Below are positions 1 to 64,000 of a DNA stretch of 64,000 bases, in pieces. This DNA comes from Alloascoidea hylecoeti (Eukaryota). Every line of letters starts with the position of its first letter. Position 1 is the first letter of the stretch. The translations under genes and the position numbers were made by a program. Location: positions 62,001-126,000 of the forward strand of contig BCKZ01000015.1 in NCBI GenBank assembly GCA_001600815.1. Direction: 5' to 3'. The notes below the pieces were generated by a model that made no database searches, was not told the origin of the DNA, and was given only the letters and a program-made list of their open reading frames with translations.

Positions 1-85
1 ATCGATATATAATTATAAGGGTGTGCTAGTATATATAAGTCCTAAATTATCGATTTTCTTTTCAGTAATTATAACTACATTAATC

Positions 86-925
86 ATGAATTCAGACTTA
101 GAACCAGGATCTCTGGCTAGCTCTAGATCTAGTAATGGTTCAAAACAACAGCAACTCCAACAAGTAGAGAATACTGGTGATCTTGGTTTGACTCATATTA
201 AAACAGAAGGCCCCGACAATGAGTTTATTTATCTTGGAAATCATAAATACCGAAGAGAAGAGTTGGCTCATGCTTTTGGTGGGACTTTGGTTCCTGGAAT
301 ACAAGAGAAATCTGCCTATCAATTTGGTAACTCGGTTCCTTTGGGCCTTTGTGCTTATTCAATTTCTGCGATTGTCCTTTGTTTGGTTAATGTCAATGCT
401 AGATCTGTATCAACACCAAATATAATGGTTGGTCTAGGGTTTTTCTATTCAGGTGTTGTAATGTTTTCATGTGCCATGTGGCAATTTGCTTGCAATAATA
501 CTTTTGGTGCAACTGTTCTTGGATCATTTTGTGGTTTTTGGTTATCTTATTCAGCTATTTTAACCCCTGCTTTCGGAATACAAGATGCTTATGAAACAAC
601 AGAAGAGTTCAATAATGCTCTTGGCTTTTACTTATTATGCTGGACTTTTTTTGTATTTATGATAACTTTAACAACTTTGAAATCTACTTGGGTTTTCTTT
701 ATATTTTTCATCTTTGTTGACTTATTATTCTTACTATTAACCATATCTGCTTTTATTGGAAGCTTAAAAGTGCAAAAAGCTGCTGGGGTTTTCGGTATTT
801 TATCTGGATTTTTAGGCTTCTATATTGCATATGCTGGAATTGCAGATCCACAGAATTCATATTTTGTTCCTCATCCGATTGGTATGCCAGATGGTGATCG
901 GATTTTGTTTTCTAGGAAACATTAA
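86..925 (+). CDS. ADY2: GPR1/FUN34/YaaH (AceTr) family acetate/ammonia transporter
   Basis: First ATG at 86 (ORF track starts at GTG 23). AFGGTL motif, NSVPLGL variant of NPAPLGL, NTFGAT..GFW, about 6 hydrophobic helices. ADY2 vs ATO2 orthology unresolved. Confidence 0.85.
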   Translation: MNSDLEPGSLASSRSSNGSKQQQLQQVENTGDLGLTHIKTEGPDNEFIYLGNHKYRREELAHAFGGTLVPGIQEKSAYQFGNSVPLGLCAYSISAIVLCLVNVNARSVSTPNIMVGLGFFYSGVVMFSCAMWQFACNNTFGATVLGSFCGFWLSYSAILTPAFGIQDAYETTEEFNNALGFYLLCWTFFVFMITLTTLKSTWVFFIFFIFVDLLFLLLTISAFIGSLKVQKAAGVFGILSGFLGFYIAYAGIADPQNSYFVPHPIGMPDGDRILFSRKH

Positions 926-2841
926 ATTAAATTAAAAAAGGGTATATCAGTAAAAACCGTTTATAAGTTATAAAGGTGTATACATATGCATATGGAGCAG
1001 GGGATACATGACTACCTATTATACTCCAATATTCTGATACGAGTTCTTAATATATGGTATATTTATCATGATATAATTATGAATCATTACAGTTGCCTCT
1101 TAAATTTCCTTCTACCTAAGCTTTTGTTTGCTTCCAATTGATTCACCTGGATATCCAAGTGGTCCTAATTAATAGAATTGTATTATATGCAGTATATCTA
1201 TCTAGCTTTAATTTACTGAAGACTGAAGAATACCGAATAATCGTGCCCCGCACTAAGGGATGTGACGAAACTATTATAACAGTAATGTAACACAATTAAA
1301 TATTAAACAACATCTAAACGGATTTAGAAAGAGAATGCAAATCCCATTCTGTTTAAGTGTGTGTGGACTTCACAACATACAAGATATTCTTAGATACTCA
1401 TCACAATCAATGAAATTTGGAGCTTGTAAGGCCTTATAGAGATTTCTTTAGGACGTAGTCGTAGGTTTATAGACTAAATCAGCTTACAAAAGCAAAGTCA
1501 CAGTTATAACTTGAAGTTTAAGCTGAAGCTGAAGCGTTTTTGAATTAAGTTGACTGACTAGAACTTAAGCTTGGTATTCTACAGTTCTCATGATATAGCA
1601 CTAGCCAGGATAGCTAATAGCTATAATTAATAACTATAGATCTATTATTAGGTCATGTCTTATTCAGAAATTTAAGAGAGAGAAAAGGGATCTTTAACTT
1701 GGATTCAGATCTATGTATACATGTTAAAATAGTTTATAACTTTATATATCTAGATTTTTTTCTATTTTATAATTCTTCTAAATGAGCTGAGAGGCCAAGA
1801 ATTTTTACAATTTTCTAAATTATAAAATTGTGTAAGCACTTCTATCTAAGATTTCACTTATATTTAACCAGAAATATGGCTTTAAACGTCTAGATCTCAC
1901 AAAATGCAACAATTTTTTTAAGCATGGAAGAAAACGCAGGTACATTATACGAAATATAAGCTTAAAATTAACGTCTTAAAACTTATGATTGGATACCTAC
2001 GGGCTAATTAAAACGTCTTATAACGGTGTTGTAATAAAGGGTGGTAATTTCTTTCCGTATTCGACTTAATAGTGCTACTAGTTACCAGTTAAGATTTCTC
2101 TAAAAGAAATTATCTGTTATGTGTTTGCTAAAACCAATTAATATTAGTAGCATTTGTAATTCTCTTACTGGGTGGTTGTGGGAGTATCCATCCTTATAAT
2201 AAAGCCTAAAAGTTCGTTTCTTCTTACCACAGCTCTCATATTCCGGGACAAAATTCAGTATCAGGGCACTTTATCGGTGGTTATTATCATAATCGTTTAG
2301 AATGGGTGACACTCTTAAGCAGCGCTAAGTAGATCTAGAAATGAATAACGACTTATAGTTTGCATATTTGGCTTATAACCATCATATGATTCATAGCAGA
2401 TATTCCATTTGAATTGTGTTTGAGATAGTTGTGATCAATTTTTTTTTACTAAAATTTTGGGTTATTGCAGCTCCGTTAACTAATTGCTTTTCAGTTCAAT
2501 TGCAAATTAGGATAGCTTATATGCATGTTCTTGCATCATAATCAAGTTCCAAACACAATATAATTGGGTGGGTTATAATCTGTAGATACGATGGTATTCC
2601 AATGAGTGTCAATAAAAATCATTTTATAAAAATAACGTCAAGAAATGGTAATAAATATACAAACGGATACTATCAATGAATGAACTGAAGTCAATTACAA
2701 CACTTTAAACAAAAATATATAACGAAATAATATAAAGAACAAATGTAGGAAAAGACATAAGAATTAACAAGTAATTACTAATAAACAACACAGTAAAATT
2801 GATTTAAAATAAACAAAATAAATTTGGATATATAATGATAA

Positions 2842-4476
<1,635 letters not shown>

Positions 4477-7400
4477 TCAGATCGATCCTAATTCTCTTTT
4501 TTGTGTGCAGTTCTGGTGGAGGGATGTTATCTATTGGTGTTTTGATTTTTTTGTTGATCCTCTGGAAACAAGCAGTTTTCCTTGAGAAATCTTTTTTTAT
4601 CCAATTCCCTTGAAATATTTCGTAGACCTCAGTTTAAATTTGAATTTGTTTTGTTTATAATTAATATGAAATACTTCTCAGCAAATTTTCGTTTTTATTT
4701 TCTATTCTCGGGTTTTTTAACAAGATTACAATTGGCTTAATTTTTACTGCCGGATTAATTTTAATATAATGTATATTTTTAATGTTTAATGTTTAATGTT
4801 GAAGACCTTTTCTATTAATAACATAATTAACACACTGTACATAACTACATGATCATGATTTTTGTTAATCGATGAGGCTCGATATCCGCTCCAATAATTA
4901 ATGTTGAATCTTGTTGATATATCCCTCTATTTGTAGGTAAGTAAGTTAATTGTCATGGCCATGGGGAATTCGCCGAGACATTTACCCAATCATGAACAAT
5001 ATAATCTTGATACTGTAACCACAGCTGCCATCTTTATTTGTCATCTAATATTAGCGAAGAGCTCGAGTTATAACGTTAAATATCTATTTATAAGACTTTA
5101 TTCGAATTCCAATAAGCTGAAGTATGATGGGGCATTGAGGGGTTTAAAAGAAAATATTTTGTGTTTCCAGAAAAAAAAAATTGAAGATCTCCTAAAACCT
5201 ATTCTTAGTGGAATTCAGACTTCTGAGTCGCAAAACCATTTAATTTGGGTGTTTCGGGAAAAGGTATTCGGTGGGTTTCAAGTTTCAACTCATTTTGCCA
5301 GATTTAATAATTGTAATTGGTGGGTTTAGTGAAATTAATTGGTGGAATTTGAATAAGTGTCTTTGCTGGTCTTTTGAAAAGCAAAAAGAATAATTATGGG
5401 TGGCTATTAGGTAATAATATTTCGCACCTCACAAAAGATAATTGGTCTCCTGTACACAAAGGTATTACCACTTCTTTCTTTTACTTATTATTATTCATTG
5501 AAACATTATATTATTACAAATATAAATCCTAATAAACTAAAAATATCCTTTATTAAACTATCATCTAAAGAATATCATTGTGTATCCGCAAATATAAATT
5601 TCATAATATCATGATCAGATAAAGTAAGAAATTTGGTCCTCCAAATCGAGTCTTTGAATGAGTTCAAAGATGATATCGACATTAAAATCGAAACACCAAA
5701 CTTGATAGAGTTCTGGAAGTGTTATTAAGACTTGAAAAGGATAGAGAAGCTGAGAAAGATCCACAAGTTCCTTTGCGGCCCCGGCTCGGCTCTTTAGTGA
5801 TAATTGAGCAGACTATTGTTTCAAGGTTTCTCCCTAATTCTATAGACTGATACTCAAACTCTACCAGTATTAATCTATTCATATTCTTCGACTTGCCTCG
5901 ATACTTCAAAAGGGAGTAGATGGATTCATCACCTAAACATCTGAAATTAAAAACATCCAATTTCGACCTCAATGTCCTGACTGACACACTAACATCTGAT
6001 ATTGAAGCTCGTATGATTACAGAATATATCTGGCCTTTTTGAAGTGTCGAGGTTAGTCAAAGGATATAATAGATTAATACTAAATGTAGTATGAGTGGAA
6101 CACTAGTCAGTAGGGAGAAGCCAAATCCAAATTTGAAGGTTTGAACACCAATTCCAAACCTCGACTCCACCTTTTAAGTCAGGAATACTTAAAGGTTCTA
6201 CTAACCAGGAGAAGATTAATTATTTTGCTGAATGGAATGCTCAGTTATAAAAAGTTATTATATGTAGATTCTTCTGTTTATTAAAGGGGACTTATATTTA
6301 TAAACTATTTCATGTTATTGTATTAATCACTCAATATGAAAGTTAAAATCGTATTAATCATTCCATATGAAATTCTTCAATTTCATTTCATGACGATGTT
6401 CATCATTGTGACAATATCTTTTGACTTTCCGGCTATAATTATAGTATATTGTCTTTGATTGAGATCCCTTTGTTCTTTTGTGTGGTATTATTGTAATCAA
6501 TTTGAAATATATGTCATCATATTCTACAATCACAATTTTATATTAGAGCGGTAGTTTAGGCAAAATTAAATCAAAGAATTTAGTCTTCCACTTCGAGTCA
6601 AATGTTTGCTATAATTATGGCACTTTAAATTTAATTTAGAAGGCCTCAATACCTACGTAGTACATACTAGTTCGTTGACTTTCTTAAGATATGACAGATT
6701 AAGAAGAGAAAACGAAATAAGAAAAATCTATCTATTTATATACTAAAATATCTAGTATCTACTCAGATTCTACTGTATTTGAAATGAGGAGAAGCTGATT
6801 CAGATTATTTTTCATCTTATGATTGCTCATTGCAATTGAAGTTTGTTACAATTGAAGTTTAAATGATAGCCAAGTATTATAACGCCAAACTAATCAAAGT
6901 CATCACTCGTGAGTGTGGGGGAATTGATCATTGGAGCCCTTGGAGAAGGAGAAAATTTTATTATGGGAAATACGAATCAATGATCTAATCTCTAAGATTT
7001 GCTGAAGAATAAGACTCAAGGACTGATTTGAGTTGATCTTTAACGACCACGATCTAATAGCGTTAATAGACAATAGTCGTCCATATTAATAAAGGGCTTC
7101 TATACCGTGCATCCGGTGCAGCTGGTTTGTGACAGTTTAACATGAATAATGGGGTAGTAAATTTAACTAAACTAAGAGAGGAATACGCGAGAAATCGAAG
7201 CTAAAGATTTAAGGAAGCGTAGGCAGTTAATAATATCTAATGAAGTCAAGTGTAATACTTCACAGTGTTCACACTAAAGACACTTCCATAATCAACTTTC
7301 TTCTTCTTCTGTATATATTCTACTAGATGAAAATTTAAAAAGGGAAATTACCATGCAAGCACAAGAACACATTTACAATACGCTCCGATATTATTCATAT

Positions 7401-7611
7401 CACCCCACTTCACATTAATTCTCATATTCTTAGAATATAATTCGCTCCACAATGCCTTTCAAAACAACTGATCATGAAACTCTCTGCATGTAAGAGCTTA
7501 TATATAATAGAGAACCTAATCTAATAGATTTATACACATAAATCAAGTTTATAATAAACCTCATTCATTTCATTAAAACCCCAGGAATGCAGATTAGAAA
7601 CAGTAAGAAAA

Positions 7612-10253
7612 CTAACCTAGCGTATCATTAATGATTGAATCATAATGGATACTTTCAAAGAATAAATCATTATGGTATAGATCGGGTAACATTGATATAT
7701 CCATGAGTTCATCAATTGAAGATGACTGGTTTCCAGTTGCAAATGAATCCAAATCCTTGCTAGGATTATAGGAATTGAAATCATAGTTAGTATCAATGTG
7801 ACTGATATTGTTTGAATATTCACTTGGGGATTTATAGTCATTCATTATATCAAGATGGATATCGTTATTTCCACATGCACATTCACTGTTAAATGGAATT
7901 GGAATATCATTAATAACAATCCCTGATGATTTATTGTCATTTTTGTTATAAATGCTCTTCATTTTATTCCATGCTGTATAAATATCATTAGATTTCTCTG
8001 AAAATCTTTCGGGATATTGAAGAAGTAATTCATAATACTCTTGAAAATAATCAATCAGAGGTCTTTTTAAACACTCAGATACTTCACTTGGTAAAAATGA
8101 ATATATAGTAGTAGAACCACGATTAGTTTTAGTATCGTTAAATATATCAGAAATTACCATTATAGAAGAGGTATAGGGTGATGATTTAAATAAATTGCAT
8201 AAAGTTAATTGTGATTGGAATTCTTTAGTTTGACTTCTTAATATTATCGAGATTATGAATGGAACAAGTCGATATAATCGTATTACCATTTGAGGTATAA
8301 CTATATTTCTAGTCTCAGTCCCCATTCCGAACCCATAATCATTATCTGAAGCATGATGATTAGTGCATGTTAAATTATAAAAACCGAGAGAGAAATAAAA
8401 TAATAAACAAGCAGCAATCTCCGTTTGTAAAAGATAATGCTGGCTTATATTAGGCTCAGTCTTTAAATCACTATTTAAAAATAATAAATAGTAATGGACA
8501 TGAAGTTGTGCTAATAAAATGCATCCCAATTGTAATTGCTGTATTCTTTGTGTATTTAATAAAACTTTCATATTAAAATCATCATTTTCAATCAATTTAT
8601 TGATATCATTTACATTGATCTCAATCTTAGACTCAGTTTTTCTAGGAGTTTTGGAGGATTTATTAAATAGATCAGATAACCTCGGGAATCGATTTTTTAA
8701 TGTGTGCAATATATTAGTAATGATATTTTCAATTGATGATCGTCGTGGTTTTTCTTTTAAGTTCATCCATATATTGACCCCATCTGTCATATATGTAGTC
8801 TGATCAAATAAATAATTGAGCATATCAGCGCTATTTTGAAGTTTCTTGATATTGAAAGATGATGATGTAGGGATATTTTTATAAAAAGACAAATCGGGAA
8901 TATGTAATTTTTGTATTTGTTTTGTATCCATATAATTTTTATTTAAGAGAAGAGGCCTACCTAAGTTGGAAGCTTGAAATGCATCGATTGAAACTACAAA
9001 ACACCACGCTTTTCTCCACTTATATTTGAAGTATTCATCAAATATTTTCCCAGTTGGATCATAAGTATCGGGGTCTCGATTAATACCCATCTCAATGGCT
9101 AAACGAGTTGTACGACCAAACATAATAGCACTTTCCTCTCCATCAACGCCATCTCCATCTTCAGGTGCATATAAGTAATAGAATCTTAAACAAATAAAAT
9201 ACTGTAATAATTGTAGATTGGTCATAAAATAACCTGTTTTTGTTGGATTAATAAAGGATAAAAGATTTTGTGATAATATCATAAATTCAGGGCCTATTGA
9301 AACATTATCTACTATTAGAGGTTTTAAGCAGCTAGATATAGTATTTTCTTTGTCGTCCATTGGAATTGTTAAATATCCCAATCTTAGTATAAGGAGAAAG
9401 GTTGAGAGACTGATTAACTCACTATCTTCAAATTGTGAATCTGAAGTCTTGAACCTGTACCGTTTAATTTCATTATCGTCAGTTATAATTGTGCTAATAT
9501 TCTTCAATATGGTGGTGAAAGGTTCATAATCAATGCCATTCCAAATACTATCTAAGTAAAACCAATAGTACTTGACGAGGATATCACAATGATCCACAGA
9601 AGGAAGAATTTCATATAATCGATGTAAAATCGAATGTATTGCAACAATTGTACCATAAAGAGAGTCAGGCTCCGATTTCCTTTTATAAGATGATACACTA
9701 TTAATCTCGGAATTTGTTGAGGAATAAACTTGTGCCAATACGGGATCTCTCATTATAATACCCAATCTGCTTGTTGTACCAAAATGCGAAGTGTAATCTT
9801 TTTCAATATTTAAAGAACCAATATTTTGAGTTAATTCCATTATAGGGTCAACATGTTTAGAGATGCTATGATTGTCTGGGAAGTCAAACTTCGTTCGCTT
9901 ATTATTGTTTATAGACCTTTTCATGCGTCGTAACTCTTTTCTTTTACTGGTAATCTGATTTTTAAGCATTGCATTTTGAGAGGATAATTCTATTTCCAGC
10001 GAATTTAGCCGTTGTCCTTTTGCTTTATCATCATATACATTTATGCCCTTTGATCGCTTGTTACTGTATATACAAAGATGAGAGAACCCAAGCTTTTCAC
10101 ACTGTGTACAGTGTGGATTCTGTTTGTCACACTATACGGTATCAATATTAGTAGCTGAATCCAACAGAAAGCTATCACAAAGAAACATACTTTTGTTCGC
10201 CGTCTTCTACAAATAACACAGGCATATTGTCTTTTTGGAGGTTGAACTTCCAT
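7612..10253 (-). CDS. Zn(II)2Cys6 transcription factor with fungal TF middle homology region; 2 exons (10253-10191, 10131-7612)
   Basis: Intron 10132-10190 (GTATGT..TACTAAT..TAG) joins ACVICRRRRTK to CDKQNPHCTQCEKLGFSHLCIY, completing the six-Cys cluster in frame with the 785-aa ORF. RLAIEMGINRDP..WRKAW..DAFQASNLGRP is the middle homology motif. Confidence 0.9.
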
Positions 10254-10343
10254 TATTAATATATGTAAACATCGATATCTACGTATAGCATTGCGATTGC
10301 AATATCAATTGCAGTTTCAGGTCAGGTGATATAGGGAGCTGTA

Positions 10344-10533
10344 CTCGGACACTAAAGTGGTGCATTTAAAACACGAATTTAAAATCCAACAAAAAACAAA
10401 ATTTATATTTTAAAGAAATATCATTGGAATTATGTGATTAATTAGATTTTAGTAATACTATTTAGATTAATTTATATTTGTTGTTGGATTTTAAATTCGT
10501 GTTTGAAATGCACCATTTTTGAGTGTGTCCGAG
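10344..10533. mobile_element. 190-bp MITE-like element with ~50-bp terminal inverted repeats and TA flanks (Tc1/mariner-type)
   Basis: Left TA|CTCGGACACTAAAGTGGTGCATTTAAAACACGAATTTAAAATCCAACAA vs reverse complement of right end TA|CTCGGACACACTCAAAAATGGTGCATTTCAAACACGAATTTAAAATCCAACAA; AT-rich non-coding core. Confidence 0.75.
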
Positions 10534-11428
10534 TAGCGTCGACAGACGGTATACCAGTTAGTAATTCAGAATCAGTATACCTTTTAGATTTTCCTTGTCT
10601 CATTTGGGTTGGGAACTTCTTGGGTTCCCTGAGAGTCTGCGACTCTCTATAACAGCTCTTAATCTTACACTTTATTGCACATGGTTCATTACTTGAATGA
10701 ACCCATCTCTACGGCGTATTACAGTTAATTATTCTTATTTTCTTTACCTTATATTGACCAACAGAATTAAAAAAAGAAAAATTTACACATAATAATACAA
10801 CTTAAAAAAAAGAAATATTAATTCTTCTTGGAAACAGAGGTGTCTAACGGGAGAAAGTGCGATCAAGCTCTCAGTTCCTTTGATCATATAACTTATAGGC
10901 AGCTTGGCTTAACCCGCCAACTATAGGTTATATAAATATATAATTTTTGAATTGTGTTTATGACTTCATGTAAGCACGACTAGGTGACGGCGCGGCATGG
11001 TGGCGTATCAATATCGGACTGCAAGAATTTTGCAGCCCCAAAAAAAATTACATATTAAAGATACAGTACTAGTTCAAGTTCAACTTATGCCGGGAAACTT
11101 AAACCCGGGTTAAATATTTAGTTTATATCGTGTTTTCATTCAATTTAGGCCAAGTTATTGCACAGTACATATTTTGTTTTCGATGCCCGAAAAATTCTTG
11201 GTAGAGATCTAGATATCGTCTCAATTGTCAATTTGCCTTTCTTTTTTCCGTTTAAAATAATAATTTTTATTATTCCGTCATATTTTGTCAAGCCGCACGT
11301 CTCTTAATTTCTGCCGCGCGCGATACGCTAGAGATTGTCATGCAACCACTCGTTTTGGATTTTTAGGTTCCGGGTATTTGAACGGAAAAACAGTAATAAT
11401 AAATTTAAAAGTTGCGGTTAAGAATTTG

Positions 11429-11540
11429 CCCCACTTCAATCGCTTAAAGATTCGCTTTAGTAATAATATGCACCCCACATTAAGATTCCCCATTTGCATC
11501 GAATTTATTTTTAAACACTATATAAATTGCTTTCCCCCAC
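11429..11540. promoter_or_regulatory. Three Mig1/CreA-type GC boxes (CCCCAC) upstream of JEN1
   Basis: CCCCAC at 11429, 11473 and 11535, each with an AT-rich flank; matches SYGGGG on the minus strand. JEN1 is glucose-repressed in S. cerevisiae. Confidence 0.5.
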
Positions 11541-11559
11541 ATTTTCTTTATTTATTATA

Positions 11560-13164
11560 ATGAGGCAAAAAATGGCTAATCCAATGGAACAAGAATTTGA
11601 AAAAGTTAATGACAACGAATTACAGGGTCCAATTATAAACCGTTCAACAATCTCAAAATATTTTAAAGAACGTTTCACAACTCTTTTTCCTTCAAAGGAA
11701 GATTTAGCGATTGCAAAAACTCATATAAATCCCTTTGGTTCTCTGAAATTATTAACAGCAAGAAATTGGAACTTTTTTGCCGTTGCGTTTGCAGGTTGGA
11801 CATGGGATGCTTTTGACTTCTTTGCTGTATCGTTAAATGTTGCTGAAATCGCAAAAAGCTTGGATGTTTCTAAAAAAGATATTACTTGGGGTATCACTCT
11901 AGTTTTAATGTTAAGATCTGTTGGTGCCGTGATATTTGGTGTCGCTGGTGATAGGTACGGAAGAAAATATCCCTTTATTATTAATCTATTATTATTAGTA
12001 GTATTGCAAATTGCAACTGGTTTTGTTAAAACTTATAAACAATTTCTGGGTGTCAGGGCCATATTTGGTATTGCAATGGGTGGTATGTTTGGTAATGCTG
12101 CTGCTACTGCTTTTGATGATTGTCCACCCGAAGCAAGGGGTGTGATATCTGGGATTTTACAAGAAGGTTATGCCTTTGGTTATCTATTGGTTGTCATATT
12201 TAATAGAGCTTTAACCGATACCACGCCAAAAGGTTGGAGATCAATATTTTGGTTTTCTTCTGGTCCCGCATTAGTCTTCGCTATTTGGAGACTCTTTATG
12301 GATGAAACGGATGCGTTTAAAGCTCAGCAACAAATTAGAAAGCTTAAGAATAATGATCAAATGAATAATACTGCAAAACAATTCCTATCCGATGGTGCTA
12401 AAGCATTGAAAGTTTATTGGTTATATATTGTTTATTTGATTATAATGATGGCTGGCTTTAATTTTATGTCTCATGGCTCACAAGATTTATTTCCTACAAT
12501 GCTTACAACCGAACTTGGGTTTGGTAGAGATCGCTCAACTGTGACAAATTCTGTTGCTAATATAGGTGCCATTGTTGGAGGAATTATTTTTGGTCATCTC
12601 TCTTCTTTCATTGGTCGTCGTTTAGCAATAATAATATGTTGTATTGGTGGTGGAGCAATGATATACCCATGGGCTTTTGTTAGATCAGATGCAATAAACG
12701 CTGGTGTATTCTTTCTTCAATTCTTTGTCCAAGGTGCGTGGGGAATTGTTCCAATCCATATTAGTGAACTTTCTCCTCATCAATTCAGAGCATTTATTAC
12801 GGGTACCACGTATCAATTGGGAAATTTAGCTTCCTCTGCTTCTTCTACCATTCAGGCAACCATTGGTGAGAGATTTCCATTAAGAGATGCTAATGGGGAA
12901 AAAAGAGAGGGAGTATACAATTATTCTTTAGTGATGGCTATATTTATGGGATGTGTTTTCGGATTTGTGTTAATTGTCGTTCTATTTGGACCTGAGGAGA
13001 GAAATCGTGATTTAAATGATGCTGAAGTTTTAATGGTAGTTGACGATAATAAATTCAGAAAAGATATCGAAGGAGGTGACCCCGAAAAAGAAGATGGAAG
13101 AGAAAGCTTTGATTTTCTAGAAAAAGAAGAAGTAAAACATAAGGAGGACCCTCTCAGGCTATAG
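11560..13164 (+). CDS. JEN1: Carboxylic acid/H+ symporter (Jen family, MFS)
   Basis: WDAFDFF, GDRYGRK, signature NFMSHGSQDLFPT, YQLGNL. First ATG 11560, alternative 11572. JEN1 vs JEN2 unresolved. Confidence 0.9.
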   Translation: MRQKMANPMEQEFEKVNDNELQGPIINRSTISKYFKERFTTLFPSKEDLAIAKTHINPFGSLKLLTARNWNFFAVAFAGWTWDAFDFFAVSLNVAEIAKSLDVSKKDITWGITLVLMLRSVGAVIFGVAGDRYGRKYPFIINLLLLVVLQIATGFVKTYKQFLGVRAIFGIAMGGMFGNAAATAFDDCPPEARGVISGILQEGYAFGYLLVVIFNRALTDTTPKGWRSIFWFSSGPALVFAIWRLFMDETDAFKAQQQIRKLKNNDQMNNTAKQFLSDGAKALKVYWLYIVYLIIMMAGFNFMSHGSQDLFPTMLTTELGFGRDRSTVTNSVANIGAIVGGIIFGHLSSFIGRRLAIIICCIGGGAMIYPWAFVRSDAINAGVFFLQFFVQGAWGIVPIHISELSPHQFRAFITGTTYQLGNLASSASSTIQATIGERFPLRDANGEKREGVYNYSLVMAIFMGCVFGFVLIVVLFGPEERNRDLNDAEVLMVVDDNKFRKDIEGGDPEKEDGRESFDFLEKEEVKHKEDPLRL

Positions 13165-14073
13165 TTATATCTTTGTCTATGTATATTAAGTTGGTATTTT
13201 TGTATAGTTCAACTAGTTATATATATAATTTATTTGTGAAATTATTTATGAAAATGATAATGTTGAATGATAAGTTAGTTTTGTTACGTTTTAATTAATG
13301 TATTCCGTGTTCAGTTTTTAAATTTATAACCATTAATTGTAAATAGTTAGTTGTTCTTACTGTATGTTGGTAAAAAGTCCACTACAATAAATTCGTGTCA
13401 CACTGTAGTGATATTCGTGTATCACTATTGCTGTGAAACAGTACAAAATAATTGAATTGACCAAATTCACTATCCACTTAATTTGCACCAGTATTATAAG
13501 TATAACTCATCAATAGTTAGAGGGGTTTGCTTTTTATCGCTATTGTTTTCTAGCACATTAAATGTTTGTGGGGGAGCATTAATAATTGAGTTAAACTGAC
13601 AGTTTCAGGCATTTAATATTAATGGTTTGAATTCATGAAACTTAGGTCTTTCTATCAATTTTAGAAGATTTAACCTTACTAGAAACGGGCCTAGCTTATA
13701 TTAATATATTTATAAAACAAGCTCAAATATGCTTCTATTTGAAATAAAATCATACGTATTATACTTGCTTACTCAAGTTCCATATTATATCAACTTCTAA
13801 GAAAAAAAACCATATAACTTTATATTATTTACTGTGGCAAATTTAAAAAAATACTTTTAACATATGAGCCACTCCTAATCTTTTCGAACAGACAATATAC
13901 TATACTATAATTCATTTGTAACTTAAAAATAACTGTCGATAATACTGAACTTTTCATAATTTATCAAAATTGGCTGCTTCAAAATAATAATAAAAATGTA
14001 ATGATGCATAATAATCATGGTTAATATAAGAAAGAAAAAAAAAACTTCTGTGCATACTCAAGATTCAAGAATA

Positions 14074-14656
14074 TCAGTTCGTAAGCATTTTAAAGAATTC
14101 ATTTAAGTCAACAGTACCACTTCCATCTATAAGTAGGCTATGTTAGTAGTGGCCAGTTATAATTGCTTTTTGAAAATACTTACCTAAATCAGCCTGGTTA
14201 AACATTTCGTCAAGATCCTTTTCACTAAGATTTTCACCTAATCCTCTTAAAACATATCGTAACTCATCTTTCGATATGGTCCCACTACCATCCATATCAA
14301 ATACATTGAATGCAGCTCTTATTTCATCATCATCGTTTTGTTTAGGAGCAGCACGACTCATCAATACTAAAAATTCAGGGAAATCGATGTAACCATCATT
14401 ATTTATATCAACATCATGAATCATGTCCAGTAGTTCCTGATGAGTGGGGTTTTGTCCTAGCTCCCTCATTACAGTTCCTAGTTCTTTGGTACTGATTCGA
14501 CCTATAATATGAATATTAGTTTGGAGCTTGGTAGTTTTGTTATGTGCATTGCATACCGTCATTATCTCTATCAAAGATACTAAAAGCTTCTTTAATTTCG
14601 GCAATTTGATCTTCTGTCATTTTGTCAGCATTGTTAGCTATGGACTGTTTAGGCAT
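14074..14656 (-). CDS. Divergent calmodulin/calmodulin-like protein, 4 EF-hands; 3 exons (14656-14557, 14501-14184, 14126-14074)
   Basis: Introns 14502-14556 (GTATGC..ACTAAT..TAG) and 14127-14183 (GTAAGT..TACTAAC..TAG) give EF loops [48 protein letters not shown], plus [14 protein letters not shown]. Confidence 0.9.
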
Positions 14657-15041
14657 TGTAGTAGTTCTCAATTTAAAAGAAATGATGGATTGTTCTTGTT
14701 GTTGGTCAAAGGAAAAAACGGGGTTTATATAAAGTAGATCGCTCCACACACGGTCCGAAATAAAGTTCTGCTATAATTAGCCTATGGATGGCAGTTTTCG
14801 CCACAATGTCTCGGATCGAGCTTAACGCAACCACGGTCCGGAATACAATGTTGCTCAGTGCTCGCCGTGCTCGGGTATCGGTCTGTAATTAGCTAAGCCT
14901 ACATATCGCGGGGCTCGGATCGACCATGCCCGGCCATTGCCACGTGATAGCTACGAGCATAACTCGATGGGCGGACTATGCATTTATGCTTCGTGTCACT
15001 AAACCAACATATGCATTCTTAGTACAACAAACACCTGGAAA

Positions 15042-16409
15042 ATGCCGTTTTGGCTGATATTACTTCTCATAACATACTTCACTCTTCCAGTAACATGTTA
15101 TATTTTACTGCCAGCTTATATGGAAAGGAGATATAAAGACCCTAGTCGGAAAAAGCGTGCAATCATTCTTGTTTTGGGTGATATTGGAAGGTCTCCACGT
15201 ATGATGTATCACGCAAGATCTTTATCAATGGCTGGAATAAATGTTGATCTTTGTGGTTATGAAGGTGAAAAGGTGATTGATGGATTGTTCGGGAATAAAG
15301 GTGAAGTGAACTTGCACTATATTCCAACTATCAAAACTAAAGAAAATGTTTCTTTTATAATAGGAGCCATTAAAAAGATTATATTACAACATTTTTATTT
15401 ATTTAAATTATTATGGGAGTTAAAAGATGCTGATTATTTGTTAGTTCAAAACCCACCCGCTATACCATTATTAAGTGTTGTTAAGATCTATGTCAATTTC
15501 ATATCTAGAAGAACAAATTTAGTGATTGATTGGCATAATCTTGGTTATACTGTTTTAGGTGTTAAATTAGGAGATATGAATAATAAGATTGTTACTATTG
15601 CAAAAAGATATGAATCATTTTTTGGAAAGTCAGCATATGCCCATTTGACTGTAACTGATACAATGGCTGATTTCTTAAGAGAAGAAATGAATATGAAAAC
15701 GGAAAGAATTATAACATTACACGATAGGCCTGCTGATCAATTCCATTCATTATCTGATTTAGAAATAGCATCAATTATTAAAAAGTTCGAAGATAGTGTA
15801 CTTAAAGATTTCAAACCCGGGATTGATAAAATTGTTGTTACATCGACTTCCTATACTCCCGATGAAAATTTTGGAATATTAATTTCAGCTTTAAAGTTAT
15901 ACGATAAACGAAGTCTTTTACCAAAGTTATTTGTTGTTGTTACAGGTAAAGGTCCTTTGAAAGACGATTTCTTGTCTATGGTTAAAAGTGCATGCTTTAA
16001 AAATGTTTTTGTACGAACTTGTTGGTTAGAAGCTTCCGATTATCCATTAGTTCTGGGATCGGCAGATATTGGTATATCTTTACATGAATCAAGCAGTGGA
16101 ATTGATCTCCCGATGAAGGTAGTTGATATGTTTGGCTGTGGTGTTCCTGTGATTTCCCTTGGATTCAAAGCAATACCTGAACTCGTTAAAGATGGTGGGA
16201 ATGGAACCATCGTTACAAATTATAAAGAGATGTGTCAGTCTCTTGAGATTTTACTTACCGATGAAAAGGCATTAAAGGGAATTAAGCAAGGCGCTTTAAG
16301 AGAAAGTAGATACAGGTGGAATGAAAATTGGTTAAAACAAGTAGGTTCTGTTTTTGGAGTTTATGAGTATATATTTGAGGATGATGATTTGCTATCTGAT
16401 AGTGATTGA
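15042..16409 (+). CDS. ALG1: Chitobiosyldiphosphodolichol beta-mannosyltransferase
   Basis: VLGDIGRSPRMMYHA, LVQNPP, IDWHNLGY, STSYTPDE, LHESSSGIDLPMKVVDMFGCG. Confidence 0.95.
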   Translation: MPFWLILLLITYFTLPVTCYILLPAYMERRYKDPSRKKRAIILVLGDIGRSPRMMYHARSLSMAGINVDLCGYEGEKVIDGLFGNKGEVNLHYIPTIKTKENVSFIIGAIKKIILQHFYLFKLLWELKDADYLLVQNPPAIPLLSVVKIYVNFISRRTNLVIDWHNLGYTVLGVKLGDMNNKIVTIAKRYESFFGKSAYAHLTVTDTMADFLREEMNMKTERIITLHDRPADQFHSLSDLEIASIIKKFEDSVLKDFKPGIDKIVVTSTSYTPDENFGILISALKLYDKRSLLPKLFVVVTGKGPLKDDFLSMVKSACFKNVFVRTCWLEASDYPLVLGSADIGISLHESSSGIDLPMKVVDMFGCGVPVISLGFKAIPELVKDGGNGTIVTNYKEMCQSLEILLTDEKALKGIKQGALRESRYRWNENWLKQVGSVFGVYEYIFEDDDLLSDSD

Positions 16410-16529
16410 TTCTAGCTGTATATATAAAGTATTCATATAATCGTATATTATTATAACAAGTTTGTCTGAAACAGGGACTACATGTATTTACTTATTATAA
16501 TTGATTCCTGTCTGATATTTCATATAACC

Positions 16530-16940
16530 CCAGCTTAGGTCACTTGAAACATTAAATAACCGACCACTTGATATGCTAATAATCGGTCACTTGATGAATA
16601 AATATCGCACTTGCTGAACTGAATATTAGGCCACACGATGCACTTATGTTCGGTCATGGTGAATACCAATTTTCAGCAAACCCCTTAGTTTTTGGCCTAA
16701 TGTGTAATTTTTATGTTACTTGGATCTTTTTTCCGTAAAATAATATTTGCCTTATTTTGTATTGAGCTTGTACTTCTGTTGATAATGATGTATATCCGTT
16801 GCTGAACCTTAGGCTTCAGAGGTATGCGGGTATACTAATTCTACTGAAGTTCGACCATTTCTAGAACTATATATTCGCCTACAAGAGGTATTAATGTTCG
16901 ACCACTTGTTGGACTGAATATTCGGCCACTACTTGTACCC
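16530..16940. repeat. Degenerate internal fragment of the MITE family at 44391-45062, with ~23-bp tandem subrepeats
   Basis: 16670-16825 aligns by eye with 44462-44613 (CCTTAGTTTT..CCTAATGTGT; CTTATTTTGTATYGAGCTTGTACTTCT; TTAGGCTTCARAGGTAT). About 10 degenerate units of TATTCGGCCACTTGATGNACTAA at 16536-16660 and 16848-16932. Confidence 0.7.
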
Positions 16941-17025
16941 TTAAACCTTTAATAGAATAATCCCTATTCTCAATTATTAGTTATCAGGTGTGGAATGTTG
17001 CATATTTATTTAAAAAATATTTAAG

Positions 17026-18466
17026 TTAATATCTATTATTGATTATTGCGATTATATTTTCTAAATATTCATCTTTATCATTCCCATTTTTCATTCTACT
17101 AACTTCGGCACTCCAAAAAGTATACCCATCATTTTTATATTCATCAAAATTTTCATGATCAGGAATCATTTCCCATTCATTTTCAAACAATTCTCTATTA
17201 GATTCTTTATATCCTGTTAATAAAGCTGTAATATATGACCAACATTTTGAAGTTTCTGTATGATTATAACCACCCCCACCTAAACATAAAGTTGGTTTAC
17301 CCAATTCTATGATTTTATTGACGACCTTTCCGATCCCTTTAATACTTAAATTCCATTCTTTATGTTCATCACTTGATAAACCATCAGAACCACATTGCAA
17401 CACAATAGCATCTGGTTTAAATTCATTAAACCTTTTTAAAATAATTTCTTCATATATTGTTAATAAATTTTCATCATTGAATCCTTTCCTTGTAGGTATA
17501 TTAATAGCAAAGTTTTTCCCCATTCCAATTCCCTTATCATCGACTGAACCAGTTCCCGGGAAAAATCCAATATCATATCTATGAATTGATATTGTGAAGA
17601 CTTTATTTGAAAATTGAAATGCGGTTTCGACCCCATCTCCATGATGAAGATCTAAATCAATATACATCACTTTTGTAAATGTTTTCCTCAATCTGTAAAT
17701 ATATGTTAGTTATTATATACAAGCGATCGGAATATTAGCATGAAACTCACTCTAGTATTCCTAATACAATATCATTAGCATAGCAAAATCCAGAAGCTTT
17801 TGCTCTTTTCGCATGATGTCTTCCACCATTCCAGTTGATAGCAACAAGAGTTGAGGTTTTCTCATCAATATTATCACCCTTGTTATTGCTCTGTTCGAGG
17901 TTAATCTTATATTGACGCGTTAGAAATTTAGCACATGAAATGGTAGCACCGCATATAATTCTAACATAGCTACTCATATAAGGGAAGACAGGACAATCAA
18001 ATTTTAAGCCGAACTTTTCATCAAATGATTGATTAATAACTGGTTTATTTTCAAGCTCATCATCTGTATCATTAGAAGAATCAGATGAAAATTCTTCATC
18101 ACTTGATAATTCATCATCTTTTACAACATCATCCAATCGATTCAATATATCCAGTGCATGATTTAATTGTGGGTTTAGTTCACCTCCATTCATTCCTTCA
18201 TCATCGGTTGTAGATCTTCTTTTCATTAAATATTTTATAAATGCTTTATCATGAAATTTCGAAAGTTCTGAATTTGTACTTGGTTTGACAGTAATATTAA
18301 TACAACGCGTCTTTAAATCAAGAGCAGTTATTAAAGAATCAACCAAAGATGAACGATATTCATTTGCAGGTAATAAATCGCATATCTTAGAAATTATTGG
18401 ACCTCCAGCATATCCGACGATAGATTTTGTATTTTGCTGGTGTTGTTTTTCTGATGATGCAATCAT
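17026..18466 (-). CDS. HOS1: Class I histone deacetylase, HOS1-like; 2 exons (18466-17751, 17692-17026)
   Basis: Intron 17693-17750 (GTGAGT..ACTAAC..CAG) fuses two ORFs. DCPVF, GGRHHAK..ASGFCYAND, YIDLDLHHGDGVE, GFFPGTG, LGGGGYN; no Rpd3-type C-terminal tail. Confidence 0.75.
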
Positions 18467-18596
18467 TTGTTAATTTGTTTGTGGTGAAGGAAAATCACGC
18501 GCTCAAGCAGAACACAAATAGAAAAAATGTTTTAAAATTTTGATTATAATGATTTTTATATCTTAGTTCAGATTTCTATGGAAATCTAGCTATATT

Positions 18597-19552
18597 CTAT
18601 AAATTAAGAGCAACTTCAGCCCAGGTAGGTAACACAAAACTAGCTTCATGAATCTCCTTATTATAATACTTCAAAAAACTTTTTTCTTCCTCTGGAGTCC
18701 ATGATCTCAACGGTTTCCTTACATTAACGTTTGGATCTTTAGAACAAACCATAAACCCAATTTGACCAGATGGATAGGTTGGGATGGTTGTATAAGCATA
18801 TTCAACGGTTGGAAAAACTTTAGAACATGCCTTCTTTAAATCTTTAATGATAGGCATATGTAACCAAATATTTTCAGCTTGGGTTGTAATAACACCTTTT
18901 TCAGTAAGAGCAGCGTTTAATAATTCAAAATAAGGCTGTTGGAATAAACTTTCAGCAGGGCCTTCAGGATCTGAAGAGTCAGTGATAATGACATCAAAAG
19001 TATTTTTATATTCAGCTAAGAATTTAAAACCATCACCAATATGAGTTTTAACTTTTGGATGTTGGAAACCAACCGCCATTGATGGCATATATTTTTTGGA
19101 CACTCTAATAACCGCTTCATCGATATCACAAAGTATTGCTTCCTCAACACAAGTGTGCTTCACAACTTCTCTTAAAACACCACCATCACCACCACCAATG
19201 ACAAGAACCTTTTTGGGATTAGGATGAGAGTTCAAAGCCAAATGAGCAATCATTTCTTGATATGAAAATTCATCTCTTTCGGTTGCTTGAATAACACCAT
19301 CTAAAACCAAAACGTTACCATAATCAGTTGATTCAAAGACAAGGACATCTTGATATAATGATTTCTCAACATGAAGAACTTGATTAACACGAATTGTCAT
19401 TGCTTGGCCAGGCCACATGGTATTAGAGATCTCTCTAAACCAACCATCTTCATATATTCCAATTAGTCACATTTCACAACAATTGCTATGGATTAATATA
19501 TAAACCTCTATATTATCATACCTTTAATTGAAGGGTGAGTTAATTCAGTCAT
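18597..19552 (-). CDS. SPE3: Spermidine synthase; 2 exons (19552-19522, 19447-18597)
   Basis: Intron 19448-19521 (GTATGA..GACTAAT..AAG) gives [56 protein letters not shown]. Confidence 0.95.
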
Positions 19553-19743
19553 GATATACAGTTCTTTGTGATTTCTAATTGAAAATCAATATAATTGAGA
19601 ATGAAATTGAAATTTGTAAAAATTTAAATAAATCATTTTGATATATGGCAGGGTAACTAAACTAATCTAAATCTGTCAGAAACTTTAAATATTCATATGT
19701 AAATGTCTAAATCTAAAGATAATGAAATTTGAAAAAAGTGGAT

Positions 19744-20653
19744 TTAAAGATATTTAGAGACCTCAATTCCTGCTGCAATGTTTTGAACTCGGGCATCAAG
19801 TTTGAATCCATTGGCATGGAATTCGGCGATTTTTGAAGGGAGGTCTTTCAAGGGAACTGGGATCAACATAGGTTAGGACTAATAATTATAATAGGTACCT
19901 CTCAAATTTTTTTTTTAACATACCAGTGAAAGTTTCAATGAATTCTTCGGGTTCAAGTTTTGGAACAGGATTTTGATTTCTTGGATCTTTCAAGTCTACC
20001 GTCACAGTAACCAATGATAAATTGGTGTTACAGAACCCTTCCAATCATATTAGTTGTTAATAATAATACATAAAAGTCTCGAATGTCAAACGTACCTGGA
20101 TCATTGAATATCGGAGGGCTTGAGCTTACGACGCTACCATAATATCCTGTTTCCTCAATCAATTCACGCAATGCACATTCCTCCAATGATTCCCTAGGGT
20201 CTAATAAACCAGCAGGAATCTCGATGCATACCCCATTAATTGGAGCCCTATATTGTCTTTGAAGAACGATTTCTGTTCCTTCTGGTTTATGAATAAGAGC
20301 TATAATTCCAACACCGTCACATTCGGCGCCCTTGACACGGGTTTTCCTAGATGCCGATTCCCAAGTACGGGCTTGAGTTGCCCCAATGTTAATCACACGC
20401 AAACCATTTATAATGACTGTTGAGTTGAAATCATACCAGTTCCCTCTGGATCAACGTAGTGTAAAATGTTTAACTGTCAATTAGCAGCTATATCGTATTA
20501 AAAGATAATGACCACGCATACCTGGACCCATTTAGCATCCGAAGAATCCTACATTTCTCATAATTAGAACCGCATACAATGATAAACAAAATAACAGTAA
20601 AAACACACCAATTCTTCTTCTTTTGTTATTTTTGCCTTTCTTAAATCTACCAT
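19744..20653 (-). CDS. YSA1: ADP-ribose pyrophosphatase (Nudix); 6 exons (20653-20609, 20548-20522, 20473-20437, 20371-20096, 20037-19924, 19856-19744)
   Basis: Five introns (20549-20608, 20474-20521, 20372-20436, 20038-20095, 19857-19923) restore DAKWVQL..YVDPEGTARTWES, Nudix box PAGLLD..EECALRELIEETGY, DPGFCNTN and KLDARVQNIA. Confidence 0.9.
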
Positions 20654-20728
20654 CGTTGAAATTGGAGGTGAATCTCTTTATAAGGAGAAATATATTATAT
20701 TGGCTTAGAGAGTCTAACACAAGTATGG

Positions 20729-20738
20729 ATCACGTGAT
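20729..20738. promoter_or_regulatory. Palindromic E-box ATCACGTGAT (Cbf1/Tye7-type) in the 132-bp YSA1-SUS1 divergent promoter
   Basis: Perfect 10-bp palindrome between two divergent ATGs. CACGTGA also occurs at 14941 and 53397 upstream of ALG1 and the RGD1-like gene. Confidence 0.5.
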
Positions 20739-20785
20739 GTGTTTTATATGGCGCCAATTGTTACCTCTTTCACCTTTAACTTTTA

Positions 20786-21204
20786 ATGTCCGATGGAAAT
20801 AATTTGGCTCTAAGGGCCAAAATTCACGATAAGTTGATCGAGTCTGGTGAATACGATAGGTAAATTAATATTTTAAATCCTAAGTCTGTTAGGGCACTTT
20901 ATTAATAATCTTTTGATAAGAGTATCATCATTTCTTAGACAAAGGTTGCAGGCTTCAGGGTGGTACGATGAGGTGAAGGAACTTGCAACTAATCAAATCA
21001 TGAATGAAGAAGAACCAAATTTTCAGCGAACATCAAGGAGAATCGAGCCAAAGGCACTAGGTATGCAGAATGTCAATGTGAAATGTATATTTTTGATGAT
21101 TATTGTCTCTAATTAGAAGAATGTTATTAGCTATGGTCCCTGATGAAGTTAAACTTGAAGCCCTTAAAATGATCAAAAAATTCTTGGAAGAAACTACGGA
21201 ATGA
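20786..21204 (+). CDS. SUS1: SAGA/TREX-2 subunit Sus1 (ENY2); 3 exons (20786-20859, 20921-21060, 21131-21204)
   Basis: Introns 20860-20920 (GTAAAT..TATTAAT..AAG) and 21061-21130 (GTATGC..CTAAT..TAG) give LRAKIHDKLIESGEYDRVSSFLRQRLQASGWYDEVK..IEPKALAMVPDEVK..IKKFLE. Confidence 0.9.
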
Positions 21205-21729
21205 AATCATCATGGATTATAACCACAACATAATGTTACTACCTCGTATCTGGTTAATATATACCAACGTTATTTGTTGATGTTATAATCTTCATGGGTC
21301 AAATCATTAAATAAATGCTGTTAATACATTATCATTCTCTATAATTTATAACAAATATTATTTAATACACTGTATGATAATGAAATGTGTAAGATATATC
21401 CATATTTGTTTCAAAACTTAATCATGAAAAATTTTCTTTTTGAATTTCAGTGTAGAAACTAATGCTAAAAGAATACAATATTAATGTAAAACAAATTTGT
21501 AATAATTAACAACATTAAACAACAAATATAACCATTTTAAATATTCAAAATTTCCTTGACTAATAAAAAATAAACTTTAATAAATAAAAAAATAAAAAAA
21601 AAAGAGAAAGAAAATAAAGATGTCAAAATAAATAAAATAAAATAGTAATAACAATAAAATATAAATTTTTAGTTGTAGTAATATATAAAAAATCCAGTTT
21701 TATTATTTCAAGCTTAGTGATCAGTTTAA

Positions 21730-23373
21730 TTAATCTGATTTTATACCAGAAACCATTGCCGCAATAGCAAAACTAAATAATGATCCACCAGTTAATCCTA
21801 AATTCAAAAAGAAAGTCGTAAAACTCCCAGCCGCTTTTTTTTCATCTTCTTCAACAACGTCCCCAACTTTCATAAAAGCACTACTACATAAATGACCATT
21901 TGTAAAACCATAAACGAATTGTAGAAGTAAATAAATAATATCACTTGGAATTAAACAGTTTCTATCATGTGTATAATTGAACAGGAAAAAAATCGGTATT
22001 AATATTGCTCTAAAAATTGAGTATAAAACCATTTTATCAGTTGATTCAACTAAAAAAAAATTAAAAGAGCATACTAATCGACCTATTAAATCACCAGTGT
22101 TCCATTCAAGATATGCAATTGGGATGAAAAGTTCAGGTGTTGTTAATAATGAACCTAAATCTTCATTTACTGAATAAATAGATGACGCAAAGACAGGAAA
22201 TGCTAAAGAAAAACAAAACACAAAGAAAATAGAGGTTGCAATTTTATCCAATTTTTTCCAAAGAGTTCTAAAAGGAACATAATTTTCAAGGTTTTCTATA
22301 GAATTCCCCAGTTGAAAGGGATTATTAAAGACAGAATTGTTATCATTATTAGCATTTAAGCCATAACCATGTTCCAATTTCTTAATTAAAGCACCAAAAA
22401 GAGCTAATGAAATAAAAGATATTATGGTAGCGGTAAAGAAATAGAGCATAACACCTGGATCGATATTTAAGTCCGGTGGACCATGCGGAGGAGGGCCATG
22501 TCTATGACCCACGTCCCGAGGAGAAGGAGGAGGAGCAGGATATGGGGGTGAGCCAGGTGGTGGAGGAGGAGGGCCATGAGAAAATACAAGCATTGATAAT
22601 ATTAGTGCGAATGAAGGTAAGACACCTGCAACGGCTTGGCCTACCATTACGGCTTGCGCATACGCAGGGCCAAAGAGATTTACTATAGCCATTATACCAT
22701 TTTGAATAAGACAAGTCCCAATGGCAGATATAAAAACAGCAATTATGACAAATATAAAATAGATTGTAGAAGGTGTTGAGGTGAACCAAACGCAAGAAAG
22801 CCCTAAAATTGCAAAAACCACAATGTTGATTACGAGGCCTGTCACCACACGTTTGTGATAAAGGGTCCCTACCTGGCGCCTTGCCAGTATGAAAGTATAA
22901 ACCAAAGAGGTTGCTGTGCTGATCAACATGAAGTAGCTGAAATAATTGTCACGTAAATACTTGTTCTCCTTAAAACGGGACGCAAAGAAGTGCGAAACTG
23001 ACAACAAGCAATTCCAGGGCCAAAGCATTGCGACCCCAGCGATGAGAAAAGTTGAATATGTCAGTTTTGGAATAGAAGGGTCAAAATGGGCACGTTTATG
23101 GTTTCGAGGAGTCATTTCCCCAGATCGACCCCCGGGAGTTGCTACAAAAAGAACATTTTGTCTTGAAGATTCGGAACGAAGGTCTGTACTTGGTCTGGTC
23201 AAAATGATTGAAGGTTGCGATTGGGGTTCCAAAGAATCCAATTCCAGAGATACCCGTTCTCCAGAAAAACCCGTGGGATCCATACTTCCCTCATCGCCGC
23301 TCTGATGGCCCTCATCCACAGGGAGATATCCCCTGCGAGAGGGCGATTTTCTTCTCAACGACAAAGCACCCAT
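21730..23373 (-). CDS. FUN26: Equilibrative nucleoside transporter
   Basis: GVAMLWPWNC, QAVMVGQAVAGVLPS, WNTGDLIGR, GFTNGH, GLTGGS; about 11 TM segments. Confidence 0.9.
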   Translation of the reverse strand: MGALSLRRKSPSRRGYLPVDEGHQSGDEGSMDPTGFSGERVSLELDSLEPQSQPSIILTRPSTDLRSESSRQNVLFVATPGGRSGEMTPRNHKRAHFDPSIPKLTYSTFLIAGVAMLWPWNCLLSVSHFFASRFKENKYLRDNYFSYFMLISTATSLVYTFILARRQVGTLYHKRVVTGLVINIVVFAILGLSCVWFTSTPSTIYFIFVIIAVFISAIGTCLIQNGIMAIVNLFGPAYAQAVMVGQAVAGVLPSFALILSMLVFSHGPPPPPPGSPPYPAPPPSPRDVGHRHGPPPHGPPDLNIDPGVMLYFFTATIISFISLALFGALIKKLEHGYGLNANNDNNSVFNNPFQLGNSIENLENYVPFRTLWKKLDKIATSIFFVFCFSLAFPVFASSIYSVNEDLGSLLTTPELFIPIAYLEWNTGDLIGRLVCSFNFFLVESTDKMVLYSIFRAILIPIFFLFNYTHDRNCLIPSDIIYLLLQFVYGFTNGHLCSSAFMKVGDVVEEDEKKAAGSFTTFFLNLGLTGGSLFSFAIAAMVSGIKSD

Positions 23374-23562
23374 ATATGTTGTATTAGGTATTTTGAATTT
23401 TGTCCTTTCGTATATGAAAGGAATATTTAAGCCTTCTTTTATTATCTACCACCCCGGACATTGCTGCCTGAAACTTCCGGGATTTGTGACAATTAAGGAC
23501 AGCGTGTGCTGCTGGAAAACTATCTTTTTGTTCTCTTCTCCAACACTTCTAATACTAACAAA

Positions 23563-25982
23563 ATGGCCTCTGTCGCGTCTGCCTCGGGTGTAGAAAAGCG
23601 TGCTCCCAGAAACAGAAAGAACAAGAAGGAACAGTCTCCAGAACCTGTCAAAGAATCTGTCAAGGAACCTCCTGTGGAATTGTCTGAACCATCTCCAGCA
23701 ACACCAGAAGAGGATACACCTGTTAAAGAATCAAAAGTATGTTATTTCCTGAAACTTGTCATTTGTGAGTTCCTCTGCTTTTCTTTGCAATTGGGTCACT
23801 AATGTATTTTTTTATGTTCTATAGTGGTTGAAAGTTGAGGCCATTGTTGCTCCAATCGTTTTTACAGTGGTTGCTATTTTTACACGTCTATACCGCATCG
23901 GCATCAGTGACCTCGTCACTTGGGATGAAGCCCAGTAAGTAATCATTTTTGGAGATATTCATATGAATATTCATATAGCCATGTTACTGACACTTGCCTT
24001 CTTTTAGTTTTGGTAAATTTGGATCCTACTATCTGAAACATGAATTTTATCACGATGTTCATCCACCTCTTGGTAAAATGTTAGTAGGTCTTTCCGGTTA
24101 TTTGGCTGGTTATAACGGTTCTTTTTCTTTCGAATCTGGACAGCATTATCCTCCAGAAGTTGATTATGTTAAGATGAGAATGTTCAATGCTATGTTCAAC
24201 TTCTTATGTGTTCCTGCTGCTTATTTCACTGCAAAAGAATTACACTTATCCCTCCCCGCAGTTTGGCTTTTAACTTTATGCGTATTGTTTGAAAATTCTT
24301 ATGTTACTTTAGGTAGACTTATTCTATTGGATTCAATGCTATTGTTATTCACTGTTACAACTTTTTTTGCCTTTGTTAAATTTCATAATCATCAAGATCG
24401 TCCATTTTCACGTAAATGGTGGAAATGGTTATTATTAACCGGTATTTCAATTGGTTGTGTTACAAGTGTTAAAATGGTTGGTTTATTTATTACTTCTTTG
24501 GTTGGTCTTTATACTGCTATTGATCTTTGGAATAAATTCGCTGACAAGTCTATTTCAATTAAAACTTATATTGCTCATTGGGTATCAAGAATTTTTGGTT
24601 TGATTGTTGTTCCTATTTTCATATTTGCTTTATGTTTTAAAGTTCATTTTGATTTATTATATCACTCTGGTCCTGGAGATGCCACAATGAATTCATTGTT
24701 TCAAGCAAACTTGGTTGGTTCAGATATCACTAGCGGTGCTAGAGATGTTGTGTTTGGTTCTGTTGTTACTATTAAAAATCAAGCTTCTGGCACTGGTTTA
24801 TTACATTCTCATGTTCAAACATACCCAGATGGATCTAAACAAAATCAAGTCACTACTTATGGTCATAAGGATTCAAACAATCAATGGATCTTTGAACATG
24901 AAAGAGGTGTTGATTTCTACACTGTTAATGAACCACTTACTCCAATTTCCGATAAAGCAGTTGTTCGATTTACTCATCAAAACACTGGTAGAAATTTACA
25001 TACTCATGACATTGCTGCCCCAGTTTCAAAAGCTGAACAGGAAGTTAGTGGTTACGGTAATTTAACAATCGGTGATGAAAAAGATAATTGGATTATTGAA
25101 ATTGTTTCAAATATCGGTGATGAAGATTCATCTATTTTACATCCTTTAACATCTGCTTTTAGAATTAAATCTGCTGTTTATAATTGTTATCTTGCAACCT
25201 CAGGATCTCAACTACCTCAATGGGGTTTCAGACAAGGTGAAGTTGTATGTAAAAAAAATCCATTCAAACGTGATAAATCAACGTGGTGGAATATTGAATT
25301 ACATGAAAATGATAGGTTAGAAGCAGGAGAAATTAAATTACCAAAAACTTCTTTCATCAAAGATTTTATTGAATTAAATTTAGCAATGATGATGACAAAT
25401 AATGCTTTAGTCCCAGATCCTGAAAAGCAAGATGATTTAGCTTCTGCATTTTGGCAATGGCCAACATTAAATGTTGGTATTAGACTTTGTGGTTGGAGTG
25501 ATGAAAATGTAAAATATTTCTTACTTGGTTCACCAGCTGTTACTTGGCTTTCATCTATTTTTTTGATTGTTTTCGTTATTACTACATTAACTTATATTTT
25601 ACGTTGGAAACGACAATATAATGATTTTGCAGATTCACAAAAGTTAGATAAATTCTTAATGGGTGGTGTTTATCCATTTATTGGTTGGGTTTTACATTTC
25701 TTACCATTTGTTATAATGGCAAGAATTACTTATGTTCATCATTATTTACCAGCTTTATATTTTGCAATGATTATTTTTTCATTTACTGTTGATTTTTTCA
25801 CATCTGGTATGGTTTGCACAAAAACTTGTAAAGCTGTTAGATTATCAATTTTTGCAATTTTATACACTTTGATTATTGGAGTATTTGTCTATTTTGCTCC
25901 AATAAGTTTTGGTATGACTGGTCCTGCTAGTCAATATGCTTATCTAAATTGGTTCAGTACGTGGAGAGTTATAGATCCTTAA
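23563..25982 (+). CDS. PMT2: Dolichyl-phosphate-mannose protein O-mannosyltransferase, PMT2 subfamily; 3 exons (23563-23736, 23825-23934, 24008-25982)
   Basis: Introns 23737-23824 and 23935-24007 restore [28 protein letters not shown] repeats (LHSH, LHTH), [22 protein letters not shown]. Confidence 0.93.
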
Positions 25983-26898
25983 ATTTGATCAAAAAAATAA
26001 TGAAAATTTCTTATCATGTTTTTTATAATCAAGAACAACTACTAGTTTTATAAATTATATGAAATGATATCAATGGTATATAATTATGCCTAAAACATTC
26101 CCAAATAACCAATAAACAAACCGTTTATCCCCTGTAGATAATATAAATTATTTTTAAATCATTATTTTGTTTTATGTGTATCAATTTTGTTTAAAGTTTT
26201 TTATTATTTTCTTACTTTATTTCAATCAACTTGTGTTCACAATATTTTTTAACCATCTTAAGCTTGTTTTTAAAATATATTCTGAAGGAAATTTTGGTTA
26301 ATACGTTAGTGTAATTATTATGATTATTATTTATAAGTTATAAGTGAGTTGAAGAAAATTGTATTTATCCATGTTGTAGAATCATTTCACTAAATTTAGG
26401 CCATTTCCATAACCAATTTTCGACCACATTATTAATGGTATGACCCAGATTCGTTAATATGCAGGAATCTGGACCAACTTCTGGCGTTAAACTCTGCTGA
26501 AAATTAGATATGAAGATGGGCGATAGTTATTATTATGGCATACCAACTTGTCGTACAGCATAATTGGATTATTGTTAGAACGATCAAATAGCCAACTAAC
26601 AATTTTTCAATACAAATTGCTGCGCTCTTTTTTTTCTTGTAATGTAACACTTAGCATACGTTATTTGATGCTACAAATGCGTGAGCAAAACTACACGACG
26701 AATTACGTCGTAACGTTATCGTCCTGATATATATATATGTGTCGTTGTCTAATAAATATCCATGGTGGTGCCAATTGTTATGTGGTTGTGTACGAATTAT
26801 TTTCAAATAGAATGTGAATTTTAAATTTGATAGATGTAGGGATGTATCATCGTGAAAACCCAAAAAAGTAAACAAAACATGTAATATTAATCTATTAA

Positions 26899-27870
26899 AT
26901 GTCTACAACTTCAAAACCATCGAAACAGTCGTTTACAAATAAGACATTCAAGGCATACAAATGTTGGTCTTTGTTTAAATTTACTCCTTCAAAGATAGGG
27001 AAATATACAAAAACATTGTCGACGTTATTGGCGCAAAGTTTTGTCGATTCTAGCTCATATCTAACTGGTGTTGCATATAAAGATTCAAATGGAATGCAAA
27101 TAGATGGAGATTGGAAGATGATAAGAGATGCTTTAGATATTAGTTGGACGACTTCCAATATAACGATAAAAAATATGTTGGGAGGTGAAAATGAAAGATA
27201 TTCGGTTCATACCATAAAGGTATCTTTTGGAAATACCCAAAGACAAATAATACATCTCATTACAAAGCCAAGTAATGATAGTAATAGAAATGGAAATGGA
27301 AATGGAAATAAAGATATTAGAAAAAATAGATTTAAAACATTATTGTTATCAAGATGTAATCCACAAATTCAATCGGCTTTTATAAGATGGTTAAGTTTTA
27401 AGTTCGATACGCCAGTGAAACCGATAATCTTCAAATCAGATTTCATAAAGTCCACGCTTGGAGATTACATAAAATCACAAACTTTTTCAGAAACAAATGG
27501 AAACCCCGTTAATGTTGGCAATGTAGGGATTAATTTTTCTGTGGATACACTTGGAAACAATTTACAAACGATAGCATTAGATATCCAAGGTTCTGATATA
27601 ACAAATTTTATAATAGCGGGGGAAAAAGACTTCTTCGTAGGATTTTATGAATATCTTCAAACCTACACGGGTATTGACTTTCATCAATTGAATATGGCAA
27701 GGATTCACTGTAATTGGATTTTCATATCAAATGAAGGAAGATTAAAATTATCAAGCAATCTTGAACTGGGAGTTGAAGAAGAGGAAGGAAATGAAGGTAG
27801 CAACGATAAAAATTATAAGATAACGATATGGCAAATTTTGCATCGGATATATACCTCGTTTGCAAATTAA
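26899..27870 (+). CDS. Kinetochore CENP-L/Fta1 family protein
   Basis: LLLSRCNPQIQSAFIRWLSFKFDTPVKP and C-terminal YLQTYTGIDF..LNMARIHCNWIFISNEGRLKL resemble CENP-L/Fta1 blocks as I recall them; length fits. Confidence 0.65.
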   Translation: MSTTSKPSKQSFTNKTFKAYKCWSLFKFTPSKIGKYTKTLSTLLAQSFVDSSSYLTGVAYKDSNGMQIDGDWKMIRDALDISWTTSNITIKNMLGGENERYSVHTIKVSFGNTQRQIIHLITKPSNDSNRNGNGNGNKDIRKNRFKTLLLSRCNPQIQSAFIRWLSFKFDTPVKPIIFKSDFIKSTLGDYIKSQTFSETNGNPVNVGNVGINFSVDTLGNNLQTIALDIQGSDITNFIIAGEKDFFVGFYEYLQTYTGIDFHQLNMARIHCNWIFISNEGRLKLSSNLELGVEEEEGNEGSNDKNYKITIWQILHRIYTSFAN

Positions 27871-28426
27871 ATGGTTAGATTCATTTTTTAATGTTGGAGG
27901 AAAGTACGCGTGTTAAGTAGTCATCATGCTGGTGGTGAACATTTGGATCAATTGACAGAAATAGGATTACATTTGCAATTGAACGATTTGAGTCCAGTGA
28001 TAATCCCTTTTATCCGTCCAATATTCTTTAGCACATCAAAGTTGTTGTTGAAGACTGACAGATGACTATAAAATATAATACTATATATGCATATACTCAC
28101 ACCTTGGGGGTAGCTAGTATCATTTCGTGTCAATTGAAATTATTCGGTTTCAACATGTTTCCTTTTAAAGCGTTATACTAAGTAATAGGATAAATATCAA
28201 TGTTAGAGTTTTAGAGTTTTTAATATATCAATCAACGTTAATCTCATAGTGCCAGATACAAGCTTAGCTTATTATATATATATAGTACACAATGTTGCAC
28301 GGTTTAAACTTCTTTTGAGATAAAGCTATGAGTCGAAAATTTCACTATTATACGTGCCGTGTGGCTCTAATATAAATAAATATTTAAAAAGATACCGTAT
28401 TCTTTTTTTTCTTTTCACCCTCCACC

Positions 28427-31400
28427 ATGAACGAAACCAATTCTTGTGCTCCATGGGTGCTTGACGATTTTTCTACCTGCTTCAGGCAGAGGTAAGTTCC
28501 CCAGCATCTCTACTACATACATCTACATACATATCTTCAAAACTAACAACCATATAAAACTGACAGGTATTTGGAAACCTGTGCCCCCATCTTTATCATT
28601 ACAACAACCACAATCATATTATTTGCTCATCTCTCTGCATATAGAAAAAAGAATAGATCGGTGATCCTTTCTGGTGCTGAAAACGATCAACTTCGATCCG
28701 AAGTACAACAACTGCTTCATCCCGAGGAAGTTGAGGATGAAGATAACGTATCGAAAAGTTCAAAAACGAAAGTAACCGTTCAATCATTCCCTGTATCCTC
28801 CTCTTATGGATCTATTAGCTCTCTAAGAATTGAGGATCCAGATGTTATTAAGTATTCTCATTATGATTTGGCATTTGTGCAAGAAAAGAATAAGATTAAG
28901 CAAACACACGTTGAAGTCTACTACAGATCTACTTACGATCGCGTTGCATTTGCATCGGAGTTGTTTTGGCTCAGCTTACAAACCATCTTCACGGTATTTA
29001 CATATTTCAATAATTATGAAAAGCCTTCCTCTCCTTCGTTACTTGCTCAATTGGTATTATGGACCTTGTTGCTTTCTCTTGGGGCCGCAAGATTAAAATT
29101 TTCAAAAGAAATCGTGTCAGGAAAACTCCCAACTTTCTGGCTCTACTCTGTAATCATCTACGGTGCTTTACTTCCACTATACGCCATCTTATTAAGATCG
29201 AACCTCCTAAGACATACCCCAAAGGGCCTTTATTCATACTACAATGTCACTTTCACTGTTGTTGTCCTTGTTGTTATAGCAACATATACAGTCAATGTTG
29301 GTGATAAACCCAATTTAGTTTTGGTTGATGAAAATGTAATCCCATCTCCAGAAGGAAATTGTTCTTTGTTTTCACTCTTGTCGTTTTCATGGTTCACTCC
29401 TTTATTAAAGCAAGGACACGAGAAATCTTTAACCATAAAAGATGTTTGGGATACCGTTGAAAATGATCAGCCATTCTATATTGGTCTTAAATTTCAAGAA
29501 TTTCACAGAAAATCAAAATTATTATTCAGGTTAGCTAAATTCTTCTATAGTTCTTTATTACTTCAAACTATTCTTTCACTTATTAGTACGGTTTTACAAT
29601 TTTCTCCTGCTGTTCTTTTGAATATATTGCTGAAAAATATTGAAGATCCAACAAGATATCCAACATCAGTCAATTGGTTGTTGATAAGCTTGATGTTTGC
29701 CTCTACCGTTGCTAGTAGTCTAGTTGAAGGTCAATTAAATTTCCTTGGAAGAAGGTTTGCAATGAGATTAAAATCCCTTCTTATCGGTGAAGTTTACTCC
29801 AAATCTTTAAGATTGAAATTACTAAGCAATGAAAAGAATGATGAAAATAGTGAAGAAAAAGATGAAGATGAAATATCTGTTGGTAAAATCATTAACTTGA
29901 TGTCTAATGATACGTTTGAAGTAGGTGAATTGGGAGCAATGATTTTCACCTTCGTTTCATGTCTTTTGAAAGCTCTCATTGCAGTGGTTTTACTATATGG
30001 CTTATTAGGATGGTGTGCTTTTGTTGGCGCTATTTCAATGGTAACCGTAATGCCATTTATATTTTTGCTTTACACTAAAATTAATAAAATCTTTTTTAGT
30101 TATATGGGGATTAGAGATAAAAGACAGGATGCAATTAATGAATTATTAAAGTCTGTCCGTTTAATTAAATTTTTTGCCTGGGAAAGTAAATTTGTTGAAA
30201 AGGTTATGATATTAAGAAACAGAGAAGTTAGGGAATATCAAAAGCTTCTCTTATTATTTGTCCCAACTAACTTCTTAATGCAATTATCTTCTTCTTTAAA
30301 TTCTTTGATTTCATTTGGTTGTTTTGTATTTATTAGCAAGCAAAGGCTGACTATTCCAATTGCTTTTACTTCCTTGTCTTTTTTTTCTTTATTGGAACAA
30401 CCATTAATGCGAATTTCTGGTAATTTATCTGATGTTATGGATGGAAAGGTATCACTTGATCGTCTCACTGGATTTTTTGATCAATTGGAAACCGGTCGTT
30501 TTAGTCAATTGAGTAAAAAAAGGGAAATTGACTCACCATTAGTTGGATTTCAAAATGCTTCTTTAACTTGGAACAAGGAGAAAAACGATGCTTTCAAATT
30601 AAAAAATTTGAATATTGAATTCAAAGAAGGTATGTTGAATCTAATCACTGGTGCAACTGGTAGTGGTAAAACAGCATTATTATTAGGTCTTTTAGGCGAA
30701 TTGGATCTTCTTGAAGGAGGCGTATTTCTACCATGCATTCAACCCGCGGAAATACTCACACCAGATGTAGATGGGTATACTGAATCTGTTGGTTACTGTG
30801 CCCAAACACCCTGGTTAACAAATTCTTCAATTAAAAAAAGTATCTTATTCGGAGCTCCCTATAATGAAAATAGATATAATGCTGTTTTAAAAGCTTGTTC
30901 TTTAACGCGTGATTTGGGAATTTTACCTGATGGTGATGAAACAGAAATAGGTGATAGAGGAATTATTTTATCAGGTGGTCAAAAACAAAGAATTTCACTT
31001 GCCCGTGCAATTTATTCAACTGCTAGATATATTTTATTAGATGATTGTCTTAGTGCTGTTGATTCTAGTACTGCTGTTACGATTTATGAGAATGCAATTT
31101 GTGGTCCTTTAATGAAAAATAGAACAGTCCTGTTGGTATCGCATAATATTTCGTTGACACTGCAGAAGGCAAATTGGGTTGTTATATTGGATAATGGTAA
31201 GGTGAAAGGTCAGGGTATACCATTAGATTTGGTAACACAAGGACTTTTGAGTGCTGACCAAGTTAATAATAATGATCCAGAATCTCAGAAACAAACAACG
31301 GAAAATATTGAATCTTTGGAACATGTGGATGAAGCTGATGGTGATTCTGGATCCAAAGAACCGAAAATAGGTCTTGTTAAGGATGAAGAAAAAAATACAG

Positions 31401-33427
31401 GACGTGTTTCTATAGATGTTTACAAGAATTATATTTTAAGTTACAGATCTTATCATTACGTTGCTGTGGTAGTAGTCTTACTTTTCGCAATTAGAGCCAC
31501 TAATGTTTTGGAGTCCTTTTGGGTTAGGGAATGGGTAACCAATTCTGAAAAAGAACCAAAAGATGTTCTTATCAACGTTAAAAATATTGATAAAACGTTA
31601 AACTCCGTCAGTCATTTAACTTCATCTGCTATCTATTTGGCATGGAGCAGAATTTCTACTTTTGGGTATCATTTAAGTTCTATATTTTATTTGGTACCAG
31701 CTGAATCTGATGAAATGAAAGTTGAAGGGTTTATTCACAATAACCATGGCTCTTTATTTTATCTGTTAATCTACAGTGGAATTGGCATGGCTGGCAGTCT
31801 ATTTGGAGGTTTGAGTATGATGTGCTTATCTTTTGCATCCTTCGACACATCATCATTGTTGTTCAAGCAGTTGTTGGAAAAGATTTTACATGCTAAAATT
31901 CGGTTTTTTGATTCCACACCAATTGGTCGTATCACTAATAGATTTTCTAAGGATGTAGGTGCTCTGGATAATGTTTCCAATACAATGCATACATTTTTAA
32001 GTAGTATCATGTCCTGTATTACAATATTGGTTATGGTTACCTGCATTACCCCTTACTTTCTCGGAGCTGCAATCGTTATCGGTACTGGATACTATTATAT
32101 TGGTTCATTTTTTATGGTCACATCCAGAGAATTAAAAAGAATCTATTCAACTACAAATTCACCTATTTATCAACATTATAGTGAAACTTTAGCTGGTATT
32201 TACACTATTAGAGCGTTTGGCGATGAAAGAAGATTTGTTAGAGATAACTTAGAGAGACTTCATATAAATAACCGAGCTACATTCTATTTGGGTGTTTCTA
32301 ATAGATGGTTATCAATTAGAATTAATTTTCTTGGTGCACTTGTTGTTTTCACTGCTGGTGTATTGGTGGTTATGAATATTAAAGTAATTGATGCTGGTCT
32401 GGCTGGCATTTCAATTACGTATGCTATTGGATTTAGTGATCAAGCTATGATGTTGGTTAATATTATCGCTGGAATGGAGATTTCTATGAATTCGGTTGAA
32501 CGTATCTTTGAATATTTAGGTATAGAACAAGAAGCCGCTTATGAAATTCCAGAAATGAAACCTCAACCATCATGGCCAGAAAAGGGTGAAATTGAAGTAA
32601 CGGATCTTAGTCTAAAATACGATAAGAAATCCCCTCTAGTTATAAAAAATGTTTCTTTCCACGTTAAACCGACTTCTAAAGTAGGTATTGTTGGTCGTAC
32701 TGGTGCTGGTAAATCCACAATCATAACTGCGTTCTTTAGATTCATCGAACCAGAAACTGGCACTATCGTTATTGATGGCCAAGATATTTCGAAGATTGGA
32801 TTGCAAGATTTGAGAAGAGCTATTACCATTATTCCTCAAGACCCTACATTGTTTTCCGGAACTATTCGATCTAATATTGATCCATTTGACGAGTATTCAG
32901 ATGATGCTATTTTCGAAGTCCTCAAAAGAGTGAGTTTAATTGATGAACTTCCCAAGCCCGTTGAGATACTCGTTGATATAGATAATGAGATCCCAGCTAC
33001 ATCCCAAACACCTTTATCGACAGAAAATATTAATCAATTTATGGACCTTAAGAACAAGCTTACTGATGGGGGTGAAAATTTATCACAAGGTCAAAGACAA
33101 TTATTATGTCTTGCAAGATCTCTACTTAAATCTCCTAAGGTCATATTATTAGATGAGGCAACAGCATCGATTGATTATGAAACAGATGCCAAGATACAAA
33201 AGGTCATCAGAACTGAATTTTCCAATAGTACAATTATGACCATTGCTCATAGATTGGCCTCGATTATCGATTATGATATGATTTTGGTTATGGATCAAGG
33301 TGAAGTCGTTGAGTATGAAAATCCTTACACATTGATAACCGATGAGAATTCTCTGTTTAGGAACCTTTGTGAAAAGAGTGGCGAACTTGATAAACTTATC
33401 ACTCTAGCGGAACAAGCACAAGTTTGA
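28427..33427 (+). CDS. YBT1: ABCC/MRP transporter, Ybt1/Vmr1-like; 2 exons (28427-28491, 28567-33427)
   Basis: Intron 28492-28566 (GTAAGT..ACTAAC..CAG) adds N-terminal WVLDDFSTCFRQRYLE. Two NBDs: GATGSGKT/LSGGQKQRI and GRTGAGKS/LSQGQRQL. Paralog identity uncertain. Confidence 0.8.
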
Positions 33428-36400
33428 TTCATTTTTGGATCTTAATATTAATATCTACTCTATACATTAGAACACAGCTTGCTGCGATTTTTTATTTTTT
33501 ATTTTTTATAACCAACTTGATATATACGTGATATTTTTTATTACAGCTATAACTTATTTATAAACCCAATTACTATTGCCTGTTATGTATTACATAGATA
33601 TAAATATATAATTTCTCTTTCAATTTCAGCAATAGTCACGGTGGTGGCAGCCTAATTTGTTTTTACATATGAGCTTTCCCCGGCACCCTATTTTGAACTT
33701 GGCACCAACCACCAACAACATTATAAGATTTTTAAAGATGACACAGCAGCTAGATAAATACTAAAATAGAAAATATAGACCTTTTCCGGGTAGAATACCC
33801 ATTCCGCTACTTTTGAGTTTGGGTATCCGTAAACCCTTTTCTTATAAATAGTGTATGGTTTTCTACTTATAATAAATCATTCCTTTCATTTTATTCTGAC
33901 GAGTTTCAGCCTTTGACTTCTTAACTAGTTATATGTAAATGTGTTCATTTCTAGACTATGCATACCAGTATAAGTTTATTCTTAGTTTTTGTGTGTATGC
34001 AATGTAGGTTATCCACTACCATATAAAGTAACTATGCATATTTGCAGAGCCAAATACGGTGAAATTGAAGATTCGCTGACTGTTCATGAAATTCATGAAT
34101 GAACGGATAAATTAGATGAAAGATTGATACATGTACAGTATTGTAATGCGCATTATAATATGCTACCTATAATATTAAAAAGTTGATTAATCGATCAACT
34201 ATATGATTTGGGAGATATCAATAACGCTCTGATCAGAAATGAAGTCATGTATTTTTCAACATTAACACTATTACAAATTATTTTTTTCAGCTAGCCTATA
34301 CCGGTATATAGTATGTAGTGATACACATGACTTAAATTGATCTCTTCTAGGGCCTATAGAAAATTATCAGGACACCAATACATAACTATCTAGTTATACA
34401 GTTAAATAGTTAGTTAGAAATAAGCTTGAGCTCTGAAGAGATTGTAATTGGGTGGAACACTCTTGTTTGATTATAATTATAAGTAAAGCTTTAATCTTAG
34501 TCGGAATAACTTATAATATATATGATGGGTGGGGTGATATGAGCATGAGAGTAGGGAACTAATAAGGTGTTAAAATTTAAACCCCTAAGCTTTGTAGAAG
34601 ATCTGCACTTTAAACTTATTCATTAGGTCAAGATCATATTTAGAGATATGGTATAGTTCTTTCTTATAGCTATAAAAAACAATTGATCTGAACAACCAAT
34701 CCAAGTTCCCGATTGCAAGCGACATTATATCGAATACAGACTATATAGTTGCGAGTATATCTCTGGTTTGATTGAACTTTAATACTTTTCTTATTTCAGT
34801 AATCTTTCTTTGGTGTTAGCTAGAAATCTATGAAAAGTTCAAGTTTAGATAATCAATATTTGTATAAACATATAAAAATGTGAATATCTTTTCGTTTTAA
34901 ACGTTTAATGCAGTTCCAGTTGATAGATCGATGTATAAAAAGATGGTGTTGTTGAATTGAAGCAAATATTACTTCTATTTTTACATGTATAACTCAATTA
35001 CGAAATAAGTAATTTTCATCGTATGAATAGCATTTTATCTATTTACAATTACTGGGCTTTTCCCAATCCATATATATATGTATATATGATCGTGCATATG
35101 ACATTGTATGGAGTGAGTGCAATGGTCGACACCTCTTATAATTAGACCTGGTTTATGTGACGTTATAGATGGATTATGAAACAACTCATGAAATATTTTA
35201 ATTTTCAATACCAAAGTGGAGATTTCTAATAACTATATTATAGAAATATGGTTCATAACAAAAACGTTGTAATTAATGTCAACAGATCGCAAATATCACG
35301 ACATTCACACATCACAATGTTACAAGCTTCTATTTTTTAAATCGGTAATGGTCACAATTGTACTCTTAATTATATAGCCTACAGTTAAATATAATTATAA
35401 TAGGTTCACTTATTTGAAACTTCTATTTTATCACCCTTTATAATAAATTAATTAATTAACCTTTTGCCGTTAACGTTTACAGAGAATTTATATATCCATA
35501 TTATATAATAGAAGCTCTCTATAATACAAGAAAAATTATAAAGTTAAACTGAGTTTCTCGATACTATCTCGCATAAAGTCAAACAAAGCAAACATTCTAA
35601 TATGTTTCAATTTTCTAAGACCAATTGAAATCCGATATTAATCCGTGACCGTGCGGATAATAATATAAGCTTACTTACCTATTCATTTATGTAATAGCAT
35701 GATTTTGTGAATCTATCTACCGGTTTTATAACATTTAGGTATATTTTGGTACGAACAACGAAGGTCTCGGGATCAATTATAAAAATGGTAGTCATATGCA
35801 CACATGGGTTCCATGATTTAATCATACTAGCTCCACATCATCATATGTATCATATTGATACACATATCATTCATTTCGACTGATTCTTAACATATAATCA
35901 TGGTTTTTAAACTCTGGTAAGTACATGGTTAGTTGTTTGAAGAAGAAATATAACTTATACCTATAAAACTGTGGCCATATATAAGTTAAGGATAGCTGAA
36001 TATTCGTTATAACTTTTACTTATTGATCATATGAACTTGTAGTCAAATTCAAAATATACAATCATAATTATCATACATGTGTATTTATTACGAGATTAAT
36101 TACGTACTTATTAATATTTGGTTCCTACGTACTACGTACTACGATAACATATGGTTTCTATTTTCTTTTAAGGTTTATTTAAATCTCTAATAATAATTAT
36201 AAGCTTCTAATTTTAATTACATTTATTTATTATATATTTTTTAAAAAAGGGAGGAGAAAACAAAATTTGGGTTCCTCTATCTAACATTATATGTAAATAT
36301 TTATACTCGTCGTGTCTTGCAGTTGTGATAAGGACCAACAAATATTAATATTTATTGGTTTAGATCATTAATATAATATCACTTATAGATCAAATTTTGA

Positions 36401-39400
36401 ATATATAGCTAGCGCTATATATAAAATAATAGTAATTAATAGAATTAATGATTAATGAGTTACATGTATAATATTGTATATAGGCTATATAATTGTAAGT
36501 ATATAATTAATTGACTTTTGTGTTATTTAAAGTTAATTCACCAATTGCAATTAATATTGGAATTTAGAACCTCAATATATATATTGCTAGCTTACAGCAA
36601 CAGCACTAACCATCATCAAGTATAATAGTTTTTCATGCAATTAATTGCAAAGTCTATTATACATATGCATTGAAAGTCCATATATTTTCTGGAATTTCTG
36701 CTATTAAACTAGCTAGGATATTATCTTCAAGGGGATCTAGAAGCTTAAGTATATGCAGCTATGCTTCTCTTCAATATTTAATTACAACCACAATTTGTGA
36801 TAGAATTAATCAACATTGATTTAACAGTGAGTTGCAAGATAAATATAGGGACTAGCCATATAAAGTAAAGATATAAGTTTTTATATTCTGTTTTATTGGC
36901 ATTTAGAGCTGTCTAGCTACGGTTATGGGAGTGGTTATAATTATAATTATAAGCTAGCCTACGGTTATAGGTATATAGCGCTATAGCTATAGCTAGCTAT
37001 AGTATTAGATATATTTATATAGTATACTTATATATACATGTATATAGCATAGCTACAAATGGACCTAATCTTGGATAATTTGACGATGTATACATAATTA
37101 TAATTATAATCAATATTATATTATTGTGCAGGTAAACAAGAATTAATAGATACTTCTCTTTATAATTTACGTTAGCCGTTCATAGAGGCAAAATTATTAA
37201 CGTTAAAACCATACTTTTCTCACTACCGCGGTAGTTTATAATATAGGTTAGATTCTTCAACTTATAATATTAGCCTTATATTATAGTTTTGCTATAGTTC
37301 CTATAATATATATTAAGGCCTAATCCATAGAGATCCAATACAAGTGTTAATGGATGATGCGTTCAAATTTATAAGAATAGCTAGGATATTAATATTAATA
37401 TTTATCTTTGCAGTTTAATAGACTTCCATATATTACCCATTAAGTTATATATATTATAGCTATAGCTAGTGCTACCGTAATAGAATCTAATAGAACAATT
37501 ATTAGCGCAATAAGATTTATTCACAGAAAATCTCGCATAAATATATTTATAGATGGAGTAGATAAGGAATCTAAAACATTAAGACTTAGAATAGCAAAAT
37601 TTTTGCATTAACTAAAAGGTGAAAATTTTATAAAAATAATATATATTACTGATATAATATATAAGGGCCTTATAACTACTGTAACTAATTCCGAAACTGT
37701 TAACGTTAACATAGATATATACTATTTTGGTTATATTGATACCCGATTATGGTATGAATCCCGAAATATTATTCTCTTACAATTGCAATTAATTTTAAGC
37801 TTTGCACCATTAATACTATATTACTTCTCTATATCTAAATTTGTGAGCATCATAAATATTTACCAGCTTAGATTTAGCCAATTATAAAATCTCGATTGTG
37901 AACTTATAATTAAGCATAAGCTTGAATATCTAACTCCGCAATTTTTAATTAATTTTTAATCACTGGATTAAATCATTTATAGGCCAATATTATAAGAGGA
38001 AGCTTTTGACAACTAATTTCAGCTAAAGATCGGCTTGTTTATAGCAGTCAATATATATTATATAGTATATACTTATATAATTAAGATTGCCAAAATTAAT
38101 ACGTATTTACCGGATGAAATGAAAAATAAGCTTAAAAATAGATTATGTGAAGTGTACAATCCCAGAAAATGGAAAAATACCGTCATCGGACGGGGAAGTT
38201 TGCTAGCTTTTTTTCTTTTTTTGCTTGATATCAATGAAATTTATACCTAATTGAGCTTAAATCTATATAACTAAATTGTTTTCTGTGGCTTGCAACATGA
38301 GAAAGGTGTTAATGGTATAACTAGGAATATTATTGTCCAATAGTTGGAGTAATATAGAATAATATTTTATATTAATAGTATAATATCTATAACATTGGAA
38401 TTTTATAATAACCATTAATATTAAAAGCCATTACAACAGACATATTTTCTAACTGGTATTATTTTTAGTAATAGATATTGGATCTAGAATCGATGCCTTG
38501 GATATATTATATGCGATGGACCACGCCCGTTTTTTATTTTAGATATTAATATTAATGATAGCTTCAGAGACGTTGTTTATAGCTGTATATATTTCGTAAA
38601 TTAACATGAAAACAAGATTTCTACAGCTAGCTAAATGCATTTATAATTATAAGAATTATACTTTAAATTGTGACATACTAGTATAACATATATTTGTAAG
38701 GATATTTGAATCCACCTTATACAACATATAACATATGTATAGGGCCTGAAAAATATCAGTCAAATCAAAATTTAAACATATAAGAAATCTTAAGTAGTTG
38801 CCCAAAAAATTCACATCTCTTATTTGATAATAAATATTATATGATGTGTAGACAACTCTCCATCAAAAGGGTTAAGATACATTTCATGTCTCATGTCGCA
38901 TAACAGGGTAATAATCAGTATTGGTCATGACAAATAGGCAATGGCCATGTACTATAACCGCAACCCATATGTAGATTCTTGACATGAATCATAAATTGAA
39001 AATATATTGTATGCGTATCAACCATATATTTAAATGTCAATGATTTCAATTTCGACCGATTCAACTTTCTGAATTTTCAAAAAGTCATAATTGGTAACGA
39101 AATCCATTGTTATGTAGAGTGTCTTTATCTAGTAAAGTTTCAGCAGTAAATTGAAGTTATTTGAATTATCAATGGCAATCTTTGATTTATTTATGTTTAT
39201 GGAGTTGTACGATCGGGTTGGACATATTAAATTACAATGATCTCAAGATATATCTAAACTTCGCTTTTAATTCGAATTTTCTATATGAGATATCGATACT
39301 TACGATTTAGAAACACAAAGATAATGCTCCCCAAAGATTAAGAGTAATAGAGTATAGCTACATAAATTTGACCATGGAACTTTAACCAACCTAGCTCGGC

Positions 39401-39536
39401 TAAGTTAAGCTCAACACTACCTTTTGATACATTCTGTGCATCGACGTTAATTATTATATTATAACAGATAAAACATGGTACAAGTTAGGAGCTATTGCAG
39501 TTGGGTCGTTAAACCCTAATACTCGACGATTTACTC

Positions 39537-39591
39537 GTTATGTTATGTTATGTTATGTTACGTTATGTTATGTTATGTTATGTTATGTTAC
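39537..39591. repeat. (GTTAT)n microsatellite, 11 units
   Basis: Direct reading; two units are GTTAC. Confidence 0.95.
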
Positions 39592-41804
39592 AAAAAGTCT
39601 CTCCAACACTTTGATTACTTCTTGTAACATAATAATTCCCGTATCTATAATGCAGGAATCAATTGCAACTACCCCATTTTGGAAAATAAATAGCTCTTAT
39701 TGTATACAATGGATATATAATATTCTATAATTATAAAAGATTACTCTAATGATAGTATTTAACGTATTTGATACTAATTTTTTCTTTAGAGCTAGTCCAG
39801 TTCCTGTGAAGCTAGGATTTTGCTACTGATACAGATGCGCTCTATATTAATTATTATTGTTATTGTAATCGTGTAAATCATAGGTTGATCTTTCCTCGAC
39901 ATATAGAACATTTTTGAGTGAATTTTAATATTATTAGATCGATATACCGATATTTTCATTTATATAATTACAAGAAATTTAAAATAAGCTCTACTACTGC
40001 AGAAATAAGCAAAACGCAATTAAATAATGATATACTACAATATTAATTGGCGATTATGAATAATTTATGATGTCAATTAATTCTGTAAGAGGTTGAGGTT
40101 GGTTTCAAGCATATTGATGAACGTGTCTCATTGAGAATAGATGTACTATACGTAAATGCAATTATATATAAACTTATAGCTAGCTGGGTAGGTTCATTCA
40201 TATTTTATATTGCATGTGCGAGGAAACCCCAAAACAAAATCCAAACAAAAAATATGTTCAAGAATCTAACTTGATGCCAGAAACAGGTTAAAACAATTAT
40301 AATTCATAACTAATAGAAATATATATTAATAATAGCAAAGCAATTACAGGGGGAGCTATCATATTATATATATAATATATATTATTAATAGAACTAAATA
40401 TGAATTTGATGTTCTACCACTCTAATGATCTGGGCCTCCAGGTCAACAGACAAAAAACAAACTTATCCGATTAATATTACAAGAAGGTGTAGGAGTAAAC
40501 TCAAGGCATCTGAAAAGAATGTTTTGACTTCCTAATGTGTGTAGCACGTATATGCTACATTTATATAATATATCCATACCATGGCCATATGGATCACAAA
40601 ATAAGGAGTACTTAATGCAAGAGTAGCGATATATTAAATTATTTCCAGGAGAAGAAAAATAATCATAATTACTTGAGTATTATAATAAATCGTATTTTTT
40701 CTATATTTTTATATAAAGAAGCTTTTACTATTTTAATTCTATTATCCTTAAAGCTGAATCGGGCAACATGTAGATGTTGAAGTTGTTGTCCATAAACTTA
40801 GAAGAGTAAAAAACTCTTGCAATCAATGAGTATACCTGTAAAATAGAAGTGACTTATAATTATCAGATAACCCCAATACAACCCCAACGCCCTGAAAGCA
40901 TTAATATTTCAAACATGCCTTACCCGAAATGGACAAAATAGAAGTTTGATACACGTGAATTAGGAACGCTAACGCTGTGCTCGGTTATATATAATTATAT
41001 TTTTGTTATATAGAATAATTTGTTCTGTTGCGTCTTCTTTTCAAATCTTGACATTTAACTTCACATTGAAGTGATAATTATACATGCTCTCACAATCGAT
41101 ATGATTGTGGTTATTATTTGCTGTATATGAAAAATTCACAAATTCACATTAAAATATGTAATCTTTAAACCAAAATACCAATATTCTTTGCTTTACCTAC
41201 GGAAAAGATTTTTCTTAGAGTTTTCTAGACTGGTAGTAGCAGATATAATTAATATAATAGTAAATGGCATGTAGATAGCTAGCTGAACAAATATTTAATA
41301 TTATGTCCCAGATACAGCATGACCTTCCTCCCGTAAAATACATGGGGATCGCTGCTCTATTTTTTATGCTCTGCAGTTACATAGTTAAAAATTAGCCCAA
41401 TTATAATTCTGCACTATGAAAATAGACGGTTGAAGTCATTATAATATTTTCATTTTAGATTGGCAGTTGGCTTTCGAACATTTTGTTTGCGATCTGCTTT
41501 GTTTTCTATACCCATGAGCAAAAATAGTTATAAGCCGATTGCAAGTAATGTAGTCCTCCACTGGTCTACATTTAAATCTGGAGAAATATATGTATATATA
41601 TTGATCCAAATCCGTCCCTTCTCCAATTTTAATCAAGTTCTTCTTCTCTCTATTTATTGGAAACAATAAGCAATTCTTACTAGTATATATCCTTAGGACA
41701 AATAAGAAAATAATCCCTTAAGATATTTCTTTGTCTACTATCACAACTAATTGGTGCAATTATCAAAACTTTAAATTTACACACAACCTTAAGTTATAAC
41801 TACC

Positions 41805-43427
41805 ATGGTTACACCAAAGAACTTAAACTCTCCACGAGAAATTAGCATTAAGAGTGCGATAGCAGAACTTGAAAAAGGTTTACATGCCAATATTAAAGAT
41901 GCTGCCAGAGCTCATGGAATTCCATATACGACATTATATTTTAGAGTGAAAGGTCGCAAAACAAAAGAACCCAATCATTCTCATCATCAGGAAGAATTAT
42001 TATCACACTCAGAAGAAGTTCTTTTGGTTCGGTATGTTTCGACGTTATCCTCTGGTGGTTATCCATGCACTTTTAGACATCTTTATGAATTAGTAAAGGA
42101 AATTATTGGGAAACGGATAGTAAAAGATGGTTCTTATATGATATCTCCAACCATGTCACAACTTTCAAGTCCTAGAAATTCATATGGAGGCAATGGAGCA
42201 CTTCCACCTACTTACTCGAATGGTTATGGTAATGGGTATAACGTTGCTACTAATGAATATTCTAACAATTATTCCAATAATTATGACTTGGCAGGAGGTT
42301 ACCCGAATTATAATGGAAATAATCAATTCTATTCGAATCCTACAACACTTCCGACTACCAACGGAAGAGCCAATGGTTATGGTTTAGCACCTGCTTTTGA
42401 TGATTTACATATGCATTCTCAACCTCAGGGAAATGTCCTAACAAATGAACTGAGTACTACTTTTTCTGATCCTAATTTAGTACATGTTCATTCACCAAAT
42501 AATTTGAACAATTATAGGATAGTTGATATTAATGACAATGGTCATATTATAAACCATGGCTCAAAAGGCTCATTATTCGAAAAGACTGGACCTACAACTA
42601 TGCCTGATTATAAAACATGTAAAGCATGGCTACAGCGATTCTTGAAAAGACACCCAGAGCTCCCATCAGATTTATGTCAACCAATCGATAAGAATAAAAC
42701 TGGTGCCTATCTAGATACTGCTTTGAAAAGATGGTTCAAAGGGTATGAGAATCTTGTTACCAGATACCAAATAACCCAGGATAATGTTTATAATGTTGAT
42801 GAAACTGGTTTCATATTAGGAGAAACACAAAGACGATGGGCTATTATTGATAGTACGGTAAAAGTTAAACATCACAGAGAGGATATAATTACTGAATTAG
42901 AATGTGTCTGTGGTGATAAAACATTTTTAAACCCTTATATTGTATTCAAAGGTCGATGCATTGATAGGAATTGGTTCCCTTATGATACTGATGAAAGTTG
43001 GCAATTTATCTGTAGTGAGTCTGGCTGGACAAGTAGTCATATATTATATGATTGGTTAGTTAATTCATTTGATAGATCAACAAGAATCAAAGCTGGACAT
43101 AAAACAAGATTATTAATATTTAATGGCCATCCTACTCATATAACAGGCAATTTCTTGGATTTTTGTACCTCACATAATATCGAATTATTAATACTACCAC
43201 CAAGTACATCACAGATTCTACAACCACTGGATCTAACGATATTTGGACCCTTAAAATATAGAATGGCTTATGAAATGGATGAGTTATTGGCACTAGGAAT
43301 ACCCAGGGTTTTGAAACAAGAATGGATAGGTTGTTTAAAGAAAGCAAGAAACTTTGCATTAACGAGAGAAAATATTGAAAACGGTTTCAGAAAAGCAGGT
43401 CTCATACCATTCGCACCGTTCTACTAA
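41805..43427 (+). CDS. pogo/Fot1 transposase-derived protein (psq/CENP-B-type HTH + DDE_1-like domain), probably domesticated
   Basis: IKDAARAHGIPYTTLYFRVKG, LSHSEEVLLVRY, WLQRFLKRHPEL, YNVDETG (D332), SESGWT, LLIFNGHPTH (N440), LQPLDLTIFGPLK (D476), NIENGFRKAGLIPF. Intact 540-aa ORF. Confidence 0.85.
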   Translation: MVTPKNLNSPREISIKSAIAELEKGLHANIKDAARAHGIPYTTLYFRVKGRKTKEPNHSHHQEELLSHSEEVLLVRYVSTLSSGGYPCTFRHLYELVKEIIGKRIVKDGSYMISPTMSQLSSPRNSYGGNGALPPTYSNGYGNGYNVATNEYSNNYSNNYDLAGGYPNYNGNNQFYSNPTTLPTTNGRANGYGLAPAFDDLHMHSQPQGNVLTNELSTTFSDPNLVHVHSPNNLNNYRIVDINDNGHIINHGSKGSLFEKTGPTTMPDYKTCKAWLQRFLKRHPELPSDLCQPIDKNKTGAYLDTALKRWFKGYENLVTRYQITQDNVYNVDETGFILGETQRRWAIIDSTVKVKHHREDIITELECVCGDKTFLNPYIVFKGRCIDRNWFPYDTDESWQFICSESGWTSSHILYDWLVNSFDRSTRIKAGHKTRLLIFNGHPTHITGNFLDFCTSHNIELLILPPSTSQILQPLDLTIFGPLKYRMAYEMDELLALGIPRVLKQEWIGCLKKARNFALTRENIENGFRKAGLIPFAPFY

Positions 43428-44390
43428 GTGGTTTAGTAAATATCTTATTTAATATTATTATGAGTGTTATGCATTATATTTATGATTATAAAATGCTATT
43501 TATATCCGTTTCAACAGATTATAGATACATGTAGTAATAAGCTTAAGGTTTGGAATTGTCAATTTAATTTTTGAAAAAAAACTACTGTTTTAATAATGTT
43601 ATCAGAAACTCGATGTACCTATTTCGCGGTGTTTTTATTATAATATATATTAAAGTTTTTATCCGTTTTTTGTTTTCTCATTTTACCATATATGACGACT
43701 TTCTATATTTTAAATACATAACTAGTTCTAAATAAGATATAAATATATTTATTATAATGTTATCTTCAGAATCAAAGGATCTAGATCTAGATAAGTTTAA
43801 AGTGACAACAAATTAAATTACAATTGCATGGTATCGAATCTATCGATATCTTCAAATTAAATTTGAATCAAGAGAAGTTAACGTTAACTGGATCCAAACG
43901 TTGATTATAAAGTTATTCCACTTGATTTTGGCCATGGATTGACAAATTATTCGATCACACCTTGACTATGCATAATAAATCTTAATAGTCAAGGACTCAT
44001 GGCTCCAAACTGACTTCTAATGGTTGACCTTGACCTAGAAAAATAATCAATTTTCAAATATTCAACTACAAATCTACATATGAGGTTATCTATCAAATAT
44101 ATTCAATTAGGATTTAAATAAAGTCCGATAGGTGTCAGGATTTGGATAATAGAATCAGATTATGTGCACGAATTCAGACATACGAAAGTAAAAATTTTAA
44201 TTAAGATTTTAATTACGGTTTAATTACTTGGCTAATGACAAAATACTTTTTTCTTTGCTATTCATTTAAAAACTTTCTATTTAAAATCTTCATACTATAG
44301 GCAATTCTATAGACCGTATATGGGATCGTATAGTGCATGTTTGAAAGATATGAAAAGGTACATTTAAGCGCTGTCAGCAAGCTTATCATA

Positions 44391-45062
44391 CAGTCATTTC
44401 ACTTAATTTTGGCCATCGATGACTAAATATTCGGCCAGATGATATTAAGCCATTCTGAAAGTTTCAGCGACCTTAGTTTTGACCTAATGTGTGATTTTAA
44501 TTCTACTAAAATTTTTTCTCTATAAGATAATTAATAACTGTCTTATTTTGTATCGAGCTTGTACTTCTCCTAAAAATGAAGTAGATCTGTAGAATTTTAG
44601 GCTTCAAAGGTATTTGAGTTGCCTTTTATATAATTATAGAGGAAAGTTTCTACTTTTTCGTAGCTAAAAAAAATAAGTTATAATATATAAGCAGGATATA
44701 AAAATAACATTTAAGTAGAAACAATATAACAAGCAATTTTTACTAAATTCATAGTACATGTATTTCTTGAAAACCGATAGCCTTATCGAGATTTTCACAC
44801 CACCTATATATACCTCTATTCCTCTCAGAACAATATAAGCATGTAAGGCCTATATATATATAAATTGTGATAGATTAGTTTGTGCTTTAGATTCTGAATC
44901 ATACATTATTAATGTAAAGGTAGGAACTTATCGATATGTGTATATAAGGCTTATAAGCCTTACATGGGTTACCAAACATTAGTGAATCAAGTGGCCGATA
45001 ATTTGTACTCAACATGGCGGAACATTCGTCTATCACACGGCCGAAATTAAATGAAACGACTG
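44391..45062. mobile_element. 672-bp non-autonomous pogo-type MITE (TA flanks, CAGT termini)
   Basis: TA|CAGTCATTTCACTTAATTTTGGCC ... GGCCGAAATTAAATGAAACGACTG|TA; 21/24 inverted match; subterminal TTCGGCCA-type repeats at both ends; no ORF. Confidence 0.8.
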
Positions 45063-46329
45063 TATGTATACCAAGTCACTGAATATGAACAGCTATTTAT
45101 TCTTGGGACCTTTGTTAGCCTCTAGGATATTGTATGCAGCCATACATATTACGACATGAGTTAATATCTGTATAAGGTAATTATGCACTGATTCTACGCA
45201 TACGGACTCTATTTCTTAACTATTTTAATGGGCGCGAAATCTGGATGTCTACATGGTTAACAAAAAAGATGAAACACTTGACAAAAAACTGGAAAAATTA
45301 ATTTGAAAGGAATAGATTCGCATCTGCCAATTATCTGCCTTCTGGCGTCCTTGATATATAAATGAAGTAATTTTAGTGTTGTGGTCATATTTTGAGCGAG
45401 AGGTGATAACTTTGGTTTTTCTTAAAGTTGTTCATTTTCAGTGATGCGCATTGCGCACCATATGTAGCAACAGCACTTGCGCATATCTACAATATTACCA
45501 CGTATCTTTACTGATTATAATGCGTAAAATTTCCTTTAACAATATTAATAACGATCAAGTAAAAATTTTGAATAAACTACAAAGCGCTAATTAAGATTTT
45601 TGGGAAGGGGCAATACACATAATTGAAGCTTAAAATATCTTAGATCCACAATTTTAACTATTGACAAAATTAGAAAACAAAATCGTGATATCATTATTTT
45701 TGTTTAATACTGTATAAGGATGTGCATCAATGGTACGTTACTTGGCAATGATGCATTTCTTGGCCATTGTATCTTCCTTCGCCAAGGGAGAATCAAAAAT
45801 CAAAAACTCTCTAAAAATTCAAAATGAAAATAAAAAAAATATAAACCTATAAAGAATTATACTTTTATAGATTGTCAACTCGATAGCTAGGTAATACAAG
45901 GAGGGATTGCAATGATTGCCGCAACACCAGCTAAATACCATGATGGAATATTCATTATATTTACAGGTAAATTCCTGATCAGGTTGTGATCTGATAAGTG
46001 AGTAAAGTTCTTCCTACATGCTTACCTCCTCCATAAGTTGCCTCATCTTTTCCCACTGACATCACACCCGGTCTAAATTAACTCCAATTTTTTCTTGTGG
46101 GTGGCTGTAAGTGGTGATTCAACTTCCAGGCTCCTTTTATTCTCATCCAGAATGTTTTTCTTATCCTATAGCTTGTAGAGGAGAACGTACGGCTGTGGTG
46201 GGTATATCAACTAGACGTGATATTTTTCTTATTTAAAGACCAATTTTCTTGCTCTTATATAATTATATATCAAGAAAACCTTTTGGAATCTATGTGATTT
46301 CGACTCCCTTAAGTAAAACTCCCGAGTTG

Positions 46330-47210
46330 CTTCATGGGAAGTAAGAAACCTCAAGAACTTGTGATATCTTCAGAAGAGTTCACAAATATATCATATGCCT
46401 CTTTCAGGTAGGCATATCTATTATATTTATACTTGTATGCGATTCATGACCATCCATCTAAGAAGAGCAGAGCATTTTATCATCTTTTTTTTGGGAAGCA
46501 GTTTTTAATATATTTGGTGGTAATATAACCACTTTGAGAGGAAGTAATGAACCATTTTTTACTTCCCCCCATCTCCAATTTCCCTCTCTGGAGGGATCAA
46601 CCAACTGAGAAACAGAGGGACAATCTACCGGAACCAACACTTTCCTAAACCTGTCAACTTTCCCGAGAATACAACTGATCTTAGTTACATTGTGAATGTT
46701 GCATGACTTTTATTTATATTTGTCCTTTTTAAAGAACATGTACGAATGGAGTACCTGAGACGGCTTACAAACAATCTTATCATGTCTATCTAAGAAGGCC
46801 ATGACCCATTGGTCGCCACATATTATTAATGCTCATTTGTTATTGATATCTGTTTCGAATTGCGTAACATTGAATCAACTCGTGTCTGGATACACTCATC
46901 AACATTCATAGATAATAGAGCGATCTATCTACAGTGCAGCCGCGCTTGGTCACTTCCCGAATATGCTCTAATATCTCATCTTTCCGTAAGAGAAAGAAAG
47001 TTTTTGCTGTGTTCTATTAAACTCCTCGAGGATATTATTTAACCTATTCGTTAGGGAACACTCAGGAACGGTGTCTAATGTAATCCTATACCGGATACCC
47101 TATACTTTAGGGTTCAGCTGCGTCAGGTATTGTCTTTTTGAATTAAGGTTATTTCTAGCAAGGAGGTGGTGAGTAGGTGGTAAATTAAACTTTGCCAATA
47201 GCATCGTCTA
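46330..47210 (-). pseudogene. Decayed pogo/Fot1-family transposase
   Basis: Collinear motifs through stops and frameshifts: VPECSLTNRL..QQKLS (~47070-46995), EILEHIREVTKRG, CGDQWVMAFLDRH (46820-46781), NIHNVTKISCILG, WFITSSQSGYIT, LLFLDG/DGHESH (46470-46437, 4-nt GATG duplication), QVLEVSYFP (46361-46334). Boundaries approximate. Confidence 0.7.
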
Positions 47211-47680
47211 ATATTTAAGCTTTAAATTATGTCAAATCCAAGCCTCAAAGTATTACGGCTCCTATGAAAATGATAATCAGGAGGCGTAACTCTTCAAGAC
47301 GCGTGGACGTGTTACGGTTTAAACCTCCAACAAACCAATTGAGTTGTCAGTGGTGTCGTTCGATGTATATCTAAGCCCACAAAGAAACTTTAGAATTAAT
47401 AAGATTTTGGTTCAGCTCACGTAATTAATTATAGTACAACCCGACACGTGCTTCCACGGCTTATTTCTAAATATAAAATAATTAATTTTTTGTCCGTCCT
47501 TCAATTGCTTGTTTCTTTATAATTTTTACCAGCATTTATCTATTTTACTTCCCTTCTCGTTGCCATAACTCTAATCATCTCCTTTGAGCTTATAATAGTC
47601 TTTTCAGACGGTATTTTATTCTTTTAAATTTTTGTTTTTTACACAAACAGGTGCCCTTTTCGTCAACCGAGAACTGTGAG

Positions 47681-49042
47681 ATGGCGAGGCTTCAAAGATT
47701 AGGAAAGCTACTAACCATATTACTATTAACAATTGTTCTGGGGTTTTTAATATCCAAAACAAGTGTCTTTGGTGAACCCCTTAATAATGTTTATCAGCAA
47801 TTTCAAGGTTCTACGTCTTCAAACACAAATAATCGGGTACATAATGAAAAATCTGAAGCAAATATCGTTCTAGAACAAGGTCGAACTTTGCAAAAGGACA
47901 TCTCTTACGTGAAACAACAGCTTGAAGACTTGCATAGTAACATCTTAGCTTCCAACAGTGAACAGCAAGAAAAATTAGGTAATATAAAAGACGTTCTAGG
48001 TACTCTGAAACAATCTGGCTCCGATGTTTTCCCAATCGAAGGTGCTGTTGGATCCGATTACGAACGTGAGAATGCTACATTTGTTTCGTTGGTACGAAAT
48101 AGTGAATTGTGGGCGATGGTTGATTCTATCCGGCATGTGGAAGATAGATTCAATAGGAAATTTAAATATGACTGGGTGTTCTTAAACGATGAGCCCTTCT
48201 CCGATGAATTCAAAACTGTTACAACTTCGTTGATATCTGGAACAACGAGATATGGTTTAATACCAAAGGAACATTGGGGGTATCCTGATTTTGTTGATCA
48301 AGCACTGGCTGCTGAAAAAAGACAGCAAATGGCAGCTCAAGGTATTATATATGCCGATTCCGAATCTTACAGGCATATGTGCCGATTTGAAAGTGGATTT
48401 TTCTGGAGACATCCCATAATGAATGAATATAAATATTATTGGAGGGTTGAACCTGATATTCGAATCTACTGCGATATAAACTATGATTTATTTAAATATA
48501 TGAGAGCAGAAAATAAAACTTACGGATTTACAATGGCAATGTATGAATATCTTGCAACGATAGAATCATTATGGCCAACAACAATGAAATTCATGGAAGA
48601 AAATCCACAATTTGTTGCCGACGATAATATGGCTCATTTTATAACAGATGAAAATGGAAATTATAACCTTTGTCATTTTTGGTCTAATTTTGAAGTGGCA
48701 GATATGGATTTCTGGCGTGGAGAGGCATACACAAAATACTTTGACTATTTAGATTCTACTGGTGGATTCTTTTATGAGAGATGGGGCGATGCACCAGTGC
48801 ACTCATTGGCTGCTATTTTCTTTTTACCTAGAAGTAAAATACATTGGTTCGGTGATGTTGGTTATTATCATAATCCTTATTCCTCATGTCCAAATACAGA
48901 ATCAGTTAGAATTAAAAACAAATGTGCATGTAATCCTCACAGCGACTTTACATGGCAAGGCTATAGTTGCATGAGTCGATTTTTTGAATCAAATAAGTAT
49001 CCAAGACCCGAAGGATGGGAGATAATCGCGGCTGAACAATAA
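47681..49042 (+). CDS. KRE2/KTR family alpha-1,2-mannosyltransferase (GT15)
   Basis: First ATG 47681, type II anchor, RENATFVSLVRN, SYRHMCRFESGFF, YYWRVEP, YNLCHFWSNFE, ERWGDAPVHS. Paralog (KTR1/KRE2/KTR3) unresolved. Confidence 0.92.
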   Translation: MARLQRLGKLLTILLLTIVLGFLISKTSVFGEPLNNVYQQFQGSTSSNTNNRVHNEKSEANIVLEQGRTLQKDISYVKQQLEDLHSNILASNSEQQEKLGNIKDVLGTLKQSGSDVFPIEGAVGSDYERENATFVSLVRNSELWAMVDSIRHVEDRFNRKFKYDWVFLNDEPFSDEFKTVTTSLISGTTRYGLIPKEHWGYPDFVDQALAAEKRQQMAAQGIIYADSESYRHMCRFESGFFWRHPIMNEYKYYWRVEPDIRIYCDINYDLFKYMRAENKTYGFTMAMYEYLATIESLWPTTMKFMEENPQFVADDNMAHFITDENGNYNLCHFWSNFEVADMDFWRGEAYTKYFDYLDSTGGFFYERWGDAPVHSLAAIFFLPRSKIHWFGDVGYYHNPYSSCPNTESVRIKNKCACNPHSDFTWQGYSCMSRFFESNKYPRPEGWEIIAAEQ

Positions 49043-49586
49043 CCAATCAAAAATAACCGCACATAAAAAATCAAGACCACATATAAATTAAAGGGAAGTA
49101 AATGACGATAGTTTTTTTCTTTTGGAATTATATACTAAAAAGGAACTTTTATCGCCCTAAGAATACATAATTATAAAACGACATATCTTGCATTTTATTC
49201 ACCACTATTATATTCAAATGACTTTCTTTTTAGCCCTTGTTGACTATATTTTTTATGATCTCTTACATAGACTTGATTACAATATTGGTATATTTAATTT
49301 TTGTATGGAACTTTTCTATTATATAAATTTAAACTATTTATTTTATTGTCTTGTGTTTGAAACGTTTATCTCCAATTGGCGTTGCAATTTGGTATTTTAT
49401 CTAGATTCAGGTCTAGTATCAGAAGTTAGAAAGACTTTGTTTCGAATTTACTTATAATTAACAATCTTTAACTGGTATTTATAATTACTATTTTAAGAGA
49501 CCGACATTTGCAATTGCAATATAATATAGACCTATAGATATATTTAATACCAAAATAAATAAAGTATCATTCGATATCAAGATACA

Positions 49587-50339
49587 TCATGGTGCGATTA
49601 TATACACCTCCCATTCCTTGTCTTCGGCCTCTCTTTTAAAAACAACTCTGTCATGTAATCTACTAGATCTGCCTTGCCAAAATTCAATCTCTAAGGGAAC
49701 TACTCTCACACCACCCCAAAAGTCTGGAACAGGAATATCTTCAATACCTTTAAATTTTTCTTCATTCGCTTTATACAATTCATCTAATTCTTCTCTGTTC
49801 TGGATTTTTTGAGATTGTGGGCTTGACCAAGCACCAATACGTGATCCACGAGGTCTAACATTAAAATAAATCTGTGATTGTTCATTTGTTAGACGTTCAG
49901 TAATACCTTCAATTCTCACTTGTCTTTGTAAATCTCTCCAGAAAAATGTAATGGCAGCGTGTGGATTTGATTGAATGTCTTTAGCTTTCTTTGAATCTCT
50001 CCAGTTGGAAAATATAATGAATCCTCTTTTATCAAGTTCTTTGAAAAGAACAGTACGGTTTGATACACGACCCGATGGAAGAGATGCCGTTGCTAGATTT
50101 ACAACATCTGGTTGACGTTCTTTTTCAGCGATTGCTTCATCAAACCAGGTCTTAAATTGAACAATTGGATCCGATTCGACGTCCTTAATATCAAGTGAGG
50201 ATTTAGTATATTGCTCCGTTTTTGGTGCAACTATAAATATATAAAAAGATCAAGTTAGTATTTGATCAAGAGATGTTGCGACAGATGAAAAGTTCATACA
50301 AACTAAAAGATCATTATCTTCTTTTTCAATTTTGCTCAT
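49587..50339 (-). CDS. PDX3: Pyridoxine/pyridoxamine 5'-phosphate oxidase; 2 exons (50339-50300, 50230-49587)
   Basis: Intron 50231-50299 (GTATGA..TACTAAC..TAG) gives LVFAPKTEQYTK..DPIVQFKTWF; RTVLFKE, RPRGSRIGAWSSPQS, IEFWQGRSSRLHDR. Confidence 0.95.
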
Positions 50340-51214
50340 TTTATAAATGAATGATTTTCCTGTTATTGTTTTATGGAAAGATAATCAATTTTTCGGAAGA
50401 GATCTAACTTATAGCTATGACTAACATCAGCTGCCGTCATTCCTAATTGGAAGGTTGAAGAGTCACGAGATTAAAACAACACAGTTAATATTAAATATTA
50501 ATAAAATTTACAAATATCTAGATGGATTATTGGTGGATAAAATTTCAACGAAATACCAAACCTGATAAACAGTCATTACACTTAATTTCGCCCATTGTAG
50601 CAGCTTCGGACTCACCAAAACCAACAGGACTATAGTCTTATCAATGGCAACAAAACTTGAAGCACCACCAAATGTGAATTCCAATACGGATTAAACCCAC
50701 TCAAAAGAAGATAATACATGGTCGAATATCTAGCTTAAAAAGTGACTAATATCAGTTCATCATATTATCGTATTGGTTGGCTTAATATTTAGTGCACAAT
50801 GCTAAGATTACGATTACATTTCATCATAAAATTGACTCAAATTTCAAAGGTAGATCCTATAACTACAAAATAAGAACTTCCTTCCCAACAAAAATGATAA
50901 TGACAGGTTCAGCTATTAGACCGGTTATAATTTGGCATACTACACAGAACAGAATAGAGGTACAATTAAATGATTGACTTATCATGCATTAGTAATTGTA
51001 ACATTAGTAACAAGGTAATTTATAAATACTAAACGACGTTAAGCTTCACGTCATAACGTGTGATAATTGGCAATATCTAATTATTATAAGTCTTAAAACA
51101 CTATAAAACTGTTAATTTCCTCGAAACTTAAATCTTGAAATATCAATCCTAAGTTCAATTCCATTGAAATTTGAAATATTATTCAATTGATCCTGAAAAT
51201 AATCTAGTATAAAA

Positions 51215-51901
51215 ATGGTTTTTGTTGATGAAGGTGATTCTAAAATTGGTCCTCTTGAAGCTCCATATATTAAACTTTACTCACTTCCAACTCTTAACGG
51301 TACAAGAGTATCTGTTGCTTTAGAGCTTCTTGGTATCAAATATATTGCTAGAAAGGTTGATTTTCCAGCAAAAGAACATAAGGAAAATTGGTTCCTTAAA
51401 CTTAATATTGATGGTCGTATTCCTGTATTAACTGATGTTAATGAAAAGGGAGAAATATTTGCATTAAGTGAATCAGGTGCTATTTTAGTCTATCTTGCTG
51501 ATAAGTACGATTCAGAGAATAAAATATCATTTCCAAAGGGATCTAATGACTATTATACATCTTTAAAATGGGTATTTTTCCATTTATCTGGTTTAGCTGT
51601 TGCACAAGGAAATCTTCAAAATTTTAAAAACTCACAAACATCTCATGAAGATGTTATTAATAAGTTTCAAACTGATTTAGAAAGATTTTACTCTACTTTG
51701 AATGAACAATTGGTGAAGAACGGAACAGGATTCATTGTTGGTGATCATATTTCTATTGCAGATATTAGTAATTTACCACATGTTACTAAAGTAACCGAAA
51801 GAGTTGGATTGGATTTATCTAAATATCCTGCTGTTAAATCATGGTATGAAAAACTTACTGCTATTCCAGAAGTTGCCAAAGGTCTTACTATTCCCAATTG
51901 A
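51215..51901 (+). CDS. Glutathione S-transferase, Ure2p-like class
   Basis: PTLNG, WFLKLNIDGRIPVL, LSESGAILVYLADKYD, FIVGDHISIADI, KYPAVKSWY. Confidence 0.9.
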   Translation: MVFVDEGDSKIGPLEAPYIKLYSLPTLNGTRVSVALELLGIKYIARKVDFPAKEHKENWFLKLNIDGRIPVLTDVNEKGEIFALSESGAILVYLADKYDSENKISFPKGSNDYYTSLKWVFFHLSGLAVAQGNLQNFKNSQTSHEDVINKFQTDLERFYSTLNEQLVKNGTGFIVGDHISIADISNLPHVTKVTERVGLDLSKYPAVKSWYEKLTAIPEVAKGLTIPN

Positions 51902-52434
51902 CTATATTATGAGAGTTCAATAAGTATTGCAAGTAGACTATAGTTGGTGCTATAATTATATGTGATAGACCTATAAATATTCCATTATATAATAAATTTT
52001 TACAAATATCAGTATACAGTATCATGTGTAACCTAATAGTCCCACTGTTTCCTTTGCCCTTAATTTAATCGTGAGACCAAGGAGGATGAACAGTGAGCAC
52101 CCGCTACCTTATCATTTTAATAGTTGACAATCTATAAACTATCGGCTAAACGGAAGCGAATTCCATTAGAAGAACCATAATAATATGGCTATTGCGTTAC
52201 TAATATTGCACATCGTTCAGTGAGTAGTTAAAGCAGCCATATACCCCTAGAAATCATAGAAACCATGGAGTCTGTGTGGATTCATCATAATTATATCTAA
52301 ACATAAATAGATTGTTGTTCATAATGTGTGGTTTTGTTTTGATTTGTGTTCAAGCGTATAAAAGAAACACCAATTTTCTGTATTGATCACATACATGTAT
52401 ATTCATATGTACTTCTCTATAAACTCTGATCACA

Positions 52435-52990
52435 ATGGTTACTATTGACAAACATGATCCAAAAGTCCCACCTTTTGAAGCTCCATTTCTTAGACTTGAT
52501 TATCATATCCGTAAAATTATAGGCGCTGATGGTGATATCAAACACAAACAAGTGCACAGAGAAAGACTCAAAATTTAAAAAAAGACGCCATTCTAAACGC
52601 TCAGCTGTTTCCAAAGACATTTACAGAATCTCACATTTCAAGAGGAGCCGAAATCTCAAGCAAGATTCAGAAAATGAAATGGTTTGGCTGCGCCCCAGAT
52701 AGACGGGTGCTACTTCAGAGATGTGCCAGAGCCACACAAAGCACCCCATTCACCGGAAATCATAAAAATGCCTTATATTCTAGAGTTAATTTGGATATGA
52801 GGAATCTATTCTCAACATTGATGAAAATAGTGTCTCCATCTTTAGGACATCTTCCTCCCGGTGAACGACACCAAATGCTTGTAAAATACATGAAAGAAAT
52901 ACTACCAGATTCTTCTGTATCACCTAAGGGTGGATATTACCTTTTAATAAAACTTCAAAAGTCGACGATTCCTCTATATAGACAATAAGT
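52435..52990 (+). pseudogene. Degenerate tandem GST paralog
   Basis: MVTIDKHDPKVPPFEAPFLRL (52435) matches the neighbour's MVFVDEGDSKIGPLEAPYIKL; stop at 52578. Later broken frames read GLAAPQ..YFR, DMRNLFSTL and LVKYMKEI..SPKG in GST order. Confidence 0.55.
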
Positions 52991-53554
52991 AGATTTGTTA
53001 ACTTTTAAAAATGCTTTAGTTTTTGCACTTCCTATAATGCATATGTGTTTCAATTAAGTATATGTTGAGATTATGAACAATAATACCAAATAATACACAG
53101 TAAGGTTCTTAAGTTCTTATCGCTCAATAAGCTTGCAATAGTTGATCTATGTAAAACCCTGCTATCGATTGCAATTGATCTAATACATTGTTCCTGCGTC
53201 CGCTTTGTAGACTCAATAATAATAATTGCTGGCTTAAGGATAAATTTAGAGCATCTGCACGTATAATATTGTTGCTAAGCGATGATTTAAGTCCTAGCAA
53301 GAGAGATGAGGAATCATTGAGGATATAGAAAATAAGCATTATTAGAAGTTTTTATTTATTTATAAATAGCACATTCTTGTAATGGTGATGATCAGGCACG
53401 TGACCCATTGTAAGCTTACATTTGTTGTACCAGGGGTCATTTTGGTCCCACCTTTTATTTTCGATTGTGGTATCCGAACATAGCAAGCAACTCAAAAAAT
53501 ATTGAGAAAGATCTTTTTGTTAATATTTGATATTATTTACATTCAATAGAGTAC

Positions 53555-55726
53555 ATGGAGCTTGAAATGTTGGCCTCACCCATGGCGAATAACGATCATC
53601 TTCAGAGAGACACAAGTCCATCATCAAAGAGATCTTCTGGAGCATTTTCCGATAATAATCTAAAACCAAGTGTTGATATTCCTGCTTCTTCCCCAAATCT
53701 TTTAAATGGGTCAGAGATAGATAATATTTTAATATCGGATATTGGGTTCGAAATTTTATTAAAAAGATTAAAACAGAGTATCAATGTTGCTGAAGAATTT
53801 AGTAAGTTTGTTAAGAAAAAGGCAATTTATCAAGAGGATCATGATAATCAAACTAGAAAGTTATCTAAAAATATGAGAGAAATTTTACGTTTTGCTAAAG
53901 GATTAAATTCAAATGGTTTAACAAAGAAAATGGAGGAATTAATTGGTTTTGATGATAAACTAAATTCGCCACATTCATCATATTCAAAGGCTTTATTTAT
54001 AATGGCTGAGGAATTAAGCGTATTGTGTGGAACAATGTTAAATCAAAGAAGAAATGTTAAAGATGAAGGTAGAAGAAGAGAAAGAGAGTTTACTGATGCA
54101 AACCAAGCAGCCGAGAAATCAAATTCTAGGTATTTTCAATTATCTCTTGAATTGGATAGATTAAAATCATCTGATCCAAATAAAAGAAGTTTCACTATTA
54201 AAGGTTCAAAAACTGGCAGTCAACAAGAAGAAGAATTAAAAAGAAAAATTGAAAACTCAAAAAATGAATACAAATCAAGATCAAATACTGCCCAAAGATT
54301 ACGAAAAGATTTAATTAATATTCATCGTCCAGCAAATAGTAAAGCATTAAAAGAATTGATTTTAGAAATGGACACTGCGCTTAGTGCTCAAATGGCAAAG
54401 TATGCAACATGGAATGAAACTCTTATAATGCAATCTGGTGTTATTATATCACCAATTATTCGTGATCCATCACACCCTTCAATGAGATCTATTGCTGCTT
54501 CAATTAATAATGAAAAAGATTTATATAATTATATTATGAAGCATAAAAGTGAAGCAAAAGTCAAACAATCAAATGCTGTTACCTATAAAGAACATGTATC
54601 TTCCACTTCTCAGTATAACTCACCTTCAGGTTCCTCGGATAGAAAGAAATCGGTAATTTCAATTGGCAGAATGCACTCTAGTGCTGACAAAACACATCAG
54701 AAAACATCTTCATTTGCTGCTAACTTTTTAAAGCACAATCATACAGGTTCTTCTGTTGGCGATGATTTTAAACCAGAAAAGGAGAAGGAGACAAAACCTG
54801 TAGCTGCTACCCCTGCTCCTGTTGTCGTCACCAGTGCTTCCAGTACATTCTCTGCTTCACACTCTCCACCTATGCCATCAATTTCTTCCCCGGTGTCATC
54901 AGTGCCTGGAAATGGAACTGTCAATGCCGGTTATCCTGTTGTGGCAACTATCCAAAAGTCAACAACTGTTACCTCTGTTGATACTGTCTACCAAACACAA
55001 CCACAACAAAACTCTCCCCCAGATTCTCCACAAAATTTAGCTGATTATGAACATAGGCAATCGATATCCGGTGTTTTAGAGACCGAGTCTAATAATGTAC
55101 CGCCTCCGAATCAAAATCATATACTTATTTTTGGAACACCAATTGATCAACTGACTGAAATTGAAGGAGAAATGGTACCAAGAGTAATTACGAAATGTAT
55201 AGAAGTAATTGATACATTTGGATTAAGTTTAGAAGGAATCTATAAGAACATTGGTGATTTAAATCAAGTTAAATTTTTAAAACGCAAAATTGATGAGAAT
55301 ATTGAAAATGTAAATCTATTACATCCAATGGATTCATCATTAGAAACTGATTTATATTCATTTGCTTCATTATTAAAATTGTATTTTTCAGAATTACCTG
55401 AACCAATTTTATTACCATCATCATATTCATCATTTTTAGAAGCGACTAAAATTCAAAGAGCAGAATCTAGAGAAAAGCAAATCCATCAAGCAATTTATGA
55501 TCTACCTGATGGTAGCTACTGGCCATTAAGAAGTTTAGTATTTCATTTACAAAGGATTGTTAAAAAGCAAGAAATTAATAAAATGACACCAAGAGATATT
55601 GGAATTATTTGGGCTCCGTTGTTATTACCAAGAAATAATGATATAACAGCTGAAGAACTTAGTTGGCAAGGAAAGATTATTGAAGAGATAATATTTTTTG
55701 CTGATGATATTTTTGAACCAGAGTAG
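53555..55726 (+). CDS. RGD1: F-BAR + RhoGAP protein, Rgd1-like
   Basis: SDIGFEILLKRLKQSI..EFSKFVKKKA F-BAR start, LKELILEMDTAL, S/P-rich linker, C-terminal IFGTPI..VPRVITKCIEVIDTFGL..ASLLKLYFSELPEP..NKM. Confidence 0.8.
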   Translation: MELEMLASPMANNDHLQRDTSPSSKRSSGAFSDNNLKPSVDIPASSPNLLNGSEIDNILISDIGFEILLKRLKQSINVAEEFSKFVKKKAIYQEDHDNQTRKLSKNMREILRFAKGLNSNGLTKKMEELIGFDDKLNSPHSSYSKALFIMAEELSVLCGTMLNQRRNVKDEGRRREREFTDANQAAEKSNSRYFQLSLELDRLKSSDPNKRSFTIKGSKTGSQQEEELKRKIENSKNEYKSRSNTAQRLRKDLINIHRPANSKALKELILEMDTALSAQMAKYATWNETLIMQSGVIISPIIRDPSHPSMRSIAASINNEKDLYNYIMKHKSEAKVKQSNAVTYKEHVSSTSQYNSPSGSSDRKKSVISIGRMHSSADKTHQKTSSFAANFLKHNHTGSSVGDDFKPEKEKETKPVAATPAPVVVTSASSTFSASHSPPMPSISSPVSSVPGNGTVNAGYPVVATIQKSTTVTSVDTVYQTQPQQNSPPDSPQNLADYEHRQSISGVLETESNNVPPPNQNHILIFGTPIDQLTEIEGEMVPRVITKCIEVIDTFGLSLEGIYKNIGDLNQVKFLKRKIDENIENVNLLHPMDSSLETDLYSFASLLKLYFSELPEPILLPSSYSSFLEATKIQRAESREKQIHQAIYDLPDGSYWPLRSLVFHLQRIVKKQEINKMTPRDIGIIWAPLLLPRNNDITAEELSWQGKIIEEIIFFADDIFEPE

Positions 55727-56006
55727 AGCTAAGTAGTTTGTAGTATTAATTGTTATTAACCATGGATAGTTGGACTTCTCCTAATATTAATTATGAATTA
55801 TGTTAAGTTATTTTGATATCATAATTGCGACGAAACGATATATAAGCTTATAATTATTTAAGTTAGTTAATAAAATTTAACCCCAAACCTCTCTAAATTT
55901 TTAAAATACTTATCTCAACATCAACACAACATCCTAACTCTTAATTCTCTCCTCTTTTTTTTCTCCAAGGGAATGGATGAAGGGAGGCCTATACACTTTT
56001 CTTTGA

Positions 56007-58180
56007 ATGGTTGAGAAAAAGGATCCGACTTATGACAAGGTTCGGGCTAGGGCAAATCAAGCTCAGAAGCAAAAGAAGACAGAGTTGGAGCAAGTGGCAA
56101 TGAACGTATTTGAAAATTTCAAGAATAGTGTATGTATTTATTTTTAAATGAGTTTATATATATTTGCTAACATCGCTATTAGTCTCATTATTATGTTTTG
56201 AAAAGGTCAATAAAAACTATTGTTTCGGACCAGTTCTCACACCATCCGGAAAACTTGGAAAAGACGTCAGAAGAGATATCTCATTCTATTCGACAAAAGA
56301 TTTCATCTGCTCTGGACCAACGGAAACAAATATTATCATTTAAAGAACCCACTGGACATAGGAGCCTTGAGGATAAGGAAATATATGAAAATACTTCAAA
56401 ACTTTACAAATTTCTGCATCTGTATGCCCCGAAACACACTATTAAAGATGCCAATATTCAAGCCGAAATAAGAGATTTGGTGAGCGCAACTAAAGATGCA
56501 GAAGAGGATATACCGTCTCAAACTGTTCTAGATCTTATACCAAACTTGAGATTAAAAGAACAGCCTACTTTAAAACAAAGCGTACATAATGATTCAAATA
56601 TTAATGTTGAGCAAACCGTGAAACAACCGGGAGTGACACAACCGGAAAAAAAGTCAGATTCTACCTATAATTATACCCCGATTCATTTTCCAGCGAAAAA
56701 TAATATCGATTGTATAGGAAACTTCTGGGGCGAAGAAAAAATAAACGTTGATGTTGAAGAAAATACTCCTTATGATGATATGTCTTTTGGGCCTTATAGA
56801 ATAACACCAATGGATGTCCATCAGTTACAGGAGACCAAAAACTATTTTGAATTCAGAACTACAAGCGCTACTGTTTTACAAATGGATGATCATGATATAT
56901 TAATACTAGAGAAGGAAAAAAGCATGGACATAGATAAATTAGATACCCAAGTAGCTGGCCATGAAGAATCCAGCAACCCCGACTCCAATCAATCATCATC
57001 AGCATCATCCCAAACAAGTACAAGCACTCATATTGAAAAACTCACTAAAACTTTATCATCAAAATTGACATACAAACATAGCCTAACAGCAACCAATCTT
57101 CCTAATAATATATACCAAGATTCAAAAAAGATGAAATATAATACTACTCCAATAATTCATCCTCATAATTTTACAAATGTTCCAAAAGGGCCTAGAGCAT
57201 TTCTCGAACACAATCCAACAAATCGTTACAATAAAAGTTGTAACAATTATTTATCTAAAACACCCCAAAATATACTACCACTGAATAAAAAGAATCTCTC
57301 TGTCTCCGATGCTAATAGTATTCCGATACTTAAAAAAAAGAGAGAAATGGACCCCAATATTAGTAATGACGAAAAAGGCACACATAAGCTTGTAAAACAC
57401 ACCGAAAGAAAATCAGAGTATGAATGCGATAAAAACGATAACTTAATTCCCCATAGTCAGACTTCGGAAGAGAATATTGATCGTAGATTTCATTCTGTAC
57501 AAAATGTTATAAAGAGAAATGAAAAATCAAATTTCATCGAAAAAGCATCTATTAATGTTTCCAAAAAAGAGGGAAAAGTTACAGAAACTTCATTCAGCTC
57601 TCGACTGAAAAAAGTTGAAAAGAAAGAATTTCAAGCGCCCCTAGAGGAAATGAAAGAATTAGTTAAAGAAGAAGTTATAAAAGGAAGAAAGGATGCAAAA
57701 CGAGCTACGATGAAAAATCAAAATTTATCACTTCAAGATGTATTAGAAAATATTAACTCAACAATAGCTAATTCAACTACCAAATTTCCAAAGCCACAAA
57801 AGCGAATTATCACAAATAAATCAACCCCTGAACCAGAAAGGACTTTGATTGTCATTCAAAATAAACCAAACAAAAATATTCTGACTGCAAATAACCATCC
57901 TGTAATCAATAGTCGTCCCGAATCTACTGATCAAAATTTAAAAAGTAGATCAAATTCAATTACACCAATGGCTGCCCAAAAAATTCATAAAACAAAAACA
58001 TCATCAACCTCCCCAGAAAAAAGAAAATCAACAGATAATATTCATAATGATAAATCTAAGAAACAAAAAGTTGGATCAATTTCATTAGAACAAAGAATCG
58101 GAATATCATTAAAATCCGAAGATAATAATGACGATAATAATAACAAAAAATATATGAAGAACAATAATATTTACAGAAAA

Positions 58181-58246
<66 letters not shown>

Positions 58247-58294
58247 CACAGAAAACATAAAAAGAAGAATAATAAAAATTATGCAAAGAGATGA
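56007..58294 (+). CDS. Unknown low-complexity K/N/S-rich protein with C-terminal poly-Asn; 2 exons (56007-56129, 56183-58294)
   Basis: Intron 56130-56182 (GTATGT..GCTAAC..TAG) joins a 41-codon exon in frame to the 698-aa ORF; no recognisable domain. Confidence 0.65.
58181..58246 (+). repeat. (AAT)22 coding microsatellite
   Basis: Perfect repeat encoding 22 Asn. Confidence 0.95.
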
Positions 58295-58838
58295 AAAAAA
58301 AAAAGATTCATATGGGTACATTTTGGGGGTATATCGTATTGATGAGTGAATGCTTTTATAAGTTTATGAGGGGGATATTAAAGAAATGACATGTATACGA
58401 AACGGTGATTTAACAATATGATTGTAAGCTTTTGACATCGATTTGATTTTTGATTTAAGAGTGTTAATGCCCTATAATATTAGTTTCTATGTATTGGTAT
58501 AAAGCACTATAAACACAGGCCCTAGAAGGTCCTAATAATCTAAATAGTAAATACTACCCTTACTTAGACTTAATATAAACTAATTACGTGTATAATTAAT
58601 ATTAATTTGCAAGAATGACATAATTTTTTATATTTTTATACAACGTTAACCTCTAGAAAATTAATCAAATCTTGAAAATTTAGAAGCAAAAATCCCGTTT
58701 TAAATACAAACCAATAATAAATAACTACTAACAATTAACAATATATAACCTCTCAATGCACACCAAGAAAATGAATGAAACTTTCTAAAAACAAAAAAAT
58801 TTATCTGTTTAAAGAATATTATGTAGCAGAGCTTATAA

Positions 58839-60500
58839 TTAAAAATTGAAGTTACCACCTTGTCTGAAAAAATGGAATTTATTAGTCCCTTTACCTCCAA
58901 AACTTGGTCCACCAGGGAACCCACCGGGAAATCCACCGGGGAATCCACCGGGGAACCCATGACCTTGACCACCTGGCCTTTGTTGTTCTGTATTATGAGG
59001 ATCATCACCATTATCGAATCTAGCACGTAACTCAGGATCACTAAGGACCTCATATGCGAGGTTAATCTCAGCCATATGTGCTTCAACTTCTTCAGTAGTC
59101 TTATCATTTCCTCTATATTTATCAGGATGATATTCTTTAAGCAGTTTTCTATATGCTTTCTTAATATCACGTTCTGAAGCATCTCTTGGGACTCCTAATA
59201 TTTTATAATAATTTCGATTTCCAGCCTGTTGTTTTAAATTCTGAGCTTTTTGTAATAGTTGTATAACAATTTGATTGTCGTTTTGTATTTCATGAGCTTT
59301 AGATAAAACTTCGATTGCCTTAGCATAATTTTCATCGTTGATTAGTCGAGAACCTTTATGAATTAAAGCAGGTACGAATTCATCGTCATAAAACGACAGA
59401 ACTATATCACAACTTGTTGATGCTTTCGATTTATCTTGTAAAGAAATATACATTTCACAAATTGTTTTCTGTAAATTTGATCTAAATGGTAATTTATTTG
59501 ATACCTTTTCAAGTTTATAATCATCAATTAAAATTTCTTTAATTGATTTTTCCAACATATCAAATTTATTTTCAAATTTTTTGGCATCTCGCTTCTTTAA
59601 TAATGATTGATTATATAACTGTTGTTCAAGTTTTTTAAATTCAGCTGATGATAATTGTTCATTATTTCTTGCTCTAGAGACTATGTCCATGATTTGATCA
59701 AAATTCTTTATTAATTTTGAGGTTTGTTTACAAAATCCATAATCAAAATCATAATGTAAACATTTTCGTAAATGTTTTTGCGCATTATCATACTCCCCTA
59801 ATCCAAAAGCATAAATACTAATCAACTGTTCATAGACTTTCATATCATTTGGTGATAATTGTTCCAAGTGTAATAGATCGGTTATGGAGGATATGAAAGC
59901 TGAGGCACCCTCACCACCTGTATCGATTTCGGCTGTCGTTTTATAAAGAGATAAACGAAACTTCCTTAATGGAACACATTTAGGAGAAATGAGAATCGCT
60001 TCACTGATTTGAGCAATGGCAGCTTCATAATTTTTTGATTTTAATTCATGTTGGGCTTGATTCCAAAAGTTCATACCCATTTCAATTTTCTCCAAGTATT
60101 CTTCATTTCCTGATGTTCCCTGCTTAAGTAAAAAGTCTTTAGCTTCTTGTAACTGTCCATGGTGAATCATAATCTTTGCAGCCTGATGATAGGCAGATGT
60201 AAGCTGAGGATCCAACTCAATAGCTTTAAGAAAATCATTCAAAGCCTGTTTTTCCTTTCCTATATTATAGTAAGTAATCCCTCGTTTCAATAGAATCTCA
60301 GGGAAATATGCTTTTTTAGAAATACCATCCTCTTCATTAACTCGTAATAACTCAGTAAATAAGTCAAGTCCACCATCTAGAGAATTACTTGAGAATAGTT
60401 TATTTGCAGCTTCCAATTTTGAGTGGAAGTCAGTCTTGTAACCTAGAACTGGCACTAAGGCCACTGTGAATATAATAGATAAAAACAAGTTCAGCTTCAT
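58839..60500 (-). CDS. JEM1: ER-lumenal TPR + J-domain co-chaperone (DnaJC3/P58IPK/Jem1)
   Basis: Signal peptide, TPR repeats, CLHYDFD..C, NYYKILGV..YHPDK..INLAYEVLSD..FDNGDDP, GGFP repeats, FNF end. Confidence 0.88.
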   Translation of the reverse strand: MKLNLFLSIIFTVALVPVLGYKTDFHSKLEAANKLFSSNSLDGGLDLFTELLRVNEEDGISKKAYFPEILLKRGITYYNIGKEKQALNDFLKAIELDPQLTSAYHQAAKIMIHHGQLQEAKDFLLKQGTSGNEEYLEKIEMGMNFWNQAQHELKSKNYEAAIAQISEAILISPKCVPLRKFRLSLYKTTAEIDTGGEGASAFISSITDLLHLEQLSPNDMKVYEQLISIYAFGLGEYDNAQKHLRKCLHYDFDYGFCKQTSKLIKNFDQIMDIVSRARNNEQLSSAEFKKLEQQLYNQSLLKKRDAKKFENKFDMLEKSIKEILIDDYKLEKVSNKLPFRSNLQKTICEMYISLQDKSKASTSCDIVLSFYDDEFVPALIHKGSRLINDENYAKAIEVLSKAHEIQNDNQIVIQLLQKAQNLKQQAGNRNYYKILGVPRDASERDIKKAYRKLLKEYHPDKYRGNDKTTEEVEAHMAEINLAYEVLSDPELRARFDNGDDPHNTEQQRPGGQGHGFPGGFPGGFPGGFPGGPSFGGKGTNKFHFFRQGGNFNF

Positions 60501-63457
60501 TAAAAACTTATCAAGTTGGTTTGATCTTTATTGTGTGTGCGAAAATAAAAGAAAACGAACGATGATGTGGCATAAATAAATAGATATTCAGTGCTGATAA
60601 TTACACAGTCCGGTAAATATCAGCATGTAGATAAGCGTATACAAAGTATTTCGTATTATCTGTGTGTGTTAATTTAGTAGAATCTGACGGTGTTTGTTTG
60701 GCACGTATTTAATATTATTGTATGGCACTGTATGTGTTTTTACCCCATCAATATCAGTTCTTATGCTTCTGATCATGAAGTTTGTTTTCAATCATTTTCG
60801 TTATTCACTTTCCAGGAATAGTTATTATATCAAGCGCAATAGGAGATTATAGCCTAGTCCAATTCTAAACTAGCTATAAGCTTTTAGTTCATGTAAGTTA
60901 TATTCTTTTTTCTATTCTGAACATACATTGTTTTATTTTTCTTTTACTACTTCTTTCTTGATTATCGATTTCTTATAATTATTAACCTCATTACTTAACT
61001 ATATTGAATAATTTATTGACGTCGTTACTAACAATAACAGCGTTATCTTTATGCTTCCGCGCTTAGGTGGACTTTTTTTTCCTTTAGCAAGCTTGTAATT
61101 GGCAGTACCTTGAGAATAATATAAATCGATGGTTATTATTTATTACTATTATTTATTTGTAAATATATAATGGTACATTTGGTATTCAATCGTCGCCCCG
61201 ATGTAACTTATAATGTTCCTAACCCTTGTTCACACGGCTAATGCAGTATAAGCTATGTATCAATTGCAAACATTCCATGATTGATCATGGATGAGAGAGT
61301 ATCTTTACTGGGGTAAGCGCCTAATAGTTAGAAGGAAGTTTGTGATGGAGAGTTTTCGCCTCCGGCTATACATTATAAGTATGATTTTATTTATTCCTTA
61401 TTATTTATTATTTATTTATTTATTTATCTTTTTGTTTATCAATTTTTATATTTTTTTTGTCTGTATTTTTAGTTTTTTTATTTTACTTCCTTTTATCTTT
61501 TTAGTGATCCTAGATTCGAATACTATGAAGAACATGTACAATATTGTCTATGAGTATGTTATTAATTTTACTTTTTATCTATATTGAGGTTATATTATTA
61601 GGGTGATCTTTTTTTTTTTTTTCGTTTCTCTCATGAGAAACTTCACTTAATCAGGATCCTGAAAATTTTAAATAGAAGAAAAGAAAAGAAAATAAAAGAA
61701 AAAAAAGTTATGCTTATAATTATGATTTGGTTTACCATTATATATATTTTATATGCTAAAGTTGAAGAGTTAGATGTAATTTCGAGGTGTCATATATGTT
61801 TGTTAGTATGCTAAATTGCCAATTAATATTGTCTATAATTAGTTAAAGTAGTACAGGATTATATTCTCTATTATAATTTGTAGCTCCTTTCCTTCAACCT
61901 TGAGCTCTACCTCATATTCCTTATCTTTAACACTAGGGTTCTTTTCTGTCACTCATTATCTTAGCCGTATGTGGTATTTTGTTTGTATATTTAATATGTC
62001 ACTGTATAGGGCATTCATTCGATTTTGAAATATAAAAAATTGCACTCACATTCATACACTGACTCTAGAGTATCAGGTTTACAATCTATTAAATCTTTTA
62101 AATATTATAGAAGATGAACTAGTTGGAGGAGCTAGTTAAATAAAATCAAACAAGATTAAGCGCCAGTAACCTATAATTAATTTTATTAGACTTTAAAAGA
62201 GCTAAAGTGCTTTTAATTTTTAATTCTGAGTTAATATTATGAATGACAAATATATAAAAAGTTCTATTATGGTATATCAAAGAAGCAAGTTAGCAGTTGT
62301 ATAGATTAAGAATAAAGAATATAAATATTTGGGTAGGAATTGAATAGAATAATTATGATCGTGATCACGTGCTATGATATTTGGTACCCGGTGCAAACTT
62401 CGGCCAAAATTAAGTGTAATAACCGTGATCTTCTAGAATATGATGAGCATTTTACTTCAAGACTCAATTTGAATTTGAATATGAATTTACTTAGAAGTCA
62501 GTTTCATTATAATTAGATTCATTACTAATCAATTCAATCATTACCAGTATCATGAGTTACTTTAGGAATTATAATCTTTACATTTTAATTAAAAAAAAAA
62601 TTATACCTCATGGTTCATTCTTTAGGTTTTAAAAGATGTTATAAATACACGGTTGGTGCAGTAAATGACATCTATTAATATATGGAACGTATACCAGTTA
62701 CAATTGTCGTGACCATAAAGTTAATAATTATAGGATATATCATGCTAATCTCAAACAATTTTTTACTTAAAAATCAGTAATTAATGCCGAAAGAAGGAAG
62801 AAATCTTTAAAAAATAGTAATAGAAACAAAAAACCGTTAATTTAATAATAATTAATGTATGAAATTAATTAATGGTTAATGCGCATACCTCAAAGCAATT
62901 GTACTTTGTTCGAAACAATCCAATCCGCCTTTTTAATATTGATGTGAAATGTAATTAATTATGTGTAAAAACGGTTTAATTCTTATTTAAAGTATGGTAA
63001 GTTTACTATAACAAATTATTAACAATATTAATGACAATGCAAATAAATGCACAAATGAATAGAAAAAGTTTATAAATAAATATTTTTAAATAATAATCTA
63101 ACGATATATCTAAAATATATTACTAATAATAAAATAATGTACAAAGTGTAATTAAGTATTGAGCTAGGTGTGCTTTGGCCTCTCATCAAGAGAATTAATT
63201 AACATTATCATTAACAGGCTTTAAAGATATAAAAAGAAAGTATGACAAAGAAGGAGATGATATGATATGATATGATGAATATGATAATGATAATGGTAAT
63301 GATACATAAAAGTATAAAGTTAATAATAATAATAAAACAAAGAGTAGAAAGAATTGACAAAATTACAGTAAGATCATAAAAGATCTCTTATAAATCACAA
63401 GGTAAAGTAATATAAACATGGGTGTAACGAAAAAGAAACGGAAGCTGTCAGGTTTGT

Positions 63458-63917
63458 TTAAGCCAATTTAACTTTGACCTTCTCACTTAAAGCTTTTATT
63501 TCTTTATAATAGTCATCACCAACATATTCAGCCATTAATAAATAGTTATCGGCAAACATTATTGACTTCCAACTTTCATTAAATAAAGCGGCATCGAATT
63601 CAACTTGAGATTTTAATATGGTTGAGCGTGCAACTGATAAGTAATCTTCCTCGATATCAGAAATGGCGATGGAACGATTAAGGTCAACGATCGCAGTTTT
63701 ATAATTTTGGAGTTCACGATGCGTTTGTGCTCTAAAAATAAAAGGAAGTTAGACGATGTTTAAATTGACGACCATTAAGAATAAATATATACCTTTTATA
63801 ATATAAATCAGAAATGGCTTTACTTTTCTTTGGGGAGTGTTTCTGAACAGACTCCAGCTCAGCGATTGCTTGTGAGTAAGCCAATAAGTTGTTTTGATGT
63901 TCCTGAGACATTGTCAT
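63458..63917 (-). CDS. Small (132 aa) TPR-like helical protein; 2 exons (63917-63793, 63731-63458)
   Basis: Intron 63732-63792 (GTATAT..TCTAAC..TAG) gives LYYKRAQTHRELQNYKTAIVDLNRSI, a TPR consensus, and an open frame to TAA at 63458. Confidence 0.65.
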
Positions 63918-64000
63918 TTTTGGAGGAGGAGGAATTAATTAAAGAGTCGACGCAAAGTGAGAAATAACGGGAACTGGAAGAGTATTTATAAAAGCGATGA

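Follow-up and report, generated by a model that had tools for sequence, protein, structure and literature searches.

Does a transposase-like gene that has an open reading frame and an asparagine in place of one catalytic aspartate still belong to a mobile element, or has it become a gene of its host? The question is raised by a locus in Alloascoidea hylecoeti, in a 64,000-nt stretch of contig BCKZ01000015.1 (assembly GCA_001600815.1, forward strand, positions 62,001 to 126,000), referred to here as the window. We call the 540-amino-acid product of the ORF at 41805-43427 P0001 and its closest relative P0003. Pogo transposases have been recruited as host DNA-binding proteins in the cases of CENP-B, Abp1/Cbh, Pdc2/Rag3, POGK, POGZ, TIGD, and JRK. 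On balance we consider it probable that P0001 is likewise an ex-transposase, of the Fot type of pogo elements, which selection has retained as a gene of the host.

An intact ORF with an altered catalytic triad

Re-reading of the letters bore out the intact, plus-strand ORF described by the sequence-only reading, its start codon being the first ATG downstream of the preceding stop. The motif GFRKAGLIPF indeed lies near the C terminus, but it had been taken for the very end of the protein, which runs on for four more residues and terminates in GFRKAGLIPFAPFY before the stop codon. The gene and its parts are as follows.

41805..43427, + strand, stop codon included: intact ORF of P0001, 540 aa, derivative of a Fot-type pogo transposase
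41805..41969, + strand: first helix-turn-helix (HTH1), psq type, residues 1-55, the best conserved part (Pfam HTH_psq, pLDDT 95-98)
41970..42134, + strand: first half of the second HTH (CENP-B/Tc5-type), residues 56-110, aligns with the Fot family
42135..42593, + strand: low-complexity disordered insert, residues 111-263, without counterpart in Fot transposases
42594..42779, + strand: recognition-helix half of the second HTH and linker helix, residues 264-325 (W275, F279, and R282 retained)
42780..43424, + strand: RNase H-like (DDE_1) core fold, residues 326-540, the protein being truncated directly after the core
42798..42800, + strand: D332, first catalytic Asp, kept (GAT, motif YNVDETG)
43122..43124, + strand: N440, replacing the second catalytic Asp (AAT, motif LLIFNGHPTH), Asn also in P0003
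43230..43232, + strand: D476, third catalytic Asp, kept (GAT, motif QPLD)

The DN35D triad proposed for this protein was found in the sequence in every particular, i.e., D332, N440, and D476, with 35 residues in between the last two. What P0001 carries is hence a triad in which the second Asp of DD35D has become Asn and the spacing has been retained. In an alignment of 216 relatives, 207 have D in the middle column; of the other nine, five carry N (P0001, P0003, and three Fot copies), one carries H, one E, and two have a gap. We infer that the cutting site of P0001 is disabled and that the protein is catalytically compromised.

Pfam recognized HTH_psq in HTH1 (21.3 bits versus a cut-off of 20.4) and DDE_1 (PF03184, E 1.2e-24) in the core, and no domain beyond these two. 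In the predicted model the first half of the second HTH forms helices at residues 68-83 and 90-108, with a pLDDT of about 90. This HTH is split by the insert of ~155 residues, which is rich in N, S, G, Y, and Q (N 27, G 18, S 16, and Y 13 among the 158 residues from 105 to 262), has a pLDDT of <50 across residues 111-237 and 241-263, and holds a conserved island around YRIVDINDNGHIIN. Among nine aligned sequences, only P0001 and P0003 have it.

A search of the PDB with the P0001 sequence alone gave no matches, and the ESM Atlas returned generic DDE_1 transposase clusters only. With the family profile, CENP-B(1-129) (1hlv_A) was matched at E 1.7e-4, and it also aligned with the P0001 model over the range 8..284 (108 of 131 residues aligned, rmsd 7.9) at a Z of 6.7, which is middling by the structure-comparison tool's own scale. 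Winged-helix/HTH chains matched the model over the range 68..291, bridging the insert. For the core, the Mos1 catalytic domain (4mdb_A) aligned over 186 residues with a Z of 15.2 and an rmsd of 3.0, and Foldseek retrieved 3hot_B at E 1.3e-6. The predicted fold of P0001 is that of a Mos1-like catalytic core joined to a CENP-B-like double helix-turn-helix, and in the model the CENP-B-type HTH still folds around the long disordered insert.

Codon usage in the ORF is fully host-like, resembling that of the adjacent genes (RSCU r 0.94, GC3 0.23). A candidate intron within the ORF (GTATGT at 42032, TACTAAT at 42248) was rejected because its splicing would delete conserved HTH residues. Of words sampled from the window, a fraction of 0.99-1.00 was found in each of four sequencing runs from three studies, three of these runs being of a single organism and one of a wood-decay metagenome; no RNA run was listed, which tells neither for nor against expression.

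Descent from Fot-like transposases and signs of constraint

A protein search returned 63 matches for P0001, i.e., itself, P0003, and 61 partial matches covering 20-54% of the query at 24-44% identity. P0003 (550 aa, 52-57% identical) is the sole full-length relative found in two very large protein collections. The 49 strongest partial matches are Fot-like and cover 39-54% of P0001; after P0003 the best matches are Fot-like transposases, and those with names belong to filamentous fungi (Botrytis, Cladosporium, Hortaea, and Drechslerella). A search for split or fragmentary family members yielded 14 short matches, all of them Fot fragments at 33-49% identity. Scans of metagenomes for P0003 DNA gave 489 pattern matches, none of which was confirmed, and a second scan gave none; nor was a description of the P0001/P0003 family found in the open-access literature.

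In a quick IQ-TREE analysis (LG+G4, 84 rows, without named Fot1/Pot2 reference sequences), P0001 and P0003 formed a pair with an SH-aLRT of 100 within a 40-row Fot-like clade with an SH-aLRT of 97. The two proteins have in common three derived states: the middle-site Asn, the disordered insert, and the loss of a C-terminal tail of ~180 residues. The earlier claim that P0001 derives from a pogo transposase of the Fot type is supported by this nesting together with the DDE_1 match and the predicted fold.

Budding yeasts are described as having transcription factors related to pogo transposase, Pdc2 in S. cerevisiae and Rag3 in K. lactis (PMC2134285). P0001 has its domains in the order seen there, HTHs at the N terminus and then a core of the DDE_1 type, and the outcome proposed for it is of the same kind, a host factor from a pogo transposase. 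It might hence simply be their local orthologue, domesticated but with no separate event. A pan-yeast orthologue should, however, find many full-length yeast relatives, and P0001 found one, its other matches being Fot-like, so that orthology with Pdc2 is unlikely. Moreover, no named match bears the name Pdc2 or Rag3, and the P0001-P0003 pair lies inside the Fot-like clade of a tree built without Pdc2 sequences. On this indirect evidence we regard the orthology as extremely improbable.

The pattern of divergence between P0001 and P0003 points to selection. Their identity was 0.50 (54/108) in variable Fot columns and 0.88 (36/41) in columns at least 90% conserved, and it rose with Fot column conservation overall (Spearman 0.31, p 1e-9). 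Neutral drift simulated to ~53% identity introduced 11.8 stops per lineage on average, leaving 0 of 2000 ORFs open, and the chance of the 158-codon insert remaining open was 2e-6. HTH1 was 83% identical over 54 columns, while comparable Fot pairs averaged 42% and the core of the same two proteins was 69% identical. Among 179 Fot-Fot pairs whose cores have diverged to a similar extent, which are not mutually independent, none had so high an HTH1/core identity ratio; should P0001 and P0003 be paralogues, their HTH1 identity may have been raised by gene conversion. The open ORFs, the spared conserved columns, and the conservation of HTH1 all agree with the earlier proposal of a catalytically compromised protein maintained by selection. 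Domestication is judged, in PMC7386202, by a Ka/Ks of <1 and by stationary syntenic orthologues without TIR or TSD; for P0001 and P0003, the protein-level proxies for purifying selection all support constraint.

These data bear also on whether P0001 is a functionless relic, i.e., an immobilized transposon copy whose decay is still to come. Its function is deduced rather than observed, and the family numbers only two proteins in the collections searched; both points would suit a relic. Against this, the 540- and 550-aa ORFs have stayed open at 52-57% identity, which the simulations never reproduced even in one lineage, substitutions have spared the family-conserved columns, and in the 12.5 kb of DNA around the gene, frames free of stops reach at most 100 and 83 codons. 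A decaying copy is thus very improbable.

Genomic surroundings and a degenerate inverted repeat

No other ORF lies within the 14 kb around the P0001 gene, a site with ABC-transporter and KTR-type mannosyltransferase genes as its flanks. The following features surround the gene (none assigned to a strand).

33428..41804: upstream stretch without long ORF, 8.4 kb, GC 28.3%
43428..47587: downstream stretch without long ORF, 4.2 kb, GC 32.4%
41760..41803: left arm of a degenerate inverted repeat, possible TIR relic, ends 1 nt before the ATG
43531..43577: right arm of the same repeat, begins 104 nt past the stop codon

None of 27 stop-to-stop frames of the upstream stretch rose above the Pfam cut-off. 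In the search of the flanking ORF-free DNA for transposon relics, 0 of 40 frames passed it, with two sub-threshold chance matches. A relic of the Fot C-terminal tail downstream of P0001 was not found by tblastn, and tRNA and Rfam searches of the ORF-free region gave no matches. The possibility that this region is a centromere found no support in its GC content, which is like that of other gaps (27-34%), or in its repeat structure; the only tandem or inverted repeat structure noted there was (GTTAT)n at 39537-39590.

P0001 had been described as having no inverted-repeat pair around it. This holds insofar as no clean TIR was found around the ORF and no TA/TAA target-site duplication at the repeat ends, where the bases just outside the arms read CAA (left) and AAA (right). 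It does not hold for a degenerate repeat at the ORF ends, with arms of 44 and 47 nt that enclose the ORF in a span of 1818 bp and align with 38 matches in 49 columns, including 7 gap positions; the premise of an absent TIR is therefore weakened. Its score was reached by 13 of 3000 pairs of real noncoding 400-bp stretches of the window, and by 1 of 3000 pairs with 160-bp flanks, a length picked after the repeat had been seen. Further copies of the arms in the window did not exceed chance, in a search with gapless patterns that missed the left arm itself. The length of the arms and the distance that they span are in keeping with Fot elements, whose TIRs are mostly 40-60 bp according to PMC7386202.

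The repeat is one reason to consider that P0001 belongs to a low-copy Fot-like transposon that is mobile now or was so until recently, the arms being its TIR pair. The DN35D enzyme would then tolerate the Asn or be complemented in trans, and P0003 would be a fellow member of that element lineage and not an orthologue. Besides the repeat and its arm length, D332 and D476 are retained, and of the 41 Fot columns with the highest conservation the core keeps 33, a degree of retention also compatible with ongoing selection for chemistry related to transposition. P0001 and P0003 stand on short contigs in the protein collection (4450 and 5244 bp), and no close sister species is visible, since the best non-self PMT2 match is only 64% identical.

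The evidence against mobility comes from several sides. Both proteins have Asn where 207 of 216 relatives have the metal-binding D, and the repeat ends show no TA/TAA duplication. Within the 64-kb window tblastn found P0001 as a single copy, each protein is recorded from one contig in the collection, and neither of the two large collections held more members or fragments of the family. Transposase DNA-binding domains usually drift along with their TIRs, whereas HTH1 is far better conserved here than in mobile relatives (0/179 pairs). Codon usage, too, is entirely that of the host. Overall, a mobile element seems unlikely.

The two arms, if neutrally evolving, look too much alike for an insertion older than the split between P0001 and P0003. 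The repeat might instead have been kept by selection, with the protein still recognizing its own former transposon ends; the locus would then be a frozen transposon, and the outcome self-regulation or DNA looping. A noncutting DN35D transposase would in that case bind or pair both ends of its own gene; in a bolder version, the Asn at the second catalytic site may permit some chemistry. We hold such a role of the repeat to be quite unlikely.

A probable host protein that would act without cutting DNA

A disabled cutting site in an ORF that is nevertheless kept by selection would make P0001, in the domestication reading that we favor, most likely a host DNA-binding protein. From its Fot-type ancestor it has kept the two N-terminal HTH modules and the RNase H-like core fold, while Asn has replaced the second metal-binding Asp, the C-terminal tail has been lost, and a disordered insert has been gained in the loop of the second HTH. 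P0003 shares all these changes, and purifying selection appears to have acted on the protein since the two diverged. The resulting protein would act without cutting DNA, binding specific sequences so as to regulate transcription or to take part in chromatin. The highly conserved HTH1 would read the DNA, and the disordered insert would be used for activation or interaction. The dead catalytic core would provide a scaffold on which pairing or the binding of partners takes place, by analogy with CENP-B, Abp1/Cbh, Pdc2/Rag3, and POGK.

With Fot and Fot-like elements (Fot1, Pot2; PMC7386202), P0001 shares the DDE_1 core, the 35-residue spacing, and the psq and CENP-B/Tc5 HTHs, as well as its place among Fot-like sequences; the degenerate repeat around it would suit the family in its dimensions. 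It departs from them in its middle Asn, in the changed core-signature positions H467 and S444, in the insert of ~155 residues within the second HTH and the missing tail of ~180 residues, and in its unusually conserved HTH1, its one copy in the window, and its lack of a TA/TAA duplication.

POGK is a vertebrate gene that derives from a Passer-type pogo element and carries a KRAB domain. It appears in Table 1 of PMC7386202 as a domesticated pogo gene with a DN35D triad in which DDE_1 is kept. P0001 resembles it in both triad and retained domain but belongs to another pogo family and host kingdom, has the low-complexity insert, and has no added Pfam domain. Like CENP-B and Abp1/Cbh1/Cbh2, P0001 is pogo derived with an N-terminal double HTH, and DNA binding is predicted for it from the model. 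It differs from them in that they represent separate pogo lineages and that its catalytic residues appear less degenerate, those of CENP-B and Abp1/Cbh being described as more so in PMC2134285 and PMC5391189.

P0001 would be one more example of the well-documented recruitment of pogo transposases, restricted to its lineage, derived from the Fot branch, and belonging to a deep-branching budding yeast. What sets it apart is the POGK-like DN35D triad, the disordered segment inside a CENP-B-type HTH, and an end repeat that has possibly been retained. With some of its parts frozen, others lost, and others added, P0001 would be a small, tractable test case of how a transposase is rewired.

An intact ORF with an altered catalytic triad

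The P0001 ORF, encoding a 540-aa derivative of Fot-type pogo transposases in Alloascoidea hylecoeti, is intact and starts at the first ATG past an upstream stop. Every motif and coordinate in the sequence-only reading, including the 35-residue gap between N440 and D476, was re-read and found correct, and its description of an uninterrupted frame in the DN35D state was borne out, making that observation largely right.

Features of P0001 and its surroundings
41805-43427 (+), P0001 ORF
42798-42800, GAT, D332 in YNVDETG
43122-43124, AAT, N440 in LLIFNGHPTH
43230-43232, GAT, D476 in QPLD
42513-42563, residues 237-253, conserved island NNYRIVDINDNGHIINH
41760-41803 and 43531-43577, arms of a degenerate inverted repeat
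26899-27870 (+), CENP-L (Iml3-type) kinetochore gene

Pfam detected the DDE_1 catalytic core (E 1.2e-24, residues 363-528) and, marginally, HTH_psq (21.3 bits versus a cut-off of 20.4), with no match for the Tc5-type HTH in P0001. An AlphaFold2 model (101 aligned sequences, mean pLDDT 74) was confident for both HTH modules and the core, with pLDDT below 50 for residues 111-237 and 241-263. [quoted passage not shown] Several winged-helix domains align across model range 68..291 (e.g., Z 6.2, rmsd 2.1, 62 aligned); the model therefore predicts a second HTH folded around the disordered insert that interrupts it.

A single full-length relative with the same derived architecture

Searches spanning 5.8 billion protein clusters returned 7,998 candidates, 63 of them at E <= 1e-3: P0001 itself, P0003 (550 aa, 52% identity by BLASTP, 100% coverage), and 61 partial relatives (24-44% identity, 20-54% of the query covered), the 49 strongest of which are Fot-like transposases covering 39-54% of P0001. 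An exhaustive HMMER search gave 12,244 matches at E <= 1e-3, and among the best 150 the only whole-length match was P0001 itself. A search among shorter proteins for family members yielded 14 matches, every one a Fot fragment (33-49% identity). Named members of the nearest clusters are from filamentous fungi (Botrytis, Cladosporium, Hortaea, and Drechslerella). In an 84-row tree, P0001 and P0003 form a pair (SH-aLRT 100) whose stem is long (1.17) and whose tips are short (0.22 and 0.26), lying within a 40-row Fot-like clade (SH-aLRT 97). Sequence matches, fold, and placement in this clade support the origin from a Fot-type pogo element initially proposed. Pdc2/Rag3 are budding-yeast transcription factors themselves related to pogo transposase (PMC2134285); that P0001 is the Pdc2 orthologue is the least credible of the readings considered.

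Three changes relative to Fot transposases are common to P0001 and P0003: the middle Asn, the insert, and an early C-terminal end. P0003 reads LLIYNGHPTH at the middle catalytic site, where 207 of 216 aligned sequences have D and 5 have N. The insert, of ~155 residues and rich in N/S/Q/G/Y, lies between the halves of the second HTH in both proteins and holds short conserved stretches, among them YR[IV][VL]DIN.NG; the island NNYRIVDINDNGHIINH, conserved with P0003, may be a short linear motif. Both proteins stop directly after the catalytic core (...GLIPF[AS]PFY; in P0001, GFRKAGLIPFAPFY), where Fot transposases continue for ~180 residues. Of 41 columns with at least 90% conservation across 99 Fot sequences, 33 are retained by both, the departures common to the two at top-conserved columns being D440N, S444T, and H467S.

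P0001 and P0003 appear to be under constraint, as four protein-level or simulation proxies agree. Their identity climbs with Fot-family conservation across five bins (54/108, 78/115, 43/57, 39/48, and 36/41 columns; Spearman 0.31, p 1e-9). In neutral-drift simulations starting from the P0001 coding sequence with the base composition of local noncoding DNA, each lineage had acquired 11.8 stops on average by ~53% identity, and 0/2,000 ORFs stayed open; at 80% identity, 18/2,000 single lineages were still open. The chance of the 158-codon insert staying open was 2e-6, and the longest stop-free frames in the 12.5 kb flanking P0001 are 100 and 83 codons. P0001 uses codons much as the host genes do (RSCU r 0.94, compared with 0.76-0.95 for each neighbor versus the rest; GC3 0.23). 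That the gene is a functionless relic is highly improbable. As the fourth proxy, P0001-P0003 identity by domain is 83% in the first HTH, 69% in the core, and 47% and 60% in the second HTH halves, while first-HTH identity averages 42% across the 214 Fot-Fot pairs whose core identity lies at 55-80%; the ratio of first-HTH to core identity was reached by 0/179 Fot-Fot pairs with data, these pairs being nonindependent. The pattern of constraint thus appears to differ from that of mobile Fot relatives, and, should P0003 be a paralogue from the genome that also carries P0001, gene conversion could have raised 5' identity.

Chromosomal setting and the inverted repeat

The window (G+C 32%) carries ordinary yeast chromosomal genes, several intron-split: Fun34, an SRPK-type kinase, an MFS transporter, a histone deacetylase, spermidine synthase, PMT2, CENP-L, an ABC transporter, a KTR-type mannosyltransferase, a GST, a RhoGAP, and a DnaJ-TPR protein. 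PMT2 has its best named relative in Ascoidea rubescens (64%), other listed budding yeasts giving 58-63%, identities that mark the host as a budding yeast of deep-branching position; the PMT2 search showed no close relative. Two CTG codons fall at conserved Leu positions in the kinase (L133, versus Sky1) and in P0001 (L475, a 97%-Leu column), so standard CTG reading is likely. Neighbors at 17026-18466 (-), 24078-25982 (+), and 28547-33427 (+) are apparently intron-split or have upstream exons (the histone deacetylase is in two ORFs, PMT2 lacks its N terminus, and the ABC transporter frame opens well before its first ATG), and the host therefore seems more intron-rich than model yeasts. CENP-L lies 14 kb upstream of the P0001 gene, probably by coincidence.

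No other long ORF shares the ~14 kb in which the P0001 gene lies, with 8.4 kb on its upstream side (33428-41804) and 4.2 kb downstream (43428-47587); other gaps in the window measure 0.9-3.5 kb, the upstream gap being about three to five times as long. GC in these flanks (28.3% and 32.4%) is similar to that of the other gaps. None of 40 flank frames gave a Pfam relic above cut-off, and the flanks contained no tRNA or Rfam match and no repeat architecture except a (GTTAT)n microsatellite upstream (10.8 copies, 39537-39590). A 28-36-nt motif (…CATTTCACTTAATTTTGGCC…) occurs 3' of the gene at 43904-43939, 44385-44420, and 45039-45066, as two direct copies (83% alike, 481 nt apart) and one inverted (89% complementary).

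The earlier claim that no TIR pair flanks the ORF held for generic repeat scans, which found weak AT-rich pairs only, but not for local alignment of the upstream flank with the reverse complement of the downstream flank, which revealed an inverted repeat with 38 matches in 49 columns and three indels, spanning 1,818 bp. Its score of 38 was reached by 1/200 shuffles and 13/3,000 real noncoding 400-bp pairs, and by 1/3,000 pairs of 160 bp, a length picked post hoc. The arms fit the 40-60 bp given for TIRs of most Fot elements in PMC7386202; no TA/TAA duplication is present at their ends, and the arms do not recur within the 64-kb window. We consider it unlikely that the gene is a low-copy element still or recently mobile. 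If real and neutral, the repeat has arms that look too alike for an insertion predating the P0001/P0003 split; hence three accounts fit, namely chance, selective maintenance of the repeat, or a P0003 that is not orthologous to P0001.

A putative domesticated transposase

The evidence for domestication, as first suggested, is indirect but consistent across descent, fold, triad state, shared derived architecture, and constraint proxies, and P0001 is probably a non-cutting, Fot-derived DNA-binding protein. By analogy with CENP-B, Abp1/Cbh, Pdc2/Rag3, and POGK, it would be a chromatin protein or a regulator, with activation or interaction as the possible role of the insert and scaffolding that of the catalytic core. 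POGK has the same DN35D state, as listed in Table 1 of PMC7386202. TE-derived domains are frequent in budding-yeast proteins according to a screen of 1,237 fungal genomes (PMC10799480), making the present case less surprising. P0001 would add one case to the known recruitment of pogo-type transposases.
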